From Coraliomargarita sp. (GTDB lineage: Bacteria; Verrucomicrobiota; Verrucomicrobiia; Opitutales; Coraliomargaritaceae): a stretch of DNA of 64,000 bases. The stretch spans positions 1,472,001 to 1,536,000 of the forward strand of contig OZ244160.1 in assembly GCA_965216325.1 (NCBI GenBank), written 5' to 3'. The position numbers and the translations under genes are program-made. Below the pieces are notes generated by a model. It did not search any database. It was given only the letters and a program-made list of their open reading frames with translations, and was not told the DNA's origin. This document shows, in pieces, positions 1 to 64,000 of the stretch (positions within the stretch are counted from its first letter, which is position 1; each line of letters opens with the position of its first letter).

Positions 1-881
1 TGCATCTGCACCTCCATGCGACGCTCGGACATACCCTCACCCGTTTCCGCTTCCTCAACGAGGGCTTTATCGCGCGCCTCCATCAACTGGGCGAAGGTCA
101 TATACTTCACTCGGAGTCGCTTGGACTCCTTCTCACCAAAGATCTTACTCAAAGACAGTTTAAACTCGGTATTTCCGAAGGTAATCGGGCGAACGTCCTC
201 GTTCGACATCGCATCCAGATTCTCTTCGTCGCGCAGCTCGGCGCTCGCATTGAACACTTTGAGAACCAAGTCATTGGTCGACTCATCAAAGTCGATACGT
301 CCCTCCTCCGCGCGGACGAAACGCTTCACGCGCTGCCTGTCGTCCAACTCCCATACCCAGAAGTCCTTCATCACATCGCCTTCCCGATCGCCCATGTAGA
401 TCACCATATTGGGGAACTCGTTAATGAAGCGCTTCTCTTCGATGAAACTCAGCGGGTTGTCCGTGATCGCATTCGAAAGCAACTGCTTGTAGGCCACCTT
501 CGACTTCGGTGCATAGTGCAGATTGACCACAATCCCCACAAACATGCCAATGAAGGAAATAAAGAACACAGGTGCTGCAATCTGGTAAAGGCTTAGCCCC
601 GCCGACTTCATCGCCGTGATCTCACGCTGTGAAGACAAGCGCCCCAGAGCAATCAAGGTGCCCGTCAGCATCCCTAGCGGCAGCGCATAGGCCGCCACAT
701 AGGGAATCAATAAACCGAGCAGCTTGAGAAAAATGGTCGCATCCAGCTTACCCGAGGCCACCAAGCCCGCGACATCACGCAAGGCATTTCCGGTCAAGAG
801 CACGAAGATGAACAGTCCCATCGCCATGCTGGTCGCGATGACGATTTCTTTGAGGACATGACGGTGCAGGAGATTGAGCAT
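1..881 (-). CDS. LptF/LptG (YjgP/YjgQ) family LPS export permease, partial (runs off left edge)
   Basis: Not in ORF track. Read manually from ATG at 881: MLNLLHRHVLKEIVIATSMAMGLFIFVLL...LPLGMLTGTLIALGRLSSQREITAMKSAGLSL, the typical LptF/G signature. Confidence 0.85.
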   Translation of the reverse strand, partial: MLNLLHRHVLKEIVIATSMAMGLFIFVLLTGNALRDVAGLVASGKLDATIFLKLLGLLIPYVAAYALPLGMLTGTLIALGRLSSQREITAMKSAGLSLYQIAAPVFFISFIGMFVGIVVNLHYAPKSKVAYKQLLSNAITDNPLSFIEEKRFINEFPNMVIYMGDREGDVMKDFWVWELDDRQRVKRFVRAEEGRIDFDESTNDLVLKVFNASAELRDEENLDAMSNEDVRPITFGNTEFKLSLSKIFGEKESKRLRVKYMTFAQLMEARDKALVEEAETGEGMSERRMEVQM

Positions 882-979
882 ACGATCTTCAGGATGTGAA
901 TCCCACAGTTAGAAGTCAGAATCGGCCCACGACAAGCCACATTAACTCCATTTCCCGCTGATCCGGTTCGCATTCGCGC

Positions 980-1011
<32 letters not shown>

Positions 1012-1056
1012 CTCTGAAATAGGCAAAATCGCTCTGCTGTCGCCATTTCTGCTTCC

Positions 1057-1086
1057 CTCTCCACTCTCCACTCTCCACTCTCCACT
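1057..1086. repeat. Heptamer tandem repeat (CTCTCCA)4 immediately upstream of pyrE
   Basis: ctctccactctccactctccactctccact read directly. Confidence 0.9.
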
Positions 1087-1091
1087 TCATT

Positions 1092-1661
1092 ATGAGTTCT
1101 CAACAAGACGAAATCCTCCAGATTTTCCGCGACAGTGGCGCTTTGCTTGAAGGCCACTTCCTGCTTCGTTCCGGCCTGCACAGCGCCCATTTCTTCCAAT
1201 GCGCTCAAGTCTGCCAGTATATGGATAAGGTCACGAGACTGGCAGAAATCATGGTCGAGAAGCTAAAAGACTACGGTGCCACCACAGTCGTCGGCCCAGC
1301 CATGGGCGGCTTGGTCATCGGTCAAGAAGTTGCGCGCCAACTCGGCACACGCTTCGTCTTCCTTGAAAAAGTCGACGACAAGCTCGCACTGCGCCGCAAT
1401 TTCAAGTTCAAGTCAGGCGAAAAGGTCCTGATCGTCGAAGACGTCATCACTCGCGGTGGTCGTGTCGTTGAAGCCCTTGAGCAATGCCGTGCTCACGGCG
1501 CAGACCCAGTCGCAGTCGGCGTCATCGTCGACCGCAGCAAGGGAGCGACCACCTTCGACGTGCCGCATCACAGCCTTGCTGAGCTCAGCTTCCCAACCTA
1601 CGAAGCCGACAATCTACCACCGGAACTCCAAGGCAGCGAAGCCATCAAACCCGGCAGCTAA
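1092..1661 (+). CDS. pyrE: Orotate phosphoribosyltransferase
   Basis: GHFLLRSGLHS and PRPP-binding motif VLIVEDVITRGG. Confidence 0.92.
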   Translation: MSSQQDEILQIFRDSGALLEGHFLLRSGLHSAHFFQCAQVCQYMDKVTRLAEIMVEKLKDYGATTVVGPAMGGLVIGQEVARQLGTRFVFLEKVDDKLALRRNFKFKSGEKVLIVEDVITRGGRVVEALEQCRAHGADPVAVGVIVDRSKGATTFDVPHHSLAELSFPTYEADNLPPELQGSEAIKPGS

Positions 1662-1663
1662 GC

Positions 1664-1972
1664 ATGTTTAAATTCGACACCACGCTCAACCGTCTGCGCA
1701 CAGTCGGGACTTGGGAGGCCATCTCCTACCTGCTCCTGCTCGGCATCGCGATGCCACTCAAATATGGCTTCGATATGCCTCAGGCAGTGCGAGTGGTCGG
1801 CATGGCGCACGGCATCCTATGGATGGCCTACGTCGGACTCGCAATCCTCGGGCAGGTCGATTACAAATGGCCCCTGAAAACAACTGCATGGCTCTTCATC
1901 GCGAGCCTACTCCCCTTCGGGCCATTCGTCGCAGATGCAAAACTTCTGAGCAAAGTTGATGTAGTTCAATAA
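1664..1972 (+). CDS. DUF3817-type small integral membrane protein
   Basis: EAISYLLLLGIAMPLKY...GMAHGIL...SLLPFGPF pattern; three hydrophobic segments. Confidence 0.8.
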   Translation: MFKFDTTLNRLRTVGTWEAISYLLLLGIAMPLKYGFDMPQAVRVVGMAHGILWMAYVGLAILGQVDYKWPLKTTAWLFIASLLPFGPFVADAKLLSKVDVVQ

Positions 1973-2042
1973 TTACTTATCTACGCAGAGAATACCGGCA
2001 CTTTTTAGTATACAGCCACTCACACCCGCCAGAACCACGACC

Positions 2043-2231
2043 ATGAAGAATCGATTCACTTTGTTCGCCGCTTTCCTCCCACTGATCGCACAAGCTCACA
2101 ACACCTCTACCTCCGGCACCGCAAGTCATGCAGCCCAGCACGGTGCCCTGACATTCGGCTATGTGGCAACGACAGCCCTCGCAGCATTTGCCCTGGTTCA
2201 GTGGATTCGCCGAGCGCGTAACAGTAAGTAG
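2043..2231 (+). CDS. Small exported, membrane-anchored His-containing protein
   Basis: 62 aa with signal peptide ending AQA-H, three His, C-terminal TM helix and basic tail RRARNSK; fills the gap in a + strand run. Confidence 0.55.
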   Translation: MKNRFTLFAAFLPLIAQAHNTSTSGTASHAAQHGALTFGYVATTALAAFALVQWIRRARNSK

Positions 2232-2240
2232 ACGACTTTA

Positions 2241-3209
2241 ATGACCCCGCTGGTTACATTTTGCGCAGCAGGCGCTGCTGTGCTGTATGCTATCGGCTCT
2301 CTGGACATCAAAAAGGCGCTCGCCTCCGGCACAGATCGCAGAGCCGCCATTGCATGGACAAATATCGCAATGGCCATCTGGTCCTTGCCTCTGTTCTTCC
2401 TCTCCAAGGACACATTTACACTGTATGGCCTTACCCTGGCCTTAACAGCGGGTCTCGCCCTCTTCTTCGGGCGCATTTTCGTCGTGAAAGCACTCGATGT
2501 TGGAGCACTTTCGATCGTCGGCCCGCTTCTCGGGTTAAAAACGCTCTTTGTTGCGATCTTCGCGGTCCTACTGGGGCAAGTCGCGCTCAGTGCCGGCGTC
2601 TGGATCGCGGTCATTTTAGCCTGTGTCGGCATGGCTCTAGTGCAACGGGGCCCACAGTCCAGAAGCCAGGACTATAAGCGCGCGATCGTCTACGCGCTCG
2701 TTGCCAGCCTCTTATTTGCCTCAACCGACATCCTCGTCGTAGAAGCTCGCAATTCATTGAGTGTCGGCTGGCTGCTGCCGACTTTATTCTTAACCGTTGG
2801 CCTGCTTGTGCCGCTACTCGGCGCGTCCCCCAAACCACCCGAAGAAGGCAAACTCAATCTGCAACGCGGGGCCGTCACAATGGGCTTCCAAACGTCCCTA
2901 GTCGTACTGCTCATCTGCCTCACCGGTCAAGCGGTCTTAGTCAATATCATCTACGCCTCACGCGGCTTGTGGAGTGTCGTTATCGACCGCTTGCTGAACC
3001 GCACGGGCACCATACACGAATACTTTGTCCAACGCGCGGCCGGCGCCATACTTCTGGTCGCCTCGGTGGGAATCGCAATTGTGACCATTAACACGCCACT
3101 AGCAGAGACCGAACACCTCAATACCGCCGGGCTCAATGAATCGGACGAGCAAATCGACGAGTCCGCCTACGAGGATATCCCCGGCGTGATCTGGATCGAC
3201 GGCTATTAG
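2241..3209 (+). CDS. DMT/EamA-family membrane transporter with acidic C-terminal tail
   Basis: About 10 TM segments in two repeats; ALSIVGPLLGLK motif. Confidence 0.7.
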   Translation: MTPLVTFCAAGAAVLYAIGSLDIKKALASGTDRRAAIAWTNIAMAIWSLPLFFLSKDTFTLYGLTLALTAGLALFFGRIFVVKALDVGALSIVGPLLGLKTLFVAIFAVLLGQVALSAGVWIAVILACVGMALVQRGPQSRSQDYKRAIVYALVASLLFASTDILVVEARNSLSVGWLLPTLFLTVGLLVPLLGASPKPPEEGKLNLQRGAVTMGFQTSLVVLLICLTGQAVLVNIIYASRGLWSVVIDRLLNRTGTIHEYFVQRAAGAILLVASVGIAIVTINTPLAETEHLNTAGLNESDEQIDESAYEDIPGVIWIDGY

Positions 3210-3308
3210 TCGATCCACCCGCTAGAAACTGCTTCGCAGTTCCTCCACCCTTTGCGACTGTAGCGGAAATGCGAAGGCACTTTCGATCAAACGCAATGCC
3301 GATCCGAG

Positions 3309-4106
3309 CTACATGCCCAGCACACGGTTCAGCTTACCAGAGACAAAGCCCTCCTGGTCAAATTCAACGACATCGAAGCCGAGTGCTTTCAGCCCCGGCT
3401 CAATCGTTGCCTGCAGCGATTCCAGCTTGGCCACATCTTCGACGGGTACTTCGACACGCGCACGCTCACCATAGTGCCGCACGCGACTCACCGCAAAACC
3501 GTGCTCCTTAAGCAGCGCTTCGCCCGCTTCAATCTGGCGCAGCTTCTCAACCGTAATGCGCTCCCCGTAGGGCACACGCGATGACAGACAGGGGCTGGCA
3601 GGCTTATCCCAACAGACCAATTCAAAGCATCCCGCTAGCTCGCGCACTCCAGCCTTATCAATGCCACAATCCGATAAGGGCGAGCGCACTTCAAACTCAC
3701 TGGCCGCCTTTAAGCCTGGACGATAGTCCCCGAGATCATCCGAGTTCGTGCCATTCAAAATCCACCACCCCGGATACCTTGCCTGCACGTCCTTGAGCTC
3801 GTCGTAGAGGGTATGCTTGCAGAAATAGCAACGGTTCGACGGGTTATTGAAATAATCCGGATTCTCCATCTCCTGCGTCACCACCAACTCCAGAGGAATC
3901 TCATTCTGGCATGCAAAGGTCTTGGCTTCTTCCAGATCAGAGAGCTTCAAACTCGGGCTCCCTGAAATCACTGCCAGACTACGCTCAGTCCCAAGAAAAT
4001 GCTTCGCTAAAAAAGCAACCAGCGAACTGTCCACCCCTCCAGAAAACGCCACTAGGGCACCGGGGCAATCGGCAAACCAGTTTTCCAAATCCTTAAGGGC
4101 ATCCAT
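3309..4106 (-). CDS. larE: ATP-dependent sulfur transferase LarE (NPN cofactor biosynthesis)
   Basis: PP-loop AFSGGVDS, RCYFCK, DYRPG, WDKPASPCLSSR. ATG at 4106 preferred over TTG at 4142. Confidence 0.9.
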   Translation of the reverse strand: MDALKDLENWFADCPGALVAFSGGVDSSLVAFLAKHFLGTERSLAVISGSPSLKLSDLEEAKTFACQNEIPLELVVTQEMENPDYFNNPSNRCYFCKHTLYDELKDVQARYPGWWILNGTNSDDLGDYRPGLKAASEFEVRSPLSDCGIDKAGVRELAGCFELVCWDKPASPCLSSRVPYGERITVEKLRQIEAGEALLKEHGFAVSRVRHYGERARVEVPVEDVAKLESLQATIEPGLKALGFDVVEFDQEGFVSGKLNRVLGM

Positions 4107-4181
4107 TTCCACGCATGGTGACGCGGAAACCTTCGCTGTCAACTTGCCTCACGCCATAGAGCCGTTATCACAATTCAGATC

Positions 4182-5417
4182 ATGGCTACTTTACTCTACC
4201 AATGCCCTGCCGGACTCAGCGGCGACATGAATCTGGGCGCACTGGTCGCCCTAGGCGCCTGCCCCGATAAACTGGAAGCCGAACTGCGCAAATTACCCTA
4301 TGCGGGCTGGTCGCTTAAATTCGAGGAGGATATTCGCTCCGGCATCAGTGGCCTGCGCTGCGACGTCGTGCTCGAGCACACACACGATCATGATCACGGG
4401 CACCATCATCATGGGCACTCACATAGCCATGAGCATTCGCACGAGCACCACCACCGCACCTTCAAAGAAATACGCGAAGCGATTGAAGCCAGCGAACTCT
4501 CTGAGCGGGTAAAAGCCGACTCGATTGCATGCTTCCGCGTCCTAGCCGAAGCCGAAGGCTCCGTCCACGGCATCGATCCTGAAAGCGTGCACTTTCATGA
4601 AGTCGGTGCCATCGACTCAATTATCGATATGGTGGGCGCTGCCATCTGCTGGGAGCTGCTAGATGTGGATCGTATCGTCTGCAGCACACTTGAGGTCGGC
4701 GGCGGCACCGTGAAGTGTGCGCATGGCATCATGCCGGTGCCTGCGCCTGCCACAGCTCAACTGCTCACCAACGTGCCCTACAGCTCAGGCGGCAGCAACA
4801 AGGAGACCACCACTCCCACCGGTGCCGCGCTACTCGTCGGCAAAGGCTGTGAATTCGGCGCAAAAGTTGAGGGCCTCCAAATCAAAAGTGCACGCGGCAT
4901 CGGCCAACGCCATGACCCCAAGCTCGCCAATGCAGTCTATGTTTCGCTGATCGAAGAACAGCGCAGCACAAGCCTCGAGCAGGACAGCGTAACCGAGCTC
5001 GCAGTCAACCTCGACGACATGAGCGGCGAGGCGATCGGTTACCTGATCAATAAACTGGAGGCCAGCCCCGCACTCGAAGTCTGGCAAACCACCGCACAAT
5101 TCAAGAAGCAGCGCCCAGCCACCATCATCCATGCACTGGTGCAAGCCGAACACGCGGACCAAGTCGAAGCACTGCTGTTCACGCATAGCAGCACCCTCGG
5201 CGTGCGCCGCACGACCTGGCAACGCAACAAGCTCTCACGCGAATCCATCGAGTTCGAGAGCAGCCTCGGACCAGTCCGTATCAAGCGTGCCACACTCCCC
5301 GATGGCTCCACCCGCAGTAAAGTGGAATACGACGACCTCGCCCGCATCGCCGATGCCAGAGGCCAGTCCATTGACGCTGTCCAACAACAGATCCTAAAAG
5401 AGTTCTCAAAGTTCTAA
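4182..5417 (+). CDS. larC: Nickel insertase LarC
   Basis: GLSGDMNLGAL, His-rich tract, VHFHEVGAIDSIID, MPVPAPAT, TTPTGAA, NLDD, STLGVR. Confidence 0.92.
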   Translation: MATLLYQCPAGLSGDMNLGALVALGACPDKLEAELRKLPYAGWSLKFEEDIRSGISGLRCDVVLEHTHDHDHGHHHHGHSHSHEHSHEHHHRTFKEIREAIEASELSERVKADSIACFRVLAEAEGSVHGIDPESVHFHEVGAIDSIIDMVGAAICWELLDVDRIVCSTLEVGGGTVKCAHGIMPVPAPATAQLLTNVPYSSGGSNKETTTPTGAALLVGKGCEFGAKVEGLQIKSARGIGQRHDPKLANAVYVSLIEEQRSTSLEQDSVTELAVNLDDMSGEAIGYLINKLEASPALEVWQTTAQFKKQRPATIIHALVQAEHADQVEALLFTHSSTLGVRRTTWQRNKLSRESIEFESSLGPVRIKRATLPDGSTRSKVEYDDLARIADARGQSIDAVQQQILKEFSKF

Positions 5418-5539
5418 ACAAGCGCGGACATAGTTGGTAGGATTCGTTATCCTTAACGAACCGCCTCCTTGCAAAAACCAACCACCTTACATAAACAGCG
5501 CGATGCGGAAATCGCGCCCGACCTCACTTCTCTTTCAAA

Positions 5540-6274
5540 ATGAGCCATACCCGCGAACTTCTCGAAGCCGTCCAACGAGGCGAACTCCCCATCGACGATG
5601 CGCTCAGTCAGCTACAAGGCTTTGAAGACCTTGGGCACAGCCGCGTCGACCTCACCCGCGAAGAACGCAACGGTGCGCCCGAAGTCATTTACGGCGAAGG
5701 CAAAACTGCCGAACAAATCATTGAGATCATAGCGAGCCTCATCAAGAATGGCAGCCGAGTGCTTGCCACCCGCGTCGCCCCCAGCGCCGCCGAAGCAATT
5801 TCCCAAGCGTATCCAGAATCCAACTACGATTCACTTTCGCGCGTCTTAACCATCGGCGAGAAACCGGAGCACAAAACGGAGCACAAGATCGCTATCGTGT
5901 GCGCAGGCACATCGGATCTAGCCATCGCCGAAGAAGCCCGACTGACAGCAGAGTTTTACGGCAACCCAGTGCTCAAAGTCACCGACGCCGGCGTTGCAGG
6001 ACTGCACCGCTTACTCGCCAGCATCGACGCCATTCGCGAATGCCGTGTCGTCATAGTCGTCGCAGGCATGGAGGGCGCCCTACCCAGCGTGGTAGGCGGC
6101 CAAGTCAAAGCACCGGTCATCGCCGTACCCACCAGCGTCGGCTACGGAGCAAATTTCAAAGGTCTCTCCGCACTGCTCTGTATGCTCAACAGCTGCGCCA
6201 GCGGCATCAGCGTCGTCAACATCGACAATGGTTTCGGCGCTGGCTTCCTCGCCAACCGCATCAACCAACTATAG
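5540..6274 (+). CDS. larB: NPN cofactor carboxylase/hydrolase LarB (PurE-like)
   Basis: PEVIYGEGKT, AGTSD, DAGVAGLHRL, AGMEGALPS, PTSVGYG, VVNIDNGFGA. Confidence 0.92.
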   Translation: MSHTRELLEAVQRGELPIDDALSQLQGFEDLGHSRVDLTREERNGAPEVIYGEGKTAEQIIEIIASLIKNGSRVLATRVAPSAAEAISQAYPESNYDSLSRVLTIGEKPEHKTEHKIAIVCAGTSDLAIAEEARLTAEFYGNPVLKVTDAGVAGLHRLLASIDAIRECRVVIVVAGMEGALPSVVGGQVKAPVIAVPTSVGYGANFKGLSALLCMLNSCASGISVVNIDNGFGAGFLANRINQL

Positions 6275-6348
6275 GCCTAATCTAATAGCAAATAGACCAG
6301 AACTCTAAGGCCGCGATTCAACAGGAACAGTCATCCGTTCGCACATCC

Positions 6349-7062
6349 TCAAGCACACAATTGCGCTTGCTTCAATGCACATGCAAAGTCCTGCCGTCGA
6401 AGTCTAGTCACCCGACGCAAACGGGCCACATCCTTCAGTAATTGAAGATGCGGATTCTTGTAATCCTTTTGAATCCAAGCATCGATGACCCAACAAAGCT
6501 CAGAATAAGCCGCGACGATAATCGTCGCCAGCAGATCGAGATATTCACGGCCTATAATTTGAAGAATCTCTTTCGCCAAACGATGAATCTCGCGATAAGC
6601 AGGCTCCAAAACACCCGATTTGCGTTCGAGATCCTCAAAATCGATGATGTAATATTGCTCGTCATACACTAACACATTCTCGGTATGTAAATCAGGATGG
6701 ATCAAGCGACGATCAGACTGTCCCAGAGCCACAGAATGACGATGCGCGAGCCCCTCAAAAAGCTGCTGAAGACAGGATTCAAGCGCATCACGATCGCCTT
6801 TCGTATTTCTCAAATGCACGGCGAGTGTGACCTCTCCGAGGTCTTCAAAGGCAAGCCAATCGCGATCAACAGGTGCAGCATCAATCGCAAGAATACGTGG
6901 CACCTTAAAACCATGCTCTAACCATTTCTCAGTGCACTCACGGGCATAGGGAATCTGACTCGAAGCATTCTCTCCCCGAAAATGCTTCACAAAAACTCCA
7001 GACGCATGGCAGCGGTAGAAATCGTTACCATTATTACCTCTGGAACTTAGCTTCTCAAACAT
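6349..7062 (-). CDS. Protein-kinase-like phosphotransferase (Kdo/WaaP/APH-like)
   Basis: VFVK, IHPDLHTENVL (HxDxxxxN) and IIDFE motifs. Confidence 0.65.
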   Translation of the reverse strand: MFEKLSSRGNNGNDFYRCHASGVFVKHFRGENASSQIPYARECTEKWLEHGFKVPRILAIDAAPVDRDWLAFEDLGEVTLAVHLRNTKGDRDALESCLQQLFEGLAHRHSVALGQSDRRLIHPDLHTENVLVYDEQYYIIDFEDLERKSGVLEPAYREIHRLAKEILQIIGREYLDLLATIIVAAYSELCWVIDAWIQKDYKNPHLQLLKDVARLRRVTRLRRQDFACALKQAQLCA

Positions 7063-7071
7063 AGACCCAAT

Positions 7072-10020
7072 CTAAGCAATGGCCTCGACAATCTTTGCAT
7101 AGATCTCTTCGACCGACATCTGAGCCAGCGCACTGGTTGACACGCGCGGCAGATTGATCTTCGGCAATTCGTCGAGCGACTCAGAGAGGCAGACATCACG
7201 ATTGGCTTCCGCCTCTTCGACACGGTCAATTGGCGTGAAGTGTGGTGCGCTCAGTAGTGACTCCGGATGCTCTTTCACCAATTGGATGATTGCTTTCACC
7301 GCTTCAGCGAATCGGTCAAGTTCTGCCTGTGTGTAACTCTCGGTCGGTTCAATCATCAGACCCAACGGCTCCGGCCAAGCAACCGTTGGTGCGTGGAAAC
7401 CAAAATCGAGGAAGAGCTTACCGATACGTGGTGCCGCATCCGTCTTGCGCAATCCGACCGATTCCAAGCAAGCATAGTCCTCTTGCTTCAGTGTCAGAAT
7501 GAACTCGTGCATGCGTGGCTCGGCATCCGCACCGGTGGGCAGCATGGCGTAGTCGTCCGAAAGTTGCTGTTGCAGGTAGCGCGCGGAGAGCACCGCCATT
7601 GCCGACATGCGACGCACGCCCTCGCGACCAAGGCGCAGTAAATACGTGTAGCAGCGCACCTTGTGCGCGAAGTTCCCCCAGTGGCGGTGGAAGGAACCAA
7701 TCGACTTCTCGGCCTTAACCGGACGATAGAACTCACCATCCTTTTCGACTTGGAAGCCTGGGAGATAGGGAACGAGGCGCTCACTCACCGCCACAATCGC
7801 ATCGCCCGGGCCACCGCCACCGTGTGGGATGGTCCATGTCTTGTGCAGATTGTTGTGAACCGCATCGACACCGAGCGCACCCAGATCAATCCAACCTGCG
7901 ATCGCGTTCATGTTAGCGCCGTCCATGTAAACCAAGCCACCAATGTTGTGAATCTTCTCAGCAATCTGCTTGAAGGACGTTTCAAAGATACCGGAGGTGT
8001 TCGGGTTGGTAATCATCACACCCGCGATGCGATCGCCATATTCGTCGATGCGGCGGTCGAGATCTTCATTCAGCACACGGCCTTCCGTGTCCGCTTCCAG
8101 ATAGACGATCTTCCCCATCTTACCGGCAAAGCCGGCCATCGTTGCCGTAGCAAAGTTCGTTCCGTGTGCGGAACGGGGGATCAAAATGATGTCGCGGCGG
8201 CCACCATGGTCGCGGTGGTAAGCTTGGAACAGCTTCAGTCCAACCAACTCACCCTGAGCACCTGCCAGCGGCTGTGTGGTCACACCAGCCAGGCCAGTGA
8301 TCCCCTTGAACCACTCTTGAATCTCGTGGAGCAAGTAGAGGCAACCCTGAGCATCTTCAACCGGTGCCTGTGGATGCACATCGGTGAAGCCCGGCAAACC
8401 TGCGGCCCAGTCATTCACCATTGGGTTGTATTTCATGGTGCAGGAGCCGAGCGGGTAGCAACCATCGTCCGGACTGACATTGAGACTGCCAAGCTCCTTG
8501 TAATACTTAATAACTTCGTCGGCCGCATAACTCGGAAGTCCTGGCGCTGCAGTACGCAGGCTAGCTGCAACCGGAGGGGCAACCGATGCCACGCACTCCG
8601 TGCACGGTGCGCCGTAAAGGGACTCGAAGACGCCAGCAAGTGCATCGATATCCTGCGCACGGTTGGAGAAAGACAGCTTCAGCAATTGGCGACCGCCCGC
8701 AATGCGCTCCGAGACGTCAGCTCCGGCAAGGATGCCGGCTGCATGCGCCTTTGCCAGAAGCTCACTTGCCCCACCTGGAAGTGAAAGTGTTAGCTCGTGG
8801 AAACTGGTGCTGTTCGGGAAAGCCAGATCCACCCCTTCAAAAGCCGTCAGCTTCGCTACGGCTTCAGCGAGGCGCTCACGTAGGCCGGTAAGGATTTTTC
8901 CAAGTCCGGAATCACCGCGTTCGAGCAAGGCAGCGCCAACGATCGTTGCGATAAAAGCCTGATTGGAGCAGATATTCGAAGTCGCTTTGTCCTTACGGAT
9001 GTGTTGCTCACGAGTCGACAATACACCGACGCGGCACTCACGTCCGGAGCAGTCTTTCGCCTTACCGATAAAACGTCCCGGTGCGGCACGCACCCCACTG
9101 CGATCTTTTTGTGAGAAGCGCACGCCAAAGAGCCCAAGGCCCGGACCGCCGAAGTTGGGAGCCAGCGCGAGATGATGGGCTTCGCCAACAATGATATCAA
9201 CACCCTGCTCGCCAAATGCAGACGGCTGCTTGAGTCCACCAGCGGCAAGTAAGAGCGGGTCAATCACCGCCACACTCTTCACCTTAATCTCGGCCGCATA
9301 GTCAGTTAGCTCATCGACTGGCTCGATCAGACCAAAGGTATTCACCTGTGGGAACACGACCACGGCCAAGCGATCCTTTGCGCCTTCTGCAGCAGTTTTC
9401 AACGCGTCGAAATCGATCAAACCAGTCTCGGCATCAGCAGGAACGCGGATCAACTCCACCTCGGTATCGACCACCATGGTCTCCAACACTTCGAGATCCC
9501 CCGGATAGAGCGTATCCGGAATAATCGCCGCACTCTTACCGCGGCTCATGCGGATAGCCGCACAGATTCCCTCAAAGATCGAAGTCGAGCGGTCGTAAAG
9601 CGATGCGTTCACCGCCTCGAAACCAGTGAGGCGCGCCATCGAGCATTGGTAAATCCAGTGCGCAAGGAGCGTGCCCTGACTGAGTTCCGGCTGATACGGC
9701 GTGTACGCAGTCGTGAGATTACGAATATCGCAGACCGGCCCAACAACAGGCGATGGCTCCAGATCGAGCACTCCGTCACCGAGGAAGCTATTGCCGACGC
9801 GATTCTTCTTCGAGATGGCCTCCAACTCAGCCTTCAGGTCATCATAAGACAACTCTTCAGGCAGCGAGCCCGCATCCGCAAAGCGTACATCCGCAGGAAT
9901 GTGGTCAAAGAGGCTATCAAAAGACGGCTTGCCGATGGCCTGCAACATCGCATCGATGTCGGCATCAGACGCCGGAATGTAATGGCGGGCGCGTTCGCGA
10001 GGATTGGTAGAAGTGCTCAT
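7072..10020 (-). CDS. gcvP: Glycine dehydrogenase (decarboxylating), GcvPA-GcvPB-type fusion
   Basis: TAYTPYQPELSQG, TREQHIRKDKATSNICSNQ, YPLGSCTMKYNP, PLP lysine motif NLHKT, PHGGGGPG, MIEPTES. Confidence 0.92.
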   Translation of the reverse strand: MSTSTNPRERARHYIPASDADIDAMLQAIGKPSFDSLFDHIPADVRFADAGSLPEELSYDDLKAELEAISKKNRVGNSFLGDGVLDLEPSPVVGPVCDIRNLTTAYTPYQPELSQGTLLAHWIYQCSMARLTGFEAVNASLYDRSTSIFEGICAAIRMSRGKSAAIIPDTLYPGDLEVLETMVVDTEVELIRVPADAETGLIDFDALKTAAEGAKDRLAVVVFPQVNTFGLIEPVDELTDYAAEIKVKSVAVIDPLLLAAGGLKQPSAFGEQGVDIIVGEAHHLALAPNFGGPGLGLFGVRFSQKDRSGVRAAPGRFIGKAKDCSGRECRVGVLSTREQHIRKDKATSNICSNQAFIATIVGAALLERGDSGLGKILTGLRERLAEAVAKLTAFEGVDLAFPNSTSFHELTLSLPGGASELLAKAHAAGILAGADVSERIAGGRQLLKLSFSNRAQDIDALAGVFESLYGAPCTECVASVAPPVAASLRTAAPGLPSYAADEVIKYYKELGSLNVSPDDGCYPLGSCTMKYNPMVNDWAAGLPGFTDVHPQAPVEDAQGCLYLLHEIQEWFKGITGLAGVTTQPLAGAQGELVGLKLFQAYHRDHGGRRDIILIPRSAHGTNFATATMAGFAGKMGKIVYLEADTEGRVLNEDLDRRIDEYGDRIAGVMITNPNTSGIFETSFKQIAEKIHNIGGLVYMDGANMNAIAGWIDLGALGVDAVHNNLHKTWTIPHGGGGPGDAIVAVSERLVPYLPGFQVEKDGEFYRPVKAEKSIGSFHRHWGNFAHKVRCYTYLLRLGREGVRRMSAMAVLSARYLQQQLSDDYAMLPTGADAEPRMHEFILTLKQEDYACLESVGLRKTDAAPRIGKLFLDFGFHAPTVAWPEPLGLMIEPTESYTQAELDRFAEAVKAIIQLVKEHPESLLSAPHFTPIDRVEEAEANRDVCLSESLDELPKINLPRVSTSALAQMSVEEIYAKIVEAIA

Positions 10021-10152
10021 CGGTTCGAAATAATAGAGAGAATCGGCTTACGGACTTGTGCCTTAAAAAATTTTGCAAATTGTCACACAAACTGAGTTCA
10101 ACCGCTTCGCAAGTTTCATATCCTTCTATCACAGAATTTCATCACACCCAAA

Positions 10153-11247
10153 ATGCCTGACGCACTCTCTATTCCGCTTCAAGACTTTCACGCCGCCCAC
10201 GGAGCTCGCTTCGTGCCCTTTGGAGGATGGAACATGCCTGTGCAATACACCAGCATTCTCGAGGAGCACACCGCTGTGCGCGAGGCAGCAGGCCTCTTCG
10301 ACGTCAGCCACATGGGCGAATTTCAGGTAGATGGCGCAGATGCGGCCGTTTTCCTAGACCGTCTCGTTGTCAACTCGATTGCCAAGGCTCCGATTGGCAA
10401 AGCAGTCTACTCACCGATGTGCACCAAGACCGGTGGCGTGGTTGACGACCTGATTGTTTACCGACTCGCCGAAGACAGCTTTCTGGTCTGCGTGAACGCC
10501 AGCAACATTGAGAAGGATTTCGGCTGGTTCCTCAAACAAGCCGAACGCTGGGCACTCGACGTGCAAATCGAAGACCACTCTAGCGAGTATGCGCTCTTGG
10601 CTCTGCAGGGCCCCAAAGCACAAGCGATTTTGGAGGCCGTTGGACTCGAATCCGTCGCTAAGCTCAAGCGTTTCTGGCATGTCGAAGCGCCTTTTGCAGG
10701 TGGCAAGATCCGCATCTGCCGCACCGGCTACACCGGCGAAGACGGTTTTGAAATTTACGTCAGCCCAGACAACGCCGAAGCGCTGGCCAAGCAAATCCTC
10801 GCCGAGGGCGAAGCCCACGACCTGAAGCTTTGCGGGCTCGGTGCCCGCGACAGCCTTCGCCTAGAAGCTGGCCTACCACTTTATGGCCATGAACTCAGCG
10901 ACGAGATCACTCCTCTCGAAGCCAGCCTCGATTGGACCGTGAAATTCAAGAAAGACGACTTCATCGGCAAAGACGCCCTCTCGGAGCAAAAAGAAAACGG
11001 CATTCCACGCCGCGTCATTCATTTCAAATTGGAAGGGCGACGCATCGCCCGCGAAGGCACCGCTGTCGTCAATGAAACAGGTGAAACCGTCGGGAAAGTG
11101 CTCTCTGGCACCTTATCACCCTTACTCGGCAGCCCGATCGGCAGCGCCATCGTCAAAGCCGAACACAAAGACAGCCCACTGAGTGTCGACCTACGCGGCA
11201 ACCATATCGCCCTCGATGTAGCCAAGCCACCGCTACACAAAGCTTAG
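10153..11247 (+). CDS. gcvT: Glycine cleavage system aminomethyltransferase T
   Basis: [43 protein letters not shown]. Confidence 0.95.
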
Positions 11248-11371
11248 GTCCAAACAACTCCGATCATCTAGGGCTTCTGCTTGCAGAATGCCGCCGCCCA
11301 TCGACTTGGCGCCGTGCACCCAAAGGGTATTTCACAAGCACGAGCCCGACCACTAGAAGATCAGACTCTGC

Positions 11372-12457
11372 CTAACTCTCAGACTCTGCCTCTTCGGCGA
11401 CTGGCTCCTCTGATGCGGCATCCGCTTCGGGTGCTTCCTCCGCTTGGATCATTGGGTTCTTTTCCGGGCGCGGCAGCGTCTTCACCGAGAACTCCAACTC
11501 TTGATCACCACGACGCACTTTAACCGGTGTAAACTGATTCGCACGGGTAAAGAAAATTGCGCTCGGCACGTCCGAGACATCCGCGATTTCGCGACCCGCG
11601 ATCGCAAGCACTTGATCCCCAACCAGTAGACCCGCCTCGGCAGCGGGACCATCGTCCACTAGGCGCGATAGCGTCACGTAGTTCGCTCCGTCGAGTTCAA
11701 CATTGGCCTTCACCTCTAGGCCCATCCAACCGTGGATGATCTTACCCGCAAAAAGCAAGTCATCGCGCACGCGTGCAACCGCATCCGGCGGCAAGCAATA
11801 GGATCCATCCAGTTCTGCAATTGAGGCAACCGACATGCCAATGAAACGCCCATTAATGTCGAACATCGGGCAACCGCCCTGCCCACCATCGACCGAGATC
11901 GAAGTGCGGAGATAGCCAGTTGGAAAGACACGCGGCCCAAGTTTCTTATCATAGCCCGTCACCATCCCCATTGCTGGGCTCGGCTCGAAATCAAGTGGGC
12001 AGGTAATCGCCATCGCTATCGAGCCCAATTCGGGGAGCGGCGCAGACGTATCGATTGCAATAATATCAAAATCCTCCGGGAGCTCGACCACACGGAGCAC
12101 CGAAATGTTGGTCAGGCGATCGTGGCCAACCGATTCAGTCGCATACGGTTTGCCCTCATATTCCACCCAAACCCGATCCGCACCAGCCGCGCGGCTTGCA
12201 CTGACCAGGAGATGGCCTTCTTTGCTAATGAAAAAGCCCGTGCCCACCCGCAGCATGACATCCAACTTTTGTTCACCCTCAGCAGCAGGACGCGGATTCG
12301 GGTTTTTGTAAGCTGCCTTCACGCGCACAATCGCACCGCGATTTTGCTGAAAGACATCCACCATGCGCTGCTGCAATGCCAATGCATCTGCAGGAACCGC
12401 AAACGTAGCAGAGGCCGCCACTAAGGCAAGCCAAAGGAAGCACACTAACCGAAGCAT
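11372..12457 (-). CDS. HtrA/S1C trypsin-like plus PDZ protein with substituted catalytic triad (probable pseudo-protease)
   Basis: Signal peptide, GTGFFIS, PDZ (GWMGL...GPAAEAGLLVGD). Triad positions read S88, N117, G194. Confidence 0.8.
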   Translation of the reverse strand: MLRLVCFLWLALVAASATFAVPADALALQQRMVDVFQQNRGAIVRVKAAYKNPNPRPAAEGEQKLDVMLRVGTGFFISKEGHLLVSASRAAGADRVWVEYEGKPYATESVGHDRLTNISVLRVVELPEDFDIIAIDTSAPLPELGSIAMAITCPLDFEPSPAMGMVTGYDKKLGPRVFPTGYLRTSISVDGGQGGCPMFDINGRFIGMSVASIAELDGSYCLPPDAVARVRDDLLFAGKIIHGWMGLEVKANVELDGANYVTLSRLVDDGPAAEAGLLVGDQVLAIAGREIADVSDVPSAIFFTRANQFTPVKVRRGDQELEFSVKTLPRPEKNPMIQAEEAPEADAASEEPVAEEAESES

Positions 12458-12468
12458 CCGAACAACCT

Positions 12469-13026
12469 CTAGAATGCGAGACTCGCCATCGTGGCGGTGC
12501 TACGGAAAGAACTGGATGCCGCATCGTCTGCGGAATATGCAGAACGGTCAAAAGCCACGACTTCCATGCGATCATGCGCGAACTCATGGCGGTAGACATC
12601 CGCGGAGGTCGCTTCGCTAGCGGAGATGGAGTCGATGCTGTAATCCATTTGACCGACTGCAGCGACGACCGCTGAAGTCGTCTCAATCGGCTGAGGGAAC
12701 ACATCGACCAGTGCTGCCGGCACATTGGATGCAAGCTGATTCGGCGACTCCTGCTCAATGCCAACCATTGCCGGACGAACCACGACCATCACTGCAAGTG
12801 CGGCTGCAGCAGTGGCAACAGCTCCCGCCTGAGCAATGCGTCCGGTAAGGCCACGAAACACTTGAGTATACCATGGGTCCTTCTTCACCAAGGAGGACAA
12901 CATGCGCTGGTGCAATTCGCGATCGAATTGATTCCAAAATTGTTCGTCAGGACGCTCGGAGCGTTTGAGACGAAGGAGGTCTTCAACTTTAATTTCCGTT
13001 TCAGGAGTGTTTGGTTGAGCAGCCAT
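12469..13026 (-). CDS. Probable membrane-anchored anti-sigma factor
   Basis: Directly downstream of ECF sigma; short cytoplasmic N-terminus (LLRLKRSERPDEQFW), single TM helix, low-complexity C-terminus. Confidence 0.6.
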   Translation of the reverse strand: MAAQPNTPETEIKVEDLLRLKRSERPDEQFWNQFDRELHQRMLSSLVKKDPWYTQVFRGLTGRIAQAGAVATAAAALAVMVVVRPAMVGIEQESPNQLASNVPAALVDVFPQPIETTSAVVAAVGQMDYSIDSISASEATSADVYRHEFAHDRMEVVAFDRSAYSADDAASSSFRSTATMASLAF

Positions 13027-13090
13027 AAAATTTTTTGAGCGGTCGTGTAGGGTCACGATCATGCGCAATCCATGCGCCAGAATAAGTCAG

Positions 13091-13726
13091 TTAGTGTATA
13101 TAGTCCTGTAAATAGGACTGAAGTTGTTGTTTTGCATAGTGGAGTCTGGAGCGCACGGTGCCCACGGAAGTTTTGGTAATTTCCGCGATCTCAGCGTGCT
13201 CAAGACCTTCAATTTCATGTAAAATAACGACTGTGCGATGTTTAGGAGACAATCTTTGCAGCGATTCGTTCAATTTTTCCTGCAATTCTTGCACAATTGC
13301 GCCCTTTTCACTGCGATTTTTTGCGGTGAGCTTCTCGACGATCTCCGAAGAATGAGCCTCTTCGTTGATATTTTCGTAGTTAATAAAGCGGCGACGACCC
13401 CGCTTCTTGAGGAAAGTCATCGTTGTATTGATCGCGATGCGATACAGCCAAGTGAAGAAAGCGGACTTCCCCTGAAAACGGCCAATCGCCTGAAAGGCCT
13501 TGATAAAGGCGTCCTGCGTCAGATCCGAGGCATCCTCGCGGTTACTGGTCATATTGTAGATGACCGAGAAGATTTGCTCACGATACTTCTGCACCAATTG
13601 ATCAAAGGCACCGACATTGCCGGCCTGCACCTGTTGCACAATTGCCCAGTCCAAGTCGCGTTGAGACGACGATGGAGCGCCTTCCGCCGAAGCGAAAGTC
13701 TTGGTGACTGAGCTTGTTGTTGCCAT
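13091..13726 (-). CDS. ECF sigma-70 factor (RpoE-like)
   Basis: AFDQLVQKY, DASDLTQDAFIKAF, FFTWLYRIAIN, GTVRSRLHYAK. Confidence 0.92.
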   Translation of the reverse strand: MATTSSVTKTFASAEGAPSSSQRDLDWAIVQQVQAGNVGAFDQLVQKYREQIFSVIYNMTSNREDASDLTQDAFIKAFQAIGRFQGKSAFFTWLYRIAINTTMTFLKKRGRRRFINYENINEEAHSSEIVEKLTAKNRSEKGAIVQELQEKLNESLQRLSPKHRTVVILHEIEGLEHAEIAEITKTSVGTVRSRLHYAKQQLQSYLQDYIH

Positions 13727-13780
13727 TAAGATACTCAAATAAAAGCAATTAGCACCAAAAATGCAAGAACGCTCGGCAGA

Positions 13781-13814
13781 ACAAAACAGGGCGCACCCAC
13801 TCGGATGCGCCCTG
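13781..13814 (-). terminator. Intrinsic terminator after galE
   Basis: cagggcgca-N10-tgcgccctg stem followed by TTTTGT on the minus strand. Confidence 0.7.
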
Positions 13815-13841
13815 CTGCAAATTGTATATTACCCCGGCAAT

Positions 13842-14837
13842 TTAACCGCGATCGTCATAACCCTTCGGATGTGACTCATGCCACTTCCAGGCGGTCGCGA
13901 TAATATCTTTAACGTCCGTGTATTGGATCTCCCAACCAAGCTCTTCCTGAGCCTTACGTGAGTCCGCATACAACGCAGGAGGGTCCCCCTCACGGCGCTC
14001 ATCCTCAACCACCGGAACCTTGAGGCCGGTCACTTCCTCGACTGCGGTGATGATTTCACGCACTGAATTCGGCGTGCCGGTTCCAAGATTGTAGAAGTAT
14101 TGGGCACCCGGCTCGGCGAGCTTGTCAAACACCGCGATGTGCGCGCGCGACAAGTCATCCACGTGGATGTAGTCACGTAGGCAAGTGCCGTCCGGTGTTG
14201 GATAGTCCGTGCCGAAGATCTTGATGTTATCCCGACGACCGGTGGCCGCATCGATCACCAATGGAATTAGGTGCGACTCAGGCGTGTGGTCTTCACCGAT
14301 AGTGCCATCTTCGGCTGCACCCGAAGCATTGAAGTAGCGGAATGCCGCGAAACTGAGACCATAGGCGTGCGCAAAGGCCTTGAGCATGTTCTCGACGTCC
14401 AGCTTAGTCTGGCCGTAAGGATTAATCGGTGCCTGTGGCAAATCCTCAACCAAGGGCAAGCTTTCCGGCACACCGAAGGTCGCGCAGGTCGAGGAAAACA
14501 CGAATTTCTTTACCCCATTCTCCAGCATCGCCTCCAACAGGCGTAGCGGCGCAACCAAGTTGTTATCGTAATACTTAATCGGTTCGGTAACCGACTCTCC
14601 CACATTAATGTAGGCGGCAAAATGCATCACCAAGTCGATCGACTCTTTGCGCAACACTTCGCCAACTGCAGCTTTGTCTCCTAGGTCACACTCGTAGAAT
14701 GCCACATCCTCGCTGACTGCTTTGCGATGCCCATAGACCAAGTTGTCTAAAACAACAGGTCGGTGCCCCGCAGCCTGCAGCTGACGGACGCAGTGACTAC
14801 CAATATAACCGGCTCCTCCAACGACTAATACGTTCAT
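13842..14837 (-). CDS. galE: UDP-glucose 4-epimerase
   Basis: GGAGYIGSH, FSSTCA, YGQTK, RYFN, DGTCLRDYIHV. Confidence 0.95.
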   Translation of the reverse strand: MNVLVVGGAGYIGSHCVRQLQAAGHRPVVLDNLVYGHRKAVSEDVAFYECDLGDKAAVGEVLRKESIDLVMHFAAYINVGESVTEPIKYYDNNLVAPLRLLEAMLENGVKKFVFSSTCATFGVPESLPLVEDLPQAPINPYGQTKLDVENMLKAFAHAYGLSFAAFRYFNASGAAEDGTIGEDHTPESHLIPLVIDAATGRRDNIKIFGTDYPTPDGTCLRDYIHVDDLSRAHIAVFDKLAEPGAQYFYNLGTGTPNSVREIITAVEEVTGLKVPVVEDERREGDPPALYADSRKAQEELGWEIQYTDVKDIIATAWKWHESHPKGYDDRG

Positions 14838-14985
14838 GGCGCAGGATAGAAAGCCTCCAGACTAGAGCTGTCGAAGCCAAAGTACTACGTGTTTACGGGA
14901 TGATCGATCTGCATTTGCGAATTAGCGAAACTTTTCCACTATTGACAGCCCCATATTAAAAGATGGTAACAATCTCCCCTTATCC

Positions 14986-16221
<1,236 letters not shown>

Positions 16222-16253
16222 GCCCCGATACACACTGCACACCTTTTAACATC

Positions 16254-16505
<252 letters not shown>

Positions 16506-16568
16506 GTCGAACTACAGAATCACTTTTTAAGTCGAGGTCGCAAGGCCTCGGCTTTTTAGTAGGCAAAC

Positions 16569-18002
16569 ATGAGCACCCGTCCCTCCCTCGACCAGCAACA
16601 CTTCGAAACCGTCATCATTGGCGCCGGCATGGCTGGTATGGCCGCAGGCATTCGCCTCGCACTGGCAGGCAAGCATGTCATCATCCTCGAGCGCCACAAC
16701 GCAGGCGGCGGACTCAACTCCTTCTACAGCATCGACGGCCGCAAATATGACGTCGGGCTGCACGCAATGACCAACTATGTGCCCAAGGGCACCAAAGGCA
16801 CGCCGCTCGCCAAGCTGCTACGCCAACTCCGCATCCCCTACGATGCGCTCGACCTCTGCCCGCAGTTCGGCTCACGTATCGCCTTCCCCGGCTGCGATCT
16901 GAAATTCAGCAACGACTTTGCTCTGCTCGAATCCGAAGTCGCCCGCGCCTTCCCGAAACAGATCGACGGCTTCCGCGCTCTAGCGCAAGAAGTGCGCACG
17001 CTCGACGCCTTCAACCTTGGCGCAATCCCAACTTCTGCACGTGCAGCCGTGCAACGTCACATCAGTGATCCACTTCTAGAAGACATGCTGTTCTGCCCGG
17101 TCATGTATTACGGCAGCGCCGAAGAGCACGACATGGACTACGGCCAATTCGCCATCATGTTCCGCTCGCTCTTCTTCGAAGGCTTCGCACGCCCATTCGA
17201 CGGCGTGCGCGTGATTATTCGCTTGCTACAGAACAAATATCGCGAGCTCGGCGGTGTCCGCAAAATGAAATGCGGCATCCAGAAGATCAACACCGAGGGC
17301 ACCCGCGCGACCTCCATTACATTGGACGACGGCTCTGTGATCACCGCCGATAAAATCATTTCCACTGCGGGTGCCGTCGAAACCGATCGCCTCTGCGCTG
17401 ACCAGCCAGCCGACGCGTCTGCAGAAAACATCGGTCAGCTCAGTTTCACCGAGACCATCACCGTGCTCGACAATCAGCCTGCCGACTTCGGCTGGGACGA
17501 CACCATCATCTTTTTCAACACCCGCGAGCGCTTTCACTACGCCCGCGTCGACGAAGGACTCGTCGATCCGACGAGCGGAGTCATCTGTTTTCCCAACAAC
17601 TACGACTACGGGGACGGCCGTCAGCTCGACGAAGGCTTCCTGCGCATCACAGCGATGGCCAACCACGACAACTGGTGCGCGCTCAACGAGGACGACTATC
17701 TCACGCAAAAAGAGCACTGGTATGGCGAGCTGCAGAAGGTTGCACTCAGCGTTTTACCCGACAGTCCGCTCTCGCTCGACGATCACCGCATCGCCAAGGA
17801 TATGTTCACCCCCCGCACCGTGCGCAAGTTCACTGGCCACCTGAACGGCGCGATCTACGGCGCACCGAACAAGATCAAGGACGGCCGCACCCATCTGGAC
17901 AACCTCTACCTAGCCGGCACGGACCAAGGCTTCCTCGGCATCGTCGGCGCCATGCTCAGCGGCATCTCCATGGCCAACCTGCACGTACTGCAAGGCAGCT
18001 AG
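16569..18002 (+). CDS. Phytoene desaturase (CrtI)-family FAD oxidoreductase
   Basis: IIGAGMAG, LERHNAGGG, YDVGLH, TPRT...GAIYG, NLYLAGTD...GIVGAMLSG. Confidence 0.8.
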   Translation: MSTRPSLDQQHFETVIIGAGMAGMAAGIRLALAGKHVIILERHNAGGGLNSFYSIDGRKYDVGLHAMTNYVPKGTKGTPLAKLLRQLRIPYDALDLCPQFGSRIAFPGCDLKFSNDFALLESEVARAFPKQIDGFRALAQEVRTLDAFNLGAIPTSARAAVQRHISDPLLEDMLFCPVMYYGSAEEHDMDYGQFAIMFRSLFFEGFARPFDGVRVIIRLLQNKYRELGGVRKMKCGIQKINTEGTRATSITLDDGSVITADKIISTAGAVETDRLCADQPADASAENIGQLSFTETITVLDNQPADFGWDDTIIFFNTRERFHYARVDEGLVDPTSGVICFPNNYDYGDGRQLDEGFLRITAMANHDNWCALNEDDYLTQKEHWYGELQKVALSVLPDSPLSLDDHRIAKDMFTPRTVRKFTGHLNGAIYGAPNKIKDGRTHLDNLYLAGTDQGFLGIVGAMLSGISMANLHVLQGS

Positions 18003-18007
18003 CGAAG

Positions 18008-18101
18008 ATAGCGCGCCGCTTCAGCCAGCGCTCATCAGAGCAGGAGCCAGCAGATTTCTAGGCTTACAACGCTAAGAGCGCTTGCTAAAGCGGCGCGCTA
18101 C
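18008..18101. repeat. REPIN (inverted pair of 26-bp family-A REPs) at the RAYT 3' flank
   Basis: atagcgcgccgcttcagccagcgctc (18008-18033) and gagcgcttgctaaagcggcgcgctac (18076-18101). Confidence 0.85.
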
Positions 18102-18718
18102 GACTCATCATCCGTCGTCAAACAACTCATTCGCCACGGATAGTCCGCCCAAGTTCGAACAAGCTTTGCTTTGACCGGATTCTCTCGGATGTAACAAATG
18201 GTTCTGTTGAGTTCGCCCTGGTTACGCATCCATCGATCAAACCAATCTTCCTGCCAGAAGCGCCCTTGTCGGCTCAGCTACAAATTCAAAACACGTCCCG
18301 AGCGCCCTTTGAATGATTTCAATAGCTGCTTCATCGAAAGCGAACGATCCGTGGCTTTAATCAACAGATGAATGTGATTGGGCAGAATCACCGCCTCCCC
18401 AACAGTCCATCCATCCTCATCGATGCGCTCGATTAAAGTCATCAGCAAAGCACAGCATTCACCGTCATTAAAAGGCGCAAAGCCGAAGCCTTGATCCAGA
18501 TACTTTTCAGCAGTCAGAAAGTATTGGCGTTGTAACTGATCAAAGGCCTCACTGCTCGCAGGAGTCGACTTGAGCGCCCCATGGATCTCGCGTATTTTCT
18601 GTTGCGCAGACAACGGCAGCGAGCCTTGACAACGAATGGTCACAAAATGCCAGTGATCTCGAACTTCCCAGTGCGGCAGGCGTGAACGCCAACGCTGCTT
18701 GGTCTGCAACAAATCCAT
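18098..18718 (-). pseudogene. REP-associated tyrosine transposase (RAYT, Y1/HUH) with in-frame amber stop at 18278-18280
   Basis: RLPHW...HFVT, VILPNHIHLL (HUH). After the TAG the same frame continues LSRQGRFWQEDWFDRWMRNQGELNRTICYIRENPVKAKLVRTWADYPW to TAG at 18098-18100. Confidence 0.88.
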
Positions 18719-18799
18719 GATCCACAACGCAACTCTGACTTAGTCAAAAAGCAAACGCTCTGAACAACAACTTCAATATCTACAGGCGTATCCGCAGTC

Positions 18800-18891
18800 G
18801 TAGCGTGCAGCTTTAGCAAACGCTCCCCGATCCAACGCAACACCACTGTTAGCTTACAACACGGAGAGCGCTTGCTAAAGCGGCGCGCTAC
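18800..18891. repeat. REPIN (family A) at the RAYT 5' flank
   Basis: gtagcgtgcagctttagcaaacgctc (18800-18825) and gagcgcttgctaaagcggcgcgctac (18866-18891). Confidence 0.88.
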
Positions 18892-18896
18892 GGCCA

Positions 18897-21557
18897 CTAA
18901 CACTCCAAACTATCCAGGATCTCCGAGATCAAAGCCGTCCAACCGGTTTGGTGACTCGCCCCGATGCCTCGTCCGGTGTCGGCATGAAAGTATTCATAGA
19001 AGAGCACAAGATCTTTGAAGTGCGGGTCCTCTTGATACTTCTGGTCGCCATCGTAGACTGCGCGCGCTCCGGACTCATCGCGGGTGAACAGGCAAGCGAT
19101 GCGGCCCTCAATGTGTTGCGCGATCTCTAATAAATTCATCTGATTGCCCGATCCCACAGGGCACTCCATCTTGAAGCTGTCGCCATAGAAATAATGGTAT
19201 TTCTCCAACGACTCCAAGAAGAGATAATTCAATGGCAACCAAATCGGACCACGCCAATTAGAGTTGCCACCAAACAACCATGAGTCGGACTCGCCCGCGG
19301 TGTAGTGCACCTGATGATCCGTACCATCGAGATGCAGATTGAATGGATGCTCCTTGTGGTGTTTCGACAACGAACGAATTCCATACGGAGACAAGAACTC
19401 GTCCTCATCCAACACATAACGCAGCACACGCTCCAAACGTTCACGCGATGGGATCGCCAGCAGATGCTTGCGCGTATCCGTTTCCAAACAATCGTAGAAA
19501 CTAATCTGGTCGCGCAAATCCTCACGATGCTCAAGGAACCAGCGCGCACGCTTCTGAAAGCCAGGAAGTCGCTGGATCACTCTATGATCGATCACCTCGA
19601 CAGCCATCAACGGGATTAGGCCCACCAAGGATCGAATCCGAATCGGGATATCCATGCCATCTACTTTAAGTAAGTCGTTATAGAAACCATCTTCTTCATT
19701 CCACAAGCCACTGCCACCCACCGTGTTCATCGCATCGGCAATGTTCATGAAGTGCTCGAAGAATTTTGAGGCGAGCGCATCATAGGAATCGTCCTCACTT
19801 GCCAACTCCAAAGCCATACTCAGCATGGTTGAACAATAAAACGCCATCCACGCCGTGCCATCGGCTTGCTGTAAGTGCGCACCACTCGGCAATTCCTCAG
19901 AGCGGTCAAAGGCACCGATATTATCCAGACCAAGGAAGCCTCCCGAGAAAAGGTTCTTGCCCGACTCGTCCTTGCGATTCACCCACCAAGTAAAATTGAT
20001 CAACAACTTCAGAAAGGCGTGCTTAAGAAACTTGGTATCCCGCTTACCTTTGGCGCCCGTCATCTTATAGACCCGCCAAACCGCCCAAGCATGCACAGGC
20101 GGATTCACGTCTCCAAAATTCCATTCATAGGCAGGGATCTGCCCGTTGGGATGCATATACCACTCGCGTAAAAACAAGGTCAGCTGATGCTTCGCAAACT
20201 CGGGGTCGATCCGGCAGAACGGGATCATGTGAAAGGCCAAATCCCACGCCGCAAACCATGGATACTCCCACTTATCAGGCATGCTAATCACATCCCGTGC
20301 GAAAAAATGCTTCCACTCAGAATTGCGCCCCTCCAAGCGTTGCTCGGGCGGCGCGATCTGCCCCGAATCGCCCTTCAACCAGTCATTCACTGAGTAATGG
20401 AAAAACTGCTTGGTCCACAGCAACCCGGCATAAGCCTGCCGCTCAATATTGCGGCGATCCGGACACTCCTTCTTTGGCCCGAGTTGCTCATAAAACGTAT
20501 CCGTTTCTCGGATACGTTTTCTAAAAATCGCATTAAACTCTTTGCCAAACGGCAGCCCTGGCCGCTCATCCTTGGAGGCCAAGCGACAACGAATTTCAAC
20601 CGATCCGCCAGCGGGAACCTCAAAGCGATAATGCACAGCCGCCTTGGTGCCCAACTGCTGTGGATTCACCGCATCCGACTCCCCTTTCACCACACAGCGA
20701 TGGAATCCGTCCTTCACATACGGCGTGCAGGAATCATGCCCCCACAGCGCCCGAGTATTGGTTTCGTTCTCCGTAAACAACCACTGACCTTCGACATCCG
20801 CTTCCGCCCAGAAATAAAACTGCCCCAGACTACTGTGTTCCAGCAGCACCGAGCCATCCTCCTGTAAGCACATCGACGGCTTCAGTGTGCAGCCCTCATG
20901 TTCGCAGCCCCACGCCCAGGTGTTACGATACCAAATCGTTGGCAAAACATGCAGTTCCGCAGCATCAGGTCCACGATTGTGGATGCGCATGCGAATCAAT
21001 AAGTCATTCGGGCTTTGCTTCGCATACTCGACTTCGCAGTCGAAATAACGCCCGTCGTCAAACACATCCGTATCATCGATCTCAAACTCAGCATCGTGCA
21101 GTCCACGCGCTCTCGAACCTGCACGCAGCGCCTCGTACGGATAGGCTGCTTGGGGATATTTGTAGAGCCCCTTCGCATAGGCATGCGTCGGCAGCGAATC
21201 CAAATAGTAGTAGAGCTCTTTGACGTCCTCCCCGTGATTCCCCTCGGGCCCGGTCAGTCCGAATAAACGCTCTTTCAGGTGCGGGTCGTTGCCATTCCAC
21301 AGTGCTGGCGCAAAGCAGAGACGGCATTCACGATCCGTAAAGCCCATCAAGCCATCCTCCCCCCACCGATAGGCGCGCGAAATGGAATGCTCATAGGGAA
21401 ACGATGCCCAGGCATTACCATCCTCCGAGTAGTCCTCACGAACTGTGCCCCACTGACGCTCCGATAGATACGGCCCCCAGCGCTGCCAATTCATAATGTG
21501 CTCCGCTGACTCCTTGAGTCGGACATTCTCCGGGTGCTTGGGGTTGGGCTTATACAT
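18897..21557 (-). CDS. GH63/MGH1-like glycoside hydrolase
   Basis: WGPYLSERQWGTVREDYS, MPDKWEYPWFAAWDLAFH, GGNSNWRGPIW, GASHQTGWT. Confidence 0.85.
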   Translation of the reverse strand: MYKPNPKHPENVRLKESAEHIMNWQRWGPYLSERQWGTVREDYSEDGNAWASFPYEHSISRAYRWGEDGLMGFTDRECRLCFAPALWNGNDPHLKERLFGLTGPEGNHGEDVKELYYYLDSLPTHAYAKGLYKYPQAAYPYEALRAGSRARGLHDAEFEIDDTDVFDDGRYFDCEVEYAKQSPNDLLIRMRIHNRGPDAAELHVLPTIWYRNTWAWGCEHEGCTLKPSMCLQEDGSVLLEHSSLGQFYFWAEADVEGQWLFTENETNTRALWGHDSCTPYVKDGFHRCVVKGESDAVNPQQLGTKAAVHYRFEVPAGGSVEIRCRLASKDERPGLPFGKEFNAIFRKRIRETDTFYEQLGPKKECPDRRNIERQAYAGLLWTKQFFHYSVNDWLKGDSGQIAPPEQRLEGRNSEWKHFFARDVISMPDKWEYPWFAAWDLAFHMIPFCRIDPEFAKHQLTLFLREWYMHPNGQIPAYEWNFGDVNPPVHAWAVWRVYKMTGAKGKRDTKFLKHAFLKLLINFTWWVNRKDESGKNLFSGGFLGLDNIGAFDRSEELPSGAHLQQADGTAWMAFYCSTMLSMALELASEDDSYDALASKFFEHFMNIADAMNTVGGSGLWNEEDGFYNDLLKVDGMDIPIRIRSLVGLIPLMAVEVIDHRVIQRLPGFQKRARWFLEHREDLRDQISFYDCLETDTRKHLLAIPSRERLERVLRYVLDEDEFLSPYGIRSLSKHHKEHPFNLHLDGTDHQVHYTAGESDSWLFGGNSNWRGPIWLPLNYLFLESLEKYHYFYGDSFKMECPVGSGNQMNLLEIAQHIEGRIACLFTRDESGARAVYDGDQKYQEDPHFKDLVLFYEYFHADTGRGIGASHQTGWTALISEILDSLEC

Positions 21558-21578
21558 AAGGTCTCATAGTACTCAGCA

Positions 21579-23837
21579 TCAATCCATCCAGCCAAGCACA
21601 TCGCGTGCAATCGACCAGCGAGGCAATCGGTCTTCACGGGGGTGGCCCAGGATCCAATAGTCGTAGCTCTGCTCAGCAGCATTCGACTGCTCCTCCAACG
21701 CGAGCCATTGATTCATAAACACGAGGAAGTCGGTATCGTCCGGCGCAATCGGATAGGCTAAACTGTACACCGCTTTGTTCTTCGTTACCTGCACCTTGTA
21801 GTCACGATGCACCAGGCTCATCGCTGACCCCGCTTCAGCCGAAGTATACAAGGCCTCTAGCGGCTTGTCGCGCTCTGCAAAGAACTGATGGTAACTATCG
21901 TATTCGACCAGCTCAAGATTCGGGAAGTGCGCACGAATATTCGGGATAAACGGACTTGGCGGCACATAGCCGAGCGAGATGTCCTCATTCGCACGGATTT
22001 TCTCAGCAGATGCAAAGGCCTCCTCCGCTTGAGGGTTCTTGGGCACCAAGATCGCCAAGTGCAATTGGAGGTAGGACTTCGAGAAGGTGTAACGCGCGAT
22101 GTCCGCGGTCGTGATCGGCACACCTGACATGATGATATCGATCTCCCCTTCATCCAAATACTCCCAACCCCGAAACGGACTGATCGGATAGAACTCGAGA
22201 TTACAGTTCAGGTGGGACGCCAGACGATGCGCCGCCTCAACGTCGTAGCCCGCCAACTCACCATTGCCGTTAAAATAGGTCCAAGGCATGTTATCGGGGA
22301 AGAAGCCAACGCGCAGCACACGGCGCTGGCGCACTGAAGTGTCTGCGGCCTCGGCAACTTCCGGCTCAATCTGCCCACTCGGCGCATCCGACCCGCCAAA
22401 GACACGATTGAAGAAACCACGCTTTTTCGGGCGCGCCTCGGCAGCCTCACCTTCAGGGATCTCGGAACGCAAGGTCGGCGGTGCATCGAAGACCTCAAAT
22501 GGCACCTTGGTTTCGACATGCATGTCCTTCACAAACTCTGCCTGCTCATTCGCGGTTGGCACAATGTTATCCAGCAAAATACGCGCACTCACCATCATCG
22601 CGATACCGCCAAACAGCAAAGTCGAGGAGCAGATCACGATCTTCTTCACATCGATCCGCAACTGCCCGAGCAGCGACGAGACCGCGACCAGCGTGAAGCA
22701 GAGCAACTCCATACAAGCGAGCAAGGTCGCGAAACGGCCATTGATGATACCCGACAAAATGTAGAGTGAGAACAGATCGGTCGGCAGCCCTTCGAGCTGC
22801 AGCATGTAAGGCACCGCGATATCAATTCCGCCGAAAAACACCGGCAAGCCCGTCGCAATCGTCTGCGGGTAGTGCGAATACGGCAGCGGACTACCGATAA
22901 ACCAAGCGCCGAAGAAGATAAACAACAGCGCCGTCAGCTTGCCCATATTCGGGAAGTTGAAGGTCACCGGAATCAGGATATCGATAAAGAACTCGGCATC
23001 CTCAGCATCCGGGCACTGTTCTTTGAACATCTTTTGGCAGTCCTCGATCAGAATCGGCAACACCACAAACAAGTTACCCGTGGTAAAGGCAGTGATCAGC
23101 GCATTGCGTGAGACGGTGAGCACCTGGCGTGAAGTGAACGGGGTCAGCATCGACATCACCATCGGGAAGGCGACGAAAGTCAGGAACAAACACGCACCGA
23201 TATAGGCGACGAAATACACCTGCAGGCGAATCACATCGTCCCCATCCAAGGTGCCCGCCGCAGCCGCGGTCAGGCCGAAGACCCCCAGCGGGGTGATCTT
23301 CACGACAAAGGAGGTCACCTTCTGCAGCGTTTTAGAAATGACCCCAAAAACCTCCAGCACGCCTTCCTTTTTCGGCACCGCGATCAAGGCCAAGCCAAAC
23401 AGAATACTGAACAGCACGACCGCCGGAATCGCACTGGTGGCGAGCGCCTCAAAGGGATTCGACGGTACGAACATCTCGACCAGCGAAACATCCGGCGCCT
23501 CCTCCACCATTCCGGGATTAAAGAAGCTGGCCGCATCGCGATTCGGGAAGCTGCTCGCCATCATCACGACCACGGTCAGACCGATGCCCCAAAAGAGCAG
23601 CAACAAGGCCCCCGCCCGCTTGGCCAGCAGCCACGCCCGCTCATAGCTCAGCGAACCAAAGCCCACAATCAATGAGAACATGATGTAGGGCAAAATCGTC
23701 ATCTGCAGCAGACGCACGTAGACGATCCCGATAAACTCGAGCTGCGCCGTCACTTCACCGAAAAACAAGCCGACGAAAATGCCCAATAGCATCCCGATCA
23801 TAATCTGTGTCGTCAGACTGAACTTCAGTTTTCCCAT
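21579..23837 (-). CDS. Dicarboxylate/amino acid:cation symporter (DAACS) fused to a C-terminal family-3 solute-binding domain
   Basis: N-terminal GltP-like TM region (YVRLLQMTILP, PSNPF, TPLGVF); C-terminal LRVGF...GELAGYDVE...GEIDIIMSG. Confidence 0.8.
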   Translation of the reverse strand: MGKLKFSLTTQIMIGMLLGIFVGLFFGEVTAQLEFIGIVYVRLLQMTILPYIMFSLIVGFGSLSYERAWLLAKRAGALLLLFWGIGLTVVVMMASSFPNRDAASFFNPGMVEEAPDVSLVEMFVPSNPFEALATSAIPAVVLFSILFGLALIAVPKKEGVLEVFGVISKTLQKVTSFVVKITPLGVFGLTAAAAGTLDGDDVIRLQVYFVAYIGACLFLTFVAFPMVMSMLTPFTSRQVLTVSRNALITAFTTGNLFVVLPILIEDCQKMFKEQCPDAEDAEFFIDILIPVTFNFPNMGKLTALLFIFFGAWFIGSPLPYSHYPQTIATGLPVFFGGIDIAVPYMLQLEGLPTDLFSLYILSGIINGRFATLLACMELLCFTLVAVSSLLGQLRIDVKKIVICSSTLLFGGIAMMVSARILLDNIVPTANEQAEFVKDMHVETKVPFEVFDAPPTLRSEIPEGEAAEARPKKRGFFNRVFGGSDAPSGQIEPEVAEAADTSVRQRRVLRVGFFPDNMPWTYFNGNGELAGYDVEAAHRLASHLNCNLEFYPISPFRGWEYLDEGEIDIIMSGVPITTADIARYTFSKSYLQLHLAILVPKNPQAEEAFASAEKIRANEDISLGYVPPSPFIPNIRAHFPNLELVEYDSYHQFFAERDKPLEALYTSAEAGSAMSLVHRDYKVQVTKNKAVYSLAYPIAPDDTDFLVFMNQWLALEEQSNAAEQSYDYWILGHPREDRLPRWSIARDVLGWMD

Positions 23838-23976
23838 GAGTCGTTAGCGTATGTGTTAGGCTCTGATCCGCAGAAGGTAGCGCGACACCGTACGCGGTGC
23901 GCACCACGTCAGGAAAGTCTTCGCATGGCAAAGTAAGTTAGCATATTAGACGCCAATGCAAACGAAGGCGCCGAAA

Positions 23977-24315
23977 TCACCCTGGAGGCCAGGTCATCGG
24001 GCGCCCGCCGAGCACGTGCACATGCATATGTGGCACGGTCTCGCCACCATCGGGACCATTGTTAATCACCACGCGGAAGCCATTTTCCAAATTCAGCTTT
24101 TGGGCCACCGCAGCAGCAGTGAGCAGTAAGTGACCCAGCAGGGCTTGATCCTCTGCCCCAGCAGCACCCACACGCGGCACCACCTTCTTTGGAATCACCA
24201 ACAGGTGAGTGGGCGCCTTGGGGTCGACATCATGAATGACGATGCACTGATCATCCTCATACTCGATCTTAGCAGGAATTTCGCGGGCGATGATACGTTC
24301 AAAAATCGTGCTCAT
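23977..24315 (-). CDS. Histidine triad (HIT) nucleotide-binding protein
   Basis: MSTIFERIIAREIPA, PKAPTHLLVIPK, VPHMHVH. ATG at 24315; the longer ORF-track N-terminus runs through repeats. Confidence 0.92.
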   Translation of the reverse strand: MSTIFERIIAREIPAKIEYEDDQCIVIHDVDPKAPTHLLVIPKKVVPRVGAAGAEDQALLGHLLLTAAAVAQKLNLENGFRVVINNGPDGGETVPHMHVHVLGGRPMTWPPG

Positions 24316-24391
24316 GCCCTGATCAAAAGGATTTGAGCTAACGATGGAAGCGTAAAGCCACGAGTGAGAAACAATCCCCGAGCCCAAATAG

Positions 24392-24545
24392 GTAGGACTG
24401 TCTCGCGGATTCGACAAGCTCACCGCCCTGAGTCTATCGAAGGGCCGAGGCAGCCGTTCGCCCACAGGACACGAACTACCCAAACTTAAGGTATCCGTAA
24501 TCCACAAGCCATTGCCGAACGGTCGCCTCGGCGAGGCGACCCTAC
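24392..24545. repeat. REPIN (family C, GTAGGGCAGTCTCGCCGAG type) with nested TTCGACAAGCTCA hairpin
   Basis: gtaggactgtctcg[cggattcgacaagctcaccgccctgagtctatcgaaggg]ccgaggcagccg paired with cggtcgcctcggcgaggcgaccctac. Confidence 0.8.
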
Positions 24546-24574
24546 CGATAGAATCTCACTCGCCACCCCATTCC

Positions 24575-24643
24575 GGAGCGTGGACACTGTTGTCCACATC
24601 AATGCGCGCCCCCAAGAAGGCAGGGCAAGAGTGTCCCGCCTCC
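24575..24643. repeat. GGAG-tagged palindromic repeat pair (family D)
   Basis: ggagcgtggacactgttgtccac and gcagggcaagagtgtcccgcctcc; related to copies at 34153-34217. Confidence 0.6.
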
Positions 24644-24691
24644 AAAGAACGAAGGGCAACCCGCATGGATTGCCCTTCAAAAATTAAGTCT

Positions 24692-25837
<1,146 letters not shown>

Positions 25838-26035
25838 AGCTAGAATCAGAAAGCACTGTCACAAATACTAAAGCGCACCGAAGGCCAAGCACGAAAGGCA
25901 ACCAAAATCACAAGCCTCGCATATTTAACGACTTCAGCACAGAGCGAGATCATTTCACAGTATTACAAATTCGCCGTTTCGGTGTTTTTTGTGTGTCATT
26001 AATGTTAATTCTGTTTCTAATCGACTGAACACTTC

Positions 26036-26863
26036 ATGAAATTTTTCAGAACCAGTCTCTCTCTCGCCTGCACACTTGCAGGGCTGCTTTCGCTCTCCTC
26101 ACAGGCGGAAACCGTTGTCATCATGGGCTCCGACACCATCGGCTCTAAAATGGCCGTGCAGCTCTCCGAAGCCTTCCGCGCGAAGATGGACAGTCGCCAC
26201 ACAGCCGTGTCATTCGAAATCTCCTCGGAAGGCTCCGTCACTGCGTTGGCAGCCCTGATCGACGGTCACTCCGACATCGGCATGTTTTCCCGCGCGCCCA
26301 AGACCACCGAAATTTCCCGCGCCAAGGCCAACGGAGTTAAACTCACCGCGATCACGGTGGCCCACGACGCCATCGCGATTGTCGTGAACGCCGCCAATCC
26401 GATCGAATCCATCAGCCTCGAAGAGCTCGAACTCATCTACTCCGGGGATGTGACCGACTGGTCCAGCATCACCCCCGGCTACACAGGGCGCATCTCCGCT
26501 TATACGCGCAACACCGCCTCGGGCACCTACAGCATCTTACAAGACGTCGCCATGTCCTCGCGCGACTACGGGGAAGACACGCAAAAGATGGCCGGCAACG
26601 AGCACATTGCCTCCGAAGTCGCAAAGAACGCCTACGGCATCGGCTACATCGGGCTCGCCTACACCGCGGCCCCCGGCCTCAAGGTCGTGCCCATCGATGG
26701 GCTTGCGCCCGGTAGTGCCGAGTATCCACTCGGCCGCGAACTCAGCTTCCTTGTCGATCTAAGCAAGCCACTCAAACCGATGACCAACGACTTCATCGGC
26801 TTCACCCTGAGCCCCGAGGGCCAGGCAATCGTGAGCGGCGTGAATTTCATGCCGGTTTACTAA
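26036..26863 (+). CDS. PstS-family phosphate-binding periplasmic protein
   Basis: Signal peptide, [39 protein letters not shown]. Confidence 0.85.
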
Positions 26864-26943
26864 GCCGGACGAGAGCGCTTCGCACTTCTGGCCAAGCCAC
26901 TTTTTTCCGTAGAGAAACTGCGAACGCAGTTTCGACACCCAGT

Positions 26944-27022
26944 GGAGGGCAATGCTCCGTCATTTCCACTACGTTTCCCACGAAACAGCCCAGCAATGGC
27001 AACGACTGAGCGTGCCCTCTCC
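26944..27022. repeat. GGAG-tagged palindromic repeat pair between convergent genes
   Basis: ggagggcaatgctccgtcatttcc and ggcaacgactgagcgtgccctctcc. Confidence 0.5.
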
Positions 27023-27025
27023 GCC

Positions 27026-27850
27026 CTAGACCTTCGGCAAACGATCCCCACAGACCTTACAAAAGGTCGCATCATGGTCGTGATTTTCCCAGCCACAGGC
27101 CGGGCAAATCGGATCCCCCTGACGATTCGTTAACTTAAGCTCTTCCTCCGGACGCGTCATCTCCGCCGTCACAATCGCGGTCGGCACCGCAATGATGCCG
27201 TAGCCGATAATCATGATGATTGAGGCCACGAATTGCCCCAACGGCGTCTGCGGTGAAATGTCCCCATAACCGACAGTGGTCAGCGTCACCACCGCCCAAT
27301 AGACACTCTTCGGAATACTGGTGAATCCATTCGCGTCGCCCTCGATCAAATACATCAGCGAGCCCAAAATCAGCACGAGGTTGATCACCGCGAACAGGAA
27401 GACTGCAATCTTCCGCGAACTCGACTTCAGCGCCTTCATAATCGAGTTCGCCTCGCCGATATACTTTACCAGCTTCAAAATACGGAAGATCCGCAAGACC
27501 CGCAACACGCGCAGCAGCATCAGGTAGTGCGCTCCCGGCAACAACAAATCCAAGTAGGTCGGCATAATCGCCAACAAATCCACCACACCGAAAAAACTGC
27601 GCGCATACTTAGCCGGCCTCTCTGAAACATACAGGCGCACGAAATACTCGATCGTGAACGCGATCGTAATGGTCCACTCAAGAATGTAGAGACGTTGCCG
27701 CATGACATCCCCCAGAATCGGCACGCTCTCCAGCATGACCACACACACGCTCAGTAAAATCGTTGCGATCAGCCCGAGATCAAACAGCTTCTCATCCCAA
27801 CGGTGCGACTGAAAGATGATACGACGACACTCGGCTTTAAAATGGTTCAT
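27026..27850 (-). CDS. Voltage-gated-type potassium channel (6 TM)
   Basis: S4 motif [15 protein letters not shown], filter [10 protein letters not shown]-terminal CPAC...CKVC. Confidence 0.9.
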
Positions 27851-28043
27851 CACAGCAACAACTATAGTCAAAACGTAGCCTAACGCCATTCAAAAGGCAA
27901 GCCACGAGCCTCGACAGGCACCAGCCAACGCGTCATCAATGCAAATATGATTCAGCTGCAACAAGTCTTACTATACTGCCACGCATCACTTTGTGCGCAA
28001 TTGAAGTCGCGGTTATCTTTAACTCCCAAAGGAATGTCGAATC

Positions 28044-28110
28044 GTAGTGTGCAGCTTCAGCAAACGCTTCACGGAGCACGAGAAAAGCGTTTGCTGAAGC
28101 TGCACGCTAC
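28044..28110. repeat. REPIN (family A) upstream of the ABC binding protein
   Basis: gtagtgtgcagcttcagcaaacgctt and aagcgtttgctgaagctgcacgctac. Confidence 0.88.
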
Positions 28111-28129
28111 GAGCCTAAAATCACAACTC

Positions 28130-29215
28130 ATGATGCGGGTCATTATAATCCTGATACTTTCCAGCCTTAGCGCACAAGCCCAAGACTACGCGCGCAACTT
28201 TGAGATCACAGAGCACGAGAGCTTCACACTGCTCACGGTTCACAACACGAACCTCAAGCCCTCTCGCGCCTATCAGTATGCCTTGGTGCCAAAGACCGCA
28301 AATCTGCCGAAACTGGCTAAAGACACCAAAATCATCCGAACCCCCGTCGAACGTGTCGTCGTGATGGAGACCGTGCAACTCGGCTACATGGATGCACTCG
28401 GAGAACTCGACCACATCGTCGGTGCAGGCTCGGCCGACTATATCAACAATCTCACGGTCGTCGAGCGCATCAAAGACGGCACCATCAAGCGGGTGCAATC
28501 CGGCCAAAACATCGACGCCGAAAGCCTTCTACTTCTCCAGCCAGACTTGATCCTCACAAGCGTCACTGGCAACCCCTCCTTCGACCTCCCTGAGAAGCTA
28601 ACCCGCACCGGACTTCCCATCGTCTTCACCACCAGTTTCATGGAGCGTCACCCCTTAGGCCGCGCCGAGTGGGTGCAGTTCATTGGCGCCTTCTTCGACG
28701 CCGACGACAACGCAGAAGAGCTCTTTACCAACATCGCGGATCGCTACAACGAGCTCACGCAACTCAGCGCCAGCGCCACCAAGCGCCCGACCGTCTTCTG
28801 CAGCGCCCCCTACTCGGGCTCATGGCACATGCCCAGCGGCGACAGCTACATGGCCCGCTATATCAAAGACGCCGGCGGGGACTATCTCTGGGCCGACCAT
28901 ACTCACGGCGGCAACATCCCACTCGACACCGAGCGCGTCTTCCTCCGTGCAGCGAATGCCGACGTCTGGCTCAACCCCAGCCATTACCGAACACTCAGCG
29001 CCCTCTTCGGCTCCGACCAGCGCTTCAATAAATTCAAAGCCGCCCGCACGGGACGCGTTTACAACAACAGCAAGCAAACCACCGAAATCGGCGGCAATCC
29101 AATCTGGGAAAAAGGCATTGTCCAGCCCGACGACGTATTGGCAGACCTAATACACATCCTACATCCCGACTTATTGCCCGAGCACGAGTTCGTGTTTTAC
29201 GAACAACTCCAGTAG
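28130..29215 (+). CDS. Iron-chelate/cobalamin ABC transporter substrate-binding protein (BtuF/FepB-like)
   Basis: Signal peptide from ATG 28130; [39 protein letters not shown]. Confidence 0.85.
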
Positions 29216-29286
29216 GGGCGCTGCTTGCGGCGCCCGCCACAGCAAAAGCACACAAGTAAAGCGGGCTCCGCAAGCAGAGCCCCTAC
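29212..29286. repeat. REPIN (family B, GTAGGGGCG type) overlapping a stop codon
   Basis: gtaggggcgctgcttgcggcgcccg and cgggctccgcaagcagagcccctac. Confidence 0.85.
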
Positions 29287-29356
29287 GATTGCCACGTAGA
29301 AACCACCCTCACTTTCGCATCGCCTCAATTAGCGGATTCACTTCACTGAGTGCCAC

Positions 29357-30418
29357 GTGAGCACACTCGGCACAGAACCTTCCAATAAACGCAGCATCCT
29401 ACTCTTCATTGGGCTGCTAGTGCTGATTGGAATCGTTGCTGCAGCAAGTGCCTGCTTCGGCGCAATCGCACTCAGCCCAGAGCAGCTCTTCCAAGCGCTG
29501 TTCAATCGCAGCGAAGCCGACCCAGTGCTCCAACAGATCATCGTCGACTTCCGACTACCCCGGATCGTCACTGCATTGCTCGCAGGAGCGGCACTCTCAA
29601 CAGCTGGCCTCATGATGCAAACCGTGTTTCGTAATCCTCTTGCAGATCCGTTCGTGCTCGGCGTCAACTCAGGAGCGAGTCTCGGTGTTGCGATCGTCTT
29701 GCTGACACTTGCACCAGTCGGCATCGGCCTGACCGAAGGCCTCGGTGGAGGTGGCCAAATGATGGTGATCGCAGCCGCGACCTCAGGAGCAGCTGCCACG
29801 CTGTTCATCGTCCTCGCGCTCTCGCGGCGTGTCGACATCATGTCTGTGCTGATCATTGGCCTGATGATCAGCTATACGGTCGGAGCCATCGTCAGCATCC
29901 TCATGTTCTTCAGCATGGCTGAGCGCCTGCAATCGTTCATGAGCTGGTCCTTCGGCGACTACAGCAATGTCAGCTGGGAGCACATGCGACTCTTCGCCCC
30001 AACCATCCTCGGCGGCTTGGGGCTCAGCCTACTCTTCATTAAGCCGCTGGATGCACTCCTGCTTGGCGAGCACTATGCCGAAAGCGTTGGCACCCGCGTC
30101 AAGCAAGTGCGCTTCATTGTGCTGCTCGCGGCGTCCATTCTAGCCGGTACCGTCACCGGTTTCTGTGGCCCCATTGGCTTCCTTGGCATCGCCGCCCCGC
30201 ACTTGGGCCGCTACGTATTCCATACCAGCAACCACCGTATACTGATCCCCGCATCCATTCTACTCGGCGCCCTACTCTCGCTTAGCTCAGACCTAATTTC
30301 TCGCGCCCCGGGATTCGACTTCACCCTCCCGTTGAACGCCATCACCGCACTCTTTGGTGCGCCCGTGATCATCGCCGCGCTCATCAAACAACGTAACCTG
30401 AAACGCCTGTTCGGATGA
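29357..30418 (+). CDS. FecCD/BtuC-family ABC permease
   Basis: [43 protein letters not shown]. Confidence 0.92.
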
Positions 30419-31455
30419 GCCATTCTTCAGAGATCGGAGGCCAGAGGCCAGAGGCCAGCTTACTCACCACTGATTCACTTCAAATCGGCTATAGTCATCA
30501 GGGCGACAGCACCTGCATTGCACGCGACCTAAGTCTGGAGCTGAAAGCTGGCGAATTCGTCTGCCTGCTCGGGCCGAATGGCGCGGGCAAATCGACCTTG
30601 ATACGAACACTCGCTGGCATGCAGCCCCCCCTTGGGGGCACAGTCGCCCTCCAAGGCAAAGGCTTCCAAAACATTGCACCACGCGAACGTGCACGCCAGG
30701 TCAGCGTCGTCCTGACCGAGTCGATGCCCATCGGCATGATGGATGCCTACTCGCTGGTTTCACTCGGACGCCACCCCTACTCAGGTTGGCTGGGCGGCCT
30801 CAACCAACACGATCGTAAACGCATCGCGTGGGCGCTCAACGCAGTCGGCGCAACTGAGCTCGCTCCGCGCCAAGTAGCCGAACTCAGCGACGGCGAACGG
30901 CAGAAAGTTTCCATCGCCCGCGCCCTTGCTCAAGAAGCAAAGGTGATGCTGCTCGACGAGCCCACCGCCTACCTCGACCTGCCACGCCGTGTAGAGCTCA
31001 TGTCGATCCTGCGCACACTCGCACAGCAGGAGCAGATGGGCTTATTACTCTCAACTCACGACCTCGATCTCGCGCTGCGCTTTGCCGACAAACTCTGGGT
31101 CGTCACTACGAATGGCAGCCTACTGCAGGGCTCGCCCGAAGCACTCGCACTCAGCGGTGAGTTCTCCGATGTCTTTGCCAATGAGAACCTCGAGTGGGAT
31201 GCCGAGCACGGGCTGTTCCGCGCTCCTAAAACCCCCTGCCTCGAAGCACACATTACCGGCAGCGGACACGAATACCTCTGGACGCGACGTGCTGTGGAAC
31301 GACTCGGATTTCGTATTGGTAATGCGGATACAGCTGCGTTCACGGTGCAGGTAAGCACAGACGCATGGATAGTCGAGAAGAACGGCATCAGGAAAGATCT
31401 GCACTCGATCCAAGCGTTCATCGATTGGATCCAAGCAGAGAATTGGAAAGCGTAG
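30415..31455 (+). CDS. FecE/BtuD-family ABC ATPase
   Basis: [26 protein letters not shown]. Confidence 0.92.
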
Positions 31456-31531
31456 GGGCGCGACTTGACGCGCCCGCCCAAAGCCACAGCCATCAGCACT
31501 AAGCTCGGGCGTGCGGAACGCTCGCCCCTAC
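31452..31531. repeat. REPIN (family B) supplying the stop codons of both convergent genes
   Basis: gtaggggcgcgacttgacgcgcccg and cgggcgtgcggaacgctcgcccctac. Confidence 0.88.
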
Positions 31532-31905
31532 GACTGGCTTTTCGCACAATCCGGGCACTTGCCCGAATAAATCACTTCGCCGCCAGTCACGACAAATCCC
31601 TTCGGAGCTTCGATTTCAGGAAGCTTCATGGCCAAGGGCAGATCAAAGACTCGATTACAACTGCGGCAAATAAAGTGCGGATGCTCTTCTTCCGCAGGCA
31701 ACTCATAGCGCTTCGGCTGCCCTGGAAACTCGACGCCAATCATCTGAAAAGTTCGCGTCAACTCACGGATATTACGATCCACCGTTGCCGAGCCCAAGCG
31801 CGGCACCTTCTTGCGCGCCAAGGACAAAAGTTCATCGCGCGTGAGCGGACGCCCCTCCTCTTTGAGGACAGAAAGAATGGCATCACGTTGACGAGTTTGA
31901 ATCAT
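31528..31905 (-). CDS. Fur-family transcriptional regulator
   Basis: TRQRDAIL, GSATVDRN, HPHFICRSC, GKCPDC. Confidence 0.88.
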   Translation of the reverse strand: MIQTRQRDAILSVLKEEGRPLTRDELLSLARKKVPRLGSATVDRNIRELTRTFQMIGVEFPGQPKRYELPAEEEHPHFICRSCNRVFDLPLAMKLPEIEAPKGFVVTGGEVIYSGKCPDCAKSQS

Positions 31906-31908
31906 AGA

Positions 31909-31957
31909 CAAAAAAGGCAGGCTGCCATGCAAAGAGACGAACGCACAGCAGCCTGCC
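31909..31957 (-). terminator. Intrinsic terminator-like hairpin between the TonB receptor and fur-like gene
   Basis: ggcaggctgc...gcagcctgcc followed by TTTTTT on the minus strand. Confidence 0.6.
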
Positions 31958-31978
31958 AGACTTCACCAATTAGAAAAG

Positions 31979-33838
31979 TTAGAAGTTCACACGGGCACCG
32001 ATGTAACCGGCCCGGCCAAGACCTGGGTAGGCACTATTACCGACACCAACTACATTATACTCCTTATCAAACAGATTATCCACACGGCCAAACAAGGCCC
32101 ATTGTTCGGTAATTTGCCAATCGACAACAAAGTCTACCAAGAAGTAATCATCCCCCGCACCACCCGAGTCAGGACTAGCGTGGTATCCAGTGCCTGTTAG
32201 ACCAGTGCGAATGTCATCTGACAAATCGGCCACCGCAGACACTTGAACAGTGTGCCGCGGACGACGCAGCAAACGGCGACCAGTATCCTTATCCTCGGTG
32301 TCGAGATAAGTATAGCCAACCCCCAAGCTCAGGAAGTCGAAGGCAGCATAATCCGCACTCAACTCTATACCCTGCGTCTCGGCCTCAGAGATATTATAAA
32401 CATCATAGCGGTAACCTCCGTCGATAAAACCGATGTATTCGAATTCAATCAGATCATCGATATCATTATAAAAGTAGACCGCAGACCACTCCAGCTTGTC
32501 CTCCAGCAGACGTTGACGAAAGCCCAGTTCATACGAAACACCTTCTTCCGGATCAATCGGTGAGCTCGGGTCATAGTCATATGCCAAGTCACTTGGACGT
32601 GGAGGCGAATAGGAGTTCGACACCTTGGCAAATACTGACGCATCCCACTCTAGAATGTTGTAGATTGCCTCAAAGTTGCCCGTTAGTGACTCGTCATAAT
32701 CACTGTAATCATCTCCACGCACACCAGCACGCAATTCGATGCGTTCATTGATCTGCCAGACGGCTTGAGCAAACCCGCCAAACTGTGAAACGTTATTTGA
32801 GTAGTCAGTTGAGTTACGCTTCAACTCATCATTGCGGTAGAGCATGCCACCTGTGAGCAACAACTGATCAGAGATGGTGTAATCCACTTGCAGACTCACT
32901 TCATCCGAGTTGATCTCATCGTCTGTCACACTGTATGGCCCTTCACCCTCTAGGTCACTTTCGCTACGGGAGTAAAAGAAATGGATTGTGATCTCATCGG
33001 TCGCATAGCGAAGCCCGGGCGACAAGATCCAGTATTGATTTTCGGTCCACGCCTCGGGGCTCGGATATCCGACTGATCCAGGAACATCTTTATCTACCTC
33101 AGTATATTGCCCGAGCAATTCGAAGGTAAAATCTTCAGCGAGCAGATAATCAAAACGTGAGGTAATGGAATACTCGTCAGTCGAGTCATTATCACGTTCA
33201 TTATCAGTGGTCAGCGCCGACCCACCCACGCTCAAGCCCCAACTCTCATCCGAGACTGCAGTCGAAAAGGCCCCACGATAGGTATCATTTGAACCGAACT
33301 CACCCTCAAGCGCAGCTGTGTATGCTTCCTCGCCGAGAACTCGTTTCGATTGTAGGTCCAGCACACCACCAATGCCACTCGATCCATAGTTCACGGAAGA
33401 GGCACCTTTCTGGAACTGCACGCTTTCGAGATTATTGATCGAGAGCGACTCCGCATTGAACTGGCCACTAAAGGCGCTCGGTAAACGACGACCATCTAGG
33501 AAATATCCAGTGTGGTTGCTATTCGTGCCACGGGTAAAAACCGAGGTGAGCGCACCATAGGCACCATTACTACGCACTGTAACTCCAGTCTCGCGCTTGA
33601 GTGCATCCGTCAATGTACGATCCTGCCAGAACTCCATTTCATCCGCCGAGATGTAACTCACCGAAGGTGAGACACGATCAGGCGAGAGCGGCGTGCGCGT
33701 CGCAACCACCACGTAGGGTTCCATCTGCACCTCTGTGGTATCCGTCTCGGACATCCCTGCCCCAGCAAAGGTAGCGGCCACAGGTAAGGTGCAGGCTGTT
33801 AATAAGATTGTTCGTTGTTTGGTGAATGAAGCATTCAT
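31979..33838 (-). CDS. TonB-dependent outer membrane receptor (BtuB/CirA-like)
   Basis: TonB box YVVVATR, plug domain (FTRGTNSNHT, YGSSGIGGV), VDNLFDKEY, terminal F. Confidence 0.9.
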   Translation of the reverse strand: MNASFTKQRTILLTACTLPVAATFAGAGMSETDTTEVQMEPYVVVATRTPLSPDRVSPSVSYISADEMEFWQDRTLTDALKRETGVTVRSNGAYGALTSVFTRGTNSNHTGYFLDGRRLPSAFSGQFNAESLSINNLESVQFQKGASSVNYGSSGIGGVLDLQSKRVLGEEAYTAALEGEFGSNDTYRGAFSTAVSDESWGLSVGGSALTTDNERDNDSTDEYSITSRFDYLLAEDFTFELLGQYTEVDKDVPGSVGYPSPEAWTENQYWILSPGLRYATDEITIHFFYSRSESDLEGEGPYSVTDDEINSDEVSLQVDYTISDQLLLTGGMLYRNDELKRNSTDYSNNVSQFGGFAQAVWQINERIELRAGVRGDDYSDYDESLTGNFEAIYNILEWDASVFAKVSNSYSPPRPSDLAYDYDPSSPIDPEEGVSYELGFRQRLLEDKLEWSAVYFYNDIDDLIEFEYIGFIDGGYRYDVYNISEAETQGIELSADYAAFDFLSLGVGYTYLDTEDKDTGRRLLRRPRHTVQVSAVADLSDDIRTGLTGTGYHASPDSGGAGDDYFLVDFVVDWQITEQWALFGRVDNLFDKEYNVVGVGNSAYPGLGRAGYIGARVNF

Positions 33839-33884
33839 ACGCCTTCCGTCATCCTCACATATGCAAGTAAAACAAGCATAAATA

Positions 33885-33904
33885 ATAAATGAGAATCATT
33901 CGCA
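33885..33904. promoter_or_regulatory. Fur box upstream of the TonB-dependent receptor
   Basis: TGAGAAT-C-ATTCGCA 7-1-7 inverted repeat; 13/19 match to GATAATGATAATCATTATC; about 50 bp before the ATG. Confidence 0.7.
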
Positions 33905-34148
33905 TAATGCACCTCAACTGAACAGCCTACGCCCATCGCACACCCCCAAGAAGCGCAAGCAACTATCAACAAGATAGATACGAACTCACACAACACCCAC
34001 ATGAGACTAAGTCTCAAGGATCAACAAATTTACACAGCTAATCGAGCAGTGAAGCTGCCCTATCGTAGATGCTTCACTTGCCGAGTCGCGAGCCTGCCGA
34101 ACGGTGAATGCATTCCGCAGACATGCCGATTTGAATAACGTATGCGCT

Positions 34149-34595
34149 GAAAGACGGACAGGAATGTCCGTCCTCCTTCAAACGTGATACAGGAGGCAGG
34201 ACATTCCTGTCCTGCTCAAACGTCGGTTCGAATCGAAACGGCCGAAGCTTTCCAAATCGCTTACGAATGCAGCTTAAGCGCATTTAAGCGAGGTATCGCT
34301 TGGTAGGGCAGTCTCGCGGTTCGGCAAGCTCACCGCCCTGAGCCCGCCGAAGGGCCAAGACTGACGCCTGTCCGACCTAGCCTTGGGAAAGACGGACAGG
34401 AATGTCCGTCCTCCTTCAAACGTGATACAGGAGGCAGGACATTCCTGTCCTGCTCAAACGTCGGTTCGAATCGAAACGGCCGAAGCTTTCCAAATCGCTT
34501 ACGAATGCAGCTTAAGCGCATTTAAGCGAGGTATCGATTGGTAGGGCAGTCTCGCGGTTCGACAGGCTCACTGCCCTGAACTTGCCGAAGGGCCA
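34149..34595. repeat. Direct duplication of about 209 bp (period 238) composed of REP families C and D
   Basis: 34149-34357 and 34387-34595 are near identical, from gaaagacggacaggaatgtccgtcc to gaagggcca. Confidence 0.92.
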
Positions 34596-35812
34596 GATGG
34601 GAGGGGTCTTTCAGACCAGACCTTTATTGAATTGGTATCACTCTCCGCCTCCAACAATCGAGTCCGCCGATGCTGTTGTGGAAACTGCAAGGTAATGACC
34701 GAGCCCACTCCTTCGCGCGATTCGATACCGATCTGACCACCATGGTCGCGCATGATACGATTCACAATCATCATCCCCAGCCCGTGTCCACCGGTCTTGG
34801 TCGTGAAATAGGCCTGAAAGACTTTGGATAGATCCTCCTCTGAGATGCCGTCGCCCGTATCGATGAACTGCATGTAGACAAACTCATGATCACTTCGCGC
34901 CAGAATGCGCAAGCGTCCACCGGGGTGCATCGCCTCCATGGCGTTCTTGATCAGATTGAAGAACACCTGCTTCACTTGGCCACGGTCGCCAAGAATCGCG
35001 GGGACTGCTTCCGCCACTTCAACATTCACATCGATCTTGCGGCCGCTGAGTTCGGCTTCCTGCACACGGAGCACCTCATCGACGAGTTGAATTAAGTCCA
35101 ACTCATTGAGCTCAGGCTTCTGTGGCCGCACCGCCTCAAGGAAGTGGGTAATGATGCCATCCAGACGCTGCACTTCGCCTTGGCAGACACGAATCGAATC
35201 CGCCAGCTTCTGACCGCCCTCAAGCTCCAACTTCTTGAGCTTACGCTCAATCAACTGCAGATGAATCGTGAGCGAGTTCAACGGGTTGCCTAGCTCGTGC
35301 GCAACACCCGCGGCGAGGCGCACAATCGATCCCGTGCGCTCGTTCTCGATCAACTCCTCCATCGAGACTTTGTCTTCGGTCACATCGGAAAGCACGACCA
35401 CATAACCGCCACTCTCCGAGCTCCCCACCTGCGCATCAATCGGCACCATATAGAGCCTGACAAATCGATGCTCCGGGTAGCTGAGCTCAATCTCGCGGGA
35501 CAAGACCGGCTTGGCCGTCATGCCTTCGTCGCCATCTGTAGGATCAATCGAACGTGCCAGGTCCGGCACCATTTTCCAGAGTCGCACCACTCCAATGTCG
35601 TCTTGTTTGAGACCGATAATCCCACAAGCAGCATCGTTAGCATACTGCACCGTGCCATCCGAATCGATGACCAGAATACCATCCTGAATGGTATTGAATA
35701 CCGTCTCCTGCATCTTGCGCTCCCGCGCCAAGCGCTGCACGAGAATCCCCAGATTCACCGAATCAAGATCTTCGATTCGCCCTAAGATTTTGTCCAAGCC
35801 AGTGTTCTTCAT
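34568..35812 (-). CDS. Cytoplasmic PAS sensor histidine kinase (NtrB-like)
   Basis: PAS region, H-box AHELGNPL, N-box [25 protein letters not shown]. Confidence 0.9.
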
Positions 35813-35816
35813 TAAA

Positions 35817-35850
35817 AATCCTACTCCTAATCCTACTCTTAATCTTAATC
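35817..35850. repeat. Hexamer tandem repeat, left arm of the inverted repeat enclosing the four-helix-bundle gene
   Basis: aatcctactcctaatcctactcttaatcttaatc. Confidence 0.85.
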
Positions 35851-36243
35851 GCCCGTGTTGTAAGCACCCTGCTCCTCATACACCCGATCTGTCGAATTAC
35901 TACAAATCAAACCAACCAACATCGAAACAATCTCGCGCAGCAGCTGTTTCCCTTCATCGGCCTTCTGCTCAGTGATTAATGCCTTTCGACAAAGCACATC
36001 CAATACAGCCGCACACTCCAAGGCCGAGCCACGAGCAATATCGAAGAAGCGACAACGATCCGCAGGAGTGAACTTGCCGTTGCCCTCTGCAATATTAAGC
36101 GGGATCGAAGTCGAAGCTCGCTCTAACTGATCGTGCGCAGCAACCCGCTTTGCCAGTTCTTCTAGAACTGAGGCTGCAAATTCAACAAAATCCAGAGCCC
36201 GTTGATAAACCTGAAGCTTTTCGTGATCAAATACTGCGCTCAT
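35845..36243 (-). CDS. Four-helix-bundle protein (23S rRNA IVP/Avd-like family)
   Basis: [39 protein letters not shown]. Confidence 0.9.
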
Positions 36244-36260
36244 CTCTTACCAGACGTGGG

Positions 36261-36291
36261 GATTAAGATTATGATTAGGAGTAAGATTAAG
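36261..36291. repeat. Hexamer tandem repeat, right arm of the inverted repeat enclosing the four-helix-bundle gene
   Basis: gattaagattatgattaggagtaagattaag. Confidence 0.85.
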
Positions 36292-36937
36292 AGGGGATCG
36301 GAGCAATCCTTTGGATCAATTCCCTAGCAATCGCCGCCTTCGTGTCCGGGCCGATTGCGGTTTCACTGCCATCCGCACCGATCAAGAAGACTTCATTCGT
36401 ATCGGCCGCAAAGCCAGAACCTAAGCGACCAACACGGTTCGCCACAATCCAATCGAGACGCTTCTCTTCAAGCTTACCGCGTGCATAGCCCTTCACATTG
36501 CTCGTCTCCGCAGCAAAGCCCACCACCGTCTGATGCGCCTTGCGCTCCGTCATCGTTTTCAGAATATCGATCGTGCGCTCAAACTCGATGCTCATTGACG
36601 CACCGCCCTTCTTCTCCTTCTCGGCATGCTGCACCACTGGACGGAAATCGCTCACCGCCGCCGTCATGATCAACACATCGCAGGCATCAAACAGCGCATC
36701 GACCTGATGATACATTTCCTCGGCCGAAACGACCGGGTAGAGGATCACATCGTCCGGCTCCGGCAACGACACGGGACCTGCCACCAAATCGACGGTCCAA
36801 CCGGCCGCAACCGCCGCTTCGGCAAGGGCGTAGCCCATCTTTCCGGTGGAAGGATTGCTGATAAAGCGCACCGGATCGATAAATTCACGGGTCGGTCCCG
36901 CAGTGATTAAACAACGAATAGAGCTTGCATTCGACAT
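36287..36937 (-). CDS. coaB: Phosphopantothenate-cysteine ligase, stand-alone CoaB domain
   Basis: [43 protein letters not shown]; no CoaC flavoprotein domain. Confidence 0.85.
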
Positions 36938-36962
36938 AACTGGGAAAAGCCTAAGCGGACTC

Positions 36963-37742
36963 ATGCCCGAACAGCAACCCAGCACCTCGCCTAATCCTCA
37001 AAATTCTGCCGCGCCCAAAGCACCGGTGAAACAGGAGAACGTCTTCTTGAACCTCGGCTGCAACCTGATCCTGCCGATCATGGTGCTCAAGAAGGGCGAA
37101 AAATGGTTCGGCAGTCTACTCGAACCGTACTTCGACCGCGTGGCTGTCGGCGTGCTGCTTATCGCCATCGCCTTCCCGATCGGTTATTTCATCTTCGATC
37201 TCATCAAGCGTAGCAAATTCAACTTCGTCTCGATTGTCGGCTTGATCAGTGTGCTCCTCACCGGGCTCTTTGGCGTGCTGGAACTTCCCGTCGAATGGTT
37301 TGCACTCAAGGAAGCCGCTCTACCACTCGCGATCGGTATCGGCATCGCAGCCTCAATCTACACCAGGAACTCATTCTTCAAAGCCATCGTCCTCAATCCC
37401 GACATCTGTAATGTCGACCGCATCACCACAGCGCTTCAAGAAGCTCAAAAAGAAGCCCAGTTCGAAAAACTCCTACGCTTCTGCAACTGGGTCATCGTGG
37501 TCTCGATGGGACTCTCGGTCATCCTGAACTTCGTTCTGGCACGCTGGATTGTCGTTAGCCCAACAGGCACCGAAGCCTTCAACGACGAAGTGGCCAAAAT
37601 GATGTGGGTCAGCATGATCGTGATCATGATTCCCAGCATGGCGCTGATGATCTATGCCTTCTACCGCCTGATGTCCGGCATCACTCAGATGACCGGCCTC
37701 AAACTCGAAGACATCATGCATGGAGCGGATGCAAAATCGTAG
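36963..37742 (+). CDS. VC0807-family membrane protein
   Basis: About 7 TM segments; [16 protein letters not shown]...[10 protein letters not shown]...FNDEVAKM pattern. Confidence 0.65.
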
Positions 37743-38120
37743 GGGCGCGACTTGACGAATGACACGACCTTAAGAGCATTTCACTTTGGGATAGATTGGT
37801 AGGGCAGTCTCGCCGAGGCTGCCGTTCGCTAAGATGCCGTGAACTGCAATCGGTTCAGGATGGCAGGTTGATGCTGTAAGCAATCCACGTGGCATGGGTA
37901 TTCTGTATTGTTTGCCGAACGGTCGTCTCGGCGAGACGACCCTACCACAAAGAAGCCTTAGAGAACCCAAATTCACCGTAAGGTAGTGCCATTCGCGACT
38001 TGCCTGCCCTGAGCTTGCCGAAGTTGACGCACCCTCAACAGAGTAACAGCCCTGCTCCACTGCGGGTGTCCGTTCCGAGCCGAAGGCAACGAGACCGGAC
38101 CGGACCAACCTCACCCCTAC
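37739..38120. repeat. Composite REP cluster (families B and C with nested inserts)
   Basis: Truncated B at 37739, C REPIN 37799-37945, B with cctgccctgagcttgccgaag insert near 37994-38034, B with insert 38063-38120. Confidence 0.8.
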
Positions 38121-38124
38121 TATT

Positions 38125-40593
38125 TCAGCGCTTCAGGTCCACCGAGTGCAGCTCAAAGAAGTCACCCGCATACTGGCGCGACTGGGTGAAGTGGATCCGC
38201 AACTCAGCAGCCCCTGCTGGAGCTACCATGGGGATCGTGACCGATTTCACACCATCCGACTGGCCATTTGGAAAACGAAGCGGCAACTGCACCTTCAATT
38301 GTTTCCCAGCCTCATCTTTCCACGTCAGTTGCACCTGTGTTCGGTTATCCGGGCTAATTGAGTATCCACACTCCAGTTGTAAGAAGTAAGCAGCACCCGC
38401 ATCCACTTCAACATCGGTAAACATTGAGGACATATCCGCGCCTTCAATCCGAACCCCCCGATCCGATTCGATGGCCAGCAACTTAAACTTTTCAGATGGC
38501 CGGAAATCAAACTTCCACCCCGGGACAACTGGCACATACGGACCAAGGAACGAGTGGCGAGTCTGCCCCGAGTGATTCAGATTGAAATTCGGCAACAGCG
38601 ACACGGCCGAGCCCAAGTCCCATTCGTCCAGCGCCGTCTGAATCCGCTCATAGCCCTCAATCGCAGGATTGCTTCCCGCCGCAAGCGCAGCCGGCACAGG
38701 GTCCGTCTGCATCATACGAGTAAATGACTTTAGCCGCGCATGCATCGGGTCAGCAATCAGCTCTTGCGCATAATCCCGATAGAGCTGACGCGCATTGATG
38801 AAGTCTTCAAGCTGCCCAGTCGATAGGTCACGACGCAAGACAGACTCGACCAACTCCACACGCGCCCGATGCATCTCAGCATATAACTCCGTAAAGCGGA
38901 ACGCATCCGCAACCACCTGCACACGCGCCAAGCGGCGCGCATCCCCCGCCACCAATTGCTCAGCCTCTTGAATCTGAGCACGCATGTCCCTGATGAGTTC
39001 CGGTGTAAACAGCTCAATCCCCGCCTCATCCTTATACAGTTTAATCCACTCAGCTTCCCCTTCGTGTTCGTTACGATGCCCCTCGGCCATCTCATAGAAT
39101 GCACGCATCGGTCCCGCAGCCGCACCAAAGAAGTGGGTGTAATATTCGTTCAGTAAGGCCTCAGCATCCTGTTGCGAATCCCATAGCAGCTCGGCCGCTA
39201 ACCAGGCCTTGGGACCATCCATCCCCCATGCCGAAGGCAATTGCGAAAAGAACACATCCACACCGATGTCATTGAGGTGCTTCAAACTCTCATCGATCCA
39301 TTGGCTAAACTGCCTGGGATACGGATACGGCGCCCCAAAGTAATAATCCCAAGTCGCCATGCGCTCGATACCCGAGCCCATCCAACGCTCCGCCAACGCT
39401 CGATCCTCATCCCGGTATGCAGGGTCATGCCATTGAGCTCGATCCGAGGTCAAGACGGGCATTATATGCGGATGGAGCGGAATCGAAGGTGACGGCTCGG
39501 TCCAATAATACGCAAGCGCAGTCAGATAGCGCGGCTGACCGGAGGGCGTCGTCCAGATTGAACGGCCTGAAGCATTCACAACCGTAGGGGCGCGACTTGC
39601 CTGCCCTGAGCTTATCGAAGGTGACGCCCCCGCCTCCAGAGCAGACCCCACATTCGTTCGGGCGTGCCAAGGCTCGCCCCTACTTGCAATTCCTCGCTCG
39701 GCATCATAGGCATCCAAGCGAGTCGCCACCTGATTCATAAAGCCAAAGACCAAATCCGTATAGTTCGGTCGGTTTCTGAAATACTGAACTGGCTCTACGG
39801 TAAGCTCGGTCCATTCCGAAGTGTCAAACAGGACATTGTCATTAATCGACAGCGAGAAACTAGGACTTTGCGGATGCGCCTCAAAATGCGCCATCGCAGC
39901 TTCGGCTGCCAGCTCAACCACTCGCGGATGCGTGAAATCCGGCTGCGGATCGGTTCCCCCATGCCCCCTAGGGCGCCGCCGCGTTCCCTTCACCAAGGCA
40001 AACAATTCAGGCTCTTGATCGTAGAGTTCGGCCGTAAAGACCTTCGCCAAGGCATGATTGAATGAATACACGCGATTCAAGCGATTCCGCCGCCCAAAAT
40101 CGGCATCTGACGGATACAATTGCCGCTGCACAAAATCCGGGGCTTCACGCCACGGTCGATCCGGAAAGTAAGTCGGCACCGAACCATGCTGCTCAAACCC
40201 AAGATCCGAAGCCCAATACCAACGCGCGCCCAAGACATCCTGACAAAGCGCCATCACCGCATTCGCGAGTCCCGCATCCGTCGCGGCACGAACCATGACC
40301 CGTGTGCGCTCACGCCGAATCGAAAAACTACCCAGGTTCTCGACTAGCCAATCCGCATCCGAATGCTCCAACACTATGCAGTTCTTTGCGGGTAGCTCTT
40401 CATCAGAGTGACTCAACGCCACTGGCCAGAGTTCTACAAGGTCATCGACAGCAGCAAGCAAAGTAGCAGAAGACTCTCGCGGTAAAGCCACACTATCGAT
40501 CCCAGTGAGCCTCAACTTTGCGGAACCAAGAGCAGCCTCCGGTTTCCAGAACTGCGCACGTTCTGATGCTTCTACCGTCAGCAATGCTGTCAT
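38125..40593 (-). CDS. DUF4838-like large protein with in-frame REPIN insertion
   Basis: LGARWYW...FVQR...FNH, QPDFTHP, SLSIND, LAYY, LAAELLWD, YYTHFFGAAAGPM; C-terminal beta-sandwich-like region. Start uncertain (40593-40656). Confidence 0.65.
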   Translation of the reverse strand: MTALLTVEASERAQFWKPEAALGSAKLRLTGIDSVALPRESSATLLAAVDDLVELWPVALSHSDEELPAKNCIVLEHSDADWLVENLGSFSIRRERTRVMVRAATDAGLANAVMALCQDVLGARWYWASDLGFEQHGSVPTYFPDRPWREAPDFVQRQLYPSDADFGRRNRLNRVYSFNHALAKVFTAELYDQEPELFALVKGTRRRPRGHGGTDPQPDFTHPRVVELAAEAAMAHFEAHPQSPSFSLSINDNVLFDTSEWTELTVEPVQYFRNRPNYTDLVFGFMNQVATRLDAYDAERGIASRGEPWHARTNVGSALEAGASPSISSGQASRAPTVVNASGRSIWTTPSGQPRYLTALAYYWTEPSPSIPLHPHIMPVLTSDRAQWHDPAYRDEDRALAERWMGSGIERMATWDYYFGAPYPYPRQFSQWIDESLKHLNDIGVDVFFSQLPSAWGMDGPKAWLAAELLWDSQQDAEALLNEYYTHFFGAAAGPMRAFYEMAEGHRNEHEGEAEWIKLYKDEAGIELFTPELIRDMRAQIQEAEQLVAGDARRLARVQVVADAFRFTELYAEMHRARVELVESVLRRDLSTGQLEDFINARQLYRDYAQELIADPMHARLKSFTRMMQTDPVPAALAAGSNPAIEGYERIQTALDEWDLGSAVSLLPNFNLNHSGQTRHSFLGPYVPVVPGWKFDFRPSEKFKLLAIESDRGVRIEGADMSSMFTDVEVDAGAAYFLQLECGYSISPDNRTQVQLTWKDEAGKQLKVQLPLRFPNGQSDGVKSVTIPMVAPAGAAELRIHFTQSRQYAGDFFELHSVDLKR
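39584..39683. repeat. Intragenic REPIN (family B) with nested 24-bp insert
   Basis: gtaggggcgcgacttg[cctgccctgagcttatcgaaggtg]acgcccccg and cgggcgtgccaaggctcgcccctac. Confidence 0.88.
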
Positions 40594-40674
40594 GAAGCAT
40601 ATTACAGATTTCAAATTAGAAATTACAGACATCTGGGCTCTTGCGATCTGAAACATTAAATCTGCAATCTTAAA

Positions 40675-41577
40675 TCAGGAATTTGAGTCACGCTCAAATT
40701 CCTTAATCTTCAGACGGATCTGGTAAAAATAAACCGCCTTACAGAAGGCAAAATGAAAGCCCGCCGCACCATCCAGAAAGCCGCGCTTTAAAAAATAGCC
40801 ACGCAGAAAATAAACCGGAGCCGCCCACCATTTGGCGATGTGGCGATACTTACGCTGCTGGCGCATTGTCAACGTAGGGGCGCGACTTGACGCGCCCGCT
40901 CCCGAGCCATCGCCAAGAATATCCGGATTAAGATTACGAGTAAGAGTATGATTAAGAGTGCTCGTCCCTTCAACTAGTTGAAGATAACGAGCGGCTTCCC
41001 AGGACGCATACTCATTGTGCTTCGCGATGTAGTGATGCAGCCCACGATATTCATTATGTTCAATCGGCGCGCGGATCTCACCAAGCGGCCCCTCCAGAAT
41101 CGGGTGCTCATGAATCTCCATGTCCAACTGACTCCACGAATTCTCTTCGATACGCTCATACTCACCCGCACCGAAACGGAATAGCGCCAACTTGTTAAAC
41201 TCATCGCCATGCTTCAGCTGCTTGCCTAGGAACCAACGCTCATAGTTCAACCAGAACCCTACACAGGTAGTCTCGGCCAACACACGCCTCAGTTCTTCAA
41301 CAAAGCGCTCCGTCACAAATTCATCCGCATCCAGAAAGAGCACCCAATCCGTCGTAAAGGCATAGTTCCGCAAGACCCAGTTCCGCTTCTTCGGGAACTG
41401 GCCATTCCATTTAAACTGTAAGACCTCGGCACCTGCTTCTTGAGCAATCTCACAAGTCGCATCCGAACTTCCCGAGTCCACTACCACCACCTGCGCAAAC
41501 GCAGATAGTCGCCCCAAACAACGGGGCAGATTGTCCGCCTCATTCTTAACGGGAATGACTACTGTTACGGGCAACAT
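40675..41577 (-). CDS. Glycosyltransferase family 2 (paralog A)
   Basis: VTVVIPVKNE, VDSGSSD, WVLFLDADE; ATG at 41577. Confidence 0.9.
   Translation of the reverse strand: MLPVTVVIPVKNEADNLPRCLGRLSAFAQVVVVDSGSSDATCEIAQEAGAEVLQFKWNGQFPKKRNWVLRNYAFTTDWVLFLDADEFVTERFVEELRRVLAETTCVGFWLNYERWFLGKQLKHGDEFNKLALFRFGAGEYERIEENSWSQLDMEIHEHPILEGPLGEIRAPIEHNEYRGLHHYIAKHNEYASWEAARYLQLVEGTSTLNHTLTRNLNPDILGDGSGAGASSRAPTLTMRQQRKYRHIAKWWAAPVYFLRGYFLKRGFLDGAAGFHFAFCKAVYFYQIRLKIKEFERDSNS
40874..40959. repeat. Intragenic family-B REP (40874-40898) plus hexamer repeat (40926-40959)
   Basis: gtaggggcgcgacttgacgcgcccg and gattaagattacgagtaagagtatgattaagagt. Confidence 0.88.
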
Positions 41578-41606
41578 GGAGTTAGTCTTAAGTTTTAAGT
41601 GGTTAG

Positions 41607-41676
41607 GTAGGGGCGAGCGTTGGTCCGGTCCGCTTCGCGTCAGGTCTTGGCGCCTTCGGCTTGGAACGCACGCCCG
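41607..41676. repeat. Family-B REP with nested hairpin insert
   Basis: gtaggggcgagcgtt[ggtccggtccgcttcgcgtcaggtcttggcgccttcggcttggaa]cgcacgcccg. Confidence 0.7.
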
Positions 41677-41710
41677 CATTGAGGTCTTACTTTCAAGGCC
41701 ACCGCACAAT

Positions 41711-42136
41711 TCAGTCCAAAAACCTGGAAAACGGACGTTCCAAGAAGTCAGATACGTGGTGGTAGGCCTCACTTTCAAGAACCTCACGAATTAACTCACG
41801 ATCGACGTTTAGATATACATGCACGATCGCATTGCGCATGCCAATGGCTTTCGCCCAGACGTCCACGTCTGCCTCGCGACACATGCCCGCCTCCTGCAAC
41901 GCAACAAAGGCATCATATGCATTGACCGGCGCCGGCGAACGCCCCGCCAAGCGCAGTAGATGCTTCGCCTTGCCAATCGCATTTTCCACCAGCAATTGAA
42001 GGGAGTGCTCCAATCCGTTCCACTCTAATTCACTCAAACGCCCCTCTGTTTGCAGACGCTTGCGCGCTTCGAGGAGCGCTGCTTCTTGCCGACGCAACAT
42101 GCTTAAGGTTGCTTCGTGGTAGAGCTCATAGTCCAT
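41711..42136 (-). CDS. HEPN ribonuclease toxin (HepT/DUF86-like)
   Basis: [10 protein letters not shown] (RX4HXY); overlaps the upstream MNT gene. Confidence 0.88.
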
Positions 42137-42509
42137 GTGCTTTCCTAAAGTGAAATTCCTCCTGTGCGCTCCAGGCGCGTTGATAAAAACGAAACAAATC
42201 CAGTGAACGATGCCCCTTCAAAATGCGTCCTTCTTCGGCAACCGTAATACACAGCCCGATGGGCACCCGTCGCAAATCGACCAGATCAATCACTGCGCCT
42301 GAAATGCCTAGCGCCGCAGACAATTCCGACTTCAGCCGCTCCATGCGCGCCAGACGATCCAGCTGGGTAGGAAACTCGTCCACAAAGGAAAGCGCGAAGT
42401 CCCAATCCGATCCCGAGGCTGCCTGCGCCTCACCTCTGGCACGGCTTCCATACAGAAAGGCCACCGCCACATCCGCTTGTGCTTCAAAAAAATTGACGGC
42501 CTTTTGCAT
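42126..42509 (-). CDS. Minimal nucleotidyltransferase antitoxin (MntA-like)
   Basis: LYGSRARG...SDWDFA, IDLVDL. Confidence 0.88.
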
Positions 42510-42564
42510 ATACCAACCGAAGCTATGTCTCTGACCTACAAATTCAAGCCCCAAGCAAACCGTA

Positions 42565-42643
42565 GTAGCGTGCGCACTTGTGCGTCACAACCGAGCAACA
42601 GCCATCCCACCGAATCAAGTGCATTCACAAGTGAAGCACCTAC
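42565..42643. repeat. GTAG-tagged REP pair (family E)
   Basis: gtagcgtgcgcacttgtgcgtcac and gtgcattcacaagtgaagcacctac. Confidence 0.6.
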
Positions 42644-42825
42644 GACTAAAATTCGCTTTTTTGCGGCCACAGAAAAGCGCGGGCACCGAGCCACGCGCTG
42701 TTTAAGTTCAAACCAAACCGTTTATAGTCCAGATCCACCCCTGTGATCCTTCGCGTCACCCTGTATCATGAATCTCATAAAGTAGAAGCGCGCTTCCAGC
42801 CGCTTTTTCTAAGCCCCATCCCACG

Positions 42826-42916
42826 CTCCGTGTCTTGGTGCCTCCGTGTGATCCCCTCGCTCCTGCGGGTCCAAGCCACGTCAGATTTTCTCACACGGAG
42901 ACACGGGGACACGGAG
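42826..42916. repeat. Inverted pair of ACACGGAG octamer repeats
   Basis: ctccgtgtcttggtgcctccgtgtga versus tcacacggagacacggggacacggag (22/26 complementary). Confidence 0.8.
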
Positions 42917-43020
42917 GCTCATCAACAAGGATCGTTCCTGACTTTCAGATACGCTCGCGACCTTCGGCAAGTGGAGCCACAACTCGAGCACGCAGGAAGA
43001 CTTTGAATACCACTTGCAAG

Positions 43021-43037
43021 TGCACAGTTCTTGTGCA
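43021..43037. promoter_or_regulatory. Probable TA autorepression operator
   Basis: TGCACA-N5-TGTGCA palindrome 11 bp before the antitoxin ATG. Confidence 0.6.
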
Positions 43038-43048
43038 TAGTTCACAGA

Positions 43049-43291
43049 ATGAAAGCCTCTTTACTTGCTTTGCGTCGCAGCCCTGCAGAGGTCTTGGCGG
43101 CGATTGAAAAACGCCAAGAAGTCACCCTGACCAAGCGAGGCAAAGCAATCGCTCGCATCGTTCCACTTAGCAGCCATGCAGCCAAGTCTGTTCATTCACA
43201 AACCGCATTTGGTATGTGGAGCGACGCCTCGGCACAATCCGTCGATCAACAGGTCCGCAAACTACGCGAGGGGCGATTTCATGATCTTTGA
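43049..43291 (+). CDS. Phd/YefM-family antitoxin
   Basis: LRRSPAEVL...EVTLTKRGKAIARIVP; overlaps the PIN gene. Confidence 0.85.
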   Translation: MKASLLALRRSPAEVLAAIEKRQEVTLTKRGKAIARIVPLSSHAAKSVHSQTAFGMWSDASAQSVDQQVRKLREGRFHDL

Positions 43292-43664
43292 CACCGATGT
43301 CCTCATCTGGTGCTTTCGCGGCAATGAAGCCGCAGCCCGCGTGATCGATGCCTGCCAAGACCGAAAGATCACAGCCGTCACTTTGATGGAACTGCATCAG
43401 GGCGCACGCAATAAGTCCGAGCAAAAAACGATCAATAAATTCGTTCGTGAAATGGAGTTCCACATCTTGCCAATCGACGAAAACATATCGCATCGCGCCT
43501 GTATCTACGTCGAAGAATTTTGCCTCAAAGCATCGATGCACATGGCCGACGCGCTCATCGCTGCGACTGCGGTCGAGCAGGCCGAAACACTCTGCACCGC
43601 CAATCACAAACATTACAAAGTCGTTTCCGAACTGGACACGAAAGTCTTCAAGCCGACGCACTGA
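43281..43664 (+). CDS. VapC/PIN-domain toxin
   Basis: MIFDTDVLI, TLMEL, ADALIAATA, LCTANHKHY. Confidence 0.9.
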   Translation: MIFDTDVLIWCFRGNEAAARVIDACQDRKITAVTLMELHQGARNKSEQKTINKFVREMEFHILPIDENISHRACIYVEEFCLKASMHMADALIAATAVEQAETLCTANHKHYKVVSELDTKVFKPTH

Positions 43665-43728
43665 GGTATTCAGTCCCCCACCGAAGGTGCCCCCCCTAAG
43701 ACCACCCTATCCTGAGCTTGTCGAAGCG

Positions 43729-43920
43729 AACAACTAACAACGAACACCTAAACACTAACAACTCCCCGCCGGAGACTTCCAGCCCCGCTGGCCTCTTAAA
43801 TTTTAAATCTGCAATCTTAAATCGCACGCACCGCGTGCTCCTCCCCCCTAACAACTAACAACTCCCCATAAATCCTAAATCTTAAATCCCACGCAACGCG
43901 TGCACCCACTCCTTCGACAA
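43729..43920. repeat. Heptamer repeat tracts (AACAACT, AAATCTT) with two copies of a GCACGC-N3-GCGTGC-type palindrome
   Basis: Copies at 43820-43841 and 43885-43920; the latter matches 44974-45009 at 33/36. Confidence 0.8.
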
Positions 43921-43941
43921 GGGCCCCACAGAATCGCAACT

Positions 43942-44319
43942 TCAAACGCTCTTCAGGCAGTTCAGCAAGGCACGAAAGGCCTCTGCATGTGCCGGGAGAT
44001 GTGCATAAATCTGCTCGGCCAAACCTTCATGATACGTATGAGAGGTCAAATTGCGATCCTTCACCGTGCGACTAAGGGCTAAACAGAGATCCTCATCAAT
44101 TAAGGATACTTGGAACGCAGCCTGATAGCATCCCTTCGGATAGCGCACCTCTAAATCATACGCCTGCTTGAGCGATTCCTGCAGTGCTTTCCAGCAAATC
44201 TCCGAGGTAAACTCAAAGCGCTGAATGGACGCATCACGCGTCTTCTCATCCTGAACCGGATCGCTCAGAATCGCCTCAAAACGAGCTAAGGCCTTTTCCG
44301 CTGACGCTAACTTTCCCAT
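43942..44319 (-). CDS. HEPN protein, HI0074-like
   Basis: RDASIQRFEFT...WK, KDRNLTSHTY (RX4HXY). Confidence 0.9.
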   Translation of the reverse strand: MGKLASAEKALARFEAILSDPVQDEKTRDASIQRFEFTSEICWKALQESLKQAYDLEVRYPKGCYQAAFQVSLIDEDLCLALSRTVKDRNLTSHTYHEGLAEQIYAHLPAHAEAFRALLNCLKSV

Positions 44320-44609
44320 AAAATCCCATCACGCTCCACCGCAGCCTGCAAGGCAGACGATGCTGTGTTCAAATCAACAATATCCACCGGATAAATAATC
44401 TCCGTGTCAGCAGCCACCGCATCTTCAAAATCCTCCAGTGCAGTCTCCGAAGACTCAGCGCTTAATCGCACTGCTAAATCAAAATCACTACGACGGCGAG
44501 CCGCATTGACCGCACGAGAGCCAAACAACCAAACCTGAGCGCGTGGCAACTGCTGCCGGACATGCCACCGCAAACGGTCTTCGGCTAGCTTTGCTGCAGG
44601 ATGTATCAT
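44307..44609 (-). CDS. Minimal nucleotidyltransferase (MNT)
   Basis: WLFGSRA...SDFDLAV, VDIVDL; ATG at 44609. Confidence 0.88.
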   Translation of the reverse strand: MIHPAAKLAEDRLRWHVRQQLPRAQVWLFGSRAVNAARRRSDFDLAVRLSAESSETALEDFEDAVAADTEIIYPVDIVDLNTASSALQAAVERDGILWES

Positions 44610-44649
44610 GCCAATATACAAGCCGCCCACGAACCCAGGCGCAAGACAC

Positions 44650-44682
44650 AAAAAAGCGCGGCCCTTGTGCCACGCGCTTTTT
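44650..44682. terminator. Bidirectional terminator-like hairpin upstream of MNT-HEPN module 2
   Basis: aaaaaagcgcggcccttgtgccacgcgcttttt; a similar hairpin lies near 42673-42703. Confidence 0.65.
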
Positions 44683-44850
44683 GATTTCAAATTTCAGCAT
44701 TGGTCCGGTTCGCAAGGCGACCGGTCTTGTGTTCTTTCCTTGCCCAGAGGGCATCCACGTCGTCACCCTTCGCAAGCTCAGGGCAAACCTTCGGTTTACC
44801 ATCTACGTGCTCATCGCACTCCGTCACTGCGCTCGGAACAGCTTTATAGT

Positions 44851-44960
44851 ATTTCAGCTTCTCCGCATTTCACTCTTTCCGCATCTCAGTGTTCAGTCTT
44901 TCAGCATTTCCGCATCTCAGTGTTCAGTCTTTCAGCATTTCCGCGTCTCAGCTTTTCAGA
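44851..44960. repeat. Octamer tandem repeats (TTTCAGCA/TTTCCGCA/TCTCAG) including an exact 31-bp duplication
   Basis: tttccgcatctcagtgttcagtctttcagca occurs twice (44876-44937). Confidence 0.85.
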
Positions 44961-46335
44961 AACTTCCCCCTTCAATCGCACGCAACGCGTGCTCCCACTC
45001 CTTCGCCAAAGCATCCTGCCCCAAATGCGCATGCGCATACTGAAAGGCGTTCTCACGCTTTTCTAAAAGCCTTTCGGCATCCGAACAAAGTTCGCTCACC
45101 ACTCGCGCTAGGCCGTCCACGTCCCCCGGCTCAACCCACCAGCCACAATCCGCAGCTTTCAGAGTATCCACCAAATCCGAATCCTCCGGCGCAATTGCCA
45201 GAATCGCCTGCCCGGCCATCATCGCCGAATAAGTCTTGCTCGGCATCACCACCGTCTCGGAGCCAGGCACCATAGTGACCAAGGCCACATCGGCCTTCTC
45301 CATCGTGCGGATCCAATCCGCCTGATCCAACCCCTCTCCAACCTGTATCCATTCTTTCAGTACACCCGGCAGCTCCGCATGCACCGCCTCAAGCTCAGCC
45401 CGTTTCGGGCCAGAGCAATGAAAAACGTAGCGCGCAGCTTCAGCAAGCGACTCAGACGAACAGGCCTCATCGCTGGATTCATACTCTTGAAACGCTCGCT
45501 GAAGCGTCGCGCTAAGAACCCCGCCCCCCCTAGCCATCTGATTCCAATAGCGGAACAAGGTCTCAGACTCATGCATATTACCGAAATTCCCACAGTAAAG
45601 AATCGTAGGGGCGCGACTTGACGCGCCCGTCCCACCCAGAGTAGCTACGCCGCTGCCAGCAGCACTTTCATACTTTCCCACCTTCACACCTTCACACCCC
45701 AATCGCTCCACCGGGCTCCGCCCGAAAAGCGCCTGGTCCGCCCCCACCGAAATGATCGCCGCATTCGGAACCGCGCCGTGAATCGACTCCACATAGTCCT
45801 GCAAGCGTTGCCCCAGAAACACATTCAGCTTCGCTCGACGCAAGGTCTGCTTCGTGATCCAGCGCACCAGCTTCACTTTGAACGTGCCCTCCTTCCACTT
45901 CCCCGAATGAATCATCGCCTCCGGGAACAAATCATAGACCAAGTGCACCACATTCGGATGCAAGTAAGTCGCAATCAACGGCGCATAGAAGGTGTTGGTG
46001 GACACGACGCACAGGTCGTGTTCAGGAGCCAGAAGACAGGAGTCAGAAGCCAGATTCTTTGAATTCCCAACCGCTTTCCCACCTTCGCAGCCAGCCGCTT
46101 TTCCCCTTTCACCCTTCACTCTTCGCATAACCAGCGCAGCACATAGCTGCGCTGGATATGCGAGGTATTGCCTAAACCTCAACCACAACCGCGCCGGAGT
46201 CGACTTGGCCGCACGATAACTCGCCTCAGAGATTTGAAAACGCTGCCGCGCATCGAAACCGGACTCAGAAAGCTCACGCATAAGACCCGCAAGAAAGCCG
46301 CTATACTCGGTCGAACTCCAAAAATTGACCTTCAT
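44956..46335 (-). CDS. Glycosyltransferase family 4 (WcaI-like) with three repeat-derived in-frame insertions
   Basis: LVYDLFPE, LYCGNFG, VMPSKTYSAMMAG; ATG at 46335. Confidence 0.85.
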   Translation of the reverse strand: MKVNFWSSTEYSGFLAGLMRELSESGFDARQRFQISEASYRAAKSTPARLWLRFRQYLAYPAQLCAALVMRRVKGERGKAAGCEGGKAVGNSKNLASDSCLLAPEHDLCVVSTNTFYAPLIATYLHPNVVHLVYDLFPEAMIHSGKWKEGTFKVKLVRWITKQTLRRAKLNVFLGQRLQDYVESIHGAVPNAAIISVGADQALFGRSPVERLGCEGVKVGKYESAAGSGVATLGGTGASSRAPTILYCGNFGNMHESETLFRYWNQMARGGGVLSATLQRAFQEYESSDEACSSESLAEAARYVFHCSGPKRAELEAVHAELPGVLKEWIQVGEGLDQADWIRTMEKADVALVTMVPGSETVVMPSKTYSAMMAGQAILAIAPEDSDLVDTLKAADCGWWVEPGDVDGLARVVSELCSDAERLLEKRENAFQYAHAHLGQDALAKEWEHALRAIEGGSF

Positions 46336-46590
46336 CTTAGCACCACTCTTCACACTTCACCTCTCCCCTTCGAGCGAAGCTCAAGCGCTCCCAGATAAAA
46401 AACACTCCGTCGACGACCACAATCTAACCTTAATATCATATAGCTTAGCGCCGACGGCGACTGCAGCGCCGCAGAATACTAAGCGCTATAAACACTCCTC
46501 CAATACAGAGTGCCACGAAAGGAGGCTTCGATAGAAACGACAAATCAGCTAAAACAAATTCACACATAGCTCCTGCATAAATAACGTTTA

Positions 46591-47457
46591 TTAGTTATGG
46601 ACACTGTTCGCATCATCAATCGGCTGCTCTAAAATTTTTAACCGAATCTGATAAAAATAAACCGCTTTAAGCATAGCGAAGTGAAAGCCAGTTGCTCCAT
46701 CGCGAAAGCCCTGTTTCAAAAAATACGTAACAATAAAATAAGCTGGAGCGAACCACCACTTGGCCAAATGCGAATACTTTTTCTTCTGACGATCAGTGAG
46801 GTTCGCATACTCCTCACCTTCCCACCTTCCCACCTTGCCACTCTTCATACTCACGAGACGTAAGTATCGTGCTGCCTCCCAGGAAGAATACGCATTATGC
46901 TTCGCAATATAATGCTCCAAACCTCTAAAGTCATTATGCTCTATAGCCGCTTTAATCTCACCAACCGGACCATTCAAGACCGGATGCTCATGCACTTCCA
47001 TATCCAAGTGACTCCAATTGTCCTCTTCAATGCGTTCATACTCACCAGCACCCAGACGAAAGAGTGCGAGCTTCTTGAATGGGTCTCCTCCACGTAATGT
47101 TTTGCCCAAGAAATGATTCTCAAAGTTCAGCCAGAACCCGACAAGCTCGGTGTTACTGATCGCACTCTGCACTTCTTGAATAAACTCATGTGAAACAAAT
47201 TCATCCGCATCCAAAAACAGCACCCACTCAGTCTTGAATTCATAGTTGCGTAGTGTCCAATTGCGTTTCTTAGGGAACTGACCATTCCACTCAAACTCTA
47301 ACACTTCGGCTCCACATTGCTCCGCTATATCTGGAGTTCCATCAGTGCTTCTCGAATCAATCACCAGCACAGGCCCTAAAGAGCTAACCGCATCAATACA
47401 ACGCCTCAGATTCTTCGCCTCGTTCTTAACCGGTATGACTATAGTAACTCCACTCAT
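46591..47457 (-). CDS. Glycosyltransferase family 2 (paralog B)
   Basis: VTIVIPVKNE, WVLFLDADE; highly similar to 40675-41577. Confidence 0.9.
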   Translation of the reverse strand: MSGVTIVIPVKNEAKNLRRCIDAVSSLGPVLVIDSRSTDGTPDIAEQCGAEVLEFEWNGQFPKKRNWTLRNYEFKTEWVLFLDADEFVSHEFIQEVQSAISNTELVGFWLNFENHFLGKTLRGGDPFKKLALFRLGAGEYERIEEDNWSHLDMEVHEHPVLNGPVGEIKAAIEHNDFRGLEHYIAKHNAYSSWEAARYLRLVSMKSGKVGRWEGEEYANLTDRQKKKYSHLAKWWFAPAYFIVTYFLKQGFRDGATGFHFAMLKAVYFYQIRLKILEQPIDDANSVHN

Positions 47458-47506
47458 AAAAGAAGGCTCTCAGATGAGATTTTACAACACAACAAGCATA
47501 TCGATT

Positions 47507-48352
47507 CTATCTTACTTCGTAGCCAAAGAACTTCAACTGTCCCCGAGCAATCTGCTCAAAACATCGACCTTCATCAGCCTCAAGCTCGAGCTTCCATCGC
47601 CCTACAGTCCGTGAAGAGATTGGCTCTTTTAAACGTGAAAAGTTCTCGTTATTAGAGCGCCAGTCTGACGATAACACGCGTGGATCTAGCTGTTGCTCCT
47701 CTTTCTTACTACCAAGAAACTCCATAAGTTCACCTAACTTTAGATGAGGCTCATCTGCCAAGTCCTCGTATCGAAGATCAAAAATTCTTGGATCTTCACC
47801 ACATCGAATTCTGGCGTCGATACAGCCTTTCCAGTATCTGGCAAAACAATGAACACTTTTACGCTGCGGAACATTTACATGCGACTTACTCGAACAATAG
47901 CAGTCTCGACCGTCTCTCACCATATTTATAACTTTGGCATTAGGAAAAATGTTTAAAAGACGATCCAACTTCATGACATGTTGCGGAGTTTTTTCGACGA
48001 ACCTCCCCGTATCGAGCCCCTGATCCTTACGAATCAACTCAGCCGCCTGCGAAAAGTAAGCACCTGGACCAGTAGAATTGTCTACAAGCTTTTGCCAATC
48101 TCCATCCTTTAAATTAAAATGATTAAAATTACAAAAATTAGACAAACCAAAAAATCCAGTCTCACGGTCAATTGAGTAGTAAGCGCTATGGCAAGACAAT
48201 ATACGATGCATCAACGTGGTTCCTGATCTTGGTGCGCCAACAACAAAAAAAACTTCTAAATCCGTTGAATCGGGGCTCAACCTCCATATAATATTCTTAA
48301 AAACATTCGTTCGGTTAGAGTAGGATTTCACTATATTATACAATGCTCTCAT
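47507..48352 (-). CDS. Sulfotransferase family protein
   Basis: PAPS-binding VGAPRSGTT, EKTP, MVRDGRD, LRYEDL. Confidence 0.88.
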   Translation of the reverse strand: MRALYNIVKSYSNRTNVFKNIIWRLSPDSTDLEVFFVVGAPRSGTTLMHRILSCHSAYYSIDRETGFFGLSNFCNFNHFNLKDGDWQKLVDNSTGPGAYFSQAAELIRKDQGLDTGRFVEKTPQHVMKLDRLLNIFPNAKVINMVRDGRDCYCSSKSHVNVPQRKSVHCFARYWKGCIDARIRCGEDPRIFDLRYEDLADEPHLKLGELMEFLGSKKEEQQLDPRVLSSDWRSNNENFSRLKEPISSRTVGRWKLELEADEGRCFEQIARGQLKFFGYEVR

Positions 48353-48885
48353 AAGTCACTCAACGATTCATCTCTATATTTTATAAACTTCGCTGGATTC
48401 CCACCAACAATTTGCGCCCTCTTAACATCCTTCACCACAACTGAAGCAGCCGCAACAATGGATCGATCCTCAATAGTAGTATTGGGCCCTACAAATACAT
48501 CTGCACAGATCCAAACGCGATTGCCAATTATTATTGGCAATTTAAGGAGAGGCATCGCCGGATCCCTGTAATCATGTGAACCTGCACACAAATGCACGCG
48601 CTGAGACACAGTAGTTTTCTCCCCAATCACTATTTTCCCCAGATTGTAAACAAGTGCCCACTCTCCAATCGCAGCGTGATCTCCAACTTCTAGATTCCAA
48701 GGATAATATATGTTTGTCGTCGGATAGATGTTCACCTTCTTGCCAACCTTGGCCCCATACAGCCTCAAGATACAGGATCGCAGCTCAAAACACGGACGAG
48801 GAGTCAGACGAAAAACCATTTTACCAACGCTCCAGAGTATGCGCAGCAATACTTCCTTGAGTGAATAATTCTGCAAAACCCTCAT
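48349..48885 (-). CDS. WcaF-like O-acetyltransferase
   Basis: YYPWNLEVGD, SQRVHLCAGSHDY, VGGNPAK hexapeptide repeats; TGATG overlap with upstream gene. Confidence 0.85.
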   Translation of the reverse strand: MRVLQNYSLKEVLLRILWSVGKMVFRLTPRPCFELRSCILRLYGAKVGKKVNIYPTTNIYYPWNLEVGDHAAIGEWALVYNLGKIVIGEKTTVSQRVHLCAGSHDYRDPAMPLLKLPIIIGNRVWICADVFVGPNTTIEDRSIVAAASVVVKDVKRAQIVGGNPAKFIKYRDESLSDL

Positions 48886-50060
48886 CAGACAACAAAATCT
48901 GGTTTTGGACCTCCATGGAGAATCCAACTGTAGAATATGGACATCTGAGATGCGATCGCTGGCCACTGATATTTCTGCTCTACCAAGGCGCGACCTCTCG
49001 CACCCATAGCTGAGAGGTCTTCGTTCTTTGCTCCTATTGCTTGGTTGAGGCCAGCTTCAATCCCCTCTGGCGTGGGTTCGACCCACCACCCGCAGCCATG
49101 CGTGCTTAGCTCCTGCCATGGACAACCCGTAGTCGTCAGCACGGGCACGCCATAGCCAAGCGCTTCAGCCACCACGATCCCGAAGTTCTCTGAATAGGAT
49201 GGCAACACAAAGAGATCCGCAGCCCGATAAGCAGCTTCCTTAGTCGCACCATACAAAGGCCCAATAATTTCCACCTGATCCTGCAAACCGAGCTCTCGTA
49301 TTTTCTGCTCCACTACAGGCAGATGATTAGAATCATCATTTCCCGCAATAACCAGTCGCCAGCCCTCCGGCGCAATTCGTCCCCAAGCATCCAGCAGCAT
49401 CGGCAGGCCTTTCTTCGGATTAAGACGAGAGAGAAAAAACGCGGTCTTCTCACGACCTTCACACCTTTGAACCTTTGAACCTTCACACACAACTGACTCC
49501 GGTAGTTGCACACCATTAGGGATCACAGCGATCGGCTGCTTAAAGCCCAAGCGACGTATACTTTCAGCTTCTGACATTGCAGTCGCATGAAAGGCGGTCG
49601 CTCGCGCAAGATCACGTTTTTGATAGAGCGCCCAAGCAAGCTTCTTTTTCCACTTACCATGATTAAGTGCCCATGGCTCGAGCATTCCACGGGGAGCGAC
49701 GATAAGCGGGACACCGGCTCGCGTCGTCGCGACGGCGGTGTCGTGAGATGCTCTTAGCCATATCGCATGTTGATGAATCAAACATTCAGAACAGGTAGAC
49801 ACTAAGTGGCTAACTGTTGCATCAAAATCAGGAACTAATTTACAACACGAGGCCAACGCACGTGTTTTTTTGCAATCCACAAGGTCTATTTTTGAACTCA
49901 GAGGCACCAAAGGGTCATTGCAGTCTACCGCAGTAACAATCGATACATGATGATCTGTCTCAGCCAAAGCCGCACATAATTGACTCACCGAACGAGGCGG
50001 TCCCCCGCCACTCTCACCGAGAGAAGGAACTGAATGAATTACCTCAGAAATACCACTCAC
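48885..50060 (-). CDS. Glycosyltransferase family 4
   Basis: GGPPRSV, PRGMLEPW, LSRLNPKKG, SYSENFGIVVAEAL. Confidence 0.9.
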   Translation of the reverse strand: MSGISEVIHSVPSLGESGGGPPRSVSQLCAALAETDHHVSIVTAVDCNDPLVPLSSKIDLVDCKKTRALASCCKLVPDFDATVSHLVSTCSECLIHQHAIWLRASHDTAVATTRAGVPLIVAPRGMLEPWALNHGKWKKKLAWALYQKRDLARATAFHATAMSEAESIRRLGFKQPIAVIPNGVQLPESVVCEGSKVQRCEGREKTAFFLSRLNPKKGLPMLLDAWGRIAPEGWRLVIAGNDDSNHLPVVEQKIRELGLQDQVEIIGPLYGATKEAAYRAADLFVLPSYSENFGIVVAEALGYGVPVLTTTGCPWQELSTHGCGWWVEPTPEGIEAGLNQAIGAKNEDLSAMGARGRALVEQKYQWPAIASQMSIFYSWILHGGPKPDFVV

Positions 50061-51268
50061 AGTCTCCCTCCAGTATGATCAATGATCCATCTACGTTTAC
50101 CCGCAGATGAAATTTCGACGTCATCTGCATATCGAATGTTCAACTGGTTGAAATTCGTATTTAAAGAACAAAGCTTAGACTGAATTTCTTGCTCTAGTGT
50201 CTCCTGCTTCGCATTGGGGTGAGTAACCAGAACTAATTCCATACGGTCATCCCACTTGTGGAATTGGAAATTCAAGACTGAATCCAAACCTTTTACTGCA
50301 TGAGTTAGGGTCTCACTATGGACAGCCGTCCCATCCATAAAAGTGATAATATCATTACTGCGTCCATAAACCTCATCAAAACGAGTAATGACGCCTCCCT
50401 GAAAATCCGGGTCACTAATTCGAACCTCATCCCCAATATCGTAGCGTATAAGAGGGACCACGCGATCATACAAAGATGTGACTAACAATCTGTAGATGCT
50501 TGGGCGATCCGTCGGAATTGCCTCCACTAACAAATCATCCATAACATACATGCCCGTCTCTTGAGGATGCGTATACGCAATCGGTCCAAATTCCACCGAT
50601 CCATACTCCAAAGCAATGGGAGCGCCAAAAAAGGCCTCCAACTCTGCCGCCTCTTCATCGTTCAATCTCTCCGCAGAACACAGAACCATTTTCAAGCCAG
50701 TGCGTTGGGCTTGCTTCTGATTCTCAGAATTTGCACGAGCAAACGCAACAACTGCCGATGAATAACCACACAGCCATTTAGGTTTAAATCGAACAAAATC
50801 AGCAAATTTAGACTGCAACACACTGACTCCCAAGTCATACGCACTCAGGCGATAATAACCAACTAGCCAATCCTTCAACAAGCGCTTCCACCTCTCTAAT
50901 AGTGGGCGAAGCCCCTTTCCAATCGCATTCGAGTGACCCCAGATCAAAAAGCAACGGTCTCGATAATGGACCCCATATTTAAGTCGACCTTCAGCTTGCT
51001 TTGCTCGCGTTCGCGCAGCCCCTTCTGCCCCCACCGGAAGACGTAATGGAGTCCCAGTCGAACCTCCGGTTGAAACAACACTAACCGCCGTCATGTCTGA
51101 TCGCATCAACGAATCAATCGATCCAATAACGTCTACTTTCCGCAGTTCTGGGAGCTCACAAAAGTCTATATATGAAAGAAACTCACGCCGTTCTTGAAGC
51201 GGGCCCCAAAACGTCGTATTCCTCCGAACGTTTTTCCATACTGCGTTAAACTGCTCTAGCTGTCGCAT
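50057..51268 (-). CDS. Phenylacetate-CoA ligase/CapK-like adenylate-forming enzyme
   Basis: STGGSTGTP, EYGSVE, PLIRYDIGD, GRSND, SSAGKRR. Start uncertain (51268-51298). Confidence 0.8.
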   Translation of the reverse strand: MRQLEQFNAVWKNVRRNTTFWGPLQERREFLSYIDFCELPELRKVDVIGSIDSLMRSDMTAVSVVSTGGSTGTPLRLPVGAEGAARTRAKQAEGRLKYGVHYRDRCFLIWGHSNAIGKGLRPLLERWKRLLKDWLVGYYRLSAYDLGVSVLQSKFADFVRFKPKWLCGYSSAVVAFARANSENQKQAQRTGLKMVLCSAERLNDEEAAELEAFFGAPIALEYGSVEFGPIAYTHPQETGMYVMDDLLVEAIPTDRPSIYRLLVTSLYDRVVPLIRYDIGDEVRISDPDFQGGVITRFDEVYGRSNDIITFMDGTAVHSETLTHAVKGLDSVLNFQFHKWDDRMELVLVTHPNAKQETLEQEIQSKLCSLNTNFNQLNIRYADDVEISSAGKRRWIIDHTGGRL

Positions 51269-51290
51269 GCCAATTAGATACTTCCCAACT

Positions 51291-52112
51291 TCACTCAATG
51301 ACTGTCCCTCTGAACCTGAGAGTATCCCAAAAAGAGCGGAGATAAGAGAGATTAACCAGCCTGAAGCCACGGACCATCCAACGGCCCAACTTCGCCGCCC
51401 TCGGGTTAACTTTAGGGTAATATGACTGGGACATTTGTTTAACTTCTTGAGTCATTCTAGCTGGATACTCACCAGTCAACAGCACATTTGCAGTTTTTGC
51501 ATCCGAATGCAGGCGCAAGCCCCAGAAGTAAACAGGCATCCTTTCATAACGGTAACCTGCAGAAACAATTCGCCACCAATATTCAGTGTCCATGCAATAA
51601 TGAAAATCTTCTGCAAAATCTCCAACCTTCTGATACAAGGACTTCGAAAAAAAAGTGCTAGGACCAAATACATTTAGAAGTCCTCTCTTCACGGCAAAGG
51701 ACTCAAAACCACCTGATCGACAACATTTAGTGACTTCACCGACACTGTTGAGATAAACCGAATTTGCGGTCACCCAATCGACTTCCGCCTCTGATAGATA
51801 AGACAATGCCTTCATCATCGAACCACGAACAAGCACATCATCAGAGTTCAGCCATGTCAGATATTGCCCCTTTGCAAGCCGAAAGCCCTTGTTAAAGGCA
51901 TCACTTTGCCCTCGGTCAGGCTCTGACAAGATTTTTCTGAAAAGATGCTTATGGCGTTCCACGACCTGCATCGTTTTATCTGAACTCGCACCATCTACCA
52001 AGATAAACTCTACTCCATCGCAGGCTTCGTGCTCAATGGACTTCAAGCAAGACTCAATATATTTTTCACTATTATAGGAAGCGATAACAACAGTTAGAAT
52101 TACACGACTCAT
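51291..52112 (-). CDS. Glycosyltransferase family 2 (WcaE-like)
   Basis: [27 protein letters not shown]. Confidence 0.9.
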
Positions 52113-52717
52113 TTGGCTGTCCTATACTTAATAATTTTTGCTGTATTGCCACCAACAATGGCCCACTCCGGAACATCCCGAGTCACGACACTTCCTGCAG
52201 CAATGATCGAGTGCGACCCAATCGTAACACCAGGCATAATCATAGCTCGCATTCCAATCCAAACATCATCTCCAATAGTAATTGGCCTACTCACCGAAGC
52301 TCCTTGAATCCGCATAGGACGATTCGTATCGGAATACTCATGATTATATGAAATCAGGACCACATCAGGACCAAGCATTAAGTCATTGCCGACATGAACA
52401 TCACCAATGACCTTGAGTCCTTGAGCCAAGCCACAATTGTCGCCAAGCGAAATACGTGCTCCCGATGCAATGTCGGCTTTTCTCGCGACTCGCAATCCGC
52501 CACCAACTTGCTTTAACATCTTACGCGCAAGAAAAACGCGGAGACCTTGGGCGAACGTCCCTCCAGGGAAACTCGTAGACGGGAGATGCGTGGCAAAGGC
52601 ATAATAAATAAAAACATACAACGATTTCAACAGCCCGAACTTCGACAAGCGCGCACGCAAACGTCGCTCAGGATCATTTAATTGTTGAAACTGCTTTTTA
52701 GAATCCCCTGAGCTCAT
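52109..52717 (-). CDS. Hexapeptide-repeat O-acetyltransferase
   Basis: [27 protein letters not shown] overlap with upstream gene. Confidence 0.85.
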
Positions 52718-53961
52718 CGACCTAATACCTCTTCGTATACGGCTTTTAAACGATCTCCATAGCTCGACCAAGTGTAATTCTGCGCCAACAGCGCAGAACC
52801 AGCACGACCAAGCCTCTCTCGCAAATCTGATCGCTCGGATAATGCCTCTATTTGGTCAGCAAGGTCTTGAGGCGCATTGGGCTCGACGGCTTGATAATGA
52901 ACGCCCGCTTCACCAGGCAAACCACAAGCCTTAGTTGTAATTACCGGCAAGCCCGCGCCCAACGCCTCCATCGCAGACTGAGCACAACCCTCAGAAAGCG
53001 TCGGAAATACATATAAATCCGCCTGCTGTATCAAGCTCTTAAGTTCTTCACGAGGCAGAAAACCTACAAGGTTGATGTCTCCAGCTGTGAGCGCTTCTGG
53101 AAAATACTTCAACCCTTCACTGGCATCCCCCGCAACCGTCAAACGGAACTTCACACCACGCTCCCTCAACACACTCAAGGCCTCAAGTAAGCTACGCACT
53201 CCCTTTCTTAGCACCAGCCCCCCTGTATACAACAGCTCAACCGTAGTCCCATTGACAGCCTCCCAGGACTGTTTCGCTCCATAAAAATAATCCGGAATAC
53301 CCAAGTGCTCCACACAAATACGGTCCGCCGGATAGCCCTCATCGACAAAGGTTTGTTTAACAAAGTTAGAATTTACCAACAGCAAATCAGCAGCTTCACA
53401 GTCCTTCAGAACCAACTGCCAAAATGGATTTCGGTCGCTTAATGAATTAGCTGCCCCAACCCGTTCATACTCACTTCCGATTGCACGCTCCATATAGCTC
53501 GGATGTGCAATACTGTGATCGACGACGATCTTCATACCAGCTGCTCGGGCTGCTTGTATTGCTCCACCTTGGCCGGCACCACTCCTCACATGAAACACAT
53601 CTGCCTGCTTTAAATATGGGCGTGAGCAGAAACCAAAGAACTTCCAGCCTAAAACTTGCGCACTCTCACGCCGAAGCAGACCTGTCGTTGAGATTCGCAC
53701 CAGCACACCGGCAACCATTTCCGCAATCGGTAAGCTGTAAAAATCGCTGTTCTCCAACTGCCCCCCCATCAGCCGCCGCTCTAAACGAGTGTATAAATCC
53801 TTACGTCCGGCAAGTCGACCGACGCAATTCACCAGAAATTCGAAGCGCGCGGCAGGAATCCATCCACATAACATGCGGCGCCCGACCCCACGCTGTTTCA
53901 AGGCAAGATTCACCTCACAAAAGTGCAAGCGCCCAATTCCAACTGAAAGCAATACCTTCAT
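52714..53961 (-). CDS. Glycosyltransferase family 4
   Basis: [30 protein letters not shown]. Confidence 0.88.
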
Positions 53962-53967
53962 CTCCGT

Positions 53968-55257
53968 CTATACAGTTTCCGTTCTTTGATAGCGACTCTG
54001 CAGGGCCAATCTTTGCCGGTCCGCCATAGCAAACACCAAAGCGATACTAGACGCTTCCACCACACGAAAACCAATGGGCGAAAAAGCGTAATGCCAGAAT
54101 GCATTAAACACAATCACCACTAGAACTCCAAGCAGCGCGGGATAGGAGAGCAGACCAGTTTGAATGAATCGGACATAGAAATATAACAAATAAAGCCAGA
54201 ACAACGCACCGAGAATACCATGCGCAACCCATGCTTCCAGAATCTTTGAATGCGTCGGGATGTAACCAAAACCTCCCTTAGAAACATAGATATCCCGCAT
54301 ATGATAATCTCCCAAAACTTCCAAGGCGTGGATCCAGTATCCCTCATAGTCTAAAGCAAACGAACCATGGCCTAATAGCGGCTTATCCCAAACTGCGATC
54401 ACCCCGCCTACCGCTTCAGGGCGCCCTCTCAATAGGAGTCCCATCGGGCTTTGTGACTGTCGCTCATATTTGACCCGAGCCTTCTCACCTAACATGCCAC
54501 TAGAGGCGGTAAAAGTATACGTAAAATATAATCCCACACAGCCAACGAATCCAATACATGCTGCCAACAACATAGTAGAGAGCTTTAGCCTGAATGTCTT
54601 TGTCTTCCCGTGCTTCAGAAAACCGGTAAAAAACCACAGAATTAAGCTCACCATTATCGCAATCGCTCCAGCAGATCGAGACCCAAGCGCCAAATTCAAA
54701 AAACCTCCCAGAGAAAGCGCACAGCATACCAGACGTGGATAGCGCTCATAGAACCATGCATTAAGTATCGCCAAAAGCGCCACAAATATGTAATTATAGG
54801 TTTCCCCCCATCCATGTCCACGCACATCCCCTGCCACTTCGTCAACAACCAGACTGGACATCTTAAATACCGTAAAGCCTAAGATCACCGAAAAGAAGGC
54901 TCCGATCACGTAGTAACGCCATACCAGCGGGTTGCGCTGAAAAATGAAATATAAGGAATAGATGCACAGCCCTAAAATAATCAGGCGAACAATGCCTTTC
55001 AGCGCAAATTTCGTATAGGTATCATTGATAAAAAAATCAGAGATGCAGGCTGCAAAAATCCACAAGCCCAAAAGCACAAAGACCGTCTTCAACTGGCTAT
55101 TCCTCAGGCTATGCCCAGTAAAAAAGAAATAAGGCGCCATTGCCGATAAAAACACCTCTGAAAATGACAAGTGCGTAATGCCAATATTGACCTGCGTCAC
55201 CGCACCTAAGCCACAGACAAAGGCCAGCAAATTATGGTGAAGGGGTGAAATCCGCAT
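53968..55257 (-). CDS. Wzy polysaccharide polymerase / O-antigen ligase-like protein
   Basis: About 11 TM segments; GSRS, PLLGHG, THSKILE. Confidence 0.75.
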   Translation of the reverse strand: MRISPLHHNLLAFVCGLGAVTQVNIGITHLSFSEVFLSAMAPYFFFTGHSLRNSQLKTVFVLLGLWIFAACISDFFINDTYTKFALKGIVRLIILGLCIYSLYFIFQRNPLVWRYYVIGAFFSVILGFTVFKMSSLVVDEVAGDVRGHGWGETYNYIFVALLAILNAWFYERYPRLVCCALSLGGFLNLALGSRSAGAIAIMVSLILWFFTGFLKHGKTKTFRLKLSTMLLAACIGFVGCVGLYFTYTFTASSGMLGEKARVKYERQSQSPMGLLLRGRPEAVGGVIAVWDKPLLGHGSFALDYEGYWIHALEVLGDYHMRDIYVSKGGFGYIPTHSKILEAWVAHGILGALFWLYLLYFYVRFIQTGLLSYPALLGVLVVIVFNAFWHYAFSPIGFRVVEASSIALVFAMADRQRLALQSRYQRTETV

Positions 55258-55278
55258 AATGTTATGAGAGCGCCAAAA

Positions 55279-56700
55279 TTAACTGCGTCGGCCACGCAAA
55301 GCTAACAGTTGAGATTGAAACAACTGCACACTGTCAAAACGCATTATCCACGCGTAACAACTATAAACCATCGCTCCAACAAGAATCTCTAAAAGCAACG
55401 GCCCCCGCATCCATGCAACAATGCCATACATCAGCGCTGCGGCAGCAAAAGGTCGCGAGCTATCGCGAAAAAATGCGCGGTGCCCATAGCCAACCACACG
55501 TTTAGTCACTATCCGAGAAAAGACTGCGCCAATAAGCAACGAAGCCACCTGCCCCAATACAATCGCCGCCAAGCCGTAGTGATACGTAAGAAAGAGCACG
55601 ATAAATTGCACCAGCTTCGTAAACAATCCGACTTTGAAGAGCAATCCAGTTTGCCCCTTTGCCACAATTGCCTGCAAGTTCAAAATACCCACCACGTATA
55701 CAAACCCACCCACACACAGAGCACTCAGCAATGGCCCCACATCTGTCCACTGCGATCCCAACAGAAAGGGCACAAGTGCTTCGGAAGTGACTGCCACCCC
55801 CACCAAAATCGGAGTCATGACCTCTAACATCAAACGCATTGCCTTACGTAATGCGCTCAAGAATGCCGCAGGGTCATCCTGCAGACGTGAAAGCACCGGT
55901 AAGCCCACGCGCGCGACAACCCCTGAAATCGATAAAACAGACACCTGTTGCAGTGCCATCGCTCGATTATAATAGCCCAACTGTGCAGGCGAATACACCG
56001 ATCCGACTACAAAGACATAAATCTGTCTTCCCAGTTGGTCCAAAAACTGAAGGCCAATCAGCCCCACCGAGAAGCGCAGAAAGGAACGCATGACATTCGG
56101 GTCAAACGTAAGCGCAGGCCGCCACCGAGTGGCGATCCATGCAAATATCAATCGCGCGGCTGCCAACGCAACATGATGCCAGACCAAGGCCCAGACTCCA
56201 TAACCGGACAGCGCTAGGCTAACCCCAACAGCACCACCAAACAATAAAGCAGGCAAATTAATCAAAAAAACCTGCCGAAAAGCCATCTCCCGATAGAGAC
56301 GAGACAGCTGTATGTTATTGCTTGCGCCCAAAATCAGCACCAAGCCAGTCACACGAATCACACTCGCCAGCTCAGGCATTGCAAACCAGGCCGCCAATGT
56401 TGGCGAAACTCCACAGAGCACTAGATACGAACAGAACGCCGCTCCTGCGCTCATCCAAAAAGCAGTTGAGACATCACGCTCATTTAAGCCCTGCTTTTGA
56501 ATAACCGCATCCACTAAGCCAGCTCCCACTAGCACATTGGTAAATTGATTGAGAGATAGCGCAACCGCGACCAATCCAAAATCAGCTGGCAGCAAGAGGC
56601 GAGCGAGCACAAGCTGAACGATAAACTGCAGTCCCTGTCGTCCAAAATTATCTAGGCCATTCCAAATACCGCCCGACAATGCTTGCTTCCCTACACTCAA
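55279..56700 (-). CDS. wzx: Wzx flippase (WzxC-like)
   Basis: LARLLLPADFG, GYGVWALV, LGYYNRA, PVLSRLQDD. Confidence 0.88.
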   Translation of the reverse strand: MSVGKQALSGGIWNGLDNFGRQGLQFIVQLVLARLLLPADFGLVAVALSLNQFTNVLVGAGLVDAVIQKQGLNERDVSTAFWMSAGAAFCSYLVLCGVSPTLAAWFAMPELASVIRVTGLVLILGASNNIQLSRLYREMAFRQVFLINLPALLFGGAVGVSLALSGYGVWALVWHHVALAAARLIFAWIATRWRPALTFDPNVMRSFLRFSVGLIGLQFLDQLGRQIYVFVVGSVYSPAQLGYYNRAMALQQVSVLSISGVVARVGLPVLSRLQDDPAAFLSALRKAMRLMLEVMTPILVGVAVTSEALVPFLLGSQWTDVGPLLSALCVGGFVYVVGILNLQAIVAKGQTGLLFKVGLFTKLVQFIVLFLTYHYGLAAIVLGQVASLLIGAVFSRIVTKRVVGYGHRAFFRDSSRPFAAAALMYGIVAWMRGPLLLEILVGAMVYSCYAWIMRFDSVQLFQSQLLALRGRRS

Positions 56701-56709
56701 GATAACTGA

Positions 56710-57699
56710 TCAATTAGTCAGTGGAAACACCTTACACACCGAGCGCTTCGTAAATTGCTCCATTAGACCAGTGGCACGCTGTTGCCAACTAGGGCACGTA
56801 TAGTCTATAGAAAAATCAAAATCTGGACAATGTTCCAAAATACCAGCTTTAAAGGCACTCATATCAACACCAACCCCAGCCTTTTTCGCTTTTTGGCATA
56901 CCATCCAACACATGCGCCCTGCTGCATATAAAGCCTCCCTACATACAGCAGCATCCAAAGGTACCCCCGTATTCTTAGCATCCTCGAAGCTAAGTAAAAC
57001 AGGTAAAAAACTACTACCGTAAACATGCTCCCATTCCGCATGCTTGAATGCAATTTTACTCCAATTACCTCCATGCTGCCTATAGCAAGCAAGCGCTTCG
57101 CCATAGTAATAGAGCCCACCATGCATAGACATTCGCAGATTCAAGTACCAATCGCCGGAGCGGAGTGCATCAGATTGATACAAACTGCCAATTTTTCTAA
57201 TATCACTCATCCGATACAGCAACCCCGCTGCACACAGAAAATTCCGCCCCAACAACTTGTAGAAAAAGTCTAATTGAGATAGCTCATAGGATTTAGACCT
57301 CATTCGTCCCCATACACGATCATTTTCATCAACATATAGACAACGCGCCGATGCCATACTAAGCGTTTCGTCCCGATCAAGCACTTCGACCATCACCCTC
57401 AAAAAATCAGGTGCACAGAAATCGTCACCATCTTGTCGGTAGAAATAATCTCCATTCAATGCATGCAACTCTCGATCAATCGCTATCGTACCCCTACCAA
57501 GATTCGTTTCATTCTGTATGACTCGCACACGTGGATCATGCTTCGTCAATTCAAGAGCATGCTCGTAACTTCCATCTGTAGAGCAATCATCAATTATCAG
57601 CCATTCAAAATCGCCCATACTTTGCTTGAGCATATAGGCAACATTAGTCTCCAGAAACGGACAATGATTATAAAGTGTTGTTACTATAGAAACTTTCAC
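56710..57699 (-). CDS. Glycosyltransferase family 2
   Basis: VSIVTTLYN, IIDDCSTDGS, QDGDD; adjacent to the unusual-sugar genes. Confidence 0.85.
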   Translation of the reverse strand: MKVSIVTTLYNHCPFLETNVAYMLKQSMGDFEWLIIDDCSTDGSYEHALELTKHDPRVRVIQNETNLGRGTIAIDRELHALNGDYFYRQDGDDFCAPDFLRVMVEVLDRDETLSMASARCLYVDENDRVWGRMRSKSYELSQLDFFYKLLGRNFLCAAGLLYRMSDIRKIGSLYQSDALRSGDWYLNLRMSMHGGLYYYGEALACYRQHGGNWSKIAFKHAEWEHVYGSSFLPVLLSFEDAKNTGVPLDAAVCREALYAAGRMCWMVCQKAKKAGVGVDMSAFKAGILEHCPDFDFSIDYTCPSWQQRATGLMEQFTKRSVCKVFPLTN

Positions 57700-57758
57700 A
57701 GCGACAAATCATACTATAAATAGACGAAGGTGGTAAACCTAAATGAAGGTCTAGAAAC

Positions 57759-58421
57759 CTAACTGTGAACACGAAGAACTTGAGCTGGATTACCAACAAC
57801 CACACCTCCATCGGGAACACCTTTCAAGACCACAGAGCCCATGCCTACTACAGAATATTTTCCGATGGAGACTTTCTCGCGTATAGATGCATTCGTCCCA
57901 ACATGTGTCCCGTATCCGATGCGCACATTCGCCCCAATACATGCATTGTTCGCAATCGACACATAGTCCTCCAAGACAGTGTCATGGCCGAGAAAACTGT
58001 TCGGAAGCAAAATACAATTACTTCCAAGAGTGGTATCCGCACTCAATTGCGCCAATGGACAAATCAAAGACCCTGTACCTATTTTGCAATAGCCTTCAGG
58101 AATCACTGCTGTGGGATCGATGATGCTCAACAAGCGATCTTCCGGAATGCCCAACTGCTCCAACCTAGATGTTGTTTCACGCTCACGAGTCATTCCAATA
58201 TAGGCAATGAATACGTGTGCGTCATGCTTTTTGATCAACTCATGGACATCCTCCGATTTACCAATAACCGGATACTTCCTGAACCTGCCTATCTCAGTTC
58301 CAAAAGGAACAACATCATTAAGGAACCCCAGCATTCGATATCCTCCAATGCGATCTAAAATGGATGATGCGATCATCCCAATCCCACTACCACCCAGCAT
58401 AATTACATTTTTCATAATCAA
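57759..58421 (-). CDS. NeuD/PglD/VioB-like sugar N- or O-acyltransferase
   Basis: N-terminal Rossmann-like LGGSGIG...GFLND; hexapeptide repeats with GHD; VVGNPA. Confidence 0.85.
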   Translation of the reverse strand: MIMKNVIMLGGSGIGMIASSILDRIGGYRMLGFLNDVVPFGTEIGRFRKYPVIGKSEDVHELIKKHDAHVFIAYIGMTRERETTSRLEQLGIPEDRLLSIIDPTAVIPEGYCKIGTGSLICPLAQLSADTTLGSNCILLPNSFLGHDTVLEDYVSIANNACIGANVRIGYGTHVGTNASIREKVSIGKYSVVGMGSVVLKGVPDGGVVVGNPAQVLRVHS

Positions 58422-58612
58422 TTTTAGTTTTCGGCGCTGCCTTTATCTGCCATCATCAAACGCTACTTCAACATCGCTATAATCTTTATTCTCTGCCCCG
58501 CCGTCATATCAAACCAAGCTACGGCATCCAACATATTGCGTAGGCATCGACGACATAGGTCCGTACCTTGTCCAATTTGCACAACTTCACGCAAGGATTC
58601 ATAGAACGAGAA

Positions 58613-59545
58613 TCAACCTCCATGTTTTCTTTCCGCAAGTGCGATACGCTCAGCCTTAGCCAACACCTTATTCGCACGCTTCAGCATCGGCGGCCCCACC
58701 AACTTCCCATCCAACAAAGTCGTCCCCTGCCCCTTTTCGCTACTTTCACGAATGGCTTCAATAATACGCTTGGCCTCTTCAACCTCCTCACTTGAGGGCG
58801 AGAAGACTTCATTGGCGACATCAATCTGGGTCGGATGCAGCAGCAACTGTCCTGAAAACCCTAATTCACGGGCCTGTTCAACCTCCCTTCGAAAGCCTTC
58901 CGCATTACGAATATCCAGATAAGGCGTATCCAAAACATCGATATGCGCCGAGCGAGCTGCGATCACAATCAACGAGCGCGGCACTATCAAACTGGTCCCG
59001 TGCTCCTTATGCAAACCATCCAGATCGGTGAGATAATCTTCCCCGCCAAAAGCCAACCCGATCATACGCTCAGAAGCGGTGGCAATCTGATGCGCACGTA
59101 GAATCGCCGAACCCATTTCAATAAGGGGCAGCATTTTAAACTTACCAATTTCAAAGCCAAGATCGTGCTCGTACTGGCTCAACAGCTTATCAAAGTAAAT
59201 GATATCGTTTTCATCCCTTACCTTGGTAAACATGAAACCATCCGTGTTGGCATGCAGGGTGGCCTCCAAATCCTTTGTGAGCATTCCCGAATCGATATCA
59301 TTCACACGAATAAAGGTCTGCTGTGGGAATTTATTGGCATCGAGATACTCCCGGACAAACGTCCGCGCATCTGCCTTGCAGGGGGGCGGCACCGAGTCCT
59401 CCAAATCCAGGAGAATGGCATCGGACCGGAAGGAAACAGCCTTATCCAGGAATTTCCTCGTATATCCGGGAACGAACATCGCACTGCGCAAGCTGCCCCG
59501 GGGCGTAGACTGATTAGATGATTCCATAGTGCTTCGCATATTCAA
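58613..59545 (-). CDS. CitE/HpcH-family CoA-ester lyase (copy 1)
   Basis: RSAMFVPG, LDLEDSV, IRVN, LIE, FGGEDY, HPTQI, DGKLVGPP. Confidence 0.88.
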   Translation of the reverse strand: MNMRSTMESSNQSTPRGSLRSAMFVPGYTRKFLDKAVSFRSDAILLDLEDSVPPPCKADARTFVREYLDANKFPQQTFIRVNDIDSGMLTKDLEATLHANTDGFMFTKVRDENDIIYFDKLLSQYEHDLGFEIGKFKMLPLIEMGSAILRAHQIATASERMIGLAFGGEDYLTDLDGLHKEHGTSLIVPRSLIVIAARSAHIDVLDTPYLDIRNAEGFRREVEQARELGFSGQLLLHPTQIDVANEVFSPSSEEVEEAKRIIEAIRESSEKGQGTTLLDGKLVGPPMLKRANKVLAKAERIALAERKHGG

Positions 59546-60350
59546 AAATGTGTTTAAGTTTCTTTAGTTTTGGTGGTGATAAAATTTCTCCACCTTCGGA
59601 AATGTAACCGGTGTCTCCATCGTTATAGGCAAAGAAGGTTTCGCAACGCTGAGCTTGTGCGATTAGCTCTTCGTCTGGTGAGAACACCTTATTGATACAA
59701 ACAATCTGTTGAGGATGGATCGAGAACTTCCCTGTCAGGCCTGTCGACTTGGCCCATACAGTCTCATCGTGCAAACGCACTCCCCCGGTTAAGTCGGTTG
59801 ATATGGTATCGATGGCCTCAACCCCAGAAGCCATCGCCTGCAAGGCAATGTCGGCTTGAACACGCCGGACGAGCCCCTCCAGCTCAGTGGTCTGATAGAT
59901 ACACTCGGATAGAAAATCCTCCAAGCCGAGGCCGATCCCCTTCAATACATTCAATCCGAGGATCGAATTCAACTCCACCAAACCACTGGGACTTTCTATA
60001 AGTCCGATGACGTTCCTTCCAGTTTCAATGCCGTAGTCATCGTATTGCCTCTGCAAATGCGTCCCGGATTCAATTTTTGGCAACACCACGCCAATGTCTG
60101 GAAACCGCCCCAGGAACTCGCGCTCATAGTCCGCAATCCAGCCATCACTGCCATTGAGACGCACGTAAAATCGCGACACTTCCTTCTCCTCATCCAGCCA
60201 ACGAGTGAGAAATGCAAGGGCAACCCGCTTCTCTGCATTCGGGACGGCATCTTCCAAGTCGAAGATATAACGGTCTGCCCCCAGGGCAGCGGAGCGGTCA
60301 AACAACTTCGGCTTATTGGCCGGGATAAAGTGGTATGAGCGACTATGCAT
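59514..60350 (-). CDS. CitE/HpcH-family CoA-ester lyase (copy 2, divergent)
   Basis: SYHFIPA, FDLEDAV, LPKIE, LIESP, GLEDF, IHPQQI. Confidence 0.8.
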   Translation of the reverse strand: MHSRSYHFIPANKPKLFDRSAALGADRYIFDLEDAVPNAEKRVALAFLTRWLDEEKEVSRFYVRLNGSDGWIADYEREFLGRFPDIGVVLPKIESGTHLQRQYDDYGIETGRNVIGLIESPSGLVELNSILGLNVLKGIGLGLEDFLSECIYQTTELEGLVRRVQADIALQAMASGVEAIDTISTDLTGGVRLHDETVWAKSTGLTGKFSIHPQQIVCINKVFSPDEELIAQAQRCETFFAYNDGDTGYISEGGEILSPPKLKKLKHIFEYAKHYGII

Positions 60351-60813
60351 TCCGCTTCGGAATCAAGACTCTCCGACGAAATGTCAGAATTTTCTCATCC
60401 CGCTGATTGTAAGCGCGCGTCTCGACATAAACAATACCACGGTCATTCCGGCTTTTAGATTCACGCATCTCAATCACTTCGGTCTCGGCACGAATCGTAT
60501 CTCCGATGTGAACAGGGGCATCATGATTTACGCCTTCATAGGCCAGATTCGCAACCGCTCGTCCGCTAATGTCGGCAACGGTCAAACCAACCACAAGAGA
60601 GAAAACCAACGTCCCAACAACGAGAACCTGACCGTGTTGCGCCTTGCTGGCGTAATCCTGGTCCAAGTGAACCGGATGATGGTTCATGGTAAGTAGTGAA
60701 AAAAGATTGTTATCACTCTCTGTAATTGTCTTGCGGACACTATGCTGGTACACTGCTCCTGCAGCAAAATCTTCAAGGCAACGACCAAATGATATGGCTA
60801 CATTCTTATCCAT
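60343..60813 (-). CDS. MaoC-family (R)-enoyl-CoA hydratase/dehydratase
   Basis: GRCLEDF, TITESDNNLFSLLTMNHHPVH (D-x9-H hydratase-type motif), PVHIGDT. Confidence 0.88.
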   Translation of the reverse strand: MDKNVAISFGRCLEDFAAGAVYQHSVRKTITESDNNLFSLLTMNHHPVHLDQDYASKAQHGQVLVVGTLVFSLVVGLTVADISGRAVANLAYEGVNHDAPVHIGDTIRAETEVIEMRESKSRNDRGIVYVETRAYNQRDEKILTFRRRVLIPKRNA

Positions 60814-60839
60814 ATTAGTTATATTATTTATTCTATTAA

Positions 60840-61925
60840 TTAACTTGCAGAGACGACGTCACCAATACTCTCAACATCCTTAGCGCTTAAGTCCAGATAC
60901 AACGGCAAGCACAATATGCGATTAGAGACATCCTCAGAGATTGGCATTGTTGAAGCGTCAACGATGCGCTCCAAAGTATTGACCGAGGGGTAGAAGTAAC
61001 GACGTGGGTATACCTGAATTGCATTCAAAGCCGCTTCCGCCCGAAGTAAGTGTTCTTCCGAATCAAAAAGAACCGGGAAGTAGGAATAATTTGGTTCGCC
61101 CAACTTAAGGTTTTGAAAACCCAGCCCCTGACACTCTAAAAGCGCATTACGATAGCGAAAATACTTCTCCTTTCGATCCCGAAGCACTTCGTCACCATAC
61201 TTCAAGTTAGCAATACCGAGCGCAGCGTGCACTTCGGTCATCTTACCATTAAAGCCATCCTCAACAATCTCTTTAGCCTCATCATGACCGAAGAAGCGGA
61301 TACGCTGAAGCTTTTTATTCAACTCAATGTCGGTTGTAATACATCCCCCACCTTCAGCGGTGTTCAAAAGTTTCGTTGCATGCAGGCTGGTTGCTGAGAT
61401 ATCGCCGAACTCCAACAGACTGCGGTCTTTATATTTAGAACCGACCGCATGAGCCGCATCGTAGATGACCTTCAGATTGTGCTTCCGCGCAATTCCTTCG
61501 ATTGCGTCCACATCACAAGGGTTACCAAATACGTGGACCGGCATAATCGCCACTGTTTTGTCGGTAATTGCGGCTTCGATCTTAGCAGGATCGATATTAA
61601 ATGTATCTGCCTCAATATCGCAGAAAACCGGTGTGCAACCCTCCCACTTGATCGCACTTAATGTCGCAACCCAAGTAAATGGCGTAGTTATGATCTCCCC
61701 TCTCAACTCAAGCGCCTTGATTGCCATCTGAATAGCAATCGTTCCGTTGCTAACAGCGGTGAAGTGTGTAAGCCCGAGCCACTGACACATCTCGCGTTCA
61801 AAGCGCTGTACCATCGGTCCGTTGTGAGTCAAAATTCCGCTAGCCCAGACTTGCTCGAGCAATGCAGCATATTCTTCCAGCGGAGCCAGTGAGGGCTGGG
61901 TCACATAAATGGGCAGATCATTCAT
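60840..61925 (-). CDS. DegT/DnrJ/EryC1 sugar aminotransferase (VioA-like)
   Basis: SGILTHNGP, SNGT, YDAAHA, PLP lysine in SLHATK, RRYFYPS. Confidence 0.9.
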   Translation of the reverse strand: MNDLPIYVTQPSLAPLEEYAALLEQVWASGILTHNGPMVQRFEREMCQWLGLTHFTAVSNGTIAIQMAIKALELRGEIITTPFTWVATLSAIKWEGCTPVFCDIEADTFNIDPAKIEAAITDKTVAIMPVHVFGNPCDVDAIEGIARKHNLKVIYDAAHAVGSKYKDRSLLEFGDISATSLHATKLLNTAEGGGCITTDIELNKKLQRIRFFGHDEAKEIVEDGFNGKMTEVHAALGIANLKYGDEVLRDRKEKYFRYRNALLECQGLGFQNLKLGEPNYSYFPVLFDSEEHLLRAEAALNAIQVYPRRYFYPSVNTLERIVDASTMPISEDVSNRILCLPLYLDLSAKDVESIGDVVSAS

Positions 61926-61927
61926 AA

Positions 61928-62908
61928 TTAATCGCGAGCTTTGATGAAAACTTCCTCAATCAGACGTGCTTGATTTATATTTTGTAGGTATTCCAATTCC
62001 CGGTCAGTGGAATCTCCGACAAGACCATGAAAATGTCGAAGCATATTCTCGAAATGATTGGCCGGCTCAACAGAGATCACTTCCCTTTCCATACCACACT
62101 CAATAACCAATTCGGCCGAATAGTTGGGAGGTGCGGTGAACAAGCGGTTGGTCGTCAGTCGCCCCTTGCTGCCCCAGAGTTCCAAGCTGCATTGATACTG
62201 CTGATCAAAACCGAATGCGACCTCGGAAAAGAGAGGACCATTCTGTTGTTTCAAGTAGCCCCCCCCCCAGACATCAACCTCGCAATCGTCACCTTTCACC
62301 AGATTAGCCGCAGCCACAGTCAGATCTGAACCGAGAATGATCTGTGATACTTTCAGTGTATAGGCCCCGGCATCCAAGAGAGCACCACCGCCCAAGGCGT
62401 GATCATAGCGAATGTTATCGGCATCGGAAAAAGGAGGAAATCCGAAGGAACTGCGTACACAGCGCAACTGACCAATACGACCAGATTCCAGAATATCCTG
62501 AATGGCCTTTAGCTGTGGGTGGCAGCGAAACTGAAAGTTTTCAACCAAGGCTAGGTTCTTGGAGGCCGCGAGTTGATTCAGGCGGGTAACATCTGTCACA
62601 GTGCATGCGAGGGATTTCTCCACCAACACATGCAAGCCACGATTCAAGGCTTTTTCAATCCACTCCGCGTGCAAACCATTCGGCAAGGGAATATAAACCG
62701 CGTCGAGATCAGCGAACTCAAGTAGTGTCTCGTATCCCACAAATGGAGTGACCCCGAACTGCTCCGCGAATGGCAACGCAGTGGATTCACTTCGACTGGC
62801 CACACCGATCAGCTTGAACAAGTCGGGCAACTGTTGGATAGCTGGAATCACAGAGCGCCGGGCAATCTGCGCACAACCAATAACACCAATATTTAGCGGT
62901 TTCATCAT
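61928..62908 (-). CDS. Gfo/Idh/MocA oxidoreductase, probable NDP-hexose 3-ketoreductase
   Basis: GCAQIARRSVIPA, YIPLPNGLHAEW, HVLVEKS, GGGALLDAGAY; directly follows the 2,3-dehydratase. Confidence 0.8.
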   Translation of the reverse strand: MMKPLNIGVIGCAQIARRSVIPAIQQLPDLFKLIGVASRSESTALPFAEQFGVTPFVGYETLLEFADLDAVYIPLPNGLHAEWIEKALNRGLHVLVEKSLACTVTDVTRLNQLAASKNLALVENFQFRCHPQLKAIQDILESGRIGQLRCVRSSFGFPPFSDADNIRYDHALGGGALLDAGAYTLKVSQIILGSDLTVAAANLVKGDDCEVDVWGGGYLKQQNGPLFSEVAFGFDQQYQCSLELWGSKGRLTTNRLFTAPPNYSAELVIECGMEREVISVEPANHFENMLRHFHGLVGDSTDRELEYLQNINQARLIEEVFIKARD

Positions 62909-62918
62909 AAACTAGGAA

Positions 62919-64000
62919 TTAGACGAAGCGAATGGCAGCAATGAGGCTACGAGCTTGAATGTTAAATACGTTACTAGCGCGTAATAATCCATGGATCTGA
63001 TGGAGCGTCATCCAAACAAAGTTGTCGGGCAGCTCGTCACTGAAGTCATCTTCTGCGAGAACAATACAGTTACGATTATCATCACGGTAGAAACGGCCAC
63101 CCTCTTCCGCCTGAATCGCATCATAGACCAATTGATGCGGCTTTGCATTTAAGACATAGGATTCAAATGGATTATGGTCAATTGGCGCACCATCCGTGCC
63201 GCGACCTTCCAGCGATTGGACCGTCGGAGCGAATTCGAACGCATCATGATTTCCACACTCCATCTTCAATTGTACCGCGAAATGAAGAACTCCTTCGATC
63301 TGTTTGCAGATGAAGGCGCATAAGCCGGCTTGTGCGGGTTCGACCATCGGCTGCGTCCAAGACTGCACTTCCCGCCCTTCAATATTCACATCGACCGCAA
63401 TGACCCGAAAATAGCAACCCGCATCGTGAGCAATTACGGAATCACCAAAAGTCCAGTGCTCCAATTTATCTAACGATACTTTTCGAAGAGATACATCCTC
63501 CGTGCTCTTCAGGTGAGTGAGCCTCGAAATGATTTGCTCGTAGCTGTTAACGGCATGATCCGCTTGTTGGCAAGAAAGGAGGAAACGTTGGTAAATCGGC
63601 TCCGAAGAAGATTGGGCGATCTCCAAAGGGTCTTGCACTGTCCCGAAATGAATGCCTGAAAGCACCGTGCGAGAATCCATATTGATGAGATTGTCATGCC
63701 CCATCAGCACTTTCAACTGTCCGAGGGTGAGCCACTTAAAATTCTCATGAACTTCGATGGGTGCATCAACCCTGATGATGATGTTGCGATTACGCTTTCC
63801 CAGAAATCTAGAGCCTTGTTCCGACTGGAGTTGATCCAGCAATATTTGCTCAGGCTTGGCCTGTTGAAAATACTCCAGATAGAGCGGCGCGCGCCCCTTG
63901 TGTATGCGACTGTAATTACTACGAGTTGCCTGTAAGGTCGGCGAAAGCTGGAAGATATTTGAATTGCCCGGCTCGATCTTGGCCTGCGTCAGGAAATGGA
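62919..64000 (-). CDS. NDP-hexose 2,3-dehydratase (EvaA/OleV-like), partial (runs off right edge)
   Basis: Frame open to the window end: HFLTQAKIEPGN...QLSPTLQATRSNY...LQSEQGSRF...KRNRN; second repeat PTVQ...AEEGGRFY, NIQARSL. Confidence 0.88.
   Translation of the reverse strand, partial: HFLTQAKIEPGNSNIFQLSPTLQATRSNYSRIHKGRAPLYLEYFQQAKPEQILLDQLQSEQGSRFLGKRNRNIIIRVDAPIEVHENFKWLTLGQLKVLMGHDNLINMDSRTVLSGIHFGTVQDPLEIAQSSSEPIYQRFLLSCQQADHAVNSYEQIISRLTHLKSTEDVSLRKVSLDKLEHWTFGDSVIAHDAGCYFRVIAVDVNIEGREVQSWTQPMVEPAQAGLCAFICKQIEGVLHFAVQLKMECGNHDAFEFAPTVQSLEGRGTDGAPIDHNPFESYVLNAKPHQLVYDAIQAEEGGRFYRDDNRNCIVLAEDDFSDELPDNFVWMTLHQIHGLLRASNVFNIQARSLIAAIRFV

Follow-up and report, generated by a model that had tools for sequence, protein, structure and literature searches.

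The last part of the window, the 64,000-nucleotide stretch of Coraliomargarita DNA analysed here, raises the question of which sugar a surface-polysaccharide operon would build when enzymes of the antibiotic deoxysugar type are encoded next to a MaoC hydratase and two CitE-like proteins. On the minus strand, the ORF list and the Pfam and NCBIfam scans give the order EvaA-type 2,3-dehydratase, KijD10-type 3-ketoreductase, DesI-type C4 aminotransferase, MaoC, two CitE-like genes (CitE-B, then CitE-A), VioB-type N-acyltransferase, GT2, Wzx and Wzy-like protein. This matches the packed arrangement described in an earlier sequence-only reading, which had placed wzx and wzy within 56710..64000; both genes fall outside that range. 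Neighbouring genes are spaced by -32 to +59 nt with a single exception: 191 nt separate CitE-A from the acyltransferase gene. RmlA and an RmlB-like 4,6-dehydratase lie directly upstream of the 2,3-dehydratase, past the window end (L002:1367-2239 and 2308-3513). The rest of the glycan locus (44956..53961, minus strand; Pfam and NCBIfam) encodes a GT4, a hexapeptide O-acetyltransferase-like protein, a GT2, a PaaK-like AMP-binding protein, a second GT4, a WcaF-like acetyltransferase, a sulfotransferase, another GT2 and a GT. Homology establishes this gene content and the family assignments. The locus is probably the section of a Wzx/Wzy surface-polysaccharide operon that makes the nucleotide sugar: a dTDP-4-amino-2,4,6-trideoxyhexose would be N-acylated at C4 with a dicarboxylic acyl group provided by the MaoC/CitE triad and then polymerised.

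The sugar core is encoded by three genes. The NDP-hexose 2,3-dehydratase of EvaA type (62919..64000+, minus strand; PF03559 1.4e-112, two domains) is cut by the window end: the window holds the C-terminal 359 of 496 amino acids, and the full gene ends at L002:1410. Its sole PDB sequence match is EvaA (4j7g, 1.6e-94), and two of its Glu residues align with E139 and E190 of EvaA, the proposed catalytic glutamates, which are named in the accessible text of PMC8987622. The Gfo/Idh/MocA sugar 3-ketoreductase of KijD10 type (61928..62908, minus strand; PF01408 and PF22725) has as its best PDB match 3rbv, "Sugar 3-ketoreductase" (6e-62 over residues 3-326, i.e. full length), the runner-up scoring 5e-28. 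The PLP aminotransferase of the DegT family, for which C4 is the predicted site of action (60840..61925, minus strand; PF01041 1.6e-89), has TIGR04427 PLP_DesI as its top NCBIfam hit, at 260 bits below the cut-off of 650; its top PDB match is the DesI-type 2po3 (7e-56), followed by perosamine synthases. These three matches bear out the earlier attribution of the enzymes to natural-product-type sugar synthesis. Forosamine-type synthesis also combines a 2,3-dehydratase, a KijD10- or SpnN-type 3-ketoreductase and a 4-aminotransferase. We infer the step order and the C4 position as follows: RmlA and RmlB, outside the window, would produce dTDP-4-keto-6-deoxyglucose, the EvaA-type enzyme would strip the 2-OH, the KijD10-type enzyme would reduce the new 3-keto group, and the DesI-type enzyme would aminate C4 to give dTDP-4-amino-2,4,6-trideoxyhexose, a sugar whose configuration is not predictable from sequence.

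In the EvaA/EvaB route, the 2,3-dehydratase yields a 3,4-diketo sugar, which is then aminated at C3. Were this the case here, the Gfo/Idh enzyme would reduce C4 afterwards and the sugar would be a 3-amino-2,3,6-trideoxyhexose. A 3-keto group is indeed present on 2,3-dehydratase products, according to the available part of PMC8987622, and the regiochemistry of DegT-family enzymes is not safely readable from sequence, the DesI equivalog cut-off being missed. We nevertheless consider C3 amination quite unlikely, as the reductase matches a 3-ketoreductase along its full length and the top matches of the aminotransferase, DesI and perosamine synthases, are C4 enzymes. A true C3 enzyme, encoded in the relative G541 and matching QdtB (8e-124), shares only 30% identity with the window aminotransferase. 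Moreover, the window acyltransferase has VioB as its best match and shares 83% identity with its G306 counterpart, for which a 4-keto group alone is available.

The C4-amino reading leaves the source of the acyl group to be explained, and it is here that the triad comes in. The MaoC protein is a single-hotdog hydratase resembling Ich and Mch (60343..60813, minus strand; PF01575 5e-21, PF19315 1e-19). It scores 130.7 bits with RipB/Ich NF038241 (cut-off 340), matches the beta-methylmalyl-CoA dehydratase 8hgn at 1.8e-27, and carries a "MNHHP.H" motif conserved in 10 of 10 cassette copies. CitE-A (58613..59545, minus strand; HpcH_HpaI 9e-47) retains all the catalytic residues of a CitE-like CoA-ester lyase and has the lid sequence "LLDGKLVGPP". 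It reaches 234 bits with citE TIGR01588 (cut-off 443) and 149 bits with RipC (cut-off 375), its PDB matches being the malyl-CoA/beta-methylmalyl-CoA lyase 5ugr (7e-38) and CLYBL 5vxc (1e-34), and it is 78-86% identical to the copies in G306, G541, G044, L106 and L107. CitE-B (59514..60350, minus strand; HpcH_HpaI 8e-18) is a divergent paralogue that scores 98 bits with RipC/Ccl, again below 375; with DesI, RipB and citE, every equivalog-level NCBIfam cut-off is thus missed. CitE-B belongs to a small separate clade (~50 clusters among 5.8 billion proteins) that evolves much faster than the neighbouring genes, as its identities across loci are 39-52% against 68-86% for its neighbours.

Of the "two lyases" claimed in the sequence-only reading, the two CitE-like genes stand, while the activity of the second is in doubt: the window CitE-B does not possess the conserved catalytic lid Asp, a residue called conserved across the superfamily in the accessible part of PMC3832036. 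Its Arg and metal ligands are nonetheless kept, with R64, E119, E144 and D145 invariant; lid position 253, in 30 sequences, is G in 9, A in 7, D in 6, N in 3, Q in 2, E in 2 and R in 1. It is conceivable, and compatible with the reading preferred here as a sub-mechanism, that CitE-A and CitE-B assemble into a single hetero-oligomeric lyase whose lid Asp has to come from just one of the paralogues, or that CitE-B works as a thioesterase or proofreader in the manner of Mcl2 from the ethylmalonyl-CoA pathway; we propose this only tentatively. The MaoC, CitE-B and CitE-A genes overlap by 8-32 nt, CitE-B evolves fast, and in the CitE family the lid covers the site of the neighbouring subunit (PMC3832036, in its available text). 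Furthermore, the CitE-A/CitE-B lid residues are, locus by locus, D/G, D/A, D/G, D/Q, D/H, D/D, N/D and N/D: at least one lid Asp is retained in 8 of 8 two-CitE loci, and both loci with Asn in CitE-A have Asp in CitE-B. Conversely, the loci number only 8 and are mutually related, and the single-CitE cassette of G099 has a lid Asn and no partner, suggesting that the lid Asp is dispensable in the cassette family. Asn at the lid Asp position in the CitE-A-type copies of L096, L100 and G099 suggests that the chemistry may be other than a plain aldol reaction.

Comparison with relatives reveals a mosaic of two modules, sugar core and acyl-donor triad, whose co-travel is established by homology. G036 has the sugar core (RmlA, dehydratase 69%, reductase 68%, DegT 81% identical to the window copies) followed by another decoration set, comprising a GNAT, a class I/II aminotransferase, a 2-hydroxyacid dehydrogenase and an ATP-grasp protein, and then Wzx. 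G306 encodes RmlB, RmlA, DegT (42%), MaoC (83%), CitE-B (50%), CitE-A (86%), acyltransferase (83%) and Wzx; the 2-deoxygenation genes, dehydratase and reductase alike, are absent from this locus. In G541 and G044, the triad (CitE-A 81%) lies beside 3-amino-sugar genes including the QdtB-type C3 aminotransferase, with an FdtA-like fragment at the G541 locus, and their PglD-type acyltransferase is only 26-29% identical to that of the window. The MaoC and two CitE genes occur therefore with three different amino-sugar cores, and a PglD/NeuD-type acyltransferase is found at most two genes from CitE-A in 6 of 7 loci with visible downstream DNA. The triad thus behaves as an acyl-donor unit that combines with different sugar cores. 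Two loci depart from this pattern: L100 has RmlB and the triad, with no acyltransferase or DegT detected in 16 kb, and in L099 the triad comes after MeaB and a methylmalonyl-CoA-epimerase-like gene rather than after sugar genes. The dehydratase was found in 2 of 401 relatives' genomes searched and CitE-B in 3 of 401 in each of two samples, the same-genus genome G719 yielding none; such a sparse distribution of CitE-B is typical of genes for variable surface antigens.

The translationally coupled Ich-like MaoC, CitE-B and CitE-A would make a non-acetyl dicarboxylic acyl-CoA. The best curated matches of the triad are, below cut-off, itaconyl-CoA hydratase RipB/Ich and citramalyl-CoA lyase RipC/Ccl, and no isocitrate lyase was found in a genome search, which favours pyruvate over glyoxylate as co-substrate. 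Our best guess is that acetyl-CoA and pyruvate would yield citramalyl-CoA, the dehydration of which would give itaconyl- or mesaconyl-CoA; we infer a citramalyl-derived C5 dicarboxylic group (citramalyl, itaconyl or mesaconyl). Of the acyl module proposed earlier, the three genes do stay together and accompany N-acyltransferases, and the hydroxy-dicarboxylic group becomes one option only: since hydratase and lyases are both always retained, the unsaturated itaconyl and mesaconyl groups are candidates at least as good. The closeness of the triad to Ich/Ccl and Mch/Mcl, as well as the L099 arrangement, could also mean that ordinary CoA-ester metabolism, such as the degradation of itaconate or reactions resembling the ethylmalonyl-CoA pathway, has landed in a glycan locus by chance. 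This is very improbable: Pfam and NCBIfam detect neither a CoA transferase nor any further enzyme of such a pathway in the locus, CitE-B is as sparse as described, and the triad lies within glycan operons of G000, G306, G541, G044, L096, L106, L107 and L108. CitE-A and CitE-B are also the sole HpcH/CitE genes in the 99.98%-complete genome of the window, which argues against a role in central metabolism.

Transfer of the triad-made acyl group to the C4 amine would be performed by the left-handed beta-helix N-acyltransferase of the NeuD/PglB/VioB family (57759..58421, minus strand; PglD_N and Hexapep; TIGR03570 163.1 bits, above the cut-off of 160.8). Its best PDB match, VioB 7txp (1.8e-30), upholds the earlier VioB-like assignment. 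VioB being an acetyltransferase family member, the enzyme may merely N-acetylate, the triad supplying another glycan substituent (O-acyl or ketal) or a free hydroxy-acid, or clearing a toxic CoA ester; CitE-like enzymes can act as thioesterases (PMC3832036, in its accessible part; a preprint), and the locus encodes further acyltransferases and the PaaK-like ligase. We regard this as rather unlikely given the adjoining N-acyltransferase in 6 of 7 loci, and given that the triad is retained in G541 and G044 although both acyltransferase and amine position are swapped. After acylation at C4, the modified sugar would be built into the polymer by the GT2 glycosyltransferase (56710..57699; PF00535 3e-24), a candidate by position only, the Wzx flippase (55279..56700; PF13440 2e-79, 267 bits; ~12 hydrophobic segments; MOP flippase NF007773 at 196 bits, below 273) and a Wzy-like polymerase or O-antigen-ligase-family membrane protein (53968..55257; Wzy_C 23.6 bits, below 31.7; ~9 hydrophobic segments), all on the minus strand.

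Among known systems, the TDP-2,6-dideoxy and amino-deoxy sugar routes to actinomycete antibiotics, whose 2,3-dehydratases include EvaA, SpnO and TylX3 (PMC8987622, in its available text), share the three enzyme families, the predicted order and the dTDP-4-keto-6-deoxyglucose start. The window genes, however, lie in a Wzx/Wzy polysaccharide operon of Verrucomicrobiota and not in a secondary-metabolite cluster, lack 3-dehydrase, methyltransferase and aglycone genes, and are predicted to lead to an N-acylated amine. The VioA/VioB route to dTDP-4-acetamido-4,6-dideoxyglucose of O-antigens likewise employs a C4 aminotransferase and then a NeuD/PglB/VioB-family acyltransferase near Wzx, and the G306 locus is such a route plus the triad. 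The window locus differs by two 2-deoxygenation steps ahead of amination and by an acyl-CoA-making triad between aminotransferase and acyltransferase.

Ich/Ccl (RipB/RipC), human CLYBL and Mch/Mcl1/Mcl2 of the ethylmalonyl-CoA pathway and 3-hydroxypropionate bi-cycle resemble the triad in pairing a MaoC hydratase with a CitE-like lyase or thioesterase. They act on C4/C5 dicarboxylic CoA esters and are its best family and structure matches, whereas the triad misses all curated cut-offs, has no CoA transferase, sits in sugar operons, includes a CitE-B devoid of the lid Asp in the window, and presumably works in the biosynthetic direction. As for the product, the accessible part of PMC3210612 describes 4-malyl on GlcNAc3NA in marine O-antigens of Pseudoalteromonas, and 3-hydroxybutyryl and 3-hydroxy-3-methylbutyryl on Qui4N in those of Shewanella: dicarboxylic hydroxy-acyl and short hydroxyacyl amides do exist on surface-glycan amino sugars, Qui4N included. 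The sugars in that text retain their 2-substituent, with no 2-deoxy 4-amino sugar and no acyl-donor genes given, and N-itaconyl, N-mesaconyl and N-citramalyl sugars are absent among its N-acyl groups. The MaoC and single-CitE cassette of G099 follows the same plan, with its two enzymes encoded next to an N-acyltransferase for a sugar; the window adds a second, clade-specific CitE-B and a junction to the 2-deoxygenation module, and it is this two-CitE form and its coupling to 2-deoxygenation that are new here.

The polysaccharide locus is encoded on the minus strand, and a search with ORF, Pfam and NCBIfam analyses recovers every gene of the set named in the sequence-only reading, as well as the tight packing it described. 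An NDP-hexose 2,3-dehydratase with two PF03559 domains extends from 62919 past the window end, and is followed by a Gfo/Idh/MocA reductase (61928-62908), a DegT aminotransferase (60840-61925), a MaoC hydratase (60343-60813), the CitE-like CitE-B (59514-60350), a second CitE-like protein, CitE-A (58613-59545), a NeuD/PglB/VioB-family acyltransferase (57759-58421), a GT2 glycosyltransferase (56710-57699), a Wzx flippase (55279-56700; PF13440, 267 bits) and a Wzy-like membrane protein (53968-55257). The overlap is 8 nt between MaoC and CitE-B and up to 32 nt between CitE-B and CitE-A. The window spans C1:1472001-1536000 of this genome (G000). The first 137 codons of the dehydratase fall past its end and are followed by RmlA and by a 401-aa RmlB-like 4,6-dehydratase. 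Beyond RmlB are found HEPN/nucleotidyltransferase pairs, a second 4,6-dehydratase-like SDR and a WecA/MraY-family gene, the candidate initiating transferase (L002:13998-15533, L002 being the stretch of this genome that includes the DNA past the window end). The 3' part of the locus in the window encodes further glycosyltransferases, acetyltransferases, a PaaK-like ligase and a sulfotransferase. With its flippase, multi-span polymerase candidate, at least five glycosyltransferases and initiating transferase, the ensemble has the predicted make-up of a Wzx/Wzy-dependent polysaccharide locus. The Wzy assignment is its weakest element: the protein displays ~9 hydrophobic segments and a weak Wzy_C match (23.6 bits vs a cut-off of 31.7). 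A promoter and terminator scan of 53500-64000 gave no signal, with 13 sites each for 14.0 and 11.9 expected.

Other genes of these loci deserve mention. Three pairs of HEPN/HepT-like and MNT-type nucleotidyltransferase genes are found between the sugar and transferase genes (window 41711-42554, L002:5927-6560 and L002:9222-9930). A DUF4838 protein of 843 aa (window 38125-40656) flanks the glycan locus, and its counterpart occupies the same end of the syntenic locus of G306, a genome of the same family (L088:3053-5497, 47% identity). A PaaK-like/CapK-like AMP-binding protein (window 50057-51370; AMP-binding 1.2e-05, DVU1553-family ligase 1.2e-12) is located among the glycosyltransferases. Sulfotransferase genes are present here (window 47507-48352), in G541 of the same order (L090:7354-8274) and in G036 of the same family (L114:17874-18800), which suggests that these three glycan loci produce sulfated surface polysaccharides.

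The enzymes of the sugar core resemble those of antibiotic pathways. The dehydratase comprises two stretches of the Nudix-fold Hexose_dehydrat family PF03559 (255 and 222 bits), the tandem-domain arrangement, and its sole PDB sequence match is EvaA (1.6e-94). E139 and E190 of EvaA are named as likely catalytic in the relevant text of a 2022 review (PMC8987622). The segments ‘akiEpgn’ and ‘lqsEqgs’ of the dehydratase align with EvaA ‘akmEpgn’ (index 139) and ‘lqaEqgs’ (index 190), assuming that the chain indexing equals the numbering of PMC8987622. The proposed catalytic Glu pair thus appears to be kept. The reductase matches 3rbv, a ‘Sugar 3-ketoreductase’ that we take to be KijD10, over residues 3-326 (6e-62; next unrelated match 5e-28), and this full-length similarity places it among predicted KijD10-type sugar 3-ketoreductases. 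For the aminotransferase, the top model is TIGR04427 (DesI), whose 650-bit equivalog cut-off is well above the 260 bits scored; the best PDB match is 2po3 (7e-56), presumably DesI itself, followed by perosamine synthases, all being C4 enzymes. It may therefore ‘work like’ a DesI/VioA-type C4 enzyme while lying outside the curated equivalog. The acyltransferase passes the cut-off of TIGR03570 (163.1 vs 160.8 bits) and falls in this subfamily; it also exhibits PglD_N (7e-07) and Hexapep (1.3e-14) matches, and its best match is VioB (1.8e-30). These matches, and RmlA and RmlB upstream, make for a straightforward reading of the sugar route. dTDP-glucose would be converted to the 4-keto-6-deoxy sugar, from which the 3,4-diketo-2,6-dideoxy and then the 4-keto-2,6-dideoxy sugar would be formed; amination would yield a 4-amino-2,4,6-trideoxy sugar and acylation the 4-acylamido product. 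We infer both the order of these steps and the C4 position of the amine.

Related loci reveal how the parts are combined. CitE-B orthologues are scarce, being found in 3 of 401 genomes of the phylum sample and 3 of 401 of the order sample (this genome counted in each), and a search of G719, of the same genus, returned none. PF03559 is likewise present in only two of the 401 genomes of the order sample, this one and G036. The G306 locus runs WecA-like, SDR, RmlB, RmlA, DegT, MaoC, CitE-B, CitE-A, acyltransferase, Wzx, GT56 (WecF-like) and Wzy, with neither dehydratase nor reductase. The G036 locus contains RmlA, dehydratase, reductase, DegT, GNAT, class I/II aminotransferase, D-2-hydroxyacid dehydrogenase, ATP-grasp and Wzx. 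In G541, RmlA and, after a scaffold gap, an FdtA-like fragment precede MaoC, CitE-B and CitE-A; a PduO-type adenosyltransferase with DUF1289, a PglD-type acyltransferase, DegT, the sulfotransferase and Wzx follow. The apparent RmlA-FdtA fusion there is an artefact of the 100-N gap (L090:2411-2510). Finally, the locus of genome G044 displays RmlA, MaoC, CitE-B (split across two contig ends), CitE-A, acyltransferase, DegT and Wzx.

Dehydratase and reductase are shared with G036 (69% and 68% identity) and were not found in G306, G541 or G044. DegT identity is 81% in G036 and falls to 42% in G306, 30% in G541 and 28% in G044, so that DegT co-travels with the deoxygenation pair. Conversely, MaoC (83%, 68% and 74% in G306, G541 and G044, respectively) and CitE-A (86%, 81% and 81%) were not found in G036, and the MaoC-CitE-B-CitE-A triad therefore travels independently. 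The acyltransferase, also not found in G036, is 83% identical in G306 but only 29% in G541 and 26% in G044, which argues that it is swapped where the amine is at C3 rather than C4; the G541 DegT matches QdtB at 8e-124. A single sugar core is combined with two acyl modules, and a single acyl module accompanies three different cores. An acyl-CoA supply unit that serves interchangeable transferases would behave in this way, and the mix-and-match pattern would offer a glycoengineering toolbox together with a simple genome-based rule to predict glycan decorations. In G036, the same dehydratase-reductase-DegT trio is followed by an alternative decoration module (L114:7686-11450: GNAT, class I/II aminotransferase, D-2-hydroxyacid dehydrogenase, PylC-like ATP-grasp), which might attach an amide of amino-acyl or hydroxy-acyl type. 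To note, small genes for a ‘23S rRNA-intervening sequence protein’ (PF05635) interrupt two of these sugar operons, in the RmlB/RmlA gap of G306 (L087:7886-8245) and between MaoC and CitE-B of the metagenome locus L107 (L107:3276-3659).

A clade-specific DNA pattern retrieved 17 metagenome loci, eight of which carry the triad (L095, L096, L098, L099, L100, L106, L107 and L108); several end at contig edges, and contexts are described only where visible. The triad is accompanied by a PglD-type acyltransferase and a formyltransferase in L096, by Wzx and GT2 in L106, by a PduO-type gene and then an acyltransferase in L107, and by Wzx, Wzy and glycosyltransferases in L108. RmlB lies directly upstream of the triad in L100, where no acyltransferase or DegT was detected in 16 kb, and L099 displays MeaB and a glyoxalase-fold methylmalonyl-CoA-epimerase-like gene at this position. 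A PglD/NeuD-type acyltransferase is encoded at most two genes downstream of CitE-A in six of the seven loci in which that side is visible (G000, the present genome, with G306, G541, G044, L096, L100 and L107). The nine other pattern matches (L093, L094, L097, L101-L105 and L109) hold MaoC and one CitE with 33-38% identity to CitE-A, and were set aside as a different system. A contig scan with the CitE-B alignment yielded no orthologues among the 80 loci listed, all at 25-33% identity, since the back-translated patterns are generic CitE motifs. For CitE-A, 372 clusters of relatives fall at E<=1e-60; about 300 relatives, with 59-69% identity, bear names from phyla that include Bacteroidota and Balneolota. 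A general MaoC, CitE and acyltransferase cassette hence appears to be widespread, though unstudied.

The two CitE-like proteins differ in their catalytic residues. CitE-A has R80, E143 and D170 invariant (alignment A2) and a lid ‘LLDGKLVGPP’, and thereby the residues of a CitE-like lyase. CitE-B has R64, E119 and D145 invariant, while its lid position aligns to Gly and the lid Asp is missing. Of the ‘two CitE-like lyases’ initially proposed, CitE-A retains the full catalytic set and fits the description, whereas CitE-B, lacking the lid Asp, may not. The lid position varies throughout the CitE-B clade (G9 A7 D6 N3 Q2 E2 R1 in 30 sequences). This clade forms ~50 clusters of 30-61% identity, apart from generic CitE, among 5.8 billion sequences, and only Lentimonas and an Opitutaceae MAG are named among them, which places this genome in Verrucomicrobiota. 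According to the available text of PMC3832036, members across the CitE superfamily share the Arg and the lid Asp, Glu replaces the lid Asp in the malyl-CoA thioesterase clade, and the active site of a subunit is closed by the lid of the adjacent one. CitE-B keeps the family fold and binding site but probably does not perform the canonical catalysis. In eight two-CitE loci, the lid residues of CitE-A/CitE-B are D/G, D/A, D/G, D/Q, D/H, D/D, N/D and N/D, a pattern that suggests a shared hetero-oligomeric site. The idea is held as a hypothesis on account of genome G099, whose single-CitE cassette (ATP-grasp, MaoC, CitE and acyltransferase, with DegT and RmlB nearby) encodes a CitE with Asn at the lid position and no partner CitE. 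A structure prediction of the CitE-A and CitE-B complex scored 0.05 for a mark of 0.32 and bears neither way.

As for the donor, the closest curated model of MaoC is RipB/Ich (itaconyl-CoA hydratase), at 130.7 bits vs the 340 of the equivalog; it is similar, too, to mesaconyl/beta-methylmalyl-CoA hydratases in their N-terminal half. RipC/Ccl ((S)-citramalyl-CoA lyase, cut-off 375 bits) is the closest curated model of CitE-B (98 bits) and matches CitE-A at 148.6 bits, both below the equivalog level; CitE-A scores higher on citE TIGR01588 (234 bits), its closest relatives being citE, RipC, malyl-CoA lyase and CLYBL. The two are the sole HpcH/CitE genes of the genome, in which no isocitrate lyase was found. 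The favoured route would therefore start from acetyl-CoA and pyruvate, giving citramalyl-CoA and, by dehydration, itaconyl- or mesaconyl-CoA. The constant presence of the hydratase makes it probable that the donor is formed after its step. Glyoxylate could instead provide malyl or beta-methylmalyl groups, and 4-malyl amides are indeed known on amino sugars from the relevant part of PMC3210612; the failure to find isocitrate lyase makes such glyoxylate-derived groups less likely. No single acyl group can be named with more than low confidence.

Accessory genes for B12 are present in certain cassettes. A PduO-type cobalamin adenosyltransferase fused to DUF1289 is inserted between CitE-A and the acyltransferase in G541 (L090:4876-5592) and L107 (L107:561-1253), and the MeaB and epimerase-like genes ahead of the triad span L099:189-1711; the cassette of the present genome contains no B12-accessory gene. 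A two-subunit methylmalonyl-CoA mutase is encoded elsewhere in this genome, and malyl-CoA and itaconyl-CoA inhibit the B12-dependent mutase according to part of a preprint. Speculatively, the accessory genes could serve self-protection or be the sign of a methylmalonyl-CoA-derived substrate. A more elaborate proposal, which we consider improbable, is that CitE-A and CitE-B form a hetero-oligomer, with a lid chemistry unlike that of all studied CitE enzymes, and make de novo a C5 donor of electrophilic or acidic nature (itaconyl-, mesaconyl- or citramalyl-CoA) from pyruvate and acetyl-CoA or a malonyl-type CoA ester. The surface would then carry an N-itaconyl- or N-citramalyl-2-deoxy-viosamine-type sugar, and some cassettes would hold their own B12-repair genes because such esters inhibit the mutase. 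The CitE-B clade devoid of the lid Asp and the B12-accessory genes of some cassettes point to enzymology beyond the studied CitE family.

2-Deoxy sugars are regarded as typical of antibiotic glycosides. In the consulted portion of the 2022 review (PMC8987622), 2,3-dehydratases are listed solely from antibiotic pathways, and no paper placing them in O-antigen or capsule synthesis was found in open-access full texts; one candidate link, PMC6124807, concerns a GDP-sugar 3-dehydratase. The same full texts returned no account of MaoC and CitE in combination with sugar aminotransferases or flippases. Amino sugars bearing acidic, non-acetyl N-acyl groups occur in marine O-antigens, as stated in the text available from PMC3210612, and no description of a donor pathway for these groups was found in open-access full texts; the triad would supply a genetic basis for them. 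All the enzyme families assembled here are already known. What appears specific, judging from the genes, is the additional CitE-B paralogue, the clear signs that modules were shuffled, and the junction of an antibiotic-type 2-deoxygenation pair with the cassette in a Wzx/Wzy locus, antibiotic-type 2-deoxy chemistry being apparently wired into surface polysaccharides of this kind both here and in G036.
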